Shown: positions 1 to 64,000 of the stretch, piece by piece
How the letters are laid out: each line of letters opens with the position of its first letter
How positions within the stretch are numbered: the first letter of the stretch is position 1
Assembly (NCBI GenBank): GCA_951406725.2
Contig: CATOCA020000008.1
Coordinates: 78,072 to 142,071 of the forward strand
Source of the DNA: Octopus vulgaris
Taxonomy: Eukaryota
DNA length: 64,000 bases
Direction: 5' to 3'
The notes under the pieces: generated by a model
Seen by the model: the letters and a program-made list of their open reading frames with translations, nothing else
Told to the model about the DNA's origin: nothing
Databases searched by the model: none
Translations under genes and position numbers: made by a program

Positions 1-1236
1 ATAAAGGTGGAGGTAGAGCAGATGCTAAAAAGTACAGGCTTATTTCTCTGACTTCACACATCAGCAGAGTCATCGAACTAATAGTCGGAAAACTTGGAGA
101 GTGGATACACGACTTTCTAAAAGATAGACGTCAGGTAGTGGTGACCAATGGAGCCACTACAAAGGAAGCACAAATAGCAAGCGGTGTTCCACAGGGAACT
201 GTTTTAGGGCCGCTACTATTTATTGTGGCTCTCTCAGACATGCCTTCAGCTGCTCAGATAGCTACGCAGATGACATAAAAGTCTCTCAAACAATTCGGAA
301 CACTGGAAATATTGCGCATGTACAAGGGAACGCAAGATACAGGTAAGCTGAGGACAACAACATTCAGTTTAATGCAGGGAAATTCCAAGCGTTGCGCTGC
401 CAGCACGCAAAGTTGAACGACATGCAGACAGGAGACTCTGTCCAGGGAGGAATTGTAACCCCCGATTCAAAATCAGTGCGTGACGTGAGCATTGACATGA
501 ACAAGGCATCATTCCAGGTGCAGATTATTAATTTTGCTATAAAATACAGATGGCTAGCTAAATGGATCCTCCGAACATTCAGAACGAGAGGAAAGGAAAC
601 TATGATGATCCTATGGAGGACGCATGTCATCAGCCGCTTGGACTACTGCTCCCAACTATGGTCACCGCACAATAAAAAATCCACAGCGGAACTCGAAGCA
701 ATCCAACGAAGCTACACTAAGAAAATCGTCTCAATGCGACGTATCAGCTCCTGGGAAAGGCTGAAAGAGTTAAGACTCTTTCCCTGGAATGAAGGCGGGA
801 GAGATATGCAGTTGGAAGATCCTGGAAGGCCTTGTACCAAACGTTGGCATTGAAAGTTACACAAATAGCAGAACGGGGTGCCACTGCAGAGTGCTAAAGA
901 TCCTAGCATCGCCATCAAAATACAGGACCAGATATTGTAACAGCTTCGGTTTCAAGGACCCAAAGCTCTTCAATATCCTTCCAAAATTCCCGAGAAACTT
1001 GCACAGTATGGATGTAGGTACCTTCAAAACAAAACTGGATCTCTTCCTGTTACGGGTTCCAGACGAACCTACCCCACGACAGGAAACACAGATGAGGGCA
1101 GCAGCATCAAACTCTCTCATTCCCAGAATGCCACATGTCAGAAGAGGTTTCAAATACTGAAGGAGTAGCACAGTTAACAGTGGTGCTCCAGCATGACAAC
1201 AACTTTACACCTGAAACAAGCTAAAGAGTTAGAGTT
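1..1236 (+). mobile_element. Degenerate CR1-group LINE, RT domain and 3' end (runs off window start)
   Basis: Remnant RT motifs YRLISLTSH, SGVPQGTVLGPLLF (~180-222) and YADD (~264-275); C-terminal SRLDYCSQLWSPH..LEAIQRSYTKKI and VPDEPT; many frameshifts; tail GGTGCTCCAGCATG..CTGAAACAAG. Confidence 0.85.
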
Positions 1237-1258
1237 TATCCATACAGACAGACATCCC

Positions 1259-1295
<37 letters not shown>

Positions 1296-1299
<4 letters not shown>

Positions 1300-3330
1300 C
1301 CTTAAATCTTTAAAAATGTTTTAGCCCGAAGGCCGCGGCCATGCTGGGTCACCACCGCTGAGTGAGTTACACTAATATGTGAATCCACCTCTGATACGTG
1401 GCACTTGATCAACAAGGGAGCTCGATGCTGCTGCCCGCATCTGCGTCACCTGTCGTGAGGTAGGTTCATCTGGAACTCCCGACAAGAAGAGATTCAGTTT
1501 AGTTTTAAAGAAACCCACATCCACACCATGTAAGTCTCTTAGGCATTTAGGGAGGATGTTAAAGAGCTGTGGTCCTCTGAAACCCAAGCTGTTGTAGTAT
1601 CTGGTCCTGTATTTTGATGGTGATTTTGGAATCTTTGGCACCATGCAGTGGCGCCCCGTTCTGCGGTTGGGGTAACTTTGAATGCCAAAGTTTGGGACAA
1701 GACCCTCCAGGATTTTCCAGATGTATATCACCGCATATCTCTCCCGCCTCAGCTCTAGGGAGAAGAGGTTTAATACTTTCAGTCTTTCCCAGTAGCTGAT
1801 ATTTTGCATTGAGACGATCTTCTTTGTGTAGCTTCTTTGAATTGCTTCGAGTTCTGCTGTTAGTTTTATATTGTGTGGTGACCATAGTTGGGAGCAGTAG
1901 TCCAAGCGACTCTGCCTGTGCCTGCTGATGGTGTGTCATCCCTGGGAGCATTGCCCTCCAGGCCATTCCACATTGGGGAAGTTAAAGACACCCATGAAGA
2001 ATACACTGCCGTGTTGTTCAAGGTTGGTGAGGACTTCTTCTATTTTTGTTAGGCAGTCTTCAAACACGCCTGGGTGATTTGGGGCATCTGGTGGGCGATA
2101 TGTAGTGCATATGACGATATTCAGTTGTCTTATGTGTACAATTTGAGTGTCACACACTGAATTTGAGTATGACAACAGGACTTGGGGCGTGAGGTCATCT
2201 CGGATGTACATTGCAACTCAAACATGGCTCCTCCACTTTCTATCTGAGCGTATGACTGCATATTGCGGTATGTGTATTTCTGCATCCCCTATATCGGGTC
2301 CAAGATGCGTTTCTGTGAGTGCCATGCATATAGCTTGATTGCATGTCACAAGGTCTCTCAGGAATGAGATTTTCCTTTTACAGTTGCCGCGCAGCAGCCC
2401 TCCTACGTTCAGTAGAAATATTTTTGAGGTATGTGTGTTGGTGTTGGTGTCAGTGGAGGCCATCCTGCATCTGTTGGTGTCAGTGGAGGCCATCCTGCCT
2501 TATGTGGTGGTAGTTCCAGCTTTGTGTTTGTAGCCAGGTCAGCTGCTGAACAATTTTTTGTGCCACGCACAAAAAAGATTGCTATTCAGCTGCTGCCCTT
2601 CTCACATCTGGATGAAGCTGGCCATTTCTTGGGCTACCGCGCACTACATCCGCATATCGTCTTTCAGGAGTGGTCAGTGCGCCCTTTTTCCTTCTTTTAT
2701 ATTTTTCTTTATCTTTTTGTTCTCCCCGAGGGAGGGATTTTTGTCTTGTGTCCATGCAGTTTTGGTAGGGCTTCTGATGTGTAAAGCGACAGTTCGCACC
2801 TTCGACGCCGTACCAGCAGTCCCCCTTCAGGTAGAATTTGCAGATGTTTCTGCCTTTTCCCTTATAGTTCTTGCTGGGGTTCTTTTGTTTTTTGTGAACA
2901 GGGTTTGTTTTAGCTTTAATTTTCTTGTCTTTTACCTCCTGTTTCCCATCAGTTTTAGGGTGTTTTTCTTTTTTTGCGGTCATCGCACCTCTTTGGTCTC
3001 CAGTTGTGTCATTGTTTCCCTTTGTTCTAGGTTCCTCGGTTTTGTCTTTTGTTGGGTCCTGGATGTTTTCTTTATCCTTTTGGCCTTCACTGATGCAGTC
3101 ACCTCCTAGGATGATGTCCAGAGTGTCTACGTGTCGCCTGATTAGAGCGTATGACCGGAGAAATTCTCGTTTTTTTCGCTGTATCTGGGCGGTGGTCCTT
3201 GAAAAATTATTGCTCTTCAACGCCGCTGCAATGATATTGTTCGGTGAGTCGCCCTCTGCAATCTTCCAGGCGCGGATGAACAGTTGCAACTCTCTCGCAG
3301 ACAAGTTTCTTGACATTTTCGCCCGAGATA
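1296..3330 (-). mobile_element. Internally deleted CR1-group LINE: ORF1 + APE N-terminus joined to RT C-terminus and 3' tail
   Basis: ORF1 2582-3316; APE motifs IFLLNVGGL, ALTETHL, IRSDR, YRPP, MGVFNFP (1936-2440); abrupt jump near 1910 to SRLDYCSQLWSPH (1372-1905); tail CAGCATGGCCGCGGCCTTCGGGCTAAAAC. Confidence 0.85.
2582..3316 (-). CDS. LINE ORF1 protein (244 aa) with CCCH-type zinc finger and possible Myb/SANT-like N-terminus
   Basis: Open frame directly upstream of the APE remnant; CKFYLKGDCWYGVEGANCRFTH; N-terminal IAAALKSNNFSRTTAQIQRKK. Confidence 0.6.
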   Translation of the reverse strand: MSRNLSARELQLFIRAWKIAEGDSPNNIIAAALKSNNFSRTTAQIQRKKREFLRSYALIRRHVDTLDIILGGDCISEGQKDKENIQDPTKDKTEEPRTKGNNDTTGDQRGAMTAKKEKHPKTDGKQEVKDKKIKAKTNPVHKKQKNPSKNYKGKGRNICKFYLKGDCWYGVEGANCRFTHQKPYQNCMDTRQKSLPRGEQKDKEKYKRRKKGALTTPERRYADVVRGSPRNGQLHPDVRRAAAE

Positions 3331-3354
3331 CAGTGAGAGTGAAATTTACGAACA

Positions 3355-4050
3355 GAGAGAGAGAGAGGAAAGATAGGATGGTTGACCTGAGAGGGAGAGG
3401 AGAAAGGAGAAAAGCCAGGGGGGATAGAGAGAGAGAGAGAGATGAGGGGGTTGTCCTGAGAGAAGAGAGAAAGAAAGAATGAATGGCAGGTCAGCAGAGG
3501 GAGAGTGAGCGGGATAGGGGTATAGTAAAGAGAAAGTAAAGGGACAGGGAGGAAAAGAGAGACAAGAGGATGGACCTTAGGGGGAGCAGGGAGAAGAAGG
3601 GGAGAGGAAAAAATGGAGAGGGAGAGAGAGGGCGGGATAGAGGTACCCGAGAGTGAAGTAAAGGGACAGCGAGGGTGGTGTGGGGGAAGGAGACAGAGAG
3701 AGGAAAAAGAGACAAGGGGTGAACCTTAGAGGGAGCAGGGAGAGGAAAAGTAGGAAGAAAAAGGGGAGAGGGAAAGAGGGGGCGCGACAGAGGTGCAAGA
3801 GAGTGTAGTAAAGGGACAGGGAGGGTGGTGTATAGAAAGAAATAAGGGGACAGGAGAAGAGGGAAAGGGGTTTGACTTGTGAAGGAGCGGAGAGAAGAGA
3901 GGCAGAGAGAGGGAGGAAGAGTAACAGAGAAAGAGAAAAAGAGAGAGGGCGGGATATAGATACAAGAGAGAAAGAGTGAAGTAGAGGAACTGAGAGGGGG
4001 TGAGATGTGAGAAAGTTGATCTGAGAGAGAGTTGCAGAAAGAGAAAAGAT

Positions 4051-4104
<54 letters not shown>
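3355..4104. repeat. Polypurine (GA-rich) low-complexity tract with imperfect internal duplications, ending in (GA)n
   Basis: Recurring GTAAAGGGACAG / AAAAGAGACAAG..GACCTTAG blocks; pure (GA)n at ~4054-4104. Confidence 0.7.
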
Positions 4105-4108
<4 letters not shown>

Positions 4109-4852
4109 ACCACGGACGAATCAATATACAAGTCTATAAACAAACAAGTGTTAAAGATGAAATTGGGTGTATTTTTTATATCTTTTATATCTATAATCGC
4201 GATTATATCTATGTATTATCAGGCGATCTTAGAACCGATCGTCGATTATTAATAATAATAAATAATGTTTTTGATTGTTTTTTGTTTCTGTTTTTTTTTT
4301 TCTATCTTCTGGTTGAGAGAAACACTAATAATAAATATTCTTCTTACCTTTCACTCCGTTTTATAAGAAAGAAAGATAAAATGACAGACCTTCGAATTTT
4401 CTGTATTCTTTATTTGTATTTTGTAAACAAAAGAAAAGAATAGAGTTCTTCGATGTATTTTGTAAACAAAAGAAAAGAATAGAATTCCGATGTTCGTATA
4501 TGCAAAAAGTTTCAATATTTTCTTAAGCAATTTGGTATTAGGCAGCAAATTTTCAAATCATGCAGATACACGACACCAAAAGCGAAAATATACTTCTCAA
4601 AAATACAGTGTCTTGTCGTTGCTTCACAGACAAAAATTCACTTAGACTTCAGGAAGTAACACACGTGGTTTCAACACATGTGCTCGCTAGGTATGTATGT
4701 ACGCGAGGTATGTTCTAGTCGCAAATACTATATCAAAAGCGAAAATATTCTTCTCAAATACAGTGTCTTGTCGTACTTTCACTTATTTTTGCTTTACAGA
4801 CAAATTTCAACACACGTCTTGTTACTTCGGCGCCATCTTGTAACATTATATA

Positions 4853-4910
<58 letters not shown>

Positions 4911-4912
<2 letters not shown>

Positions 4913-5028
4913 ATAGTGTTTTTCAGATGGCCAGATAATCGAAGAGATGGTGTTGTGGATTTCCACTTCGGCATCTGAAACTCAGAGTTTTATCTTGACT
5001 ATTGAGTAATTGTAACATATTATTTTAC

Positions 5029-5032
<4 letters not shown>
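4911..5032 (+). repeat. Partial copy (loop + right arm) of the foldback element at 20809-21030
   Basis: GAAGAGATGGTGTTGTGGATTTCCACTTCGGCATCTGAAAC..GAGTTTTATC matches ~20905-21027. Confidence 0.75.
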
Positions 5033-5098
<66 letters not shown>

Positions 5099-5341
5099 AT
5101 GCATAAACACTTACCTACCTACCTACCTACCTACCTACCTACCTACCTACCTACCTACCTGCCTATCTATCTATCTATCTATCTATCTAATATAATGCTT
5201 ACACGGGTTATTCACTGCAATCAGTTTTAAAGATGAGAACGTCTTTGGACCAGAAACACCGTCAACAATCTCGCCATCACCCCCACCTTGATATTCTCCT
5301 GTGGCATCAGTACCACCATTACCACTACCATTACCACTACC

Positions 5342-5373
<32 letters not shown>

Positions 5374-5693
5374 CAACAACACTATCATCACTACTGTCAC
5401 CACAATCGCCACCACCACCGTACCCTATTACCCGCCGGCACTATTATTAACTTCTGTAATCAATAACAGATCATGCCAAACAAAACTAATTAGATGAACT
5501 CAGTGATCCATCATCGATAGTCAGAAATCTATCAAGTTGCTTTGTGTATCTCATTTCTTTATGATTGATTCTTAAGACATCTACTTTACGCTTCTGAGCT
5601 GCCCCTCTTTCTCTCTCCTACTCTCTCACTCTCTCTCTAGCTGTCTGTCTATCTGTCTACCCTCTCTCTATTCATTTATCTCTTTATCTAATC

Positions 5694-5766
<73 letters not shown>

Positions 5767-5767
5767 C

Positions 5768-5863
<96 letters not shown>

Positions 5864-5881
5864 ATCTATCTAACTAACTAA

Positions 5882-5932
<51 letters not shown>

Positions 5933-5993
5933 CTTCTCTCTCTCTTTCTCGCTCTCTCTCTCTCTTTCTCTCTCTTTCTCGCTCTCTCTCTTT

Positions 5994-6037
<44 letters not shown>

Positions 6038-6058
6038 ACTCTCTCTCACTCTCTCTCC
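5030..6058. repeat. Compound microsatellite block: (TA)n, (CCTA)n, (TATC)n, (ACC/AAC)n, (CT)n
   Basis: Directly visible. Confidence 0.95.
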
Positions 6059-6079
6059 CCCTCTCTTAACGTCAACAGG

Positions 6080-6760
6080 AAAACTGAAGTCCCCAAGGCC
6101 AAGAATGGCGATCAATATAGTAAAAATCTAGAATGTGTGGAATTTGGGATGGACCAGTGCCACACATTGTTGCAGGATGCCCCAAGTTAGCTCAGTGAGA
6201 ATATAGGAAATGGTGGCATGATCAAGTTGTGAAAGTTTTGCACTGGAAGCCTTGTCAGAAATGGAGAATTGAAGCTGGAAGTACTTGGTATAATCATCGG
6301 GTTGAGAGGGTGCTTGGGTCGAAGAAATGTAAAATTTTATGGTATTTTTCTATTCAAACGGACCAGAAGCTAAAAGAAACAATAAACCAGACATAACAAT
6401 AATAGAAAAGGTGAAGTTGCTTACTGTTTGATCCATCGTGTCCGTTTGATCCCATGATTGCAAAGAAAGAAAATGAGAAACTAAAAAAACACATTTAAAT
6501 TTTGAAATTGCAAAAATTTGGAATATGAAAATTGTAAAGGTTGTACCTTTAATAATTGGTGCAGTGGTAACTGTAAGTAAAGATATAGACAAATAGTTGA
6601 AGGAAATCGGAATAGAATCTCCTGTAGAGCTTCTACAGTGAGTTTGCTTCTTAGGGACACGAAAAATTATCAGGAAGGTTTTGAGCACTTGAAAAACTAC
6701 TGAAAACTTATGGATATCTAAGGTTACAAATAGTTACCCGCAACCCACATAAATTCACAC
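6080..6760 (+). mobile_element. Degenerate R4/Dong-like (RLE-type) non-LTR retrotransposon 3' fragment
   Basis: Remnant frames HIVAGCPKLAQ*EYRKWWHDQVVKVLHW, KPDI, and KVVPLIIGAV..LGTRKIIRKVL. Confidence 0.7.
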
Positions 6761-6930
6761 ATCTGAGACGAGTTGAATAATAACATTGTGTGTGTATATT
6801 TATACCGACAGGCATACACATACACACATAAACACACATATATATGTAATGGGTGTGCGTGTGTGTGTGTGTGTGTGTGTGCGTGTGTGTGTATGTGTGT
6901 GTGTGTGTATGTGTGTGTGTGTGTGTGTGC

Positions 6931-6983
<53 letters not shown>

Positions 6984-7553
6984 TAATGCTGTTACATTCG
7001 CCAGGATTAATTCAGCTGATGAAATTCTGCGCGATTTCTGTAGGAAATAGTTTAATGAAAAGTTATGTTGCATTTCATTTCTGAATATATTGTTATTTGA
7101 GTGGGTCTGAATAGATACACACATATACAGGTTTACATTTACATTCCATGTACGCATCCACACACACACGCACACACACACACACACACACAAACATATA
7201 GACACACACTTCCACACACACACACGCACATACACACATATATACATACATACATACATACACACACATACACACACATACAGGCACATATATATAATAG
7301 AAATATTTATATTTCCAATTCTCTCTAAAGGAGACTACGGCAGCGGTACTGGATATTAATAGTTATCGCCAAGCTAATATGGCAGTCCAGAAAAATAGGA
7401 CGAATGCGGCCGTTCATTAGCTCCAAGAGGCATGTATGTATAGGCAGGCACACACCTACCCACACATGCACAAACACAGACTCATACATTCACACACGCA
7501 CGCACACACGCACAAACACGCACGCGCACAAACATACACACACCTCTCACATA

Positions 7554-7776
7554 TACGAAGGGGTGCTGAAAAGCTCCTGGCTTTGAGTAAAAGAAAATAC
7601 TGGAGAATCTGTTAATTATGATTTTATTCAACATATTCCTTTCTCAGATTCACACACTTGTGGCAGTGGTCCTTCAGTTTTTCTAAGCCCTGTAAAAGAA
7701 CTCGGAAGGTTGGGCCTCCAACTAGGCCTTTCGTGACACCTTGAAAGCCAGGAACTTTTCTGCACTCCCTCGTCTA
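7554..7776. mobile_element. Mariner-derived MITE (~220 bp)
   Basis: Imperfect ~30-bp TIRs TACGAAGGGGTGCTGAAAAGCTCCTGGCTTT / AAAGCCAGGAACTTTTCTGCACTCCCTCGTC; partial second copy at 12463-12550. Confidence 0.8.
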
Positions 7777-8344
7777 TGCACATGAAAACACATATAGATA
7801 GAAACCCCACCTTCATACACGCACATATTCACAAACATTCCCCGAGTTGATTCTGAAAAAAATAATTTCTTAAAAAATGTTCTTATTATTTGTATGAAAC
7901 ATTGAAGAGGTCGTGTTTTTAGACTATAATTGACCAATTTTTCATTCCAGAATGAGCCTATCCTATCACAGACTCAACATACAAATTATATGCTAATAAG
8001 TGACAAATTAAATCATATATTCACACATAAATATTCAACAAACATTTAAATTAATAGTGGGTTGGGTTACACACACAAAAGAAAAAAATGAAAGAGACGA
8101 ATATATTAATTTTATAAGCAACAAAAGTTTACTGTGAATATTGCGTTTTCTTTCTGACAGGTTGTGTGTATGTCTTATCGTTTGCTGGGTGAAATAATGT
8201 GACGCAGTCCCAATATACCCTCTTTCAAAGATCGGTAAAATAATAAACGCGGAGTACAGTCACACTGAAGATAAAAGAAAATGTTCAAGGATTAAGGGTA
8301 CCAGGGCTCTTATACGTACAGACACACAATCCCAATAATAATAT

Positions 8345-8860
8345 AGTCTTCCTAAACCAAACAAAACGTTACGAGAATTGAGTCAGCCCAAAGAGCTTTC
8401 ACTAAATAAAATTAAGGTGGTGTCAGATTTTGATTACTGGGAGCACCTTAAAACAAAGTCTTTATTTCCTCCTCCGCTCTACATCATGTGTACAATGTGG
8501 AGAATGTACCACCTGTATTACCCATAAGACCTTAACAATAGATTCAGAACTCATTTAAGGCTGGGGTCATGTGCCATACATCCCCTATTCAATCCAGGCT
8601 CACAATACATATATTCACTGCCACACATTTTCTTTTCCTCACCCGGTCACAAGTCAAAGAAGAAAAAGATCCCCTCACTTTCAAACGAAACCGGGACAAT
8701 TTTCTTCAAGGGATACCAGATAAGCCACCTATCCCTAGATACATCTCAATCAACAACTCCCTGGTTGAATGGGCCATGACACTACAAAACTTCGCTTAAA
8801 AATGATGGTGCTATTATGGCCTGCGCTAATCTCTGACCGAAAAATATCTAAGTTCTCTAA
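8345..8860 (+). mobile_element. Decayed CR1-group LINE 3' fragment (second family)
   Basis: RIESAQRAF, DFDYWEHLK, FLQGIPDKPP..NNSLVEW; homologous to 15065-15525. Confidence 0.65.
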
Positions 8861-8878
8861 GTCATGAACACACACACA

Positions 8879-8912
<34 letters not shown>

Positions 8913-9386
8913 TACACACGGACGCATATAAGTATATATGTATGTGTATATATATATCTATGTACGCACACACGCTTGCGCAACATGAATTGAAAGAACG
9001 AGAAAATTCGTGTTTCAGATATTTCACTGCAATTGTTTCAGTAACCAATGATCAATAATTGATAATCGATTCAGATTAAATCAGCCACCAACAACATATT
9101 CAGATACGTATTTCAAAATCTAATCTGCAAATATGATTGGTGATTGATTTCATATGTATTAGTAATCGATTATCGATTATAGAAACGATTGTAGTAAAAT
9201 ATCTGTTATACCAACGATTTGATTTATTTCCTGATTGCTCTTTTACACATTTTGGTCCCTTAATCCATATTGATGCTCCAGTGGTAGCATTACACCCTTG
9301 TGCGAGTGGAATGTAGATATAATTCAACCTCCAGATTTCTACGGTAAATTGGTAAGCATTTAGCACATATACGTGTGTGTGTGTAC

Positions 9387-9458
<72 letters not shown>

Positions 9459-9469
9459 GAGTGTATTTT

Positions 9470-10835
9470 TACCTTGTTAACAATTAACACGGAAAAATAA
9501 ATAAATAGTTACCAGGGCAGCAAAAATCTCACAAGTAAAGGTGTTGTAACTCCTTGTTTATAAAGGTATAAACTTCGTGTTTACGTTGAATATTTGAATA
9601 ATATGAATAAAAAATGGAGTTAACGCAGGTGTAAACAAATATTTTTACTTTCGACACGTTTCGAAAATTCCACTGATACTATTCAAAAGAATAAATGGTA
9701 TAAACAATGCAATCTTCTCTTCGGGAAAGTGAAAAAAACGAAACTCGTCAATACGACATTTTAGCAAAAAATGATGGATTTGTATAGCGATAGACAGAAC
9801 GCTATTAATATTGTTTAAAAAAACCTTATATGATATAACGTCATAAGTAGCTAACAGAAAGAGTAGGGATATTAATAGTGAATGTTAAATATAAAGGAAA
9901 TTAAAGTTTAAATTATATATAATGATAGAGACTACTTATATGCACTAAATGTATGTTTTTGCCAATGCTTACATCTTATATCTTCTCATAATAACAAACT
10001 GTTAAATATTAATACATTTACTAATACTAACATTAATTTAGCTAATACCATCCAACCCTCTAGAAATATTAATAACAAGGTTATTGTATCTGAAGTCAAT
10101 TCCAATAGAATTAAATTTATGTCAAGTAACTCTAAGATTAAAAATTCTATATACCAGTGTATAATCAATACTCATATTAAAGTACGATTTTACATTGGAA
10201 GCACATCGTTAGAGTTATCTAAAAGAATTTCTATCCATTACTCAACATTTAGGGATAGAAATAAACGGAATAGTACCGGTCTCAGCAAACTGATTTGGGA
10301 TTTAAAAGACCACAATGAACAATTTCATTTAGAATGGTTGATCCTCTCAATTTCGATACCATATGACAAAGGCAAGAAATTCTGTCTTCTCTGCAATTCT
10401 GAGCTATTCTTCATTATTTTTTCTAAAAATACTCTAGTAAACACGGTTATAGAACGAGCATACAGATGTAAGCATTGGCAGAAACATACATTTAGTGCAT
10501 ATAAGTAGTCTCTATCATTATATATAATTTAAACTTTAATTTCCTTTATATTTAACATTCACTATTAATATCCCTACTCTTTCTGTTAGCTACTTATGAC
10601 GTTATATCATATAAGGTTTTTTTTAAACAATATTAATAGCGTTCTGTCTATCGCTATACAAATCCATCATTTTTTGCTAAAATGTCGTATTGACGAGTTT
10701 CGTTTTTTTCACTTTCCCGAAGAGAAGATTGCATTGTTTATACCATTTATTCTTTTGAATAGTATCAGTGGAATTTTCGAAACATGTGCCGAAAGTAAAA
10801 ATATTTGTTTACACCTGCGTTAACTCCATTTTTTA

Positions 10836-10842
<7 letters not shown>
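9470..10842 (+). mobile_element. 5'-truncated Penelope-like element with inverted terminal repeat
   Basis: GIY-YIG ORF 10119-10508; 9601-9976 is the near-perfect reverse complement of ~10464-10842; flanked by (TA)n. Confidence 0.85.
10119..10508 (+). pseudogene. Penelope-type GIY-YIG endonuclease fragment
   Basis: IYQC..FYIGST..RISIH..STGLSKLIWDLK..CLLCNSE..RCKH. Confidence 0.85.
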
Positions 10843-10886
<44 letters not shown>

Positions 10887-12462
10887 CATACATGTACACA
10901 TGCGCGCGCACACACACACAACTTATACAAGTTAGGTTTGGATCATCATGTAACCAAGACCATGCATAATTTTATGTTTGGCAGACTGTAGGCGGTCATG
11001 TCACTTGCTAGAAATAGACACGAAATTTGCTTGAATTCACACCACCACCACTACCACCACATACACTGTAATCATTATCATCATCATCAACTAGTGAGTT
11101 TTAGCCATTAATGGCAGTTGGAATCTTGCATTTGAAAGATTTTGACAGACAGCAACATATGGAACCCCACTCCTTTTTATTTGAGGGGGACAGGAGCAAG
11201 TGAAGACTATAAACAGCTGAATCTCTTGCTGGCACCAAGGCTCGAAGCTAAATTCCTTGATTTCTGAATCAACAAATCACAAAAAGAAAGGACGATTATG
11301 ACACAAGTCGATAGAAAACGATGTTATCAATGATCCAAGAAGCTCCTAAACAGTACACCAAACCAATTGAAGCGCCTAGATTTTGGACATTGAATGACCA
11401 TTTCTATTGGTCTGCAATGACCGCTTGCCAGCAGACAGAATTAACCGATTGATTAGTGTCACTGGAAGATAAATGCATTGGTGACTCACTGACTGCGTGT
11501 TCTTATAGGCTTTCTGAAATTTTTAAGGACAACTAACCTGGGAAACTCACAGGAGAATTTATACAATGAAGCACAAATTTTAGGTAATAAAATATGTTGG
11601 AAGCAAGAATCCACAGGAATGCAGGCCTGTCCAGTTTGTATTAAACCTATAAACTGTATATCACAGTATGAGAATAAATTCTATCAAAGTTGTAAACATA
11701 TTCTTCTTTGGCTGAACGGGAGTCATTCAAGGGAAATTATCTGGAGTGTAAATAAACATCACAAATGTGATGCAGAATGGTTAAATGAGGTACGGAGTGA
11801 ATAAGGGGTAAACAACTTAAAATCTCGGAAGAGTACCTCTTGTAATAGTTGTCTTAAAACTATTGGATGTGAGTGATTTGATGATAATCAGGCACTGGAA
11901 GCTACTGTTTTGTGTATAAGAACTCACGAACTTGTTGAAGAAATAAAGGAAATTGAGTTTATTGCGACAGACAGGTTGGTAGTTAACATCCACCTTTTCT
12001 GGCTTGGAACCAGAAGATTCATATGGAGAAAAACTAAAGATCATAGCGGAAATCAATGACCTATTGCTTAGCAAACCAGAATAAAGAAGGGCCTCTGCGA
12101 CTTGCCGAACAACTTCTGATCAACAAAAGTATCGTTAAGACAGCAAAGTTGTATGGCCGATGAAAATATGATGAAACTATAAGAAAGCGTTTCATGGATG
12201 TCTGAGGTTTTGACTGCTTTAGTTGATGCCTTTAAAAGACTCGTCTAACCTACTGCCACTAAGACTGCAATTTTGACAAAGAGAATCAGGTTATTCGAGG
12301 GTAACAGCTTGCTTGTTCAACCGTCCGTCCTGGTAATGAATCCTCCTTGGTTAGCTCTGGTGATAACTTGGAGAGAGGAGAGAGGCAGTAATCATATAAG
12401 TAGAAAGTTATGCACCCAACCTGCAGGTGAGAGGATCCCATATTGCATGAAAGAGCAACTTA

Positions 12463-12550
12463 CCCTGTAAAAGAACTCGGAAAATTTGGCCTCCAACCAG
12501 GCCTTTCGCGATCCCCCTTAAAGCCAGAAACTTTTCAGCAACCCTTCGTA
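12463..12550. mobile_element. Half copy of the mariner-derived MITE at 7554-7776
   Basis: CCCTGTAAAAGAACTCGGAA..AAAGCCAGAAACTTTTCAGCAACCCTTCGTA. Confidence 0.75.
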
Positions 12551-12647
12551 TGTTTTCTGTATTTTTAAAATAAGGTCGGGTCCCTTGGTAGACACATGTT
12601 TAGTTCTCGTTTCATGTAGTGTTGCAAGTGAAAAGATCGAATATGTG

Positions 12648-12910
12648 CCGGCGTGGCTGAGTGGTCAAGTCGTTTGCTTCATAAACATGTAGTTTTTGGT
12701 TGAATACTACAAACCAGCAATTTGGGTAGGGGTTTCCTATTAAGGCCCCTGGTCGATGAATATTTTGAGAATGATGATGGTAAATGGAAATCTGTCACGT
12801 GTATGTGCATGCGTGTGAGTGTCTTTGTGTTTATCTTTCACCGTTTGACGACCGATGTTGGTTTGTTTACCTTTCGGGAACTTAGTGACGTAGCAAAAAG
12901 TGTCTGATAA
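12648..12910 (+). mobile_element. Degenerate tRNA-derived SINE
   Basis: GGCGTGGCTGAGTGGTCAAG head; body TTGACGACCGATGTTGGTTTGTTTAC..AACTTAG..GCAAAAAG as in the SINEs at 20034, 22399 and 57730. Confidence 0.65.
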
Positions 12911-12915
12911 ATGCA

Positions 12916-13330
12916 TATTTCTTTATTGCCCACAGGGGTCTAAACATAGAGGGGACAAACAAGGACAGACAAACGGATTAAGTGGATTATATCGACTCCA
13001 GTGCGTAACTGGTACTTTTTTAATCGACCCCGAAAGGATGAAAGGCAAAGTCGACCTCGGCGGAATTTGAACCCAGAACGTAGCGGCATACGAAATACCT
13101 ATTTCTTTACTACCCATAAAGGGCTAAACACAGAGAGGACGAACAAGGACAGACAGACGGATTAAGTCGATTATATCGACCCCAGTGCGTAACTGGTACT
13201 TATTTAATCGACCCCGAAAGGATGAAAGGCAAAGTCGATCTCGGCGGAATTTGAACTCAGAACGTAACGGTAGACGAAATACGGTTATGCATTTCGCCCG
13301 GCGTGCTAATGATTCTGCCAACTCGCCGCC
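12916..13330 (-). mobile_element. Tandem (dimeric) tRNA-derived SINE: full monomer 13100-13330 + 5'-truncated monomer 12916-13099
   Basis: A-box-like TGGCAGAATCATTAGC and B-box GAGTTCAAATTCC on the minus strand; the monomers are highly similar; both end in a CCC..TGGG.ARTAAAGAAATA tail. Confidence 0.85.
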
Positions 13331-14284
13331 TTTCTCATAAATGTGACAGTCTCAAGAGAAGTATTTTGGTCGACTTGATTGTCTCAACCGGTCAAGGCTC
13401 AAGCATGACTTCAGTTCATTGAGTGAAACAAGAATAACAGAATAAAGTTGCAATTTGGCGACCTTGTATGTCTGATATAAATATATATGCGGAGCCATGG
13501 CGAATGCATTCGGGAATTTCGTGAATGTGAGGATAAAATATCTTAACAATAAGGACAACAAGAGAATTGTTTATATGTGAAACGTAAACTAAACAGTGAA
13601 CTTTGCATAGAAATTTTATTAATGCTGAGAGATTTGTAGCAAATTATTGTCTTCAATGAGATAATATCTTCACACAAAGAAATGCAAGGTAAAGAGAATA
13701 TATATCAGAGAAATAACAAGCAAAACACCTTCTCTATGACAATACTTTAAGAAAACGCTTAAAAATATAGAAAGTAGCGGAAGAATAGCCCTGCGAAACA
13801 GGTGAGATACCACGATTGTTATTTGATAAAGAATCAAAGGCAAACGGTAAAACATAATGGATAAACGTTAAAAGTTAATAATGGTGGACGTGGGAAAGTC
13901 TTTGTTTAACAAATTTGAACGACGCCCAAGCGAAAAGAAACTGCAATAAGTTATTCTGGATTATATTATTTAGTGACAAATATGCATATACACATAGACA
14001 TACACACAATCATATATAAATACTCGCATACATGCATACATACACACACAAACATATTTAACAAAGCAAAATGCTTGATCATTGAAAGACTCACACATAG
14101 ATGCACATACGCATGCATGTTTGACCAAACCAGAAGTATACGCATTGAAGCACACACGCGCAGGTACGCACACATAGGCACACATATGCACACCCATACA
14201 TGCCTGTTATCTTTTACTTGTTTCAGTCGTTGGACTGAGGTCATGCTGGAGCATACATAGACACACACACACATACATACATAT

Positions 14285-14945
14285 GGCGCCCAGTTCTGGC
14301 GTTTGTATGACATTCAATGCCGAAATGAGGTACTAGCCCTTCTAGAGTTTTCCATATGTAGATTAATGCATATCTCTCACATCTTTGCTCCAGGGAGTAA
14401 AGCTGCAGTTTTCTCAGCCTTTCCCTGTAGCTCATCCATGACACTGTTTCAATCTTGTCAGTGTAGTGGCGTTGGACTGCTTCAAGCTCCGCTGTTAGTT
14501 TGGCACTATGTAGTGACCATAACTGGGAGCAGCAATCCAGGCGGCTAAGATCAAAGTTCTCCATAGTGCCAACATAGTTTCTTGGCCTCTTGTCTTGAAG
14601 GACCTTAGTATCCATCCAGCCAGTTGTTTGCACTTTGCTGCCATCTTGGCAATGTGCATATGAAATGATACGTCATTGCACATACTGATCCCCAAGTCTT
14701 TCACTGCCTGTGACTCTGGGACATTGGCTGCAACTGCCTAACTACGGTCTTTGAGGAACATGAAGCCACTCCGCCAGTTTACTAGCAATGCCAATGTCTC
14801 GCAGCTTATGACATCTCATGCCATGACCAACCTTATCAAATGCCTTTGGAAAGTCAAGGTATATCTCGCTGACATCTCAATGTTCAAGCAGCTGTTTCAA
14901 GACTCAGTCATAGTGGTGTAGTTGTGTGAGGCAGCGTCTTCCTAT
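14285..14945 (-). mobile_element. Decayed CR1-group LINE RT fragment
   Basis: YLDFPKAFDKV, VKDLGISM, SRLDCCSQLWS, YSLEQRCERY. Confidence 0.8.
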
Positions 14946-15015
14946 ATCTAATTTTATATCAATATAGACAGATAGACAGACAAACAGATAGATAAATAGA
15001 TAAATAGGCACAGCC

Positions 15016-15056
<41 letters not shown>

Positions 15057-15064
15057 GGGGGGGT

Positions 15065-15521
15065 GTATAAACTCTATCTCAACTCTCACCAACTCGCCGG
15101 GAGCGCTACATCATTTGTGTGATGTGGAAAATATTCCATCAATATTGCACAAATGATGTTGGCATCAGTTTTAAAATCCATTCAAGACTTGGCACCTGTA
15201 CTATCCACTCACTACAAAATTCGAACTCAGGACACATAACAGCATTACGTCACAATTACTTTACCTCAACCAGTCCAGCTCTATTTAATACTATACCAAA
15301 ATACGTCAAAACGGAAACGGATCCCATAAAATTAAAAAGTTCACTGAACAAATTTCTTCAAAAAATCCCAGACCAACCTCCTACACCGGGATATGTCTCC
15401 AACAATTATAACTCTTTGCTAGACTGGGCCATGGTACCCCATATATGACTAAATGACTTCACCAGGGGGTGATATTAAGTTAGACATGGTTTGGGTCTAT
15501 ACTGTTCGAAACCTATCAAAG

Positions 15522-15525
<4 letters not shown>
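15065..15525 (+). mobile_element. CR1-group LINE 3' fragment
   Basis: MWKIF..SPALFNTIPK..KFLQKIPDQPPTPGY..NSLLDW. Confidence 0.75.
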
Positions 15526-15554
<29 letters not shown>

Positions 15555-15556
<2 letters not shown>

Positions 15557-17014
15557 TTCAGTAAAATTTAGATTCAGATGAATATGGTACTTAAGTTAAA
15601 GGCACCAGAATTTGGTATGGTATTATCCATATAATTCAAAATGGGGTGACTATAATCAAAATAAGCAACAAGGATATCCAAAGGTAATACAGTACGATCG
15701 TTTCATGCGACTAAATTTAATTAAACAATGCAAGTATTACATCAGTTTTAAAATGTAGAGCAATCTTCAGATGCTTATGAATATAGAATTTAGTTAAATT
15801 GAAAAGATTCATTTTTATAGTTATTCCTTTTACCAACATCACAAAGAGGGTAAGTAGGTAGACAGAGAAACAAGTTTCATCAACAAAAACATGGTAGTAA
15901 TTAATATTTTTTCATGGAGACACTACTTATCATTGATTTTACTTTGCTATTTAGATTTACTACTGGGGGAGGGGTTTAATACTATTCTATCAGGTCTAGT
16001 GGAGAAAAATAAGAATATATCTTTTATAGATAGAGAAAGAGCCAGTTTAAGTGGCAAAGCCATAAATCAAGTTCCCTTTGAAAGAACTCATTTGGTTCAG
16101 TTGAATATATTTCAGCTAAAATTAGTAGGCCAAAACTGATGGGGTGGGGAAGATAGAAACTTCTAATATTAACTACTTAACACCCATAATCCTAATCGAG
16201 ATTTGAAATAAATAGGTATAATTTAGATCGTTTTATTTTTCAAAGAATTCGAATAATTTTAGTATTTTATACAAAATAAGGATGGGGAATATAGAAATAA
16301 TTTCATATCTATATAAATATAAATCAAATTAATATAAATAGTAATTTATTGGTATTAATGAGTTAAATTAAAGGAATATGCTAAACATTTCATATATTTT
16401 CTACATGCTAATGATTTTAGAATGTATTTCTTGCGTTATATAATATATAGTGAATGATAACAGTATGGTTCTGTACAGGTTAAGTGTGAACCCAAGAGAA
16501 ATGTATTATCAGTAATATGAAGATAGTTTTACATCATGAAAACAAGCCATTTTTTAACAAGAGAGATATTTGTTGCCAAAGCTGTTTCGCTATAAAATTG
16601 GTTAAGTGGGTTCAGCTTTGTCCCAGTATTTTAAAGCGCTTCCCCGATAGAGGGCCTCTTTTTCATAGCATCGAAGTAGATCTTAGTTTAGGTTTAAAGT
16701 CCAAGTAAAATTAGAGAACTAATTATGTCTTCTTAGATGGCTTACTGCTGCTGTAGTGTTGTTTCCATCGGTGGCGTTGTTATTAATTTTAGCCATGATC
16801 GTGTTAACAAAATTCCACGCGATAAAAGGTATATGTTTTAAAATTAGTATAAATACGTTGGAAAGTAAAAGGTGTTACTCTTATTTGTAATTGGGGAAAT
16901 AAACCCGTTACTGGTTTAGGCTGAAGGAGTCAGCATAAATATAGAAGAAAACGTTCAAAAAGAAATTTTAAACGGCTTTCTACTCCTGCACGTCTGATAG
17001 TGACAACGCCATCC
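15555..17014 (-). mobile_element. Probable decayed Penelope-like element (3' terminus at left)
   Basis: 15575-15710 is homologous to the PLE terminus at 28490-28625 (GAATATGGTAC..GCACCA..TGGGGTGA.TATAA..AAGCAACAAG..GTAC.ATCGTTTCAT); degenerate CTGAAGA..GAAACGATCGTA on the minus strand; right boundary uncertain. Confidence 0.5.
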
Positions 17015-17984
17015 TGTATGTATGTATGTATGTATGTATGTATGTATGTATGTATGTATGTATGTATGTATGTATGTATGTATGTATGTATGTATGTATG
17101 TACGTACGTACTTACATACGCACGTACATACATACATACATACATACATACATACATACATACATACATACATACATACAGGATGGCGTTGTCACTATCA
17201 GACGTGCAGGAGTAGAAAGCCGTTTAAAATTTCTTTTTGAACGTTTTCTTCTATATTTATGCTGACTCCTTCAGCCTAAACCAGTAACGGGTTTATTTCC
17301 CCAATTACAAATAAGAGTAACACCTTTTACTTTCCAACGTATTTATACTAATTTTAAAACATATACCTTTTATCGCGTGGAATTTTGTTAACACGATCAT
17401 GGCTAAAATTAATAACAACGCCACCGATGGAAACAACACTACAGCAGCAGTAAGCCATCTAAGAAGACATAATTAGTTCTCTAATTTTACTTGGACTTTA
17501 AACCTAAACTAAGATCTACTTCGATGCTATGAAAAAGAGGCCCTCTATCGGGGAAGCGCTTTAAAATACTGGGACAAAGCTGAACCCACTTAACCAATTT
17601 TATAGCGAAACAGCTTTGGCAACAAATATCTCTCTTGTTAAAAAATGGCTTGTTTTCATGATGTAAAACTATCTTCATATTACTGATAATACATTTCTCT
17701 TGGGTTCACACTTAACCTGTACAGAACCATACTGTTATCATTCACTATATATTATATAACGCAAGAAATACATTCTAAAATCATTAGCATGTAGAAAATA
17801 TATGAAATGTTTAGCATATTCCTTTAATTTAACTCATTAATACCAATAAATTACTATTTATATTAATTTGATTTATATTTATATAGATATGAAATTATTT
17901 CTATATTCCCCATCCTTATTTTGTATAAAATACTAAAATTATTCGAATTCTTTGAAAAATAAAACGATCTAAATTATACCTATT
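16211..17984. repeat. ~1.77-kb near-perfect palindrome centred on (TATG)n/(CATA)n
   Basis: 16211-17014 is the reverse complement of ~17180-17984; identical 63-aa ORFs at 16517(+) and 17487(-). Confidence 0.95.
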
Positions 17985-18129
17985 CCCAATTACAAATAAG
18001 AGTAGCACCTTTTACTTTTTATGTACGTACGTACATACATACATACATACATACATACATACATACATACATACATACATACATACATACATACATACAT
18101 ACATACATACATACAGGAATATGTGTGTT

Positions 18130-19408
18130 TGTATGTATGCCTCTTAATTAAAATAAATCTTCAACTGAGGTGCGAGCCGGTTTCCAACAAAGATACAAGA
18201 CTCCATCTTTGGGATGTAGTTAACACAGACAAATTCACATTTGGAACTTGAAAAAAGTCTTGCATATTTTTACTATACAACTCACAGATTGCACTTGTAA
18301 TGTAATCAATCATCCAGTCAATTTCTCTTTCTGAAGATCCCAGTTTATCCAGATTCTCTTTTAAGCATTTGCTAACAAAACGTAGTGCTCCAATTAATAT
18401 TGGTATGTATATGAATTTATAGTCTGGATATAGAAGCTAGAGGTATCGAAGCAGTTGTACATAGATATTCTCTTTTCTTTGATTTTGAAAGAGATAATTA
18501 TATCTGCAGGGTAGTTGACCTCTATGATGGTACATACCCGTATCCATCTGTCCCAAACAACAATATCTGGCATGTTATGTTTACATTTGACAGACGTTTT
18601 GATGGGAATGTTCCACCAGTATTCCTTGAGTTGGTGTTTATGAATGTTTTCTAAGTTTATTTCAGGTTTGTGCGGGTGGCATTGTAAATTGTTTTAGCAA
18701 CAACATCGTACCGCATAGGGAGGTAATACCGTGACGACATTTTAGGACAGCCGCTAATCACATGCGTAATGTCTTCCACAGAAACATGACATAGCCTACA
18801 CATGCGATTGCACCTTGGGATTACAAGAGCGTCACTGTCCCTCTTGTTCACCAGGTACCTGGTGGAAATTTCCTGTTCCTGGATTGCAAACGCATAGCCT
18901 TCAAAGTGTGATGTGATGAAGTGGTATTGTATCCAAGAGAGGCTGCGCTTCGTATCAATTCTACTGTCTTTTTCAAGCTTCTGGGCAACATACCCATGCA
19001 TGGTCTTTTTTTTGTATGCTGATTGCTTTCCACCCAAGTCTTCTCTCAGGTAAGAGAGCCAAGCTATTTTGGAGCTGTATAGGAGATCATCAGGATGAGA
19101 GTGCTTCTTGAGGAGTTCACTGCCAACTCGTTCAATGTTGCTCATGCCTCTTTTCAGCACTGTATTAATATATTTATTTTTGCTGCCGTTGTTTAGCAGG
19201 TGCTGCCTGGGTGATACCATACGGCATTCGAAGGCCGTCTGCACTAATTTCAGTCCTCTACCACCTTCACTTTTTCTGAGGGAGAGCCTGTCAGCATCAC
19301 TGTTTCTGTGGAAGTTCCCAGTGGTTGTCAGGATTTTGCATGCTTTGATATCTATGGAGTGGATTTCCTCTACAGACCAATCAAGTATCCCAAATTTTGG
19401 GATCATTA
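18130..19408 (-). mobile_element. 5'-truncated R4/Dong-like RLE non-LTR retrotransposon
   Basis: DRL..EGGRGL; AIQEQEISTR; CRLC..EDITHVISGC knuckle; downstream WWNIPI..HNMPDIVVWD..IEV restriction-like endonuclease remnant. Confidence 0.85.
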
Positions 19409-19519
19409 GTATGTATGTATATGCACAAACACATACACATGTATGTATGTATGTATGTATGTATGTATGTATGTATGTATGTATGTATGTATGTATGTAT
19501 GTATGTATGTGCAGAGTTG

Positions 19520-19760
19520 TATGTTTTATGTATATATTCTCTTAGAGTTACATATCTAAACATGCTCATATATATTTAAATGAAAAACTTCTGGAAAGTT
19601 TTACAGATTTTTACAGTTCCAGTGATGGATTGGATCTGTAGTCTTCGAATTAACCTTCTCCTTTCTGGTTTTAAGAAGCCTAATTTCTTGGTATTTAGGC
19701 AGTGTGTTACATATCCCAGGGCCCTAACAATTACGGGTATAAACCTGAACTTGTATGTAT
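19520..19760 (-). mobile_element. Short 3' fragment of a related R4/Dong-like element
   Basis: YKFRFIPVIVRALG..TVKICKTFQKF, homologous to the C-terminus at ~18240-18430. Confidence 0.7.
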
Positions 19761-20033
19761 GCATGCATGCATGCATACAGATTCCATGATAAGATGGAAA
19801 GGATGTTCATAGTGTTGAAATGACAGTTTGATAGGTAAATGAATAAAGTTAGAGGCAACAATCTCGGAAAAAAATCAAAAGTCATTTACAACTGTTTCTA
19901 GAATAGTTGCGGAGTTCGTCACACTGCCTGATGTTGTAGGCATGTATGTATATTTTAGCACACACACTCTTTGTGGTGACTATGGAGTCGCTAAATGCTC
20001 TGGGGAGAGCTTGAAAAGTAAATTAGAAATCTT

Positions 20034-20460
20034 AGGCGCAGGAGTGGCTATGTGGTAAGTAGCTTCCTTACCAACCACATGGTTCTGGGTTCAGTCCCAC
20101 TGCGTGGCACCTCGGGCAAATGTCTTCTACTATAGCTTAGGGCCGACCAAAGCCTTATGAGTGGATTTGGTAGACGGAAACTGAAAGAAGCCCGTCGTAT
20201 ATATATATGTATATGTATATATATGTGTGTATGTGTGTGTGTGTGTGTGTGTGTGTTTGTCCCCCAACATCGCTTGACAACCAATACTGGTGTGTTTATG
20301 TACTCGTAACTTAGCGGTTCGGCAAACAAGACCGATAGAATAAGTACTAAGCTTACAAAGAATAAGTCCTGGGGTCGATTTGCTCGACTAAAGGCGGTGC
20401 TCCAGCATGGCCGCAGTCAAAATGACTGAAACAAGTAGAAGAGTAAAAGAGTAAGAAAAG
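20034..20460 (+). mobile_element. tRNA-derived SINE with CR1-group LINE-like tail
   Basis: GGCGCAGGAGTGGCTATGTGGTAAG..GGGTTCAGTCCC head, internal (TA)(TG) tract, tail GGCGGTGCTCCAGCATGGCCGCAGTC..GACTGAAACAAG. Confidence 0.9.
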
Positions 20461-20808
20461 AATAATTTTCTGCCTTTTGCTCCAGACGTTAGAAAGCTGT
20501 CTGGCTGTTATCGGGTAACTTATTTTTAGAGGAACATGATATTTCTTGCCAAATGAATAAAATAAAGATATTGGCCGGCAATAAGTGTATGTGCATGTGT
20601 CAGTGTATCTATATAAATATACTTACACGCAATGGCAACGACTACGTGTGTATGTATGTATGTATGTATGTATGTATGTATGTATGTATGTATGTATGTA
20701 TGTATGTATGTATGTATGTATGTATGTATGTTTGTATATATATATATATATTGATAAAAATGGTAAGACAACAAAAGAAAGAGACCTCGATATTATGTAA
20801 ATAGAGGA

Positions 20809-21030
20809 ATTTATCTGTAAATGTAATATGTGACAATTATTCGGTAGCCATGATAAAACTCCGAGTTTCGGATGCCGAGGTGGAAATCCACGCCGCCATC
20901 TCTTCATAGCATTTTTCCGATGGCCGGATAACGGAAGAGATGGTGGTGTGGATTTCCACCTCGGCATCCGAAACACAGAGTTTTATCATGGCTACCGAAT
21001 AATTGTCACGTATTACATTTACAGATAAAT
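20809..21030. repeat. ~220-bp foldback (hairpin) element
   Basis: ~97-bp inverted arms ATTTATCTGTAAATGTAATA..CCATCTCTTC / GAAGAGATGG..TATTACATTTACAGATAAAT around a ~28-nt loop. Confidence 0.9.
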
Positions 21031-21909
21031 ATATATATATATATATATAAATAGATAGGTGAATGAATTATCCTATGTTTATCGTCAGCATGGAAAATTC
21101 TTTAAACCGATACCAGGGTAGCAAATTCACGTCAGAAACACGGTTGAAGCGACCTGTCCATGGGTAGTTTGGCGTCTTAAAGACAATAATATAGAATGTA
21201 AGTTAGATTGGTTCATACTGTCTGTATCCTTTCCTTTTGATAAGGGCAGGAGATTTTGTAACATTTGCGACTCTGAACTCTTCCATATCCTCTTCTCTAA
21301 GGTTCCCCTTGTAAACACTCATAGAGAAATCGTACAAATGTAAACACTGGCAGAAACATACTTTTTACTCATATAAATGATTACGATAGGCATTGTGGTT
21401 TGAACAATTAGCTTAACGTGCACTCCACTTCAATAACGAAATTCTTTCCTAAGCCTTTGAACATTCTTTTAATCAACGTACCCTTCCCTCTCCACTTGTT
21501 CCCTACCTATTATTCCTTTAACCCTTCTCTTCCTACTATCTAAATAAATGAGTGGAAATTTTACCGGTGAGTGTGTTAAATTATAAGGCCCTAAAAGAGA
21601 ATAACTCTCCCCAGACACAACAGAATATACTTCAACACACGAATCTTGCAAACCAAATCCAAAAACGAAATATATACATACTAGTATTATAACCAGATTT
21701 CATTCGGGTCTACTCGGGCCACATTTTAAAGAGGAGGAATTTTGTCCTAGAGGCCACGGCTTTCAATTGAGCAAACTCAAAGTTACCATGCAAACTCCCC
21801 AGCACTTTTAATAGAGGTGTGCAAATTTTCAGGTCAATCCGAACACATTTATTAACACTTTTGCCTGCACAACTGCTTGTGAGACAACGTCAGCCTTTTT
21901 CAGAAATAT

Positions 21910-21974
<65 letters not shown>

Positions 21975-22152
21975 ATAATAATTAAACTGCAGTTTCTGCA
22001 AGATTACTCGTAACACACGTGGGTATTTGAGGATAAATACGTATTATCATTCGGCTGTATATTTTTAGAAGTGTCGGTTGAATATCAGTTATGCGTTGAC
22101 GCTTGATCGCGTACATATTTAATTCTAACACTCTCAACTCTATATTTGAAAT

Positions 22153-22220
22153 GCTGCACTGATGAGGTGAAATAAGTAAGTAAATATAACTTTACTTTAA
22201 TCCCGAAACGCGTATGTAGC
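22153..22220 (+). ncRNA. Type I minimal hammerhead ribozyme motif (PLE-type)
   Basis: GCTGCA-CTGATGA-GG..CC-GAAACGCGTA-TGTAGC; stem I GCTGCA/TGTAGC pairs; palindromic ACGCGT helix III. Confidence 0.75.
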
Positions 22221-22398
22221 TAATCTGAGTCGTGTGGATTCGTTATTTTTTCTCTTTGCCTACGTAAAAAATGTGTGTTACTGTCTGGGAGATATTTATG
22301 GTAGTGGAGAAGGTATTTTAATTACTATTTCTAAATTCGGTGCGTGGCTAAGCAATTAGCTGAGCCCTGATTATAATTACGCTTATAATTACGCTTAT

Positions 22399-22551
22399 AG
22401 GCGCAGGTAAGTAGCTTGTTTACCAACCACATGGTTCCGGGTTCAATCCCACTGCGTGGCACCTTGGGCAAGTGTCTTCTACTATAGCCTCGGGCCAACC
22501 AAAGCCTTGTGAGTGGATTTGGTAGACGGAAACTGAAAGAAGCCCGTGGTA

Positions 22552-22606
<55 letters not shown>

Positions 22607-22822
22607 ATGTTTGCGTGTCTGTGTTTGTCCCCCTAGGATTGCTTGACAACAGATGCTGGTGTGTTTATGTCCCTGTCACTTAGCGGTTCGGCAAAAGAGA
22701 CCGATAGAATAAGTACTGGGCTTACAAAGAATAAGTCCCGGGGTCGATTTGCTCGATTAAAGGCGGTGCTCCAGCATGGCCGCAGTCAAAATGACTGAAA
22801 CAAGTAAAAAGAAAAGAAAAAG
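22399..22822 (+). mobile_element. tRNA-derived SINE (same family as 20034)
   Basis: Co-linear homology including B-box GGTTCAATCCC and the tail; A-box deleted. Confidence 0.9.
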
Positions 22823-22891
22823 AAAGAATTATAGAATATTTATATATATATATGTAGAAGGTTGAAAAGGAACAGACGAGTTGATATATAT

Positions 22892-23100
22892 ATATGGAAA
22901 AAAAAGTCAAGGTAGAAAATGTTAAAACGATTTTATAAAAACATTTCAGTACCGGTTTCGGTCATTGAAACTTTTTCAACTATAAGTATGGAAAAGAATT
23001 AAATTTTGGAAAAATAAAATGAAAAGTATTTTAAAGCTGGTACTGAAATGTTTTTTATAAAATTATTTTAGAATTTTCTACCTGGACTTTTTTCCATATA
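22892..23100. repeat. Short element with ~60-bp imperfect terminal inverted repeats, possibly PLE-derived
   Basis: GGAAAAAAAAGTCAAGGTAGAAAAT..CATTTCAGTACC / GGTACTGAAATG..ATTTTCTACCTGGACTTTTTTCC; minus strand has GACCGAAACCGGTACTG (hammerhead-like 3' half). Confidence 0.6.
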
Positions 23101-23214
23101 TATATATATATACGGTTCAAATATACAAAAAAAAAACAAAAGATAGAGACAGGTGAGGGAACAACAAAGTGTATAAGTTTAATGATCTGGAAAAATGAAA
23201 AACATTTTGCTGTT

Positions 23215-23263
<49 letters not shown>

Positions 23264-23598
23264 GCATATTGTAGGGCATCCCCGTGAATTCGTAACAGAC
23301 GAACTGTAGACTACGACTTTTACTGCGGACATGAATTGCTTAAGGAAATACACACACACACACAAACACACACACACGATTTTATTGAACAATAGATTTG
23401 ATGGCATTATGTTATTTCTATGGTTTGCAATAGTTGTACTAACGTGTAAGTGACAAATCAAACACCTTACAGCGTGAAGACATGAATAAAAATTGTATGA
23501 ATGCACGGTGCATTCACGTCCCAGCCATTTATTCGTAACCGAATGAATAGCAGGTGTAGTGTGTGAAGTAAATGCTTAAAGTATGTGATCCCTTCTCA

Positions 23599-23674
<76 letters not shown>

Positions 23675-23930
23675 TTGTGTGTGTGTGTGTGTGTGCGTGT
23701 ATTAATGCTTCTTTTCATGTTCAGTTATAATAAAAACAATTTTACATTTATCTCAATACTTTTCTAGAGTACAAATTTATTATTCTTTACTAAGAATATT
23801 ATTAACAGTGACTTCGAAGTTTCGGTCAGCTAAGCCATCAGTATTATTCTTGTTAACGAATAATAAATTTGATATAAATACACGCACGTACGCGCGCGTG
23901 CGCGCACACACACACACACAAGTTTATGTA

Positions 23931-25220
23931 TTATGTTAGCAACTAAGTTCCCTCCATTTTTTTTTAGATTTTGGAATTTATTGCGTTTCTAAATTTTCGA
24001 ATCTATTTTTTTTCGAGAATTCTATTTTTGAATCATTTTAGAATCTATTTTGTTTTCTTTTCTAGTTAATTTTAGTTAATTTTTGTTTATTTTCAGATCA
24101 TTAAAATGGAATGTCAAGTTAAGAAAAACGAGCATTTTCGACACCTCCTTTTTGCTTTTAATCAAGGTTCTAAGGCCGCAAAAGCTGCTCGCGACATTTG
24201 TGCTGTGTATGGAAAGGGTGCCATAGCTGAAGGAACCGCTCGTGATTGGTATGCCAAGTTCAAAAATGGAAATTTTGACTTCAAAGACGCACCTCGTTCT
24301 GGCCGTCCAGTTGAGTTTGATGAAGAGCAATTAAGCCAACTTTAGCAGGAAAATTCTCGTCAAACGACAAGGGAACTGGCAGAGCAAATGGAATGCTCCC
24401 ACACTGCTATAGAGAAGCATCTTCACTCGATGGGAAAAGTTCAGAAGTATGGACCATGTGTTCCGCATGCTTTAAGTGACAACAACAAAAAGCAACGAGC
24501 ATCAATCTCCGCTGGTTTGCTTGCTCGTCACCGCTCAACTCATGGACATAAGCAACGATTTCTTTACCGAATCGTTACTGGCGACGAAAGATGGTATCTG
24601 TACATCGATATGACGTAGAGTAAGGAATGGCTTAGCCCCGGTAAACAAGCGACACCGCGCGTGAAACAAGATTTTTATCCCCGTAAAATGTTGTGCGTAT
24701 AGTGTGACTGGGAAGGGATTATCCATTATGAATTGCTTGAACGGAAACAAACGGTCAACGCGGAACTCTATGTTCAACAGATGGAACGACTCAACATGGC
24801 TATTCAAGGGAAAAGACCTAATCGGCAGCATGGAGTTCTACTTCTGCACGACAACGCCTACCTTCATATCACCAATATGACCAACGAAGCCATTGAAACG
24901 CATGGCTGGGAAGTGCTGCCACACCCGCCGTACTCTCCTGATTTGGCACCAACGGATTTCCACCGCTTTCGATCTCTTTTAAATGCTATTTGCGGAGTTT
25001 CATTCGATACTGATGCAGAATTGAGAGCTTAGTTGGGTCAATTTTTCGAGTCGAAATCGGGTAAAGTCTACCAACGAGGTATTGAAAATCTTGTTGAACG
25101 TTGGGAAGATGTTGTAAACAACAAGGGTGAATATATTATTGATTAATTAGTTGTTATTTTTTAAAAACCTTTTAGAAATTTAAATTTAAAAAAACGGCAG
25201 GAACTTAGTTGCCAACCCAA
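23931..25220 (+). mobile_element. Full-length decayed mariner (DD34D) transposon
   Basis: TIRs TTATGTTAGCAACTAAGTTCC / GGAACTTAGTTGCCAACCCAA with TA on both sides; transposase 24106-~25146 with RSGRP, VPHAL, IVTGDERW, HDNA, YSPDLAPTD and in-frame stops. Confidence 0.93.
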
Positions 25221-25243
25221 TATGTATATATAAATATACGTAC

Positions 25244-25380
<137 letters not shown>

Positions 25381-25529
25381 TGCGTATAAGCTTGCATATA
25401 GGAACGCATTGAAAGACATTAACAACCTCCATTGTAAGCTCAGCATGGACCTCGGACTACTGAATAAGACACATCTAACCACACCCCACACCCTAAATCA
25501 TACACAGCTAACCCCATCCCACTTCATCC

Positions 25530-26075
25530 CGAAGGGCCATTAACAAAGCTTCTCCATCGTAATCTTTTATTTGACTGATCTTCCCCACAACATCAAATTT
25601 GAGTCGAATTAGCAAATGTATAATCAACCGAATTATTCCTCAAGTAAGGAGTGAGGTTAAGCTTCTCCATGGGAATCATGCCGGTGGCGTCATCATTTGG
25701 TTCCCACTCCCTTTCTGATAAACTCCCGCACCCATTTCCTTCAATTTCTAATTACTATACTTCCGTATCACCTGACCTGTTAAATAAAGCCTTAATCTCT
25801 GTTAGAAAGTATGCACCTATCTCCTACTCTGACAGTTACATCATTCTGGCGGCTGGGAAAACACTAGGATAATTCGTCTGTGGATTTGTTTGATATAACC
25901 ATGGGTTTATCCGACTCCACTTAGCTTACTGACATGGTTGGCCTTTTTCTCCTTTCCCAGATTAATTAACACTTCCTCAATCTCTCCGGAGGTCTGTACA
26001 GGGATGACGCCCTCCTTATAGCCACCGGTTTATATCGACTATCACTCGAACGCAGCCGGAAAGCCCTCCACAGAT
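25530..26075 (+). mobile_element. Decayed Penelope-like RT fragment
   Basis: ISNYYTSVSPDLLNKAL, FDITMG, GGLYRDDALL; homologous to the PLE RT at 31610-32425. Confidence 0.7.
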
Positions 26076-26399
26076 TCTTGATGTTCAATATAAAAACGAC
26101 TTAGTGGCGCTCAGATGATTTGAACTTAAGGTCCAAAATCTTTAAATCCACGGAGTAACAAGTGGTTATAGAAAGAATCCAGGTGAGAAGATATGGAGAT
26201 CATGATGCAAGCAAACAACTAAAATCACCTGGGTTAGATATTCAAAATATGCATACATATATATATGTAAATAGAAAGATATCAATGACTGAAAAGATTC
26301 ATACTAAATGTTTCTATATTGAGCAACTCCGGATTTCAAATGTTGACTCTATACCCTTTCCTTGGCTGAGCGCTACTTATAGATCACACTTGTGGATAA

Positions 26400-26730
26400 A
26401 CGTTTCTTGGGTACATCTACAGAGAACATCCCAATTCTACCTAGGGATCTCTAAATGGAGCTCTTACTACAGAAAACAAACGACTTTATAACTCGAATGG
26501 GGTGGAGGGCTGTCTTCTATGATCTCAAATCCAATACCTCTAATCCCTTCGAGGACAAGAACTCTTACAATCGAAATATTCACAAAAATCACCCCTTAAC
26601 TCTGCACTGTCTAACTTTGAAAAAGACCTATTTCGAATGACAAAAATTATCGAGTTCTCTAATAAAACCAATTCTTTCCAGAAGGACCTCTCCAAGATTA
26701 TATGCAACATAAAGAATTCTAACAAAACAT
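26400..26730 (+). mobile_element. Decayed Penelope-like ORF N-terminal fragment
   Basis: LLQKTNDFITRMGWRAVFY resembles the F..RMRWK motif upstream of PLE RT. Confidence 0.45.
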
Positions 26731-26924
26731 CTGGTGACATTATCAAGTAATTCCGACCGCACGGAAAGAACTCTCTGACTTGTAATACCATAACTTCTCT
26801 CATTAATTTTCTATGTCTTTGACTTCAGTGTAAGTTTGTTCTGTTAATACATAAATATCTCTGTATTTATATTTGGATATTCATCGTCTAAATTTTTCCG
26901 TCTTTGTTTTTCTATTTACATGTA

Positions 26925-27200
26925 CAGTGGCGGACTGGCCTGGTTGCCAGCTTGCCCGATGGCCATTAGAATCCATATATGGGGACTCATGTTAGTATCT
27001 AAGGGACCCATCCCCTCAAGTTTGAGAATTTTTTTATTCACTCCTGGAAGAATGCATTAATTATTTCAGCCTGGCTGTGTTTGTAGACTGTTGAAAAGAT
27101 TACCTTTAAAAAAAATTGAATGATAGCATTGTAATTGCAGTTGCGGCTGGGCCCCCTTAGTCTCCTGGCAATCAATATTTTGAGACCCAACCCGCCAATG
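26925..27200. mobile_element. hAT-type MITE
   Basis: Termini CAGTGGCGGA / CCCGCCAATG; 8-bp TSD TACATGTA / TACATGTG. Confidence 0.7.
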
Positions 27201-27365
27201 TACATGTGTATATGTTTTGTATACCTAACTCAAGCGGTTTTATTTGTTTATTTGCATAATCTCTATGTGTATGTATGTATGTGTGTATGTATGTATGTGT
27301 GTGTGTATGTATGTATGTATGTATGTATGTATGTATGTATGTATGTATGTATGTATGTATGTATG

Positions 27366-27420
<55 letters not shown>

Positions 27421-27927
27421 CAATAGATAAATATGAGTGTGGATGATTGTGTATAAAATACATTAATCAATGAAATTTCAAATTTCACGTTTCACGTTTT
27501 ATTATTTGCAATTTTTACAATTTTACAATTTTAAAGTATTGAAATAAACTAGTACTTTCATGCATTACACGATCTTCAGATTAATATAGTGACAGTTGTG
27601 TTTCACAATTCACAACTGTATATATTGAGAAAAAGAAGGCAGTCAGTATTTTGGATAATTCTTTATTGGCCCTCTCATTCGTTTTTGAACTCGCCAAGAC
27701 AAAATCAAAATCAAAATGGTAAAAACAGAACGTTTTGTTGTTCCTTTATATGAATCGGATGTTTTTTGTTTTGTTTAGAAGGGGAGAATATTATTTTTGA
27801 TTTTTTTTGTGGGGGGAGGAGTGAGAGAAAGAAAAGCGAAGCGGAGGGGGTCGGATAGATAGATAGGGAGACAGGTTTCAGGACAATCAAGAAAGTGGAG
27901 AAAAAATAATAATAAAGACTGGGGAAA

Positions 27928-27985
<58 letters not shown>

Positions 27986-28332
27986 AGATACATACATACA
28001 TACATACATACATACATACATACATACATACATACATACATACATACATAGGTAGATAGATAGAGAGAGAGAGGGGGAGTCTTCTTTTCAATTCCGTGTG
28101 GTCAATTCATTGAAATTTCATCTCTGTTTTTCTTTCTCCTTTCTTCTTTTTCTTTTTCCATTGTATACTTATCAACATATTTGAAACTAAGCACATTTCC
28201 TCACAAGGGTTGGTTACCTTTCAAAGAAAGTAGGATGAAAGAAATGATAAAAATGAGGTTGCAGTTATCACAGAAAAACAAAAAGGAGTTCAAAGCCCTA
28301 TGAGAATGTATATTCTTCTACAATGTACCTTG

Positions 28333-28382
<50 letters not shown>

Positions 28383-28420
28383 CACACATACATACACACA
28401 TATATACATACATATATATC

Positions 28421-28458
<38 letters not shown>

Positions 28459-28604
28459 AAAAGCAATAAAGATTCAAGTTAATTTAAATGAATTTACTTG
28501 AATATGGTACCTAACTTAGATGCACCAAAAAAACTATACTGATTTAACAATACAGTAATGTGGGGTGATTATAAGCGAGAATGAAGCAACAAGAATGGAT
28601 AGGT

Positions 28605-28695
28605 TTTTAGTACAATCGTTTCATACAAGGACAGGTTTTATTAAAAGTTGCAAAAATTACAGCATATAAACGTGTCCCGTACTCATCAGCTAAAA
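28605..28695 (-). ncRNA. Hammerhead ribozyme motif in PLE 3' terminal repeat
   Basis: Reverse complement of 32662-32752. Confidence 0.75.
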
Positions 28696-30170
28696 TACAT
28701 GTGAGTTCTCTAGACATCCTAGTGGTTGAGGCTATACTCATGAAGTAATGTAGATAATTAAGTAACATAAACAGATTTCAAAAGTTCATTAAAGTTCTTT
28801 AAAGATGATGTACAGTCTTATCACAGAATTTTAAAAAAGTCTTAATAGCATCACAGAGAAGGTGACCTAATCCATAGTGCACATATGAATTTCCAGAGAT
28901 ATGATGAGGGATTACATACTCACAGAAGACAAATTTATCCATTGTTAATTACAACGAGGTGGGTTTCAATTCCTGCTTATTAGCATTACAGAGAGGGTGA
29001 ATTAATCCTTTGTATAGATGCACAATTTCCAATGGTGTAGATGTAAATTTCCAAGGAATTTCATATTCACAGGCGATAAATTTATCAATGGTTGAACACA
29101 ATGAGGTAGGTATCAATTCTTGCTATATGATTAGGTATTTGCCACATTAATCACATTACTGCTATTTACAAGAGGCTGTAGCTATTTAACTTTTAAAGGC
29201 TGAAGGGCTTACTAGAGCTGTATAGAATAGAAAAGGGAAGGGCATAGAAGAAAAGAGAGAAAATAAAGGAGGAGGGAGCAAAAGGGGGAGGGGGACTCAA
29301 AGAGAAGAAAAAAGGAAAAAGAGAATAAGAAGAAGAAAAAGAAAAAAGAGAAAAGAGAAAGAAATAGGGAAGGAAGGGAAAAAAAGAAAAAAAGAAAAAA
29401 GAAGAAAGAAGAAAGAAAAAGAAAAAAAGAGGGTTCTAGTCATACAGAAGAATTAGTAGACGGCAAGTCTTGTTTTAATTTACAGGCATCTAGGAATTAG
29501 AGGAGAATATTATTCTTTGACCAGTTAAAACAACTAATTTATTGCTGTTGAAATCAGCTATGAATTTAAAGAGAATCTAAAGAGATAACACAGTTAGGGG
29601 TTTAGGGGTCAGATGCTAAAATCACCAGAAAATACATTAGGAAAAACTAGGTATAATCTTATCACAAAGTCATTAAAATTTACTTATTTAATTTATTCAT
29701 TTTATTGTCTTAAGGAGTTGCCGTTATTATTCATACATTGACGGACTACAGGTCAAATCTTAGAAGATCATTTAAAAGGTGTTAGGGGATTGTCTATCAT
29801 AATGAAGATAATCATATTATCACCGAGGGAATAGCCTAATTTATTTAATTTTGAAATAGAATTATGGGTCTATAGTAACTCATTTTAATTAATTAGAGTT
29901 ATGCTAATTAAATTAGATTAAGTTAGGAATTAAAATTAAAAATTACAATTAAGATTTAAAATTAAGAATTTAAAAATTGTGAGTTTGAAATTAAATAAAG
30001 CCTCAATTAAGCAGCGAATAAGTGCTATTCATTTCCCTGTTCTCAAAAAACTGATGCAGATATAAGGAAAAAGATAACTGTAGTGTGAGAACTCTTAGTT
30101 ATCTACTTAAAGCAGTGCTATACCAGTAGAAATCAAGTTATATCTATCTATCTAGTTACGAATATTCTAA

Positions 30171-31379
30171 TCATTTAAAATATTTTAAAGTCTTCAATTT
30201 AGCGTGGACACAAACTTGACCTAGTTCGATATGGTTATTCAATAGGTTTCTATGTTTTCTATGCTTTAGAATTTCATATGTCTCCATGGAGCATAGTTGG
30301 CAACCAACCCTACTATTTTTATACGGAATTGCTCTCCTAACTATTTCCCAATTAAGGTTATAATTTTTATTATTATTTTTGAGTTCCCAGATTTTGTTTG
30401 AAAGTGTGGTGGTACCAGCTTTATGACGTAATTTAAAAGTCGAGATGTGATTTCTAACTCTGGCTAAAAAATTAATTGTACATCCAATGTAATAATATTT
30501 GTTATTCTCCGTGGATATGGTACATTTATAGGTTACATTATTTTCCCCACATAGACCAGGTGCCGGGCATTTTGATTTTATTCTACACTTACACACAGGA
30601 GGAACACCTTCAGGCTTTGGATTATTCTTGGGTAGATGTTTTAGGTTCCTATTATTTTGATTATCATTTCTATAGTTGGTGCTGATATCTAAAGTATTGC
30701 TATTATTTCTTGATCCTTCTGTTTCATTATTTAGATCTAAAGTCCTACCATGATTTCTTATATTATTGGTAATGTTAATATTATTGCTAGTCTTTTTATC
30801 CGACTGCATATTGTTGTTATAGATATCACTAATATTTTCATTCTCCTTATTTTCACTATTTTCCCTATTTCTATTATTTCTATTATTAACATTATTACTT
30901 CTATTAATATCGGCATTGCTATTATTACTATTAATGTTAATGTTATTAGTCATTCTGTGGTTACTAATTTCACCTATGTTTTGATAGTTACTATTGCTGT
31001 TTTTATTGTTGGTAGTATTATTACAATTGCTATTGGTATTCATGCTGATATTATTATTTTTATTTCTATCTTTCCTGGCTAGTTTAATGTTGTTATTATT
31101 AATCTTAGCTATTAAAGTAGACATATTTGGGAGGGTTGAATAAGAAATCCTAACTGTTTTCCTAGAAATAATTCTATGATATCTATGAGAGATAGGGAAA
31201 TTTTTTTCCAGAATCACTTTGAATTTGTTCTGTATATCCGATTGTATCGCACAGTTGAAAGGAATATTCAGCCATAATATATCTTTTTTATTAAATTTAG
31301 GGTTCGTAGAATTATTACTATTCATCTCACCGGAGTTATTGTATTTATTACCATTATTTTTATTTTTATTTGTGTGCAT
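30171..31379 (-). pseudogene. PLE ORF C-terminal part: Asn-rich linker + GIY-YIG endonuclease
   Basis: WLNIPF..ISYSTLPNM; CKCRIKSKCP..C; YKC..YYIGCT..RVRNH..LSNKIWELK..CQLCSME..CVH. Confidence 0.85.
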
Positions 31380-31609
31380 CTTAGGTTTATCTACTTCAAT
31401 ATTATCCGAGTTACCTATGTTCTGGTCAATGTTTCTATTTGAATTGTTGGGCCTGTACGCTAGATTAGCGTTTACCGTTAGTTTAATTCTACTTTTATTT
31501 CGGGCTTGGTCTTTATTGCTGCTTACGTGATTATTGATAACTTCATTATTAGGAATACGTGAGTTCCCCTTATCAACGAATGTAATCTTTTGGTTGTATC
31601 CAGCCTTAG

Positions 31610-32425
31610 TTAACGCCGCATTATAATGCTCAGAATGGGAGTAAAAATATCCTTATTGGATGATAATTTTGAAATTCTTAATGAAATATTTCTTACTAAA
31701 GATTCTATAATATTTGGGGGATGATTTGATAATTTATTTACGTAATTCGTGATTTCACCTTCCTTTCTAAATGGGTAATGTAGCTTGGAGTTAAGGTCTA
31801 GCGTAATATCTAGGAAATTAACTATTTTAGTGCCCGGTTCATACGTTATACTGAGGTTGAAATCCCTAAAGAACTTATTAATTTTCTTTCTAATCCTTTC
31901 TATAACAGATTTATTATTACTAGGGATAACAAACAGAGAATCATCCCTATATAGACCCCCCTGTAATTCTGGGATATCCTTGCTTATGCATTTTAATAGA
32001 TATGCGCCTACTAGGTTGGTTACCTCAGCCGAATCACTGGAACCCATTGGTATATCAAAAAAATTAGGTGTATCTGCTCTAGTCCATAATTTATCTTCAA
32101 ATTCTATAAATGTCTTCCTAGCTAGTAGCACAATATTGATTTCTTCTTTAGATATGAGGGAGCGATTCATGGCAAATATTAGTGATTTGTTGAGTAAGAT
32201 AGGGGAAATGCTAGAGTAATAACTATTAATATCGAACTGAATAAAGGACAGACTACTAGTATTAGTTAGAGAGTTAAACCATTTTAGAACTTCATCGGTA
32301 CTTAGCCATAGGTTTAAGGGGAGAGGAGGGGTTATTTGGGGTAGAACAGTATCCAAGATAGATTTACTAAGTCGGCCAATGTCCGACTTAGTTGGACAGA
32401 TCAGCCTTACCGAAGGGTTTTCCAA
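31610..32425 (-). pseudogene. PLE reverse transcriptase (5'-truncated, frameshifted)
   Basis: NPSVRLICP, FDINSYYSSI, FDIPMGSSDSAE, GLYRDD, VNFLDITLD, SNHPP. Confidence 0.9.
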
Positions 32426-32661
32426 GAAGGGTTTTCCATTTTTAATCCCTCATCATATCTCTGGAAATTCATATGTGCACTATGGATTAGGTCACCTTCT
32501 CTGTGATGCTATTAAGACTTTTTTAAAATTCTGTGATAAGACTGTACATCATCTTTAAAGAACTTTAATGAACTTTTGAAATCTGTTTATGTTACTTAAT
32601 TATCTACATTACTTCATGAGTATAGCCTCAACCACTAGGATGTCTAGAGAACTCACATGTA

Positions 32662-32752
32662 TTTTAGCTGATGAGTACGGGACACGTTTATATGCTGTAA
32701 TTTTTGCAACTTTTAATAAAACCTGTCCTTGTATGAAACGATTGTACTAAAA
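32662..32752 (+). ncRNA. Type I hammerhead ribozyme motif in the inverted PLE terminal repeat
   Basis: TTTTAG-CTGATGA-GTACGGGAC..GTCCTTGTAT-GAAACGATTGTA-CTAAAA; stems I and II pair. Confidence 0.75.
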
Positions 32753-33351
32753 ACCTATCCATTCTTGTTGCTTCATTCTCGCGTATATATATATATATAT
32801 ATATGAAGATAAACTTATATATATATCTATTCGCGCACGCACACACACACATATGGAGAAAAGAAGTGTATGAAGTGTATTCCCACGCAATAGTGAAAAT
32901 AGAAGAATTTGTTTATGCAAGTTGAGAATGTACTTGAGAAATACAATGCGTGGTATTTTTCAATTTTGTAACAGATTTACTAAAATAATAAAACAGCTTC
33001 GACAATTTTTCGTTTTTCAATTGTCAATAAAAAATGTTTAAGTACAAAGGGAATATGCGGAAAAAAGCACGCTTAAAACATCATGTGTTCGTACAACTTC
33101 CTATATTTTATAAGTTTCACAGAGATAGACAGTAATACAAGTTCAAATGTTCGATGAATTTCATAACAGTCATACATGACCGATAATTCAGTAACACGCA
33201 CACACACACACACACATATGGATCAAAACAGAGCCATACATGTAACTCTTGATAAATGTGTTGAGCGCCCTACTTTCATTTGTCCACTCACTCGTGTGTG
33301 TATGTGTGTGTGTGTGTATACATACATACTACATACATACATACATATATA

Positions 33352-34485
33352 TCTATATATATAAAACTCAACTTGTGTGTCTGTGTGTGTATCTGTGTGT
33401 GTGTCTGTGTATTTAACTTCCCGGCACATCTCCTCCTAGCCAACAAATCGTAGAACCACCAAAAATGGGTCACTTAAAGTTTAGGCGACTGAAAATTGAA
33501 CTGCGCTATTTCTGTTCCGAAATTCACCTCGCAAGTGCAAAAATCGATAATGTTGGTTCACCACGCATGCAAGCATGCGTAAATTGCATGAAAAATAAAA
33601 AATCTCTCTCTATATAAACGGCAGTTTGTCTGTGCGTGTTTCTGTGTGTCTGTTTGCTTGTACCCTCACCCTGACCACGGCTTTCAACCGATTCTGATGA
33701 AACTTGACACACACGTAGCCCAATGTCATAATTCAAAACTAACGCAGCGAAAATTTTGAAAAGTTCCTCCAGTTCTGAAAAAAATCGATAAATTCGACAT
33801 GGGGTCGAGAATCAGGAACACAAACCACAAACTGTGTAGGGGACGCAACTCCACCTTTTTTAACTATCAAAAAAAATTTACCATCATATTTTTCCATTTT
33901 TTTGCTGTTTTTTGGCTATAACTCTCTAAAAATGCTTTATAGTTATTTCCCTTACAAACCTGAGCAACGCCGGGCGATACTGCTAGTCAAGATATAAAAA
34001 CGAATTGCCGTAAACATTGTAGAAATTCGGCAAAGAAATGAATTTTCGGGATGTAGCCTGGAGGGCTTTTTCGTATTAATCGTTTGGACTTTGTGAACAC
34101 ATACCAATTGTTTTCATAACATTTTTAACGCTTTAAATTAATTGCGTTGAGTCTGCAGTTTGAATCACTTTAACCAAATTTTAGCAGGCCGAATTTTTGA
34201 TCATCACGATATATCGCCAGCGACTCCCTGAAACTCTCACCTGAAATCCCCGTTGAGAAATACTGATCTAAAAGAATAATTCAACAATGCAATTATTTGA
34301 TCAACAAAAATTTATGAAACGCTTCTACGTACTTCCTATTGAGGAAATGGAACACATAAGCGCAAAACTAGAGGGCATTAAATGCTTGATTTTAAAACCA
34401 AATTAATTGAATTTTGATTGAACTTCATCCAAGTTTAGCTTAATTCGTGCGTGCATAGAACGCACGAGCCGGGCATTACTGCTAG
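33352..34485 (+). mobile_element. Non-autonomous Helitron (outer)
   Basis: 5' A|TCTATATATATAAAA; 3' hairpin CGTGCG..CGCACG then CCGGGCATTACTGCTAG|T. Confidence 0.6.
33603..33986 (+). mobile_element. Non-autonomous Helitron nested in the outer one
   Basis: 5' A|TCTCTCTCTATATAAAC; 3' CCTGAGCAACGCCGGG..TGCTAG|T; no TSD. Confidence 0.75.
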
Positions 34486-34510
34486 TATATATATATATAT
34501 ATATATATAT

Positions 34511-34790
34511 AAACAATTGCTTCGTGGAAGGTGTTTATAAGCCATTTAAAACACACACAAAAAACCTTTAGATTCACTTCAACATTTAAGTTTAATTTGT
34601 CAAAGTATTTTCGTCACTTTGAGACCGCGACCTGTTCACTGACAGCATGGAATTTTGTCAGTGAACAGGTCGCGGTCTCAAAGCGACGAAAATATTTTGA
34701 CAAATTAAACTTAAATATTGAGGTGAAACTAACGGTTTTTGTGTGTTTTTGAATGGCTTATAAACACCTTCCACGCTGCAATTGCTTTTG
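34511..34790. repeat. ~280-bp foldback hairpin element
   Basis: ~134-bp inverted arms (CAATTGC..GACCTGTTCACTGACA / TGTCAGTGAACAGGTC..GCAATTG) with a ~11-nt loop. Confidence 0.9.
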
Positions 34791-34863
34791 TTTCAGCTCA
34801 CGATCTCAGATCAAGTCTCTTGCGATGCAAGTACATCTCATGTATATATATATATATATGTTT

Positions 34864-35730
34864 ATACAGTTTGCGTAAGGTATTGGAGGATATACTATTT
34901 TTGGGTCATTGCTGCATTTTTTGCTAACTCTGTATAATCTTTGTTTCAGAAAATAATAATGGCAGACCCTCAGCTTACCCGAGAAATGAAGAGGCATGCT
35001 GTTATTGTGGTTATAAAGGCTGAACATGACGATTTAGAAATATCTTTATTTTTAAAAGTTGTCGGATCTTTTTAAAAGTTGTCTACAAAGTTTGTAAGGA
35101 ACTAGAGACTGAAGATGGAAGCATATCACCAATATCAAAGCGTTTTAAATGCTCTGAAATCATCAGAGCACCCGAATTTATCCAGCAAGTTCAACAGACC
35201 ATTTGTTACAATCCCAGAAAGTCCATGAGGTCAATTGCAAAAGATCTTCATGTGTCAGAAGGAACAGTTAGAAATGTTGTCCACGAAGACATCAGGAAAG
35301 ATCAATTTGTCAGAAAAAGCAAACGAAAATCACTCATCACATCTAAAAGGTTCTTAACAAATTGAAAAATCCAGCAGAAGATTTGATTTGGTTTTTCTCA
35401 AACGAGAAAAACTTCGACCTGATCAAAAAAGTTAACAAAAGAAATGACAGACTTTTATGTGCAGACCCTTCTGAAGTTCCATGTGTTATGCATACAAAAT
35501 TTCCTGCAACTGTCATGGTTTTAGGGGTTGTCAGTAATGAAGGACATATGATGCCTCCTTTCCACAAGGCCTTAAAGTTAACTTTGCCGACTACATTGAG
35601 GCCCTGGAAATAATTGTTAAGTTCTGGATAATATGCGATTTCGCGTTGCACTGGTTCTGCGAGTTGCACTGGATAGAAAGTGTATGCAATGGAAGGCCAT
35701 ATCTGTTTCAGTAAGACTCTGCACTATCAC
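34864..35730 (+). mobile_element. Decayed Tc1/mariner-superfamily (DD37D/maT-like) transposase remnant
   Basis: NPRKSMRSIAKDLHVSEGTV (HTH), WFFSNEKNF, TKFPATVMVLGVVSNEG, GRPYLFQ*DSA. Confidence 0.8.
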
Positions 35731-36208
35731 ACTCAAGCTAAAACTTGAGAACTACACAAGCTAAAACTTGAGAACTACACAACCAATTCCATTCAAATTT
35801 TACACATGCCTTACTTAGGGTCCATGTAGTTTCATGTTCAACTTCTTGCCTAGAGCGAGCTCATAGCAATATCATATCTTCTCCACTATTTCAGTATTAC
35901 GTGTTAAAAGTGAAACAAAAACGTTTCTCTATTTTATGTCAGATACTTTCACTTTAACAATAAAAAAATAATAACAATTGAATTATATGTAGTAAGTAAT
36001 AATTAAAATCAAACTAAAGTAGAATATAATCGTAACAACAAAAGTAAAAATAGCAATTGGTATAAAATTGCATCAATGACTTGAACTTGAATAAGTGGTT
36101 GTACATGAATGGGAATAAATTAAAAATATAATTAGCGTGCAGAAATGGAATAGTCCAGATGGATAATAAAAAATTAAATTAAAGAAAAGACTATTGTCTA
36201 TAAAGTAT

Positions 36209-37875
36209 ACAATGTAGAGAAAAAGAAGATTGAACGGCGGTGTTTTTTGCGCTCTGTAAAATTCGGTTGAAAAGGAAAAAAGAACAAAAAGTGAATTGTG
36301 GTTGTTGCGGAATTGGAACGTCGGTTGGTGCGGTTTCGCGTCGCACTGGTTCTGTGCGTCGCACGTTTTCTGTTCGGGAGGCCGTTTTTCGGTCTGAGGC
36401 GACTATGAGCCGCCTCTACCAAACGGATGAGATGGAAGGGAGAAATTTCTCTGAAAATTCGTCGACATCTGAGGAGGAAAGCACCTACGCAGGTATAACG
36501 AAGAAGTCAACAGAAAAAGAGATAGACCTGGCTAAGTTGACGGACTTCCAGGAGTTCATGAAGGAGGAGGAGAACGGAGAGGTTGAGCTGTTGCCTCTAG
36601 CAGGGCGCGGAGACTGGTTCCATCGTAGAACCATTAAATATAAAGTATTTATGAATGGAGGTAGAAAAATGGAAGTGATTAACATGGAAGCAATTGAAGA
36701 GGCTCTCAAACAGACAGGAGAAGAAATTGTGTACATGACAAAAGGATTACAATGTGGAACCATAACGGTACAATTTAAAAGTGAGAAAGCAGCCAGGAAT
36801 GTAGCAGCCAAGGTGGTGAGTACAGAAAAGATTTACTTGTTCCCCTCGTATTTGAATAGAAGGACCACCAGAATTAGGGTGGTGGGAATACCTCCACACC
36901 TAGAGGGCGAATTAATAACGGCTGCGGTTATCAAAGGAAATGAAGATAAAGTGGACATCCTCCACGCCATTATGAAATATGAGGGCTGGAGAGGCGTAAC
37001 AGTGGAGCTGAACGTACAGGCAGAGACCGAGGTACTGGTGGACCTGACGGAAAGCATCAGACTGGGAGAAGTGATCATGAGAGTGTGGGTGGAGGGCAGG
37101 GCTCCACGTTGTTACAAGTGTGGCCTGAGGGGTCACATAAGAGCCTTCTGCCCTCCCCCCAGGGAAAGAAACGGATTCCGAACCAGAGAGAGAGAAGCAG
37201 AAACCAGAAGAGAAGGAAACAGAGGAAGAGAATACACAGAAATGGAAGGGAGCTGGAAGTAAGAGGAAGAGAAGAATTCATGGAAAAGAAAATAATATGG
37301 AACTCCAATCTACCCCAAACCACCCACACCCTCTGAGTCCCACCCTATCCATGCAGACATTGAACCCACCCGCTCCCCCCAACAAGAAAACAAAAGAAAA
37401 AAAATTAACACATACACAAGAGATTGAAATCGAACCCAGGCCGTACATTTGTACTATGACTGAACAGAAAGAAGTTAAAAGTCTAATGGAAGAGTATAAA
37501 TGGTATGATGTTGGAGAGACTAGGTATGCTGTGATTGAAAAGAAGAACATAGGTGAGTTTATGGGGAGGTGTGAAAGGGAGAATTGGGAGGTGAAAGATA
37601 TAAGAATGAGCGATGAATTCGTGGAAGATATGGATGAGTATTTCGGAGTAAGAATGGATATGGAATTTATTCGTATTGACAAAGAACATTCAAGTGACTA
37701 TGAAAAACAAAGGACAGGTAAGTGATGCTGACGGACGGGGCCGTTGGTATCACTTTCATTTATCATTTTTCGTTTAACAATTCATGTTCATAAAGTTTAA
37801 TTATAATGTTCTATGTCCCCATGTTTTGTAATGTCCCCCTCTTCGTTGGCCCCTTGTGGGTAATAAAAAAAAAAA
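36209..37875 (+). mobile_element. Unit 1: chimera with B-type 5' half and A-type 3' half; frameshifted ORF1
   Basis: 5' matches unit 8 up to ~36980, then matches units 2-4; ORF fragments 36405-37262 and 37297-37725. Confidence 0.85.
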
Positions 37876-38060
37876 TTCGAACAAGTTTTTTCCGGTCGTT
37901 TTTTTTTCGGCTCCTGAAATTCGGCTGAAAAAAGAACAAAAAGCGTTGTTGTTGTTGTGGAAATTCTGAACGGCGTTGACGCGGTTTCGCGTTTCGCTCG
38001 TTCAGCGCGTTACACTTTTTCTGTTTTGGCGGCCGTTTTCGGTCTGTCAGACAGAAGGAA

Positions 38061-39479
38061 ATGGACTACGAGTCTCTAACAGACTTGTCCACGACGGATG
38101 AGGAACTGGAACAGGCAATTGCAGTGAAGCTGATGGAGGAAAAGGCTGGAGTTTTCGAGTCTTTATCAGACTTGTCTACATCTGAGGAGGAGCTAGAAAT
38201 AGCAGTGAGGAAAATGGATCAGAAGCTGGGTTATACCTATGCCGGTGTAACCAAGAAGGCGGAAGAGAAAGGGGTCGACATGGCCAAGTTGCCAAGTTAC
38301 CAGAAATACATGAAAAAGGAAAGCGGTGAGGTGGAACTATCACCGACACCCAGGAGAAAAGAATGGTATGATAAGAGGACCATTGTTTACAGGGTGTTCG
38401 CAAACGAAAGGAAGAGGGTAGAAGTTGTAACCATGGGATGGATAGAGGAAGCCCTGCGAAGAACTGAGGAGGAAATAAATTTTCTGACTCGAGGATCCAA
38501 GTACGGGACCGTAGTTGTGCACTTTAAAAGTGAATCTGTAGCGAGGAAGATGGCAGCGAAGGCGGTGAAGTCGGAAAAGGTAACACTGTTACCTACGTAT
38601 TTAAACAGGAGGATTACACGAATAAGGGTGGAGGGAGTGCCACCAAACGTGGAGGCAGAATGGATTGTGGCGGCTGTGATCAGCGGCCACGAGGACGAAG
38701 TGGATATTCTCCATGCCTCGGTTAAGTCCGAGGGCTGGAGAGGCGTAACAGTGGAGCTGAACGTACAGGCAGAGACCGAGGTACTGGTGGACCTGACGGA
38801 AAGCATCAGACTGGGAGAAGTGATCATGAGAGTGTGGGTGGAGGGCAGGGCTCCACGTTGTTACAAGTGTGGCCTGAGGGGTCACATAAGAGCCTTCTGC
38901 CCTCCCCCAGGGAAAGAAATGGATCCCGAACCAGAGAGAGAGAAGCAGAAACCAGAGGAGAAGGAAACAGAGGAAGAGAATACACAGAAATGGAAGGAAG
39001 CTGGAAGTAAGAGGAAGAGAAGAATATGTGGAAAAAAAGAAAATAATATGGAACTCCAATCTACCCCAAAACCTCCCACACCCTCTGAGTCCCACCCTAT
39101 CCATGCAGACATTGAACCCACCCGCTCCCCCCAACAAGAAAACAAAAGAAAAAAAAAGAATACACACACACAAGAGATTGAAATCGAACCCAGGCCGTAC
39201 ATTTGTACTATGACTGAACAGAGGGAAGTTAAAAGTCTAATGGAAGAGTATAAATGGTATGATGTTGGAGAGACTAGGTATGCTGTGATTGAAAAGAAGA
39301 ACATAGGTGAGTTTATGGGGAGGTGTGAAAGGGAGAATTGGGAGGTGAAAGATATAAGAATGAGCGATGAATTCGTGGAAAATATGAATGAGTATTTCGG
39401 AGTAAGAATGGATATGGAATTTATTCGTATTGGCAAAGAACATTCAAGTGACTATGAAAAACAAAGGACAGGTAAGTGA
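38061..39479 (+). CDS. Unit 2 intact ORF1-like protein (472 aa, A type)
   Basis: ATG to stop; TYAGVTKK, RRM-like GTVVVHF/TRIRVEGVP, CYKCGLRGHIRAFC; homologous to ORF1 of the LINE at 52380. Confidence 0.85.
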   Translation: MDYESLTDLSTTDEELEQAIAVKLMEEKAGVFESLSDLSTSEEELEIAVRKMDQKLGYTYAGVTKKAEEKGVDMAKLPSYQKYMKKESGEVELSPTPRRKEWYDKRTIVYRVFANERKRVEVVTMGWIEEALRRTEEEINFLTRGSKYGTVVVHFKSESVARKMAAKAVKSEKVTLLPTYLNRRITRIRVEGVPPNVEAEWIVAAVISGHEDEVDILHASVKSEGWRGVTVELNVQAETEVLVDLTESIRLGEVIMRVWVEGRAPRCYKCGLRGHIRAFCPPPGKEMDPEPEREKQKPEEKETEEENTQKWKEAGSKRKRRICGKKENNMELQSTPKPPTPSESHPIHADIEPTRSPQQENKRKKKNTHTQEIEIEPRPYICTMTEQREVKSLMEEYKWYDVGETRYAVIEKKNIGEFMGRCERENWEVKDIRMSDEFVENMNEYFGVRMDMEFIRIGKEHSSDYEKQRTGK

Positions 39480-39695
39480 TGCTGACGGACGGGGCCGTTG
39501 GTATCGCTTTCATTTTATCATTTTTTTCGTTTAACAATACATGTTCATAAAGTTTAATTATAATGTTCTATGTCCCCATGTCTTTTGTTGTCCCCCTCTG
39601 TGTCGCCCCTTAGTGGGTAATAAAAAATCAGCTCGTTCAGCGCGTTACACTTTTTCTGTTTTGGCGGCCGTTTTCGGTCTGTCAGACAGAAGGAA

Positions 39696-41056
39696 ATGGA
39701 CAACCCCTACCTGATGGGAGATACGGCTGCAGTTTTTGAGTCTTTAACAGACTTGTCTACGTCTGAGGAGGAGCTAGAAATAGCAGTGAGGAAAATGGAT
39801 CAGAAGCTGGGTTATACCTATGCCGGTGTAACCAAGAAGGCGGAAGAGAAAGGGGTCGACATGGCCAAGTTGCCAAGTTACCAGAAATACATGAAAAAGG
39901 AAAGCGGTGAGGTGGAACTATCACCGACACCCAGGAGAAAAGAATGGTATGATAAGAGGACCATTGTTTACAGGGTGTGCGCAAACGAAAGGAAGAGGGT
40001 AGAAGTTGTATCCATGGAATGGATAGAGGAAGCCCTGCGAAGAACTGAGGAGGAAATAAATTTTCTGACTCGAGGATCCAAGTACGGGACCGTAGTTGTG
40101 CACTTTAAAAGTGAATCTGCAGCGAGGAAGATGGCAGCGAAGGCGGTGAAGTCGGAAAAGGTAACACTGTTACCTACGTATTTAAACAGGAGGATTACAC
40201 GAATAAGGGTGGAGGGAGTGCCACCAAACGTGGAGGCAGAATGGATTGTGGCGGCTGTGATCAGCGGCCACGAGGACGAAGTGGATATTCTCCATGCCTC
40301 GGTTAAGTCCGAGGGCTGGAGAGGCGTAACAGTGGAGCTGAACGTACAGGCAGAGACCGAGGTACTGGTGGACCTGACGGAAAGCATCAGACTGGGAGAA
40401 GTGATCATGAGAGTGTGGGTGGAGGGCAGGGCTCCACGTTGTTACAAGTGTGGCCTGAGGGGTCACATAAGAGCCTTCTGCCCTCCCCCAGGGAAAGAAA
40501 TGGATACCGAACCAGAGAGAGAGAAGCAGAAACCAGAGGAGAAGGAAACAGAGGAAGAGAATACACAGAAATGGAAGGAAGCTGGAAGTAAGAGGAAGAG
40601 AAGAATACGTGGAAAAGAAAATAATATGGAACTCCAATCCACCCCAAAACCACCCACGCCCTCTGAGTCCCACCCTATCCATGCAGACATTGAACCCACC
40701 CGCTCCCCCCAACAAGAAAACAAAAGAAAAAAAAGAATACATACACACAAGAGATTGAAATCGAACCCAGGCCGTACATTTGTACTATGACTGAACAGAA
40801 AGAAGTTAAAAGTCTAATGGAAGAGTATAAATGGTATGATGTTGGAGAGACTAGGTATGCTGTGATTGAAAAGAAGAACATAGGTGAGTTTATGGGGAGG
40901 TGTGAAAGGGAGAATTGGGAGGTGAAAGATATAAGAATGAGCGATGAATTCGTGGAAAATATGGATGAGTATTTCGGAGTAAGAATGGATATGGAATTTA
41001 TTCGTATTGGCAAAGAACATTCAAGTGACTATGAAAAACAAAGGACAAGTAAGTGA
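39696..41056 (+). pseudogene. Unit 3 ORF1 (A type), frameshift in a poly-A run near 40730
   Basis: ORFs 39696-40790 and 40787-41056 together match unit 2. Confidence 0.85.
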
Positions 41057-41372
41057 TGCTGACGGACGGGGCCGTTGGTATCGCTTTCATTTTATCATTT
41101 TTTTCGTTTAACAATTCATGTTCATAAAGTTTAATTATAATGTTCTATGTCCCCATGTTTTGTTATGTCCGCCATTCTTCGTAGCCCCTTAGTGGGTAAT
41201 AAAGAAATACGCGGTTTTTTCGGCTCCTGAAAATTCGGTAAAAAAGAACAAAAAGCGTTGTTGTTGTTGTGGAAATTCTGAACGGCGTTGACGCGGTTTC
41301 GCGTTTCGCTCGTTCAGCGCGTTACACTTTTTCTGTTTTGGCGGCCGTTTTCGGTCTGTCAGACAGAAGGAG

Positions 41373-42788
41373 ATGGACTATGAGTCTCTAACAGACTTGT
41401 CCACGACAGATGAGGAACTGGAACAGGCAATTGCAGTGAAGCTGATGGAGGAAAAGGCTGGAGTTTTTGAGTCTTTATCAGACTTGCCTATGTCTGAGAA
41501 GGAGCTAGAAATGGCAGCAAGGAAATTGGAAGACAAGCTGAGTTATACCTATGCCGGTGTAACCAAGAAGGCGGAAGAGAAAGGGGTCGACATGGCCAAG
41601 TTGCCAAGTTACCAGAAATACATGAAAAAGGAAAGCGGTGAGGTGGAACTATCACCGACACCCAGGAGAAAAGAATGGTATGATAAGAGGACCATTGTTT
41701 ACAGGGTGTGCGCAAACGAAAGGAAGAGGGTAGAAGTTGTATCCATGGAATGGATAGAGGAAGCCCTGCGAAGAACTGAGGAGGAAATAAATTTTCTGAC
41801 TCGAGGATCCAAGTACGGGACCGTAGTTGTGCACTTTAAAAGTGAATCTGCAGCGAGGAAGATGGCAGCGAAGGCGGTGAAGTCGGAAAAGGTAACACTG
41901 TTACCTACGTATTTAAACAGGAGGATTACACGAATAAGGGTGGAGGGAGTGCCACCAAACGTGGAGGCAGAATGGATTGTGGCGGCTGTGATCAGCGGCC
42001 ACGAGGACGAAGTGGATATTCTCCATGCCTCGGTTAAGTCCGAGGGCTGGAGAGGCGTAACAGTGGAGCTGAACGTACAGGCAGAGACCGAGGTACTGGT
42101 GGACCTGACGGAAAGCATCAGACTGGGAGAAGTGATCATGAGAGTGTGGGTGGAGGGCAGGGCTCCACGTTGTTACAAGTGTGGCCTGAGGGGTCACATA
42201 AGAGCCTTCTGCCCTCCCCCAGGGAAAGAAACGGATTCCGAACCAGAGAGAGAGAAGCAGAAACCAGAGGAGAAGGAAACAGAGGAAGAGAATACACAGA
42301 AATGGAAGGAAGCTGGAAGTAAGAGGAAGAGAAGAATTCATGGAAAAGAAAATAATATGGAACTCCAATCTACCCCAAAACCACCCACACCCTCTGAGTC
42401 CCACCCTATCCATGCAGACATTGAACCCACCCGCTCCCCCCCAACAAGAAAACAAAAGAAAAAAAAGAATACACATACACAAGAGATTGAAATCGAACCC
42501 AGGCCGTACATTTGTACTATGACTGAACAGAAAGAAGTTAAAAGTCTAATGGAAGAGTATAAATGGTATGATGTTGGAGAGACTAGGTATGCTGTGATTG
42601 AAAAGAAGAACATAGGTGAGTTTATGGGGAGGTGTGAAAGGGAGAATTGGGAGGTGAAAGATATAAGAATGAGCGATGAATTCGTGGAAAATATGGATGA
42701 GTATTTCGGAGTAAGAATGGATATGGAATTTATTCGTATTGACAAAGAACATTCAAGTGACTATGAAAAACAAAGGACAGGTAAGTGA
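41373..42788 (+). CDS. Unit 4 intact ORF1-like protein (471 aa, A type)
   Basis: ATG to stop, near-identical to unit 2. Confidence 0.85.
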   Translation: MDYESLTDLSTTDEELEQAIAVKLMEEKAGVFESLSDLPMSEKELEMAARKLEDKLSYTYAGVTKKAEEKGVDMAKLPSYQKYMKKESGEVELSPTPRRKEWYDKRTIVYRVCANERKRVEVVSMEWIEEALRRTEEEINFLTRGSKYGTVVVHFKSESAARKMAAKAVKSEKVTLLPTYLNRRITRIRVEGVPPNVEAEWIVAAVISGHEDEVDILHASVKSEGWRGVTVELNVQAETEVLVDLTESIRLGEVIMRVWVEGRAPRCYKCGLRGHIRAFCPPPGKETDSEPEREKQKPEEKETEEENTQKWKEAGSKRKRRIHGKENNMELQSTPKPPTPSESHPIHADIEPTRSPPTRKQKKKKNTHTQEIEIEPRPYICTMTEQKEVKSLMEEYKWYDVGETRYAVIEKKNIGEFMGRCERENWEVKDIRMSDEFVENMDEYFGVRMDMEFIRIDKEHSSDYEKQRTGK

Positions 42789-43118
42789 TGCTGACGGACG
42801 GGGCCGTTGGTATCACTTTCATTTTATCATTTTTCGTTTAACAATTCATGTTCATAAAGTTTAATTATAATGTTCTATGTCCCCATGTTTTGTAATGTCC
42901 CCCTCTTCGTTGGCCCCTTGTGGGTAATAAAAAATCACGTGTTTTTTTCGGCTCTGTGTTTTTTGCTCTCTGTGAAATTCGGTAAAAAGAAAAAAGAACA
43001 AAAAGTGAATGGTTGTTGGTGTAAAATTTTGAACATAGTTGATGAGGTTTCGCGTCTCACTGGTTCTGCGCGTTACACTTTTTCGGTTCGGGAGGCCGTT
43101 TCTCGGCCGGAGGCGACT

Positions 43119-44446
43119 ATGAGCCGCCTCCATCAAGCGGAGGAGATGGAAGGGAGAATTTACTCTGAAATTTCGACGGAAGTATCGACATCTGAGGAGG
43201 AGTTGGCGGTGAAAAAGATGGAAGGCACCTACGCAGGTGTAACGAAGAAGTCAACGGAAAAGAGATAGACTTGGCTAAGTTGGCGGGCCTCCAGGAATTT
43301 GTGAAGGAGGACGAGAACGGTGAAGTTGAGCTGCTGCATCCAGTAGGGTGCGGAGACTGGTTCCATCGTAGAACCATTAAATATAAAGTATTTATGAATG
43401 GAGGTAGAAAGATGGAAGTAATTAACATGGAAGCAATTGAAGAGGCTCTTAAGCAGACGGGAGAGGAAATTGTGTACATGACGAAAGGATTACAATACGG
43501 AACCATAACGGTGCAATTTAAAAGTGAAAAAGCAGCCAGGAATGTAGCAGCCAAGGTGGTGAGTACAGAAAAGATTTACTTGTTACCCTCGTATCTGAAT
43601 AGGCGGACAACTAGAATTAGGTGGAGGGAATACCTCCACACCTAGAGGGCGAATTAATAACGGCTGCGGTTATAAAAGGAAATGAAGATAAAGTGGACAT
43701 CCTCCACGCCATTATGAAGTATGAAGGCGTGAGAGGTGCCACACTAGTTATGAACGTTCAAACGGAGGCGGATGTTATAGAGAAGATTACGGACAGCATA
43801 AAGACTGGAAATATTATTATGAGAGTGTGGGTGGAGGGTAGGGCGCCCAGGTGCTACAAGTGTGGCCAAAGGGGTCACATAAGAGCCTACTGCCCTCCCC
43901 CACCAAAGGAAAAAGAAAAGGAAAGCGTTGAGGAAGCCTCAGGAGAGGAAGAAAATAAACAGAAACAAACAGAGAAGAAAACGACAGAAGAAGAGGAGAT
44001 GCAACAAGAGTGGAAAGAAGCGGGAACAAAGAGAAAAAGAAGGAAAAAGAAAAAACTGTGCGAAGCCCCAACCCACCCCGACACCACCCATACCCTTGGA
44101 GTCCCATCCTTCCCCTGCAAACAGTAATTCCACCCACTCCCCGCCTACAAGAAGAATAAAAACAGACACACAGAGCAAAGAAAGTCCCAAGACCCATTTT
44201 TTATTTGTTATACATGGGAGAGACGTACAAAACGTTAAAAAACTGGTGTTAACCAAGTGGTACGAACACGAAGATTGGAGCTACACGGCTGTGGATGGTG
44301 ATGATACGGGTATATTGGCGACAAGGTTAGAGGAAGAGGGTGTGTGTTGGAAGTCAGTGGAAATGAAAGATGAATGGATAGAGAGGGCTAAAAGAAAAAC
44401 GAATGTTGTGATGGTTAAAACAGGAATACTAATTGAAAATGGGTGA
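43119..44446 (+). pseudogene. Unit 5 ORF1 (B type), several frameshifts
   Basis: Fragments at 43271, 43621 and 43928 are co-linear with unit 6. Confidence 0.85.
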
Positions 44447-44775
44447 AGAAGGACAGATAAGTGATGCTGGCGGATGGGGCCGTCGGTATCGCTCTCATAT
44501 ATCATTTTCATATTCCATTTTGCTCATATATATGTAATTGTGATGTTCCATGTCCCCATGTCTTGTAATGTCCCCCTCTTCGTTGGCCCCTTGTGGGTAA
44601 TAAAAAATCACGTGTTTTTTTGCTCTCTGTGAAATTCGGTAAAAAGAAAAAAGAACAAAAAGTGAATGGTTGTTGTTGTAAAATTTTGAACATAGTTGAT
44701 GCGGTTTCGCGTCTCACTGGTTCTGCGCGTTACACTTTTTCGGTTCGGGAGGCCGTTTCTCGGCCGGAGGCGACT

Positions 44776-46104
44776 ATGAGCCGCCTCCATCAAGCGGAGG
44801 AGATGGAAGGGAGAATTTACTCTGAAATTTCGACGGAAGTATCGACATCTGAGGAGGAGTTGGCGGTGAAAAAGATGGAAGGCACCTACGCAGGTGTAAC
44901 GAAGAAGTCAACGGAAAGAGAGATAGACTTGGCTAAGTTGGCGGGCCTCCAGGAGTTTGTGAAGGAGGACGAGAACGGTGAAGTCGAGCTGCTGCATCCA
45001 GTAGGGCGCGGAGACTGGTTCCATCGTAGAACCATTAAATATAAAGTATTTATGAATGGAGGTAGAAAGATGGAAGTAATCAACATGGAAGCAATTGAAG
45101 AGGCTCTCAAGCAGACAGGAGAGGAAATTGTGTACATGACAAAAGGATTACAATACGGAACGATAACGGTGCAATTTAAAAGCGAAAAAGCAGCCAGGAA
45201 TGTAGCAGCCAAGGTGGTGAGTACAGAAAAGATTTACTTGTTACCCTCGTATCTGAATAGGCGGACAACTAGAATTAGGGTGGAGGGAATACCTCCACAC
45301 CTAGAGGGCGAATTAATAACGGCTGCGGTTATAAAAGGAAATGAAGATAAAGTGGACATCCTCCACGCCATTATGAAGTATGAAGGCGTGAGAGGTGCCA
45401 CACTAGTTATGAACGTTCAAGCGGAGGCGGATGTTATAGAGAGGATTACGGACAGCATAAAAACTGGAAATATTATTATGAGAGTGTGGGTGGAGGGTAG
45501 GGCGCCCAGGTGCTACAAGTGTGGCCAAAGGGGTCACATAAGAGCCTACTGCCCTCCCCCACCAAAGGAAAAAGAAAAGGAAAGCGTTGAGGAAGCCTCG
45601 GGAGAGGAAGAAAATAAACAGAAACAAACAGAGAAGGAAACGACAGAAGAAGAGGAGATGCAACAAGAGTGGAAAGAAGCGGGAACAAAGAGAAAAAGAA
45701 GGAAAAAGAAAAACTGTGCGAAGCCCCAACCCACCCCGACACCACCCATACCCTTGGAGTCCCATCCTTCCCCTGCAAACAGTAATTCCACCCACTCCCC
45801 GCCTACAAGAAGAATAAAAACAGACACACAGAGCAAAGAAAGTCCCAAGACCCATTTTTTATTTGTTATACATAGGAAAGACATACAAAACGTTAAAAAA
45901 CTGGTGTTAACCAAGTGGTACGAACACGAAGATTGGAGCTACACGGTTGTGGACAGTGATGATACGGGTATATTGGCGACAAGGTTAGAGGAAGAGGGTG
46001 TGTGTTGGAAGTCAGTGAAAATGAAAGATGAATGGATAGAGAGGGCTAAAAGAAAAACGAATGTTGTGATAGGTGAAACAGGAATACAAATTGGAAATGG
46101 GTGA
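44776..46104 (+). CDS. Unit 6 intact ORF1-like protein (442 aa from MSRLHQ, B type)
   Basis: Open frame with TYAGVTKK, GTITVQF, CYKCGQRGHIRAYC; C-terminal domain differs from A type. Confidence 0.85.
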   Translation: MSRLHQAEEMEGRIYSEISTEVSTSEEELAVKKMEGTYAGVTKKSTEREIDLAKLAGLQEFVKEDENGEVELLHPVGRGDWFHRRTIKYKVFMNGGRKMEVINMEAIEEALKQTGEEIVYMTKGLQYGTITVQFKSEKAARNVAAKVVSTEKIYLLPSYLNRRTTRIRVEGIPPHLEGELITAAVIKGNEDKVDILHAIMKYEGVRGATLVMNVQAEADVIERITDSIKTGNIIMRVWVEGRAPRCYKCGQRGHIRAYCPPPPKEKEKESVEEASGEEENKQKQTEKETTEEEEMQQEWKEAGTKRKRRKKKNCAKPQPTPTPPIPLESHPSPANSNSTHSPPTRRIKTDTQSKESPKTHFLFVIHRKDIQNVKKLVLTKWYEHEDWSYTVVDSDDTGILATRLEEEGVCWKSVKMKDEWIERAKRKTNVVIGETGIQIGNG

Positions 46105-46266
46105 AGAAGGACAGACAAGTGATGCTGGCGGATGGGGCCGTCGGTATCACTCTCATATATCATTTTTCATATTCCATTTTGCTCATATATATGTAATTGT
46201 GATGTTCCATGTCCCCATGTCTTGTAATGTCCCCCTCTTCGTTGGCCCCTTGTGGGTAATAAAAAA

Positions 46267-47373
46267 TCACGTGTTTTTTTCGGCTCCTGAAATTCGGTAA
46301 AAAAGAACAAAAAGCGTTGTTGTTGTTGTGGAAATTCTGAACGGCGTTGACGCGGTTTCGCGTTTCGCTCGTTCAGCGCGTTACACTTTTTCTGTTTTGG
46401 CGGCCGTTCTCGGTCTGTCGGACGGAAGGAGGTGGACTATGAGTCTCTGACAGACTTGTCCACGACAGATGAGGAGCTGGAACGGGCAATTGCAGTGAGG
46501 CTGATGGAAGAAAGGGCTGGAATTTTCGAGTCTTTATCAGACCTGCCTGCGTCTGAGAAGGAGCTAGAAATGGCAGCAAGGAATTTGGAGGGCCGGGCTC
46601 CACGTTGTTACAAGTGTGGCCTGAGGGGTCACATAAGAGCCTTCTGCCCTCCCCCAGGGAAAGAAATGGATTCCGAACCAGAGAGAGAGAAGCAGAAACC
46701 AGAGGAGAAGGAAACAGAGGAAGAGAATACACAGAAATGGAAGGAAGCTGGAAGTAAGAGGAAGAGAAGAATGCGTGGAAAAGAAAATAATATGGAACAC
46801 CAATCTACCCCAAAACCACCCACACCCTCTGAGTCCCACCCTATCCATGCAGACATTGAACCCACCCGCTCCCCCCAACAAGAAAACAAAAGAAAAAAAA
46901 AGAATACACACACAGACAAGAGATTGAAGTCGATATCAGGCCGTACATTTGTACTATGACTGAACAGAAAGAAGTTAAATGTCTAATGGAAGAGTATAAA
47001 TGGTATGAAGTCGGTGAGACTAGGTATGCTGTGATTGAAAAGAAGAACATAGGTGAGTTTATGGTGAGGTGTGAAAGGGAGAATTGGGAGGTGAAAGATA
47101 TAAGAATGAGCGATGAATTCGTGGAAAATATGGATGAGTATTTCGGAGTAAGAATGGATATGGAATTTATTCGTATTGGCAAAGAACATTCAAGGGACGA
47201 TGAAAAACAAAGGACAGGTAAGTGATGCTGACGGATGGGGCCGTTGGTATCACTTTCATTTTCTCATTTTTTCGTTTAACAATTCATTTTCCATAAAGTT
47301 TAATTATAAATGTTTTATGTCCCCATGTCTTTTGGTGTCCACTTCTGTGTCGCCCCTAGTGGGTAATAAAGAA
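46267..47373 (+). mobile_element. Unit 7: A type, internal deletion of the RRM region, A-to-G changes including ATG to GTG
   Basis: Jumps from MAARNL to EGRAPRC near 46587; cluster of A-to-G versus unit 4 at 46420-46550. Confidence 0.85.
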
Positions 47374-49071
47374 ATACAATGTAGAGAAAAAGAAGATTGA
47401 ACGGCGGTGTTTTTTGCGCTCTGTAAAATTCGGTTGAAAAGGAAAAAAGAACAAAAAGTGAATTGTGGTTGTTGCGGAATTGGAACGTCGGTTGGTGCGG
47501 TTTCGCGTCGCACTGGTTCTGTGCGTCGCACGTTTTCTGTTCGGGAGGCCGTTTTTCGGTCTGAGGCGACTATGAGCCGCCTCTACCAAACGGATGAGAT
47601 GGAAGGAGAAATTTCTCTGAAAATTCGTCGACATCTGAGGAGGAGTTGGCGGTGAAAAAAATGGAAAGCACCTACGCAGGTATAACGAAGAAGTCAACAG
47701 AAAAAGAGATAGACCTGGCTAAGTTGACGGACTTCCAGGAGTTCATGAAGGAGGAGGAGAACGGAGAGGTTGAGCTGTTGCCTCTAGCAGGGCGCGGAGA
47801 CTGGTTCCATCGTAGAACCATTAAATATAAAGTATTTATGAATGGAGGTAGAAAAATGGAAGTGATTAACATGGAAGCAATTGAAGAGGCTCTCAAACAG
47901 ACAGGAGAAGAAATTGTGTACATGACAAAAGGATTACAATGTGGAACCATAACGGTACAATTTAAAAGTGAGAAAGCAGCCAGGAATGTAGCAGCCAAGG
48001 TGGTGAGTACAGAAAATATTTACTTGTTCCCCTCGTATTTGAATAGAAGGACCACCAGAATTAGGGTGGTGGGAATACCTCCACACCTAGAGGGCGAATT
48101 AATAACGGCTGCGGTTATCAAAGGAAATGAAGATAAAGTGGACATCCTCCACGCCATTATGAAATATGAAGGCGTGAGAGGTGCCACACTAGAAATGAAC
48201 ATACAGACGGAGACGGAAGTTATAGATAAGCTTACGGACAGTATACAAACTGGGAATATTATTATGAGAGTGTGGGTGGAGGGTAGGGCGCCCAGGTGCT
48301 ACAAGTGTGGCCAGAGGGGTCACATAAGAGCCTACTGCCCTCCCCCACCAAAGGAAAAGGAAATCGTTGCGGAAGCCCCAAAAGAGGACGCCCCAAAAGA
48401 GGAAGAAACTAAAGAGAAACAAACAGAAAAGGAAACGACAGAAGAAGAGGAGATGCAACAAGAGTGGGAAGAAGGCAGAAAAAAGAAAAAGAAAAACTGT
48501 GCGAAGCCCCAACCCACCCCAACACCACCCACACCCTCTGAATCCCACCCCTCCCCTGCAGACAGTGAACCCACCCGCTCCCCTCCAACAAGAAAACAAA
48601 AAAAAAAATAACACAGACAGACAAGAGACTGAAAGCGAACCCAGGCCGAACATTTGTATTATGACAGAACAGAAAGAGGTTAAAAGGGTAATGGAAGGGT
48701 ATACATGGTGCGATTCAGGTGTGACCAGGTGTGCAGTGATTGAAAAGGAGAGAATAGATGAGTTTATGAGAAGGTGCGAAAGGGAGAATTGGGAGGTGGA
48801 AGAGATGAGTCTGAGTGATGAATCCGTGAAAAATATGGAGAATCGTTTTGAAGTGAGAATGGAGAATATCGGTTTTATTATTGGAAATTGGAGTGACGGC
48901 GAAAACCAAAGGACAGGTAAGTGATGCTGGCGGAGGGGGCCGTTGGCATCGCTTTCATATTATCATTTTTTCATGTAACAATTCATCCTTCATAAATTTA
49001 ATTATAATGTTCTATGTCCCCATGTCTTGTAATGTCCCCCTCTTCGTTGGCCCCTTGTGGGTAATAAAGAA
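47374..49071 (+). mobile_element. Unit 8: B-type N-terminus with A-related C-terminal domain; frameshifted
   Basis: ORFs 47646-48611 and 48367-48924. Confidence 0.85.
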
Positions 49072-50497
49072 TCAAGATTCGAACAAGGTCGGTCGTTTTT
49101 TTGCGCTCTGTGGAATTCGGCTGAAAAGGGGAAGGGAACAGAGGGTGTTGTTGTTGTTGTGGAAATTTTGAGCGTCGTTGATGCGATTTCGCGTTGCACT
49201 GGTTCTGCGAGTTGCACTTTTTCTGTTCGGGCGGCCGTTTTCGGTCTGTCGGACGGAGGGAGGTGGACTTTGGTTCCCTGTCGGACTTGTCTGCGTCTGG
49301 GGAGGAGCTGGAACGGGCAGTGGGAGGGATGGATCGAGGGCTGGGTTGTACCTGTGCCGGTGTGACCAGGAGGGCGGAGGAGAGGGGGGTGGACTTGGCC
49401 GGGCTGCCGGGTTGCCAGAAGTGTGTGAGGGGGGATGGCGGTGGGGTCCGGGAGGGTGGCTCTTTTGCCTACATGTCTAGATGGAGGGATTGCACGAGTG
49501 GGGGTGGGGGGGGTGCCACCGAGCGTTGAGGCCGAGTGGATTGTGGCGGCTGTGATTGGCGGCCGCGAGGTGGAGGTGGATGTTCTCCATGCCTCGGTTG
49601 GGACCGAGGGCTGGAGAGGCGTAGCAGTGGAGCTGAGCGTGCAGGCGGGGAGCGAGGTGCTGGTGGACCTGGCGGAGGGCATCGGGTTGGGAGACGTGAT
49701 CATGAGAGTGTGGGTGGAGGGCAGAGCTCCACGTTGTTACAAGTGTGGCCTGAGGGGTCACATAAGAGCCTTCTGCCCTCCCCCAGTGAAAGAAATGGAT
49801 TCCGAACCGCAGAGAGGGAGGCCGGAGGAGAGGGAGACGGTGGAGGAGGAGAATTTACAGAAATGGAAAGAAGCTGGGAATAAGAGGAAGAGGAGAATAC
49901 GAGGAAAAGAAAATAACATAGAACACTAATCCACCCCAACACCACCCACACCCTCTGAGACCCACCCTATCCCTGCAGACAGTGAACCCACCCGCTCCCC
50001 TCCAACAAGAAAACAAAAGAAAAAAATAATACAGACAGACAAGAGTTTGAAATCGAACCCAGGCCGAACATTTATATTATGACTGAACAGAAAGAAGTGA
50101 AAAGGGTAATGGAAGAGTATAAATGGTATGAAATAGGTGAGACCAGATATACAGTGCTGGAAAAGAAGAATATAGATGAGTTTGTGTTGAGGTGTGAAAG
50201 GGAGAATTGGGAGGTGAAAGATACAAGAAAGAGCGATGAATTCGTGGAAAATATGGAGGAGTATTTCGGAGTAAGAATGGATATGGATGGTCTTCGTATT
50301 GGGAATGAACATTCAGGTGACAGTGAAAACAAAAGGACAGGTAAGTGATGCTGGCGGATGGGGCCGTTAGCATCGCTTTCATATTATCATTTTTCATTTT
50401 AATATTCATTTGCTCATAAATTTAATCATATTGTTCTATGTCCCCCATGTTTTGTTATGTAAGCCAATCTTCGTAGCCCCTGGTGGGTAATAAAGAA
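49072..50497 (+). mobile_element. Unit 9: A-related (C subtype), A-to-G hypermutated 5' half, internal deletion
   Basis: G-rich rewrite of the unit 2/3/10 sequence over ~49130-49690; 3' half near-identical to unit 10. Confidence 0.88.
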
Positions 50498-52151
50498 AGA
50501 AAGGTCGGTCGTGTTTTTTTGCGCTCTGTAAAATTCGGTTAAGGGGGAAAAAGGAACAAAAAGTGTTGTTGTTGTGGAAATTTTGAACGTCGTTGATGCG
50601 GTTTCGCGTTGCACGGGTTCTGCGAGTTACACTTTTTCTGTTCGGGCGGCCGTTTTCGGTCTGTCAGACAGAAGGAGATTGACTGTAATTCCTTATCAGA
50701 CTTGTCTGCGTCTGAGGAGAAGCTGGAGCGGGCAGTGGGAATGATGGATCGAAGGCTGGGTTGTTCCTGTGCCGGTGTAAGCAGGAGGGCGGAGGAGAGG
50801 CGGGTGGACTTGGCCGGGCTGCCGAGTTGCCGGAAATATATGAAGGGGGATGGCGGTGAGGTCGAACTGGCGCCGACACCTAAGAGAGGGGAATGGTGTG
50901 ATAGAAGGACCATTGTGTGCAGGGTGGTCGCAAACGAAAGGAAGAAGATAGAAGTTGTAAACATGGAGTGGATAGAGGAGGCGCTGAGAAGAACGGAGGA
51001 GGAAGTGAATTTTCTGACTCGAGGATAAAAGTATGGTACTGTAGTGGTACAGTTTAAAAGTGAGAATGCAGCAAGGAAGATAGCGGCGAAGGCGGTGAAA
51101 TCCGAAAAGGTAACACTTTTGCCTACGTATTTAAACAGAAAAATTACACGAGTAAGGGTCGAGGGAGTGCCACCAAACGTTGAGGCCGAGTGGATTGTGG
51201 CGGCTGTGATCAGCGGCCACGAGGAGGAAGTGGATATTCTCCATGCCTCGGTTAAGACCGAGGGCTGGAGAGGCGTAACAGTGGAACTGAACGTGCGGGC
51301 AGAGAACGAAGTACTGGTGGACCTGGCGGAAAGCATCAGATTGGGAGACGTGATCATGAGAGTGTGGGTGGAGGGCAGAGCTCCACGTTGTTACAAGTGT
51401 GGCCTGAGGGGTCACATAAGAGCCTTCTGCCCTCCCCCAGTGAAAGAAATGGATTCCGAACCGCAGAGAGGGAGGCGGAGGCCGGAGGAGAGGGAGACGG
51501 TGGAGGAGGAGAATTCACAGAAATGGAAAGAAGCTGGGAATAAGAGGAAGAGGAGAATACGAGGAAAAGAAAATAACATAGAACACCAATCCACCCCAAC
51601 ACCACCCACACCCTCTGAGACCCACCCTATCCCAGCAGACAGTGAGCCCACCCGCTCCCCTCCAACAAGAAAACAAAAGAAAAAAAATAATACAGACAGA
51701 CAAGAGTTTGAAATCGAACCCAGGCCGAGCATTTATATTATGACTGAACAGAAAGAAGTGAAAAGGGTAATGGAAGAGTATAAATGGTATGAAATAGGTG
51801 AGACCAGATATACAGTGCTGGAAAAGAAGAATATAGATGAGTTTGTGTTGAGGTGTGAAAGGGAGAATTGGGAGGTGAAAGATACAAGAATGAGCGATGA
51901 ATTCGTGGAAAATATGGAGGAGTATTTCGGAGTAAGAATGGATATGGATGGTCTTCGTATTGGGAATGAACATTCAGGTGACAGTGAAAACAAAAGGACA
52001 GGTAAGTGGTGCTAGCGGATGGGGCCGTTGGCACCGCTTTCATATATCATTTTAATAATTCATTTTTACTCATATCTATGTAATTGTGATGTTCTATGTC
52101 CCCAATGTTTGTAACGTCCCCTCTATGTAGCCCCTAGTGGGTAATAAAGAA
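50498..52151 (+). mobile_element. Unit 10: C subtype, partially A-to-G mutated, premature stop at ~51026
   Basis: ORFs 50609-51028 and 51044-52015. Confidence 0.85.
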
Positions 52152-52379
52152 TTAACTTGGAGGAAAGCTATTTGCGTTTATTGTAAGTTGATATATTTTT
52201 GCTGTCGTATTATTATCTCTGTTATTCTCTACTGTTTGTCCACCTGTTTTTGTCTTTTGCTGTCTAACTGTCGAAGTCAGCCTTCGCGCGAGGACTTCGC
52301 GTTGGTGTTCCCCCCTCCGTGGGGGAAAAATAACATTTATCTTGAAGATACCAAGGGCTTGTGAAGCCAACTGTTCGGG

Positions 52380-53740
52380 ATGGAGTCCCCCATCTCTTCT
52401 TCGCCCGTGACGAGTGAAGAGGAGTTTCCGGCGATGTCGCCAAGGAAAAAAGAGGCGGTGTCGCCAAAGAAAAAAGAGGCAATGTCGCCAAAGAAAAAGG
52501 AAAACCAAGCACCAGCACCAGCTCCAGCGAAAAAATTCTCTGAAGTGGCCGGTAAAAGGATCAAGAAAATAAACGTGGAGGATTTGGAAAAATATGCAGA
52601 CTGTGTAAAAAAAGAGGGCACGGAAGTGACAGTGGTCACAAACGTCCAAAAATACGATGAAATAGAAAAAAAAAGGATAATATATAAGACATATAACACA
52701 ACGACAAAAATGATTAAAAAAATTGAAGAAAAAAAATAGAGAACTGTCTAAAACCTTTAATGGATAAAATAACGTACATTAACAGAGGAAAGAGATACGG
52801 CACAGTGGAGGTGCGTTTTACTACTGAGGAGACTGCAAAAAAACTATCTATGGAGCCGATTAAAGCGGAGAACATTGTTCTCCTCCCCTTATATAGAGGG
52901 AAAAGAACGTTGAAAATTTCGATGAACAACATACCACCAGAGGCAGATGCCGAATGTCTGGTGGCAGCAGTGATGGTAGGCCTGGAGGAAAAAATAAACA
53001 TCCTCCAGGCCACAGTGGAGAAAGAGGAATTTTGGAAAGGGCAGAAAATAGTAATAGCCATTCAGGCGGAAGTGCAAACACTGGAGGAAATACCAGAAAC
53101 ATTAAAAATTAGTGAAGACGAGAGAATAACAGTTTTCGTGGAGGGCAGAAAGCCGAGGTGTTTCGGCTGCGGCAAGAAGGGTCATGTAAGGGCGGAATGC
53201 CAACCCCAACCCAAACCGCAGGAAGTACCTCAGCCAGGTGAAAAAGAAGATAAAGTGTCACCAGAAGCAGCGCCGGGCGGCCCAGAAGGGACGACTGAAG
53301 GTGTGGAGGTGACAAAGGCAGCAGAACCAGTGGCGGAGGAAAATAAGAGCGAGGAAAAGATAAATGAGGAGGGGTGGGCAAAAATCACCAAAAAAAAAAA
53401 AAGAAAAACGGAAACCACCCCTCCCAGAGTGAACTTAAAAAAGAAAAGGGAGTCAATGAAGTCGTATATGGCCGTTAAGGCATCAAATAACAGACTCGGA
53501 AACGTGTTGGTAGCTATGGCCAAAGTGGAGAAAATAGAGAAAAAAAACGACTTTGTAGTTTACAGAATAGGCCGGAAGGATTACGGGCGGATAAAGTCCG
53601 AATTCTTCCATGACGTAGGCCCACTTAGAATGGATGTGACATCCCCACATATATTCGAGGGCCTACGTCAGACTCCCCCACGAGGCCCTGAAAAAGAATT
53701 AAACAAAGAAGAAAAGGAGAAAACCGAACCACTGATATAA
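52380..53740 (+). pseudogene. LINE ORF1 (CCHC knuckle), frameshift in poly-A near 52735
   Basis: GKRYGTVEVRF, VFVEGRKPRCFGCGKKGHVRAEC. Confidence 0.85.
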
Positions 53741-53749
53741 AGGTAAGTA

Positions 53750-55570
53750 ATGGATTGCATTTATGTTGGTTGTTTGAATGTGCGCGGCCTGGGAGCAGGC
53801 TGGAAGCAAGGTCGCTTCCTGCATGATATCAGGTCGCGTAATTTAGATGTTATTGTTGCTACAGAAACCCGGTTAGAGGGGCCAAGAGGTCTACTCCCGC
53901 TGGCAAGGGTGGGGCACTGGTCCATTTAGACCAATCTAAAGCATTTGATAGTGTCGACCATCGTTACCTGGTATCTGCCCTGGCACAGTTCGGGCTGAGC
54001 CTTGGCTTCCTCAGGTGGATTATCCAAATTTATGATAACATCGACTCGGTAGTTCGGGTGAACGGCTTCTTGTCGAAGCCGTTCAAAATCAAGCGCTCGG
54101 TTCGTCAAGGGTGTCCGCTCTCCCCGCTTTTGTACGTGATGGCTCTTGAGCCATTACTGCGAAAACTGAGCGGCATCCCGAGACAGCCAGGTAGTGGAAA
54201 ATCAGTGTCAGCGTACGCGGATGACATCACCATCATCGTGACCGAAATGGACCACCTATGTAAAGTAGGCAAGGCCATAGAGGTTTACGAGACGGTGACA
54301 GGAGCAAAAGTTAATCGCGAAAAGTCAGTCGGCTTGCAACTCGGCACCTGGAGAGGCAAGTCGATGCCTCCTAACAGCGTCGTGAGACGTTGGACGGAGG
54401 GTCCGATTAAATTGCTAGGGGTCTGGTTCGGTCCAGACCTCCAAATAGAGAAGAATTGGGGCGAGGTAACGAGCAGGGTGGCTGCAGTAACCAAGACCTG
54501 GTCTTGGCGGTGGCTATGCCTGAAAGGGAGGGCGGAGGTGGCCAATGTGTTTATCGCATCGGTTATCACCTTCCGCCTTTCCGTCGTTCCTTGCCCTGAT
54601 TCGTGGTTGATCAAGTTGGAAAGACAGCTCTTCTACTTCTTGTGGAAGGGCGGGAAACCACTTGTGAAACGCTCTACTTGCTGTCAACAACCGTTAAAGG
54701 GTGGGCTAGGGATGCCTTGGCTGATGATGTGCAGACATGCGCTGAGGTTAAGACATCTGTGGCTCTACCTGGATGGTGAACGGGTGTGGTCTCCGCTAGC
54801 AAAACTGATGTTTCCCAAGTTCACTAGTTTCGGTGGATGGGAAACCTGGCTGAATCGTAGATCGAAACTTGGTACTTGGTACACGGAGTGTCGCAAGGCT
54901 CTCCTGCTATTTCGTCGCTCGGGCAACGCCTGCGGTGGGGGTTCCACCACATTCTTCTATAGAGGGTTGGTAGAGGCGGAATGTGAAGATACCTTGGGGA
55001 AACCCTAGGTCTCGACGATAATCAGCTGGCCAGTCTGTTCCGACGTACGTTCAAGCCGAGGACACTGGACAACTTCCAGAAGTCTCTGGCATGGCAATGC
55101 TACAGAGGAGCTCTACCTGTTCGGGATAAACTCGCAAGGCACGGTGGCCAAGACAGTCCGATATGTCCAAGATGCGGGCGGGATAGGGAAACCGTCCCGC
55201 ACGCTATTGTTCATTGTCCGGACGTGTCTGAGGTGTGGGTTTATGCCGAACAGCTGTTGTCAAGTACACGAAGAGTACAGCTGTCGACTGAGTCGATTAC
55301 AAAAATTGACCCACCGGATTTCCTCGCGAATGAAGGTAAGTTTCGTTTTCTCATTGTAGTAGCAATTGCGAAAGAGGTGATATGGAAGACGAGAATGAAA
55401 GGTCTACAGTCAGGCAAGTTCATCTCCGGCCCTGGTTTGATGAATTATTTCATCTTTCACCTGAAAAGGAAGATAGGGCTGGAGAGAATATGCCTGAGTG
55501 TATGAAGAACGATGGAAAGATGTAGCACGAAAGTTGCGAGTGAATGATACAACATAAATGTAAAACCAAA
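53750..55570 (+). pseudogene. LINE ORF2 remnant (APE start + RT C-half + terminal Cys/His motif)
   Basis: Same motifs as unit 11; out-of-frame deletion junction near 53900; stop at 55008. Confidence 0.85.
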
Positions 55571-56273
55571 CGTAACCAAAAGTATCAGTGGGTAGGCGGG
55601 GCTCGTGGAGTCCGAGCTAAACCCGCACCCACTCCACCCGTAATGTCTTCCGGTCTGTTCCATCATTCGATTTCTGTCTAATTTTTGTAATTTCATGTAA
55701 ATTTTTAAATTCGTTTTATTGTAAAAACCCATTCGTGTGTCTGACCCCATCATCAGATTGTATTGTCCCATCTATGTTCGCCCCTTGTGGGTAATAATAA
55801 AACAACATGGAGGAAAGCACCTTCGAAAAGTGTCTTGATGCGACTATGAAAGGTATCTAATCAGAGGCGGTAAATTCGCCACAATAGAAGCAAGGTTCGA
55901 GTCAACGGAGCGTGCAAGTACTCGACTCGAACTTGCAAAGTGGAAATATTTTATTATTACCTTTATATCTGGGGCGTAGGACGTCCCGGAAAAAAATTTT
56001 AAATGCCCCCCCCCAAAAAAAAAAGTAGAGGTAGGCTGGATTGTAGCCACACTTCTATACAAGATACACTTGATCGAAATTACAAGAGACGGGCTAACAA
56101 TTCCAGTCTGTTATATATTTTCAGTATTGTTATCACTAGCGATATCAAGATATAACTTTGTATTTTGTATTTTATGTGTAGATGTATATATATAGATGTA
56201 CATGTAATATGTACACATATATATACACATGCACTAGCACTTTGAGCCGGCAACGACGGGTCTTTAATGCTAG

Positions 56274-56305
<32 letters not shown>

Positions 56306-56310
56306 CCTAC

Positions 56311-56362
<52 letters not shown>

Positions 56363-56521
56363 ATGTCTGTCTGTCTGTCTATTTGTGTATGCGCGTGTGT
56401 GTATTTTCGTATACATAATCCTTCACACATATATATATGTAAGCATATCTAGTTACGTGCATATTTGTATGTTTGAGCGTTTTTTAAAGTATGTTTGTGT
56501 ATTTGTTTGTGTGTGTGTGTT

Positions 56522-56579
<58 letters not shown>

Positions 56580-57319
56580 CGTGTTTCTGTTTGTCCATAA
56601 ATGTTAAAATAAACAACAAAAACAAGCCACCTAAGGACAGTATGTGCCTCGCACCCCACCACCCGTTCACCAAATATAGATACACCATACAACCCCCACT
56701 TACACCTCTACACATACACAGACTCATTAATAAGGCAGTAATCAGAACGGAACATATTAATTGGAGAAATCAAAGAGGCAAAATATTGATATTTGATGGA
56801 AGTTGTCTGTTTTTCTCCAACAATGGACTCTGCATCAATATGACATCTTGTTTAATGAGACAAAGGGTGGCGGCGGCTGTGGCGGACGAAGATTTGATAT
56901 TAAGGGGTAGGGAGAGGATGCGGACGAAGAAGACTGAAGAGAAAAAGTTGTGGCGGAGGTGGTAACTAGAGGGAAGAAGGAATGGCGATGATGACGATGA
57001 TGGGAAGAAGAAGGAAGAGGAGGAGGGGATGAAGCTTGAAGTGAAGTGTTGAAATGATGTACTTGGTGGTGATTCTGGCGGTGGTGGTGGTGGTGGTGGT
57101 GGTGGTGGTGGTGTGGATGTGGCGGTGGGGGAGAATATTTATACGAACTTCTTTTTTGCTTTCCACTTTGTATTTATTATTTCTTTAAGTAAATCCTCCT
57201 ATAATTGTTCCTGCCTCTAACTAACCATTAGACACACACACACATCACACACACATACACACACGCACGCACACGCACGCACACGCACGCACACGCACAC
57301 ACACACACACAGACAGACA

Positions 57320-57363
<44 letters not shown>

Positions 57364-57729
57364 ACGGTTTTTGTCCGTGTTTCGTCCACTCCTACTGTAT
57401 TGGTCACCTGGAGGTTTTCGCAGTTGCAGATTCATGCCCAGGATTCCACGCGTTGAAGTGACCCAGGGACAAGGCGAGTGCCAATCGAACTTAGTCTCGC
57501 TCCCTTTCTTAAGCCCTACAACTGGCATATAACTGATACATTTCCATCCGGAAGGTTCAGGAAAGAGGAACGTGGTAGTACTGCCGTGTGAGGTTTATGG
57601 CCCCTATTAAGGATTGGGAGACTCACGAGGTGAAGAAATGTTAGTTGTAAAAGTAAGGAATAAGATCCTTTTTTTAAAATATGTTTGTGGCATGCATGGG
57701 TTGCGATGACAGTTGGGTATTGATTGATA

Positions 57730-58190
<461 letters not shown>

Positions 58191-59072
58191 TAGCGAGGGA
58201 CGATTCGATCTCTGCACAAGCAATCCCTGTGTGAGGGAGGGAGAAAGAAAGAGAGAGAGAGGGAGAAAGAAAGAGAGAGAGAGGGAGAAAGAAAGAGAGA
58301 GAAAGGTACAGAGAGATATCTGTGAGGCAGGAAGAGAAGCAGACGAATAGCCGAGTAGTGGCTAGAAGAGTTGAGGAGCGATAGAGGAACATCTTATGAA
58401 CTTCGAGGAATAAAAATGAGTGTTATTGGGTCACTGATTATCTAGAAGTCATCGCTGTGAAAATTCAGCTGACATGAGTGAAGGGAAGAATGGGTCCCAA
58501 TGGATGCAAACTGGGTTTTTGTTAGTGAATGGAAGAATGAGTTGCTTCCCGATGGAAGATTTCACTCTTCTATGTCTTAGAGGAAAGTAACTGACACAGC
58601 CAAGGTCTCCGGTTTTAAATTCTCAAATCTTAAGAAAAACAAAAGAACCAACAATATTTTAGTATAAACAGGGACACGTTAACCTCAGGGACACAGTTCT
58701 AGATTTGTGAGTTGATGAATTGAGAAGAAAAGAGGACTTACATACACTTAAGCACATACATAAATACACATCAAGGATGGTGGATGACACGCTTGGTAGA
58801 CTGGGAAAGAAAGTCATGCCAGTATTTAGTTAAATCTTTGTGTATTGTGAATTCGAATCACATAAAGTTTGACATTGAGTTTTATCTGTTTAATATTGAA
58901 GAATATGTACCAGTTAAATACTGGATCGATTTTATAGAGTGGTTCAAATATATCTTCTCTTCTCTTATGTGACGAGACCTGTTATGTAACACCCGGTTTT
59001 AGTATTCAATGCGACTGGCAAGATTGGTTATAATGGATCTTATAACAGTGTATACTTTGATTATATATACAA

Positions 59073-59119
<47 letters not shown>

Positions 59120-59126
<7 letters not shown>

Positions 59127-59330
59127 TAATCCAAACGGGAAAACAGAAAAAACAACAACACGTGGAACAATTACAGTATTATTATTATTAGGCGCTCAGG
59201 AAAATGGAAGAAGGAGGGTATGACGTTTCGAGCGGAGCTCTTCGTCGGAAACATAGGAGAAAGAAAGATCCCGAGACGGGAGGACAGAGGAAAAAAAAAT
59301 TGCAGGTAGTCTTCACGAGGTCACATACTG
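59120..59330 (-). repeat. Probable PLE terminal-repeat remnant with a hammerhead-like variant
   Basis: Minus strand CCGACGAA-GAGC-TCC-GCTC-GAAACGTCA (59221-59248) beside (TA)n. Confidence 0.4.
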
Positions 59331-59751
59331 AATATATACAACTCCCGAATGGGCTGGTGAATTTCTATTTTGGATATATTTGGTGTACTTAATTGTGCTC
59401 ATGATTTAGTGTATGCTTCTTCCATGGATATAAGTATTTTATTTATTTCATTTATCACTGACGAAGAAAAGGTTCTTATGAATTAACTCTAAAATCGGGT
59501 CCGATATGATAATAACGAAATTTTTTAGAAATTTCTGTCGGTTCTCTTCGAGACACGTGCTTATAGTGATGAATTATATGGTTATGGACGATGTGTCTAG
59601 TTTCGGCATATTTGGCATTAGAAATATTTTTTTCTTTTGCACTTGTTTATAAGTTGTTTACCAATTTAACCTTTAAAGGTATTTTTTAATATGCTGGCCA
59701 TTGATAAATCTTTTTTCGAAAACTTTTATCCTATATTATATATATATAAAT

Positions 59752-61522
59752 ATATTTTAAAGTTTCAGCTCAGAGCTGCGGCCATGCTGATGCACCACCG
59801 TTTTGCGCTACACTGTTATTACTAGGAGCCTCCTCTAATATGTGGTACTTGATGAAGAATGGAGTTTGGTGTAGCTATCCTCATTTGCACCTCTTGCCGT
59901 GAGGTAGGCTCATCTGGGACTCTCGACAAGAAGAGGTCCAGCTTTGATTTAAAAACCCCTGCATCTACTTTGTGAAAGTTCCTCAGACTCTTTGGGAGAA
60001 TATTAAAAAGCTGTGGGCCCTTGAAACCCAGGCTGTTGCAGTAACTGGTCTTGAAGCGTGATGGCATTGCTGGGATCTTTGGCACTATGCAGTGTCGTCC
60101 TGTTCTGGCATTGGTGTAGCTTTCAATGCCAAAATTTGGCACAATTCCTTCCAGGATCTTCCAGATATATATTACTGCATACCTCTCCCGTCTTCTCTCC
60201 AGGGAGTAGAGTCTTAGCTGTTTCAACCTTTCCTAGTAGCTGAGCTGTTGCAAAGAGACGATTTTCTTTGTGAATCTTCTCTGGATTGCTTCAAGGTCCA
60301 CTGTTAATCTCACATTGGTGGGTGACCATAGCTGTGAGCAGTAATCCAGGCGGCTGAGGACGAATGTCCACCAGAGGACCATCATGGCTTCCTTATCTCT
60401 GGTTCTGAATGTTCTTAGGATCCAGCCAGCCAGTCGTCTGCACTTTGTCGCCATCCTGGTAATGTGCACTTGGAAAGAGGTATCATCACTCATGTCGATA
60501 CCCAGGTCCCTCACTGACTTACGCTCTGGGAATTGAAATTCCTTGTGGACCGGTGTACCCTGTAGGTTTAATATTCAGTTTTGGATGCTGGTAGCGCAGG
60601 GCCTGGAATTTTTCAGCATTAAACTGCATATTATTATCCTCAGCCCATCTGTAAATTGAGTCCAACTCCTTCTGCAGGTGTTCTGTATTTTCTATGAGAC
60701 TTTTGTATCATCTGCATAGCTTGCTAGAGTGGCTATCCGGGCATTTGAGGGCATATCTGAGAGGGCCACTATAAAAAGCTGTGGTCCCAAGACAGTGCCC
60801 TGTGGAACACCGCTCGCTATTTGTGTGTTCATAGAGGTGGCCCCATTAGCCCCTACTGCCTGACTCCTATTTTTCAGGAAGTCATGTAACCACTCCAAGT
60901 TTTCCAGCTATACCAAGGTTATGCAGTTTATGACATATCATACCATGTTCCACCTTGTTAAAAGCTTTTGCAAAATCAAGGTATATTACATCCACACCCA
61001 GTAATAATGTTGTAAGAGCTGGGTCATGCAGCTCCTACCTGGTCGAAAACCATGTTGGGTATCACTTAGCAAGTTATTTTTTTTCAAGGAATGCGATTAG
61101 TTTCCCTCTGACTATCCGTTCCATGACTTTGCTGATGTGTGAAGTTAGAGAGATAGGCCTATAGTTTTTGGCATCTGCTCTACTTCCCCCTTTATGTATT
61201 GGGCATATTATTCCCTTCCTTCAGCTTGCTTGGCAGTTTGCCATTTGTAAGAAAGCTCTGGAAGAGAATCTTGAGGGGTTTTGCCAGGGCATGTTTACAC
61301 GATTTGAGGAGGATTGCTGGGAAACCATCTGGACCAGCAGTTGAGTTTCTGTCCACTTCATCTATAGCTAGCAGTACATCTTCTTCGCTAATGTCAATGT
61401 ATTCTATTGTAACTGCCTCGCTGGTTATAGGTGAGGCGGCAAAGAAGTCCGCTTGTTCGTTCACTTGTCTGTGTTCCAACGGGGTGGTAAAGACACTTTT
61501 GAACTGGCCATTCAGTATCTCA
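59752..61522 (-). mobile_element. 5'-truncated CR1-group LINE (same family as 1-1236 and 1296-1910)
   Basis: GPDGFPAILLK, YRPISLTSHISK, YLDFAKAF, SGVPQGTVLGP, YADD, SRLDYCSQLWSP; tail CAGCATGGCCGCAGCTCTGAGCTGAAAC. Confidence 0.9.
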
Positions 61523-61877
61523 CTTTATATATATATATAAAGTTGAAATCTATACAAAAACAAAAGATAAAGACAGGTGTAGGAGCAACAAGCAAGTGTA
61601 TTAGTTTGACGCTTGGGAAAAATGGAAAAGGGAATGAAAAAAAAACGTGTTGAGTTTAGTGGTCCAGCATGGCGAATGATTGGAAAAAAACAGGTTGAAA
61701 GAAAGGGAGATAATAATATAAAAAGGTGAATGGAAGGGAGCTGATAATAGTGTTAGTGATCCCAACACGAGAAGGTGCGTGTGCGTGCATGTGAGAATGG
61801 TGTATGTGAGTGTGCAAGTGTATATAAATCATAAAGTTGGCTTATTCGCAATTTACAACCGAAACACAGAAGTATAT

Positions 61878-62720
61878 ACGTCACTAAAGTGACTAAGGGT
61901 AGTAGTAAGAACCAGCAATGCTAGAAATAAAGGTCAAAATAACTCTTAGCCACGATGAAGCACTTATCTTATGACTGACAAGAGAAGCAAGCTCCCTATA
62001 GCAAGATCACCAGTGACTTCGCATTTATATTAATGCTCGTCGGTGGCTCTCACCTGACAGCCCGGGGTTAAGCCTGCTTGCCTTATCAGTTTATGGTGTA
62101 TGCGAGAGATTCGAAATAAGGACACCTACCTTCTCTTCGCTCGACGGAGACCTTTCAGCGGTAATGGATCCTTCAACGCAGCCCGACCCGAACAATAGAA
62201 ATAGCAGCTGCTTCTCCCCTACCTTAACAACGTGCTCACGCGTCTCGCTCCCTCGATTACCACAATCGAAAAAGGCCGAATCCTGCCCTGCCTGCGCGCG
62301 CGTCACTCCTGCCCCTTCCGGTCAGCCCCAAGTCCCAGTCAGCTCCCTAGCTGCTGACGTCATCCCACAAAGTTTATAAGAGTTACCGTGGAAATCTTTG
62401 GTAAAAATGAAAATTATAAATAATAAAGGTGGCTTTTTTTCGCAATCTACAAATTTTCACTTCTACCATTTATGAAATCTGCGTACGATTTCAACGGTAA
62501 CTCTTATAAACTGACCCTAGGTATCGGGTGAGAGCCACTGACTAGTATTAATCAAATGCGAAATCACTGGTGATCTGGCTATGCCCCAGATGCTGTAGGG
62601 AGCCTGCCTCCTTTGTCAATCATAAGATAAGTGCTTTATCGTGGCTAAGAGTTGTTTTGACTCTTATTTCTAGCAATGGTGGTGCTGACTTGCACCCTTA
62701 GTCACTTTAGCGGCGATTGT
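61878..62720. mobile_element. Non-autonomous element with ~180-bp diverged terminal inverted repeats
   Basis: CTAAAGTGACTAAGGGT..CTCTTAGCCACGAT..GGCTCTCACC (61884-62053) versus GGTGAGAGCC..ATCGTGGCTAAGAG..ACCCTTAGTCACTTTAG (62527-62710). Confidence 0.75.
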
Positions 62721-63871
62721 ACTTTTATATATATATATGTATACACACACACACACACACACACAAATACGTGGATACATATACGTGCATATATATGTGT
62801 GTGTGTATACATGTGTGGTCTGTGCCTGGGTGTGTATGCGTGCGTTTGATTAACTTTGATAATTTTCCTTCTCCTTTTATCGTTTACTTCAGAACTATTG
62901 CTGCTTTTGTTGCCTTCGTATTCATATAATGAAACCACTCACTGCTTCCCCCCCCCTTTATCCATAGTGAATTAGCGAAAAACATAAGCCCATCCTCATG
63001 GCTGGGGAGCGGGGTGGATGGGTAGGTGGAGATCTCCTCCACCCAAACATGACTAACACAGCTTACCACATTATTTCACGTTAAATCAGTCGTTTCCATT
63101 ATTAGCCTATTGTTACATTTACTCTCCTATCTACAGATTACTTTCTTCCTTCTTTTCACGGGAAAGACTTCTACGAGTTGTGATCTAATACTTCAACCAC
63201 CATAATACGCCTTTACTTGCTTTCTGTATAATATCTTAACTGCAATCTTTATCCAACTTGACTGCTGTTTAGTTTAGAAATCATATAACATATAACTTAA
63301 GCTTGGACCAAACAAATTGCTTTCAGAAGTGATGCGCTAGCTCAGGCATTCATGAGTATGGAATATGCCCATACTAATCACTATTGTCCGGTTCGCTGTA
63401 GCCTAGGATGGTAATACGGGCCAAGGATCTCAACTGTGGGCCAAATATCAAAAGTCGGTTTTGTGTCTAGGGTATACATGACAGGAACGAGGGCTGGGTG
63501 CTAGACATGTGCCACACAAGCTCCGCCCATGAAGTGATGCTCTGAAGTCATGCAGACCTGTCGTCCGGCCTTTGCCTTAAACAGTTCCTCTGCTTTAAGA
63601 GTACTCAATACATGTTATAGAATACATAGTTCATTGAATCAGTATATGTTGCATACAATTTGCAGCTGAGATCGGAAGATTGCAGTGAAATGAAACCCAA
63701 GTCGATGATATAAACATACAGTTTCAATTAACTTCATGTCTACAGGAGGTGTGGGTTCATGTCCCACTGGCAGCCTTCGACTTTTTTTTTATCCAAACGG
63801 TTTTTCACCCAATATTTACATGCTATTATTTATAGCTGTAAATATGTTTCGGGATCCACTCTTCCAAAACA

Positions 63872-63918
<47 letters not shown>

Positions 63919-64000
63919 TCAATAAATGGTGGGGTTGTGTTGACCGCACGTGGAGAAATGATAAGTAAGGAAAAATTTTTTTAAAAATGCAGAATGCTCA

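Follow-up and report, generated by a model that had tools for sequence, protein, structure and literature searches.

A stretch of 64,000 nucleotides of Octopus vulgaris DNA (the window) holds an array of related units that all run in one direction, which raises the question of where new units enter such an array. The preliminary description had placed them at the tail of an existing unit: a 20-mer behind the tails of units 4 and 6 was taken as a TSD-like repeat left when units 5 and 6 entered between units 4 and 7, with the family's own tail GGGTAATAAA as its target, so that the array would be self-extending. Judged from its sequence, the array consists of ten ORF1-only (zinc-knuckle) units and an internally deleted L1/Tx1-like LINE, nested in the decayed ORF1 of a relative (Table 1), with 36 kb and 8 kb of other window sequence around it. 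The 10 units, the LINE and the host ORF1 all lie on the + strand.

Table 1. Positions in the window of the array units, two of their junctions, the LINE and the interrupted host ORF1.
Feature	Position	Strand	Description
Left flank	36178..36234	+	5′ half of the host site, a decayed fragment of an older relative's ORF1 (tblastn)
Unit 1	36208..37867	+	Chimera: 5′ part from unit 8, 3′ part unit-4-like
Unit 2	37868..39624	+	A type; ORF1 open, 472 aa from 38061
Unit 3	39625..41203	+	A type; 5′-truncated, internal deletion
Unit 4	41204..42931	+	A type; ORF1 41373–42788 (471 aa, weak zf-CCHC); tail motif 42922
Junction 4	42932..42954	+	A-run, TCAC and 16-nt A-type head before the B head; contains the first 20-mer
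Unit 5	42932..44604	+	B type; 65% identity to A, 98.1% to unit 6; ORF1 frameshifted
Unit 6	44605..46263	+	B type; ORF1 open 44776–46104, zf-CCHC E 0.0012; 13-mer at 44608
Junction 6	46264..46286	+	Second 20-mer, continuing as unit 7 head
Unit 7	46264..47370	+	A type, without equivalent of unit 4 bases 41527–42150
Unit 8	47371..49068	+	B-like 5′, A-like 3′; 27-nt left-flank copy ahead, from about 47375
Unit 9	49069..50494	+	A′ type; A>G hyperedited, internally deleted
Unit 10	50495..52148	+	A′ type; A>G excess in 5′ part
Left TSD copy of LINE	52154..52168	+	14/15 identical to 55804–55818
L1/Tx1-like LINE	52169..55803	+	ORF1 frameshifted, with zf-CCHC; ORF2 internally deleted
Right flank	55804..56060	+	3′ half of the host site: right TSD copy, then continuation of the decayed relative's ORF1

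The tail motif is exact at all 10 unit ends, and a copy with 1 mismatch is found at the LINE end (55789). The units are 1.1–1.76 kb in size with a 3′ UTR of ~160 nt; the head is kept in 9/10 and ORF2 in 0/10, and across the whole window ORF2 relatives match only 53872–55520. The zf-CCHC matches in the unit ORF1s are weak and under Pfam's cut-off. Unit and LINE ORF1 share 31% identity, and the last ~45 nt of the tails are ~84% alike. Having an ORF1 without ORF2 and a putative derivation from an L1-type LINE with a common 3′ end, the units can be described as HAL1-like, a term used here with no claim of mammalian L1 descent. Subfamilies of only ~65% identity interleave along the array, and in unit 1 the region 36206–36982 is a copy of unit 8 (its spacer and 5′ part) with 3 differences (1 substitution, a 1-nt indel and a 21-nt indel). 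The junction spacers range from ~4 to ~33 nt and fall into at least five types among 10 junctions. Their sharing is not nested (junctions 2/4/5/6, 3/7, 1/8 and 8/9), which insertion of one unit after another at this locus cannot fully explain.

The ORF2 of the LINE comprises the first ~50 endonuclease codons, from which it passes directly to mid-RT (RVT_1, E 2.2e-21). The remnant of the endonuclease N-terminus is identical to P0007 at 12/39 positions (E 1e-4), and the best solved-structure match of P0007 is human L1 ORF2p (E 2.7e-70). Relatives of the LINE carry PF03372, PF00078 and PF13966, and the element ends in AATAATAAAA with a TSD of 15 nt, which is the A-rich 3′ end and short TSD of the L1/Tx1 group. 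With an APE endonuclease, RT and C-terminal zinc finger as the defining set, the 3′ element is classified as an L1/Tx1-group LINE, of which this copy is internally deleted. The flanks of the host site were searched by tblastn with the ORF1s of the window and with 144 relatives; both flanks were matched by 23 of the 144, and 22 of these 23 set the flanks 0–4 residues apart.

The junctions were compared with contigs of other sequencing runs, none of them recorded as RNA; X1, X2 and X12 are DNA runs, and X5, only guessed to be RNA, is no basis for claims on expression or transcript ends; the comparison covered the best 24 of 673 loose ends, 15 of 31 joints and 40 of 478 variant sites. Contig depth is not copy number and is read here against two low-depth joints of all three DNA runs, at 50–62 (X1), 10–12 (X2) and 51–53 (X12). 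The doubled head from 42941 is found behind a different tail spacer at a depth of 656 in X12 and 73 in X1, the junction-2 form (also the junction form of unit 3) and the internal deletion of unit 3 reach 1065 and 1202 in X2, and the deletion joint of unit 7 recurs in X1 at 148.5. This presence in other runs rules out an assembly artefact for junction 2, the deletions in units 3 and 7 and the doubled head. A contig of X5 matches 42943–43422 with 0 substitutions.

The 20-mer was confirmed as exact copies behind the tails of unit 4 (42935–42954) and unit 6 (46267–46286), the latter running on into the head of unit 7, and the shorter form reported behind the unit 5 tail is a 13-mer at 44608. Within the 64 kb, TCACGTGTTTTTT occurs exactly 3 times (42935, 44608 and 46267), against a shuffle mean of 0.21 with 1 mismatch allowed. 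When aligned on GGGTAATAA, junctions 4 and 6 are identical over 24 nt on the downstream side, where junction 5 has 18 nt in common with both, and junction 2 has 7 nt in common. On the upstream side junctions 4 and 6 agree over 32 nt, which are also present in tails 1, 5 and 8. A T-run plus CGGCTC forms the head of A units 2, 4 and 7, so that a random-sequence null is the wrong null for this recurrence and only ~3–4 nt (TCA/TCAC) and the A-run are junction-specific. The last 16–17 of the 20 nt are the normal A-type head, and the duplicate at junctions 4 and 6 therefore does not lie outside the element ends as a TSD should. At junction 4 the B head adds to the 20-mer region to give a period-17 repeat (42939–42974). 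The 20-mer is real but not a diagnostic TSD: tail end and family head suffice to explain it, and in other runs the doubled head stands behind a different spacer. A TSD created here or at a donor locus may be included in it. The preliminary description had named, as something that would refute it, the 20-mer being the normal 5′ end of solo B-type copies; the doubled head in X12 and X1 and the X5 match come close to this, although those copies also follow a tail and are not solo. Poly(A) cleavage within the next head was also considered as its source and ruled out, neither copy having an A tract behind it.

That GGGTAATAAA is the recognised target, with the 20-mer made as a TSD at this locus, we consider unlikely, although insertion of unit 5 and then unit 6 at one junction reproduces junctions 4–6 exactly, including the 24-nt and 18-nt matches. 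The 32 sites at which units 5 and 6 differ include 11 that match variants among the best 40 of 478 variant sites, so that different source copies fit better than a fresh local duplication, which also suits a tail target. So does the joint from 42934 (tail end) to 43673 (inside B), present at low depth in all three DNA runs (62, 9.8 and 53; side 21), which could be a 5′-truncated copy behind a tail. Entry of the B units between units 4 and 7 is in this way sufficient for the junctions, but the junction forms are multicopy and the event may have occurred at a donor locus. Against the tail as target stand, besides the share of the family head in the 20-mer and the doubled head behind another spacer, the surroundings of the other junctions. 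Tails 7 and 10 adjoin host-ORF1 sequence directly upstream of a resident head, the last ~27 nt of the left flank (36208–36234) being duplicated behind tail 7, and no added unit is found behind the LINE's own tail; a tail is therefore not required, and the junctions are better explained by a position shortly before a head than by the tail. Self-directed growth of the array is supported by these surroundings, with the head in place of the tail as the point of entry. In X5, unrelated sequence stands behind tails (loose ends at 42937 and 44607), which means that there are array ends or copies placed without targeting, and since tail, A-run and TCA precede it there as well, the TCA may belong to the 3′ end of the element.

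We regard it as fairly probable that non-autonomous ORF1-only units were added by target-primed reverse transcription in front of resident heads, with the array growing leftwards. The units would derive from an L1/Tx1-like LINE, whose 3′ tail motif they retain, and would depend on an intact ORF2 at another site for copying in trans. In a first step, as its 15-nt TSD shows, the LINE entered the ORF1 of an older relative on the same strand. New units would then land at a short distance, between a few and ~35 nt, ahead of the 5′ end of a family member already in place. L1-type endonucleases prefer A-rich T|AAA(A/G)-like sites, and the nearest such site would be nicked: host-ORF1 sequence at junctions 7 and 10, where the head would have had no unit upstream, and the A-run of the previous unit's tail at junctions 4–6. 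The tail A-run probably supplies the nick where a tail lies just upstream of a head. Homology to the resident may aid the 5′ joint, to judge by the 777-nt copy of a head in unit 1 and by a GTG/T-run microhomology at junction 5. Part of the arrivals probably came as read-through multimers in which the junctions were already present, and unequal exchange or conversion may later have shuffled bodies and tails.

A passage through RNA is indicated by unit 9, in which 59 of the 73 private changes are A>G, at 49112–49686. These affect 59/181 A sites as compared with 3/143 T sites for T>C (p 6e-14), and the edited sites show depletion of a 5′ G (p 8e-8). Strand specificity together with 5′-G depletion implies an RNA step, of which the pattern is apparently an ADAR-like mark; APOBEC or GC-biased change as its source was ruled out by polarity and strand. 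In the 5′ part of unit 10, 24 A>G changes are common with unit 9 versus 2 G>A, and these 24 are drawn from 26 A>G changes, to which unit 9 adds its 59. RNA passage is thereby shown for unit 9 and less firmly supported for unit 10, and we infer it for the other 8 units. Unit 9 lies directly upstream of unit 10, is identical to it at 643/650 positions in the 3′ body, shares 24/26 A>G changes and adds 59, so it can be read as the daughter of unit 10 in cis. On this tentative and rather doubtful reading, the family re-inserts in cis directly upstream of the head of the copy that supplied the RNA, arrays self-extend, and ADAR edits fixed in the germline at each round record the order; array growth would then need neither a chromosome end nor a host target gene. 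Hyperedited genomic copies would order insertions and show germline ADAR activity written back to DNA; the lineage is known to edit its RNA extensively (PMC9115989).

As for the R1 array of Drosophila, a single founding double insertion might have been followed by gene conversion and unequal crossover between arrays; this model acts at the level of DNA and seems improbable to us. It would account for the chimeric units 1 and 8, for tails decoupled from bodies, for neighbouring units that are often mutual closest relatives and for a constant junction-2 form at high depth, but yields no strand-specific A>G-edited unit, no tail joined to a flank with a 27-nt duplication and not the at least five spacer types among 10 junctions. 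Gene models of O. vulgaris bear on this model and on addition in front of heads. The C-terminal piece of the units matches 19 protein clusters, 10 of which hold 2–3 copies of it; these multi-copy models (same-strand units), one of them with the order A-B-A, come from 9 distinct large contigs and speak for addition in front of heads, although they show same-strand neighbours, not abutment. In several (P0001, P0130) the neighbours are identical or have common private variants, which DNA-level duplication explains equally well. The units seed spurious or chimeric gene models in this species.

The host ORF1 segment is met again behind tails, at different offsets, in the window as well as in X2 and X5, which also speaks for addition in front of heads; unrelated sequence follows tails too. 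In X2 a 28-nt spacer between tail and A head (depth 251, which is not copy number) matches the left flank at 23/28 positions with one 5-nt gap, and a loose end of X5 matches the right flank at 23/30 (both counted by eye; the X5 consensus is from 2 contigs with agreement 0.65). A sequence-specific endonuclease of Tx1 type could take this conserved segment as its target and regenerate it as a TSD each time, comparable to SINEU-3 tandems in Mariner-N4, and fixed targets are common among Tx1 elements (PMC4494074). We hold this to be very unlikely: the joints are scattered over ~45 nt of the segment, 0/10 units are broken at their own homologous segment, and junctions 2–6 are without a clear ORF1-derived spacer, except for an 8-nt match between junctions 3 and 7.

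Among known systems, HeT-A belongs to the Jockey clade and adds to chromosome ends, whereas both flanks of this array are one interrupted ORF1. By analogy, the array would work like Zepp nesting and be built like HAL1/HeT-A. Zepp/ZeppL, green-algal L1-clade LINEs, show nested insertion that targets existing copies, and the resulting same-direction arrays through insertion at family copies have their like at this locus (PMC8226300). As far as that account goes, Zepp arrays are mostly 3′ ends of 5′-truncated autonomous copies, one centromeric cluster per chromosome, whereas the octopus units are mostly near full length, without ORF2, end to end and in an animal. HAL1 (half-L1) is likewise a non-autonomous L1 derivative with ORF1p only, but is described for mammals, whereas the octopus ORF1 is of zinc-knuckle type; the HAL1 portion of that source makes no mention of arrays or self-targeting (PMC5753468). 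With HeT-A/TART of Drosophila the array has in common an RT-less element, head-to-tail and same-direction order, an RT-encoding partner and, probably, head-side growth (PMC5537684); HeT-A differs in joining chromosome ends and in its long 3′ UTRs, as against an interstitial array with a 3′ UTR of ~160 nt. SINEU-3/Tx1 tandems and Tx1L in Tx1D are also serial Tx1-associated non-autonomous insertions with TSDs between them inside another transposon (PMC4494074), but there, as described, the TSD is largely constant and the target a DNA transposon, whereas the octopus array sits in a relative's ORF1 and its spacers differ in length (~4 to ~33 nt). Double-insertion tandems of Drosophila and the R1 array resemble it as dimers from one-site insertion expanded by unequal exchange (bioRxiv 10.1101/158386), but R1 units are spaced by identical 33-nt rDNA duplications and the octopus array mixes subfamilies and spacers. 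If targeting in front of heads holds genome-wide, it would give Zepp nesting and HeT-A arrays a counterpart that is interstitial, occurs in an animal and is run by ORF1-only passengers. Such a strategy would offer a safe haven without requiring a host target gene, and would lead directly from retroelement to satellite.

An RNA gene (tRNA, snRNA) as insertion target was dropped, as the 8 Rfam matches at E ≤ 1 in 35500–56500 are all far under the gathering score. In metagenome contigs the leader pattern had 0 matches, and RT alignment gave 80 loci of 27–44% identity, with a DNA match to the array in 0/80 and two separated CCHC knuckle motifs on the + strand in 0/80; many of these loci are short, so they say little about other animals. 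A bacterial promoter scan gave no match and is not relevant here. ZCCHC3 is linked to Tx1-type ORF1, and ZCCHC3-like matches (P0108, and one at rank 10 with score 0.90) are leads only to a Tx1 placement. In 36 contigs of X1, non-tail sequence ending in GTCG stands directly ahead of the T-run of the A head, and may be the true 5′ end.

The array comprises ten ORF1-only units of 1.1–1.76 kb, all on one strand between 36208 and 52148, and every unit ends in GGGTAATAAA. Searching the window with ORF2 relatives revealed no ORF2 in any of them. The encoded protein of about 440–470 residues has a weak zinc knuckle that falls under Pfam's cut-off, and its closest matches are O. vulgaris predicted proteins. 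The last ~160 nt of the units behave as 3' UTR modules decoupled from the bodies, that of unit 10 being B-like, while tail 3 resembles tail 9 and tail 2 resembles tail 7. The last element of the array is an internally deleted L1/Tx1-like LINE whose related ORF1 is 31% identical to that of the units, whose ORF2 joins the first ~50 endonuclease codons to mid-RT (RVT_1, E 2.2e-21) and whose tail is ~84% like the unit tails over ~45 nt. Intact relatives of the LINE contain endonuclease, RT and zf-RVT domains, and the best solved-structure match of one of these is human L1 ORF2p.

Subfamilies and positions of features in and around the array
Feature	Units or position	Detail
Subfamily A	units 2, 3, 4, 7	units 2–4 97% alike
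Subfamily B	units 5, 6	98.1% alike; 65% to A
Subfamily A'	units 9, 10	
Chimeras	units 1, 8	
20-mer	42935–42954 and 46267–46286	after tails 4 and 6
13-mer (short form of the 20-mer)	42935, 44608, 46267	only places in the window; 44608 at junction 5
LINE target site duplication (TSD)	52154–52168 and 55804–55818	15 nt, one mismatch
Duplicated flank spacer and unit 8 start	36206–36982 and 47373–48170	777 nt; fusion at short shared tract near 36980
A>G changes, unit 9	49112–49686	sense strand
A>G excess, unit 10	50518–50850	
Inverted repeat	34628–34680	~25 bp, short loop (by eye)
Piece matching unit 9 leader	35630–35668	~39 nt; leader at about 49180–49217
SINE-like sequence	57730–57900	TA microsatellite at end

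The preliminary description had noted the 20-mer behind tails 4 and 6, where it is indeed present, and had read it as TSD-like, with units 5 and 6 inserted between units 4 and 7; this interpretation as a whole is borne out only in part. When exact matches are extended from the tail motif, junctions 4 and 6 agree over 24 nt downstream, junction 5 has 18 nt in common with both and junction 2 has 7 nt, whereas the 32 nt common to junctions 4 and 6 upstream of the motif are identical in tails 1, 5 and 8. Entry of unit 5 at the junction of tail 4 and head 7, followed by unit 6 at the right copy, reproduces junctions 4–6 exactly, and on this reconstruction the 20-mer can be a TSD. However, a T-run plus CGGCTC heads units 2, 4 and 7, so that any joining of a tail to such an A-type head gives most of the 20-mer. 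Contigs of four public runs (X1, X2, X5 and X12) were compared with 41150–44640, and the results refer to the best 24 of 673 loose ends and the best 15 of 31 joints. Position 42941, the start of the doubled head of unit 5, is joined to a different tail spacer in X12 at depth 656 (both sides 24 letters or longer) and in X1 at depth 73 (side 21), both among those 15 joints; one X5 contig covers 42943–43422 with 0 substitutions, and the doubled head looks heritable. One X5 contig has unrelated sequence directly after tail, A-run and TCA. Given both the doubled head behind other spacers and this tail before unrelated DNA, the 20-mer is not a diagnostic mark. Of the 32 sites that distinguish unit 5 from unit 6, 11 agree with variants in other runs (among the best 40 of 478 variant rows), as expected of two source copies.

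The two flanks of the array follow on from each other as parts of a single decayed ORF1 of a relative, on the same strand, within which the array is nested: 23 of 144 ORF1 relatives match both flanks, and 22 of the 23 set them 0–4 residues apart, the other being out of register. The join of tail 10 lies ~5 nt upstream of the left copy of the LINE's TSD. After tail 7, 27 nt of the left flank are repeated before unit 8. The left flank itself leads into the 777-nt copy, which departs from the start of unit 8 by 3 differences and is fused with an A-type body; this duplication is compatible with a crossover or with a 5' junction resolved through homology. Thus at tails 7 and 10 the new 3' end meets sequence that is not a tail and that lies immediately in front of a head, and at this locus no addition is found behind the LINE's own tail. 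It is mainly for this polarity that we prefer insertion upstream of a head to the earlier proposal that the tail is the target; strict tail targeting, with which the stepwise entry of units 5 and 6 would agree, is unlikely.

Sequences similar to the flanks of the array recur in other runs. In X2, 28 nt like the left flank (23/28, one gap, by eye) separate a tail from an A head, and in X5 a loose end after a tail is similar to the right flank (23/30 by eye; two contigs, agreement 0.65; among the best 24 of 673). Among the same loose ends, non-tail sequence precedes the A head's T-run in 36 X1 contigs and some X5 tails run into unrelated DNA, both of which count against a uniform rule. We regard a sequence-specific ORF1 target as very improbable. 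Several junction forms are common to the array and other runs. The junction-2 form and the unit 3 deletion reach depths of 1065 and 1202 in X2, versus 10–12 for two low-depth joints (best 15 of 31), and are clearly multicopy, contig depth itself being no copy number. Joints 42934 to 43673 and 42337 to 44023 (best 15 of 31) occur at low depth in all three DNA runs (X1, X2 and X12); the former links a tail to mid B ORF1, and represents either a copy truncated at its 5' end that follows a tail or an element inserted into a B unit.

O. vulgaris gene models show same-strand neighbours at other loci, a pattern that does not establish abutment: among 19 protein clusters with a match to the C-terminal piece of the unit, 10 have 2–3 copies each (46 member sequences), on 9 distinct contigs of 78–226 Mb, in the order A-B-A in cluster P0126. 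Identical or privately mutated neighbours (clusters P0001 and P0130) also fit DNA-level duplication. The unit's C-terminal ~88 codons are also spliced into models of host-like genes (P0003, P0134 and P0138; one named TP53RK), probably as annotation artefacts or by exonisation.

Unit 9 passed through RNA. Relative to units 4 and 10 it has 73 private changes. A>G accounts for 59 of them, affecting 59/181 A sites versus 3/143 for T>C (p 6e-14), and the changed As avoid a 5' G (18/98 versus 66/123, p 8e-8), which is an ADAR signature. Unit 10, directly downstream, has a weaker excess (p 0.011); of the 26 A>G changes in its 5' part, 24 recur in unit 9, and the 3' bodies are identical at 643/650 positions. 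In X1 and X2, loose ends at 41429 (among the best 24 of 673) represent the A' subfamily and read A at positions that are G in unit 10 (by eye). The common changes, the 3' body and the unedited A at other loci together indicate that unit 9 is a retrocopy of an already edited unit-10-like lineage, although the overlap could also have been increased by the site preference of ADAR or by editing of a dimer RNA. Strand-specific A>G hyperediting, with an ADAR-like bias in the 5' neighbour, is fixed in these genomic copies and possibly took place in two rounds. Expansion at the DNA level, which the identical neighbours would suit, has this RNA step against it and seems a poor explanation of the array.

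Spacers are common to several junctions in a non-nested pattern, so the array cannot be explained by any single history of one insertion at a time. We consider it reasonably likely that the ORF1-only units were mobilised in trans by a partner ORF2 and inserted by TPRT immediately in front of resident heads, with nicking at those sites and tethering to the heads presumed, and that they arrived as monomers and probably also as read-through multimers, with recombination after insertion.

At this locus, the nesting is like that of Zepp (PMC8226300), the working mode like that of double-insertion tandems (10.1101/158386), including SINEU-3 tandems (PMC4494074), and the construction of the units like that of HAL1 (PMC5753468) and HeT-A (PMC5537684), but the array fails defining features of Zepp and of HeT-A. 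The available text of an O. vulgaris repeat paper (PMC13282606) gives 80 L1-Tx1 families, 13 of them recently active; a term search of that text and its one supplement returned neither 'nested' nor 'non-autonomous', and the unit family may already be in its repeat library. A literature search at the level of result listings, outside most subscription papers and Repbase, turned up no account of arrays like this one in cephalopods, nor of genomic LINE copies edited by ADAR, a silence that is weak evidence of novelty.

Outside the array, the inverted repeat is possibly a small foldback element. The piece matching the unit 9 leader lies between 7-nt direct repeats (CTGGATA) within decayed transposase-like sequence, which we take to be Tc1/mariner-like, and has the appearance of an insertion templated by the array, 13.5 kb distant. 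The SINE-like sequence presumably resembles octopus SINEs.

Follow-up and report, generated by a model that had tools for sequence, protein, structure and literature searches.

Clustered A-to-G changes in a tandem retroposon array of Octopus vulgaris point to ADAR-edited RNA returned to the genome

In a window of 64,000 nucleotides from the Octopus vulgaris genome (the whole stretch analysed, contig CATOCA020000008.1, positions 78,072 to 142,071), three units of a head-to-tail retroposon array, here U7, U9 and U10, carry tracts in which A has been replaced by G on the sense strand, as a single substitution class, which is the pattern expected of hyper-editing. The explanation that accounts best for these tracts, and which is probably correct, is that RNA of LINE-mobilised retroposons was edited by ADAR and reverse transcribed into genomic copies on at least two or three occasions.

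The array lies on the forward strand, as do all the features given below in window positions, and consists of ten units with ORF1 only (36195..52147), which have ORF1 homology and a 3' tail in common with the neighbouring LINE; the unit limits agree with the numbering of U7, U9 and U10 in the original prediction. At least three subtypes are present, i.e., A (U2-U4 and U7), A' (U9 and U10) and B (U5, U6 and U8), together with the chimeric U1, whose first 749 columns differ from U8 at four places and whose last 762 differ from U4 at five. The comparators in the A state are units 2-4 (37867..42930), with ORF1 open in U2 (472 aa) and U4 (471 aa) and a CCHC knuckle in each. Unit 7 (46263..47369) is of the U4 type, has lost 624 nt internally at 46585/46586, and is followed by the B-type unit 8 (47370..49067), which served as the outgroup for polarity and has no excess of A>G (33/424, against 38/365 for G>A), and then by units 9 (49068..50493) and 10 (50494..52147). 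A 38-bp piece at 35633..35670 matches U9 49181-49218 without a difference, even at 49214, where the G is particular to U9. An Atlas search also returned CCHC-domain clusters at 0.92, which serve as a lead only.

Adjacent to the array, at 52380..55800, is a broken L1-like LINE, a candidate member of the Tx1 clade, made up of ORF1, the short beginning of ORF2, a reverse transcriptase (RT) fragment and the 3' tail of the units. Its ORF1 is 40% identical to that of the units over 168 aa (E 8e-40), and no RT family was found on the two unit ORFs searched, so that the units combine a LINE-derived ORF1 and the tail of the LINE with the lack of an RT of their own, as is expected of non-autonomous retroposons moved by an L1-like LINE. 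A 58%-identical relative of this putative partner has human L1 ORF2p as its closest solved structure (E 3e-50; R2, 4e-24). The proteins closest to the units are from O. vulgaris, and protein relatives are dispersed over 17 different large contigs of this species; all the relatives found in the protein searches are C-terminal fragments, none of which covers the edited part. No Rfam family was found in 36000-56000, and neither of two metagenome scans yielded a confirmed related locus (35 pattern matches in the one, 0 in the other).

In the hyper-edited tract of U9 (49112..49686), 66 of the 179 aligned A of U10 read G over 49068-49817, against 0/183 over 49818-50267, and the full comparison of the two units, over 1401 columns, gives 69 A>G, 15 G>A, 6 T>C and 6 C>T. 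The tract of U10 (50708..50919) has 31 sites at which both U2 and U4 have A, i.e., 31/75 in 50693-50925, compared with 15/281 in the quiet parts of the unit (p 2e-13), and, relative to U2, recodes eight lysines to arginine and five tyrosines to cysteine. Further G alleles of U10 lie in the 5' A-run (50543..50553), where 50543-50545 are A in U9 and the relatives in sequencing run X1 also have A. The cluster of U10 had been described as only partly overlapping that of U9, and is better described as nested within it, given that 20 of the 22 U10 G that can be compared are also G in U9: in the comparable region (U10 50693-50849) there are 20 shared, 11 U9-only and 2 U10-only G, with 16 sites changed in neither, while nine further U10 sites (50852-50919) fall within the segment removed from U9 by a deletion of approximately 239 nt near 49433.

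The G-rich patch attributed to both units (49809..49849 in U9 and 51463..51509 in U10) was recovered as predicted, as were all the quoted motifs, at their given positions. It has 10 shared and no private G (10/25 against 15/281, p 3e-6), with 6 synonymous and 5 non-synonymous changes. The G alleles of the patch are inherited, although the stretch in which it lies may have been homogenised at the DNA level: it has no difference between the units save a 6-bp indel, and the two are identical across 164 columns that span the knuckle and the patch. Changes other than A/G between these units number 14/531 in the 5' part and 5/688 in the part with the patch (p 0.009). The last 100 nt differ at 17 of 102 columns, which means that any conversion tract must be bounded.

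The cluster of U7 (46420..46549) has nine sites, at 46420, 46424, 46432, 46449, 46476, 46484, 46499, 46514 and 46549, and the change at 46432 abolishes the start codon. A 150-nt bin compared with U4 holds 9 A>G, 2 G>A and 3 T>C with no transversion, and the A>G rate is 8/49 in the cluster against 1/248 in the 3' part (p 2.6e-6, for a window picked after inspection). The cluster predicted relative to unit 4 does exist, but it is not wholly U7's own, since U9 likewise has G at the positions homologous to 46420, 46424 and 46432. Read by eye, the polarity is doubtful at 46424, where the B-type units have G, and at 46476, where an internal duplicate has G. Taken alone, U7 is weak (p 0.065 for 9 A>G versus 2 G>A and p 0.055 for the avoidance of a 5' G), and the majority-column scan is uninformative for it, given that 46480-46585 is misaligned in that alignment.

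The context of the changes is that of ADAR, for which depletion of an upstream G is described as the motif across Metazoa (PMC5625713). When the tracts are pooled, avoidance of a 5' G is pronounced (12/106 versus 83/145, p 2e-14; background, 5/92 versus 10/189), and it is repeated in the shared N-terminal sites (1/16 versus 19/33), the patch (1/12 versus 9/13) and the sites private to U9 (9/46 versus 39/57), while the downstream neighbour leans to G (19/31 versus 29/72, p 0.056). Approximately two-thirds of the changes in the edited tracts are non-synonymous (22/33, 23/34 and 24/36), against a random expectation of 0.70-0.77, and the other changes in the quiet ORF of U10 comprise 18 non-synonymous and 22 synonymous ones. 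An ADAR-type origin is thus supported by the single substitution class, its restriction to the sense strand, the 5'-G avoidance and the absence of a synonymous bias. As for polarity, the B-type outgroup columns in the middle of U9 give A>G at 26/52 and G>A at 1/56, and the family majority in four public sequencing runs has A at 68-93 places where the window has G, with the reverse at 25-34. The derived state is therefore G by both outgroup and family majority, and the tracts are not the sense-strand G>A clusters that would be expected of APOBEC.

These runs are four of the 24 listed, compared over 49068-51087, a range that excludes U7 and the U10 patch, and the figures refer to the contigs listed, which cannot demonstrate absence. 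A 289-nt contig of run X2 matches 49225-49513 (U9) and a 295-nt contig of run X1 matches 50661-50955 (U10), both with no difference, while a 314-nt contig of run X6 has four differences from 50647-50960 (U10). As the contigs reproduce the U9 and U10 tracts and the family majority is A, the G alleles are both real and derived. Among the contigs listed, there was no exact match to the U9 tract in X1 or X6, nor to the U10 tract in X2. Run X15, which may consist of RNA, is uninformative on expression. That the tracts result from errors of assembly or base calling is barely conceivable: the array is repetitive, one of the runs compared could be the source sample, and U7 and the G-state patch are not among the contigs listed for 49068-51087, but X1, X2 and X6 come from three studies with three organism labels. 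Other contigs in three runs differ from the U10 tract at 23, 21 and 28 places, for G/A counts of 22-23, 22 and 25-26, values far below those of U2/U4 (34-42), as expected of unedited sisters.

Two other readings would dispense with editing altogether. The first holds that the G alleles are an old lineage state, through ordinary subfamily divergence or CpG decay, which was lost in the other units, and it draws on the two U7 sites of doubtful polarity, on the three of the nine U7 G that lie in CpG and on the many non-A/G changes shared by U9 and U10 as a distinct subtype. It is nevertheless very unlikely, given that no T>C or C>T excess matches that of A>G, the base before an edited site is mostly A or T rather than C, start codons were lost and Y>C changes recur, and the putative sister contigs differ from the U10 tract by numbers close to the G/A counts; for U9 and U10 it is already largely refuted. 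A single ancestral lineage with an ordinary transition spectrum, which would have overturned the original prediction, is not what was found. The second reading assigns ADAR no role and invokes instead either an adenine deaminase acting on DNA or the insertion of G opposite T by a polymerase working from skewed dNTP pools during second-strand synthesis. Imbalance of the dNTP pool is a known mechanism of mutation, and such a process would need no dsRNA partner, none of which was found in the window, and would suit the mild 3'-G preference. As it predicts neither the 5'-G avoidance, nor the sharp tract ends (0/26 A in the knuckle, adjoining 31/60), nor the repeated hits in the 5' half, there is little chance that it is correct.

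Within the preferred explanation of edited and reverse-transcribed RNA, the relationship between the tracts can be read in two ways. Editing may have been layered serially, an edited copy being inserted, transcribed and edited again, with U10 bearing the first layer and U9 both. The nesting of the U10 sites in U9 fits this sequence of events (stratified permutation p 0.04), as do the scarcity of U10-only sites (P 0.02 for two or fewer at the rate of U9 elsewhere), the rate of U9 on the sites left over by U10, which equals that elsewhere (8/12 and 31/45), the patch (stratified p 0.00016) and, with joint letters compared by eye, an X6 contig that has the U7 alleles plus two further G. On the other hand, much of the nesting stems from the neighbour preference: among the non-G-preceded sites alone it is not significant (p 0.16), and the total rate of U9 at these sites (27/33) is no different from elsewhere (p 0.29), while the contrast in non-A/G divergence between the 5' and patch-bearing parts fits later homogenisation. 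Alternatively, each tract may derive from its own transcript, with favoured sites hit again and the patch exchanged by the adjacent U9 and U10 through conversion or unequal crossing-over, which would agree with the U8/U4 chimera of U1, the identity of U9 and U10 over the knuckle and patch, and the three sites shared by U7 and U9 on different haplotypes, two of which lie in a stem in cis. Contigs of X1, X2 and X6 also have G at some places and A at others within the U9-private 49475-49486. A further X6 contig (record 25) has 28 differences from the U10 tract (G/A count approximately 25-26) and 25 from the U9 middle, compared with 45 between U10 and the U9 middle; by difference counts alone, it has the G of the U9 middle without the supposed first layer, which agrees better with hot spots or mosaics than with layers arranged as a tree. 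What remains of the nesting signal (p 0.02-0.04) and the strongly divergent ends of U9 and U10 count against rehit sites with exchange. Serial layering has somewhat less than an even chance, and hot spots with exchange are a serious candidate that also stops short of being probable. Of the proposal that editing recurred over several retrotransposition cycles, then, the recurrence is supported and the layering by cycles is the weaker part. As U7 is on a U4-type haplotype and U9 and U10 are on another, and further G-rich contigs are present in other runs, it is likely that editing took place separately at least two or three times.

The duplex that ADAR would require was sought by folding and by a search for inverted copies, and the persistent dsRNA partner that had been proposed was not found in the window, where there is neither a long duplex in cis nor an inverted copy. 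The 5' 700 nt of U2 and U4 do fold better than shuffled sequences (z -3.5 and -3.4, 12 shuffles; U4 refolded, z -4.5, 20 shuffles), yet the longest stacks are of 9-14 bp, and in the U4 fold pairing is no more frequent for edited than for unedited A (p 0.3-0.9). An imperfect hairpin of approximately 21 bp is predicted before the start codon, at 46386..46430 in U7 and, by alignment offset as for U7 itself, at 41327-41371 in U4, 49217-49261 in U9 and 50632-50676 in U10. Of the sites that U7 and U9 have in common, the first two lie within this hairpin, where G-U pairs would be neutral; it would account for no sites other than those next to the start codon.

While the tracts, their spectrum, context and polarity and their occurrence in further runs are observed, we infer the enzyme, the RNA stage and a partner, either antisense or inverted, that was supplied in trans. 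Some germ-line transcripts would form duplex RNA over their 5' half, ADAR would turn approximately one in two accessible A into I, and these would then be fixed as G in the new genomic copies by reverse transcription, separately in the U7 lineage, in the U9/U10 lineage and in the extra tract of U9. The G shared by U9 and U10 would be partly inherited, through either a second retrotransposition cycle or exchange at the DNA level, and partly convergent at favoured sites. A broader proposition, advanced tentatively and somewhat doubtful as it stands, is that this family repeatedly returns hyper-edited germ-line RNA to the genome and that edited copies are transcribed, edited and inserted anew, so that ADAR would act as a cumulative, heritable and strand-specific mutagen and the genome would hold a datable fossil record of germ-line editing. 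Editing is usually treated as non-heritable, whereas here edits at approximately half of the A over 600 nt appear to have reached DNA common to different animals, where the changes remove start codons and recode ORF1. Germ-line ADAR activity would thereby become testable from genome sequence alone, and a possible route emerges through which the very high levels of editing in cephalopods may both disable and diversify retroposons. Some A/G differences among octopus repeats would then be fossil edits, which can confuse both RNA-editing calls and the dating of repeats.

Among known systems, HeT-A and similar non-LTR elements, like the units described here, are organised in head-to-tail arrays, contain only a Gag-like ORF1 and depend on a partner RT, and Tx1-clade LINEs are a further point of comparison. 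A literature search found retroviral precedents and no report of ADAR-edited non-LTR copies in a genome. The octopus, together with the frog, has the strongest hyper-editing signal reported, with approximately 1.1 million hyper-edited reads in clusters that are also depleted in upstream G; those edits are in RNA only and the invertebrate preference downstream is for A, whereas those of the array are in DNA and lean to a downstream G (PMC5625713). In a cell assay, human L1 RNA was found to escape editing by ADAR1 (PMC5224506), and ADAR1 is reported to restrict human L1 without editing its RNA. This counts against the preferred explanation, as do the missing duplex, the lack of extra pairing at edited A, the downstream lean to G, the weakness of U7 taken alone and the ratio of 6 synonymous to 5 non-synonymous changes in the patch. 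The antisense promoter in ORF1 of mouse L1, in a paper whose main text does not contain the term "ADAR", would generate an RNA duplex spanning the element's 5' part, as is needed here, the octopus equivalent being hypothetical (PMC3985663). APOBEC-edited LTR retrotransposons of vertebrates are likewise hypermutated copies fixed in genomes and identified from the strand bias of a cluster and the motif at neighbouring bases, but they bear G-to-A changes made on cDNA, with invertebrates as the negative control, while the octopus change is A-to-G in a mollusc non-LTR element (PMC4866542). A likeness in type of change is seen in RAV-1 and avian leukosis virus, hyper-edited avian retroviruses in which ADAR-type A-to-G clusters arose in RNA that was later reverse transcribed (Felder 1994; Hajjar and Linial 1995, cited in PMC8586724); these are exogenous LTR retroviruses, whereas the octopus case concerns a host non-LTR element with ORF1 only, in several heritable copies, across runs with different organism labels.

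The window is microsatellite-rich animal DNA, in which ten units of 1.1-1.8 kb (U1 to U10, a numbering identical to that of the original prediction), each closed by a common short tail, are organized head to tail between positions 36195 and 52147. Each intact unit encodes one protein of 440-470 aa, whose CCHC knuckle scores below the Pfam cut-off, and which has 40% identity across 168 aa with the ORF1 of the LINE downstream of the array. This LINE also contains the short start of an ORF2 and a fragment of RT, and the best match of a 58%-identical relative among solved structures is the human L1 ORF2p. Given that the 3' tail of the units is shared with the LINE (55714-55804) and with two minus-strand SINE-like repeats near 13 kb (12912-13186), a single RT probably serves all three. 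The relatives of the protein are predicted Octopus vulgaris proteins from 17 large contigs, with identities of up to 100% over the C-terminal part only, and this distribution, together with the likeness to ORF1 and the shared tail, means that the units are best read as dispersed, non-autonomous, LINE-dependent octopus retroposons.

The A>G clusters in U7, U9 and U10 were confirmed as real, and all the motifs quoted for them were found in place. The cluster claimed for U7 relative to U4 comprises 9 A>G changes within 46420-46549; at columns where U2-U4 agree, 8/49 are changed in the cluster versus 1/248 in the 3' part of U7. In U10, the changes reach 31/75 in the tract at 50693-50925 and 10/25 in the G-rich patch common to U9 (49809-49849) and U10 (51463-51509), compared with 15/281 in its quiet parts, while U9 has G at the aligned A of U10 in 66/179 cases over the first 750 nt and 0/183 over the following 450. 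The other substitution classes remain at background level, and A>G and G>A are balanced in the B-type units (U5, U6, U8). When the columns at which A-type and B-type units agree are used as the outgroup, A>G exceeds G>A in the U9 middle (26/52 and 1/56), the N-terminal part of U10 (10/28 and 2/26), and the patch (8/19 and 0/5). A few A>G-like codon changes relative to the A-type units (two Y>C, one E>G) were seen by eye in U8 at 48690-48745, which, taken whole, has no A>G excess.

These tracts are probably of ADAR origin. An A preceded by G was changed in 1/16 cases versus 19/33 for any other A at the shared N-terminal sites, 0/10 versus 9/16 at the further U10 sites, 1/12 versus 9/13 in the patch, 9/46 versus 39/57 at the U9-private sites, and 1/22 versus 7/26 in U7, whereas ordinary divergence shows no such sparing (5/92 versus 10/189). 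All the animal groups studied share upstream G depletion as the ADAR motif, and the octopus hyper-editing signal is one of the two strongest (PMC5625713). Non-synonymous changes make up about the same share of the tract changes as they would of random A>G changes; Y>C, K>R, and K>E are frequent, and the start codon is lost in U7 and U9. Outside the tracts, changes in the U10 ORF lean synonymous, and the patch, with 6 synonymous and 5 non-synonymous changes, departs from the tract pattern.

Given their U4-type flanking alleles and an 87-nt internal duplicate missing from U9 and U10, the G alleles of U7 arose on a haplotype other than that of U9 and U10. Three U7 sites coincide with U9 sites, two of them within a predicted 21-bp stem 5' of the start codon, which is a plausible cis editing hot spot, although G-U pairs in the stem would be neutral as well; taken alone, the U7 evidence is modest. 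In the public sequencing runs, a joint in an X1 contig differs from U3 by 4 A>G within 39 nt, one from X6 has the U7 alleles and two further G (compared by eye), and contigs mix the two states over the U9-private sites at 49475-49486, reading G at some and A at others. Considering these G-rich contigs and the separate haplotypes, editing of the 5' half was likely recurrent across the family, as originally predicted; its layering cycle by cycle is a more doubtful part of that prediction.

The U10 cluster lies where it had been placed, but rather than partly overlapping the U9 sites, its G are nested in them (20 shared, 11 U9-only, 2 U10-only, 16 neither). As both tracts follow one neighbour rule, the raw p of 3e-4 must be replaced by a stratified test, which gives 0.04 by neighbour and 0.16 at non-G-preceded sites alone. 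The former value favours serial layering, in which an edited copy is transcribed, edited again, and re-inserted, and the latter counts against it. In three contigs, the number of differences from the U10 tract is close to its G/A count, which would be expected of unedited sisters, and one of these contigs has some 20 U9 middle differences in common, judged by counts, not letters, a pattern more in keeping with hot spots or mosaics than with nested layers. Serial layering has somewhat less than an even chance, and hot spots combined with exchange between units are about equally probable.

Such exchange does occur, given that U1 (36195-37866) is a chimera, its 5' 750 nt nearly identical to U8 and its 3' 760 nt to U4, and that non-A/G differences between U9 and U10 fall from 14/531 in the 5' part to 5/688 in the part holding the patch. 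The shared patch was borne out, with 10 G in common and none private (stratified p 0.00016), and it was inherited, by retrotransposition or DNA exchange, rather than edited twice. The last 100 nt of the units (52041-52147, 50381-50493, and others) are variable and mosaic (U9 and U10 differ at 17 of 102 columns), and the stretch before is ~99% alike. By eye, the deletions in U9 (49433) and U7 (46585) join short microhomologies, which the A>G changes in U9 appear to lengthen; such lengthening would be compatible with template switching on edited RNA.

Contigs from 4 of 24 listed runs were compared with 49068-51087 only; each run yielded 68-93 places at which the family has A and the window G, and 25-34 with the reverse. 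A 295-nt X1 contig is identical to U10 50661-50955, an X6 contig matches the U10 tract with 4 differences, and a 289-nt X2 contig is identical to U9 49225-49513, the only exact match to the U9 tract among the contigs listed for these three runs. As these runs represent different samples, the U10 tract is present in at least one sample other than the source. Loose contig ends at 49816 carry the A-state patch in X1, X2, and X15, and no G-state patch was found among the contigs listed for this interval in the four runs.

The persistent dsRNA partner that had been proposed is still called for, but was not found in the window. Editing of half of the A over 600 nt demands a long duplex; no inverted unit copy exists in the 64 kb, and the unit 5' part is predicted to fold only as short hairpins of 9-14 stacked pairs, in which edited A are no more often paired than other A. 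This would point to a partner in trans, supplied either as an antisense transcript or by an inverted copy at the source locus. The 5' bias of the tracts could alternatively reflect the replacement of 3' halves by exchange.

Other repeats lie outside the array. A 38-bp piece at 35633-35670, 13.5 kb from U9, is identical to U9 49181-49218, including alleles private to U9, and is flanked by a 7-bp direct repeat within what is presumably a mariner-type relic; it resembles an insertion templated by U9 DNA or RNA. At 34511-34787, 1.4 kb before the array begins, is a near-perfect palindrome with arms of 85 nt (93%) and 41 nt (90%). Two long and nearly exact inverted-repeat pairs, at 9601-10842 (379 bp, 98.7%) and 28570-32787 (345 bp, 99.7%), are probably DNA transposon ends.

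A search of main texts in the mostly non-subscription literature found no account of non-LTR copies that had become fixed in a genome with A-to-G hyper-editing, although one may exist. Tx1 goes unmentioned in the available excerpts of an octopus LINE study (PMC9115989), two avian retroviruses are cited as A-to-G hyper-edited (PMC8586724), L1 RNA was unedited by ADAR1 in a cell assay (PMC5224506), and a trace survey described G-to-A sequencing error, opposite in direction to the changes found here (PMC2873906). The tracts lean to G downstream, a mild mismatch with the A preference reported for invertebrates (PMC5625713), and the antisense promoter within ORF1 of mouse L1 (PMC3985663) resembles the required antisense RNA by analogy only. 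Finally, genome screens for edited retroelements, in which invertebrates were the negative control, addressed G-to-A changes in LTR elements (PMC4866542), whereas the octopus units are non-LTR elements with A-to-G changes.

Follow-up and report, generated by a model that had tools for sequence, protein, structure and literature searches.

A-to-G tracts in a young retroposon family of Octopus vulgaris and their likely origin in ADAR-edited RNA

A retroposon array, its LINE partner and their target repeat

The window, a stretch of 64,000 nucleotides of Octopus vulgaris DNA that was analysed as a whole, holds a head-to-tail array of retroposon units and, directly after it, a LINE (39% identity between its ORF1 and the unit ORF); array and LINE lie between the arms of a host repeat (Table 1). 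The unit ORF is gag-like, with a weak CCHC match and no reverse transcriptase (RT); a homolog search returned no match at E<=0.001, and in the Atlas only clusters of CCHC proteins were found (0.90-0.93), which we treat as a lead only. In most units the ORF ends at the same place on a perfect splice-donor word (AG GTAAGT, 37714-37725), and this word also occurs in the ORF1 region of the LINE near 53742. A search with an unedited stretch of the unit gave 466 candidates in the 2.8-Gb genome, and the 40 that were scored were 99-100% identical and spread over many contigs; the units are a young, genome-wide family of ORF1-only, non-autonomous retroposons. Further head-to-tail arrays of ten or more units lie on C14 (37.74 Mb), C17 (67.75 Mb), C1 (142.95 Mb) and C2 (138.78 Mb), and arrays were apparently built by insertion at the element's own 5' end. 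Many array units are subtype chimeras, unit 1 carrying the 5' half of unit 8. Fragments of another LINE RT family were found in the window on both strands (81-1911, 14284-14726 and 59732-61524).

Table 1. Positions of the array, its partner and the edited stretches within the window
Feature	Position	Strand	Remarks
37-bp patch, same sequence as 49182-49218 of edited unit 9	35634..35670	+	includes the private G>A at 49186; flanked by two copies of a 7-bp word
Left arm of host repeat (~1.1 kb, Helitron-like ends)	35761..36224	+	insertion target of array and LINE; unedited, 0 A>G at 158 A columns
Head-to-tail array, ten units of 1.1-1.76 kb	36200..52148	+	gag-like ORF1 with CCHC knuckle, no RT, precise 3' end, no poly(A) tail
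Short edited tract, unit 7	46420..46549	+	9/40 A>G
Unit 9, copy of ORF1-only non-autonomous retroposon	49069..50494	+	start codon GTG; deletion breaks the frame
Main hyper-edited tract, unit 9	49112..49686	+	86/166 A>G, 4 other changes, 5' G avoided; alleles in runs X1, X2 and X5
239-bp deletion junction, unit 9 vs unit 10	49437..49446	+	8-nt microhomology; edited bases on both sides; spanned by X1 contig
Second tract, unit 9	49809..49848	+	9 A>G; unit 10 has the identical tract; no other match genome-wide
Unit 10, edited	50495..52148	+	41/128 A>G at 50543-50919; 12/29 at 51463-51508
Internally deleted, probably Tx1-like LINE, putative autonomous partner	52169..55803	+	RT and zf-RVT present, endonuclease mostly lost; shares its 3' end with the units
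Right arm of host repeat	55804..56275	+	ends in hairpin and CTAG; unedited

The LINE is bordered by a 15-bp target duplication with one mismatch (52154-52168 and 55804-55818), and a deletion in place near 53900 has removed the start of its RT region together with most of the endonuclease. Its intact relatives (L119, L121-L123 and L125) encode an ORF2 of 1132 aa with an apurinic-type endonuclease, RT and zf-RVT. Judged by match names and domains, this partner appears to be Tx1-like, two of the six named hits among 120 listed being 'Transposon TX1 149 kDa protein' at 29-31% identity. The same host word follows the LINE at 12 of 12 loci, and empty sites exist, nine empty copies of the host repeat matching the target pattern (copies of the repeat include L109-L116). 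Helitrons begin with TC after an A and end in a hairpin followed by CTAG before a T; the host repeat has a Helitron-like 5' end in the empty copies shown, and hairpin plus CTAG in five of seven. Units and LINE both prefer one site in this repeat with Helitron-like ends.

Solo units inserted in other DNA bear target-site duplications of 16-21 bp at seven of the 29 copies listed, and none were found at the copies inside the host repeat among those listed. Several solo units (L044, L047 and L053) sit in a second common target repeat, which we take to be possibly a SINE. The 5' ends of the units are variable and often truncated, the 3' end is fixed, and many units are chimeric. No poly(A) or simple-repeat tail was found, the units ending 3-6 nt after AATAAA in nearly all copies shown and the partner LINE likewise. 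An earlier note on this DNA had deduced an RNA intermediate for the units from their editing; as the duplications, the variable 5' ends and the 3' end, which is also that of an intact endonuclease-RT LINE, lead to it independently, the RNA intermediate does not rest on editing alone.

A-to-G tracts in unit 9 and across the family

Because unit 10 is itself edited, unit 9 was scored against a yardstick composed of the commonest letter, column by column, in ten unedited siblings from other loci, which placed the four changes other than A>G of its main tract in 577 columns. Compared directly over 49110-49690, unit 9 differs from unit 10 by 89 substitutions (66 A>G, eight G>A, three T>C, the rest other) and from units 2, 3 and 4 by 73-80 A>G. 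The clustered, overwhelmingly A-to-G differences described in the earlier note were thus recovered, along with the replacement of the start ATG by GTG and the positions of its four example strings; of the limits it gave, the end near 49690 stood (last change at 49686) and the start at 49130 did not, the first change lying at 49112. The 110 columns 3' of the main tract carry no change and the final 609 columns of the unit no A>G. Apparent divergence from the siblings is ~15% across the tract and <1% once A>G is set aside. G>A, the sense-strand change of the APOBEC type, occurs once in the tract, which leaves it outside the definition of APOBEC DNA editing.

Whether an A was changed depended on its neighbours. 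By 5' neighbour, the changed As of unit 9 numbered 23/27 after T, 40/56 after A, 10/22 after C and 9/51 after G (Fisher p 8e-10), and by 3' neighbour 31/45 before G vs 23/57 before A (p 0.013). The retained As, said to follow a G in many cases, did so at 54 of 81 positions, and the check proposed for this unit, of substitution types and context, therefore returned both the A>G excess and the depletion of 5' G.

Unit 9 had been read as the product of one event ending at 49690. It proved instead to be a mosaic, and one of at least 20 edited copies. The motif at its deletion junction also matches undeleted sequence, as checked in other copies. Private to units 9 and 10 are the nine-site tract and one G>A, and a whole-genome probe for a parent copy of this tract elsewhere matched these two units only. 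In the 5' tracts, 26 of the 31 edits of unit 10 are also present in unit 9 (odds ratio 10.6, within the range of unrelated edited pairs); unit 9 lacks five of them, as well as ten private changes other than A>G that unit 10 carries there (50520-50925, at several-fold the rate of the remaining unit). Each 5' tract has edits absent from the other, and the 3' UTR types differ. On this comparison, simple descent of unit 9 from unit 10 RNA is possible but not supported, the overlap being no greater than between unrelated edited copies. The small common tract fits best with conversion or a template switch, which we consider its likely source, and a second editing round on daughter RNA is a possible one. 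Since unit 9 is a mosaic, carrying a deletion as well as a small tract in common with unit 10, the abrupt stop near 49690 may be a recombination edge and not necessarily the end of a duplex. Compared with unit 4, unit 7 is missing ~600 bp of its ORF at 46584, just after its short edited tract.

For the family as a whole, we aligned 169 copies of at least 800 nt, dropping shorter pieces, and scored each against its nearest neighbours, picked on transversions and gaps only and blind to transitions; a tract was called at six or more changes of the same type with a spacing of <=60 nt. A>G tracts were found in 24 copies (20 clean), G>A tracts in four, and T>C and C>T tracts in none, in a set that is enriched for edited copies, some loci having been found with a unit 9 query and four fetched as probe hits. 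A smaller set of 148 copies gave 22 A>G, three G>A, one T>C and no C>T. Three of the four G>A tracts share columns and are probably subtype differences. A 35-nt probe of the whole genome gave 137 matches with A/G free, 129 exact matches and 129 with T/C free, that is, eight additional matches vs none (p 0.025), and the four probe-only A>G copies that were fetched all carry tracts. With all As present at 129 of the 137 matches, and the sibling comparison agreeing, A is the ancestral state, as had been proposed. Because eight of 137 probe copies are edited and about half of the clean edited copies have their tract over the probe site, the edited share of the family is roughly 6-12%; among array units found with an unedited query it was 6/104, a lower bound.

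Tracts are 30-1330 nt long and peak in the 5' half, with no clean tract over the last 150 nt. They stop within the element, sparing adjoining host DNA and adjoining units, and in the host arms that flank heavily edited copies 0-2 of ~150 A columns are A>G. A copy on C6 carries 178 A>G and 23 other changes over 1650 columns, amounting to 61 missense vs 25 silent codons among 261 scored. Each heavy tract is private, none being found at a second locus, and the sites changed in independent copies largely coincide (odds ratios mostly 2-20). A seemingly inherited tract in copies on C5, C8 and C20 (8/8 sites in common) vanished once more kin of the subtype were added, and there is no evidence in it of the spread of an edited copy. 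The autonomous LINE copies examined, most of them picked for >=97% identity, carry no A>G tract.

Origin of the tracts

ADARs favour 5' neighbours in the order U>A>C>G. Among 692 changed As pooled across copies (including a few impure tracts later judged to be subtype differences, and counting sites common to units 9 and 10 twice), the 5' neighbour was G in 10%, A in 54% and T in 24%, and the 3' neighbour G in 43.5%; the changed rate was 0.57, 0.47, 0.28 and 0.09 after T, A, C and G, respectively (p 2e-70), and was 0.44 before G, which is favoured, against 0.23 before A, the lowest (p 2e-14). This context is close at both neighbours to that reported for 87,574 squid ADAR sites (5' G 8%, A 49%, T 29%; 3' G 44%; PMC4384741), and 5'-G depletion at ADAR sites is described in PMC8586724. 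It does not match at the 3' side a report on hyper-edited reads of invertebrates, octopus included, in which A rather than G was preferred downstream and G stood at 20-25% of sites (PMC5625713), a count that was not composition-normalised. The units are G-rich, but the discrepancy remains. The premise of an active coleoid ADAR holds for the host, whose genome has deaminase matches at four loci, one exon matching a protein named Octopus vulgaris ADAR2 with 100% identity.

Neither the unit nor the array was found to contain a long inverted repeat, the best self-inverted match in an unedited unit being 34 nt at 76%, and an intramolecular hairpin was rejected as the editing substrate, the longest perfect helix being only 15 bp. 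Pairing in trans is proposed because of this lack of a long inverted repeat. At C15:65.71-65.74 Mb (L090, L091 and L146), units in opposite orientation lie ~22 kb apart with LINE copies between them, an arrangement that would be a possible source of antisense or fold-back RNA.

The G alleles were also sought in four public runs aligned to 48950-49950, all consisting of contigs whose kind was guessed ('DNA?' or '?'). Of these, X1, X2 and X5 each come from a different sample and a different study and bear two organism labels between them; one of the runs may be the source of the assembly. X1 provided a 289-bp contig at single-copy depth with no difference over 49225-49513, spanning the 239-bp deletion; X5 a 158-bp contig with no difference; and X2 a 162-bp contig that spans the unit 8/9 junction and differs at one position. 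Among the matches listed for X3, none was a long contig covering the tract. A second X2 contig, of 244 bp and with seven differences, carries the edited allele but matches only as far as 49448, the deletion junction, its remaining 21 letters not fitting; this hints that the deletion is absent from the sample and, if so, arose after the insertion. The G alleles are therefore present in the sequence data of more than one sample, and the confirmation that the earlier note had sought in raw DNA reads was obtained in part, from assembled contigs of three runs, guessed to be DNA. The 37-bp patch upstream of the array, 13.5 kb from its source in unit 9 and within two mismatches of no other among 156 units compared, looks like a templated repair insertion.

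We place a probability of about 0.9 on the explanation that ADAR hyper-edits the RNA of the element in the germline, likely while paired with antisense RNA, and that the LINE RT writes inosine as G. RTs insert C opposite inosine. The unit family ends like, and shares its target site with, an intact endonuclease-RT LINE. Stretches of 30-1300 nt of its RNA would become paired, likely in trans with antisense transcripts of some of the many copies, and ADAR would deaminate 15-55% of the As in the paired stretch, as the signature suggests. Given the target duplications and the common 3' ends, the LINE RT would then begin target-primed reverse transcription on the unedited 3' end, in many cases inserting the new copy at the 5' end of a unit already present and thereby extending an array. 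The edited copy would be inherited, and the middle of unit 9 would later have come to share the small tract of unit 10. As only sense RNA is copied, sense-strand edits alone would be recorded, and an enzyme reading RNA context would be expected to hit the same sites in independent copies. For unit 9, the proposal that it was reverse-transcribed from an ADAR-hyper-edited RNA is supported by the excess of A>G, by the sparing of As that follow a G and by the occurrence of the G alleles in independent contigs. Reading of inosine as G in reverse transcription is documented in PMC5224506.

Deamination of DNA at or after integration, for instance of the DNA strand in an RNA:DNA hybrid by ADAR, would require no edited RNA to be copied and should show the same neighbour preference, ADAR being able to deaminate the DNA strand of hybrids in vitro. 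Hybrids of sense RNA with cDNA or template would, however, leave T>C on the sense strand, and such tracts are absent from all 169 copies; moreover, the tracts halt inside the element, sparing host DNA and neighbouring units, and hypoxanthine in DNA is normally repaired, so that a density of 50% would be hard to reach. We regard this account as very improbable. Slightly weaker still is polymerase error, either in second-strand synthesis with a skewed dNTP pool or in patch synthesis of the polymerase eta type at WA motifs, which would explain single-stranded, single-event changes and the favoured 5' T and A. Polymerase eta works at WA without preference for a 3' G and makes transversions alongside, whereas here G is the favoured and A the least favoured 3' neighbour, CA sites are changed at 28% and transversions are near background (four other changes per 86). 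Slippage would favour As with a 5' G, yet these are the most spared, and the recurrence of the same sites in independent copies is what an enzyme reading RNA context would produce.

An assembly artefact has in its favour that ADAR-edited RNA, whose reads might have entered the assembly, is very abundant in octopus (PMC5625713) and that clustered sequencing errors of the same type are known (PMC2873906). Since the alleles recur in contigs of three runs from three studies, at single-copy depth and with one contig crossing the unit 8/9 junction and one the deletion, such an origin is unlikely; the edited allele was also copied into the 37-bp patch, and at least 20 copies carry differing tracts, which together make an artefact barely credible. 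The same low standing goes to the idea that G is ancestral and the other copies underwent G>A, or that unit 9 is a diverged G-rich subtype. Real subtype differences did mimic short tracts, in the C5, C8 and C20 copies, but most probe matches are all-A, unit 9 is nearly identical to its siblings apart from A>G, each heavy tract is private, and the G form loses the start codon and has 25 missense vs 16 silent codons in the part scored; for unit 9 itself, the sibling comparison rules this reading out. The observation is accordingly confirmed and family-wide, and its interpretation as ADAR editing is supported, with the exception of the claim about defence.

Precedents, defence and heritable editing

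The closest precedents are A>G-hypermutated avian retroviruses and the APOBEC footprints in vertebrate LTR elements. ADAR-linked A-to-G hypermutation was described in RAV-1 and ALV (Felder 1994; Hajjar and Linial 1995, as cited in PMC8586724), and there too the A>G changes are clustered and edited RNA was fixed as DNA by RT; those are infectious retroviruses, whereas the octopus elements are non-LTR, germline-inherited and edited in ~6-12% of family copies. APOBEC 'DNA editing' was reported in vertebrate LTR retroelements and in none of the 19 invertebrate genomes screened, mismatch types other than those derived from C-to-U being called very rare (PMC4866542). Such footprints resemble the octopus tracts in being heritable deaminase tracts with strand bias, a motif and hundreds of sites per copy, but they arise by C-to-U on cDNA, that is, sense G>A, in LTR elements only, whereas the octopus changes are A>G of RNA origin and affect a non-LTR element in an invertebrate. 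In coleoids, RNA of repeats is reported to be hyper-edited A-to-I (PMC5625713; PMC9068888), with the same enzyme class, repeat targets and 5'-G depletion; that editing is described in RNA only, in contrast to the changes in DNA seen here, whose downstream preference departs from PMC5625713 and agrees with PMC4384741. ADAR1 is reported to restrict human LINE-1 mainly independently of editing, with no editing in >2.5 kb of L1 RNA (PMC5224506); ADAR meets LINE RNA in both systems, and in octopus the edited RNA was retrotransposed. Target-specific LINEs of the Tx1 clade and non-autonomous derivatives are known (PMC4640811), and L1-Tx1 is reported as recently active in O. vulgaris (PMC13282606). 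The partner LINE is like these in its endonuclease-RT ORF2, CCHC ORF1 and preferred multicopy target, and would differ in that this target is a Helitron-like repeat plus the element's own 5' end and that an ORF1-only derivative forms arrays reaching ten units or more. At title and abstract level, in a literature whose subscription papers were poorly covered, we found no description of ADAR-edited non-LTR copies fixed in a genome; the supplements of PMC4866542 may bear on this novelty.

A base change from A to G cannot create a stop codon. This weighs against part of the suggestion that editing acts as a heritable anti-retroelement mutagen, which is half supported: the edits are heritable and their missense load is heavy, but RNAs that had been edited nevertheless integrated, and long ORFs are not rarer in edited copies. 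Loss of the ORF was rejected as a sign of defence, since long ORFs are equally common in the two groups (5/17 edited vs 43/133 unedited copies). That none of the heavy tracts recurred at another locus fits sterilisation of edited copies, and also fits most copies leaving no offspring. Transposon defence was proposed as an unexplored role of coleoid editing in PMC9068888, and genome sequences by themselves now allow a test of it, namely whether copies that carry edits have given rise to further copies.

Edits to RNA are normally regarded as not passed on, yet in this mobile family they have left a footprint in chromosomal DNA, common to different samples and present in a measurable share of the copies, which implies that RNA undergoing retrotransposition is exposed to the action of ADAR in cells contributing to the germline. 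The tracts are records of the editing of single molecules, over 30-1300 nt, from a rarely sampled tissue, and they can inflate the apparent ages of cephalopod repeats, as the divergence of unit 9 with and without A>G illustrates. A broader possibility, which we put forward tentatively and would not at present favour, is that ADAR is a routine germline mutagen of retrotransposing RNA in octopus, a considerable fraction of newly made non-LTR insertions in different families arriving rewritten and edited copies being re-transcribed, re-edited and re-inserted, as from unit 10 to unit 9. If so, RNA editing would be a regular source of heritable DNA change, and would have left a datable record of the specificity of germline ADAR.
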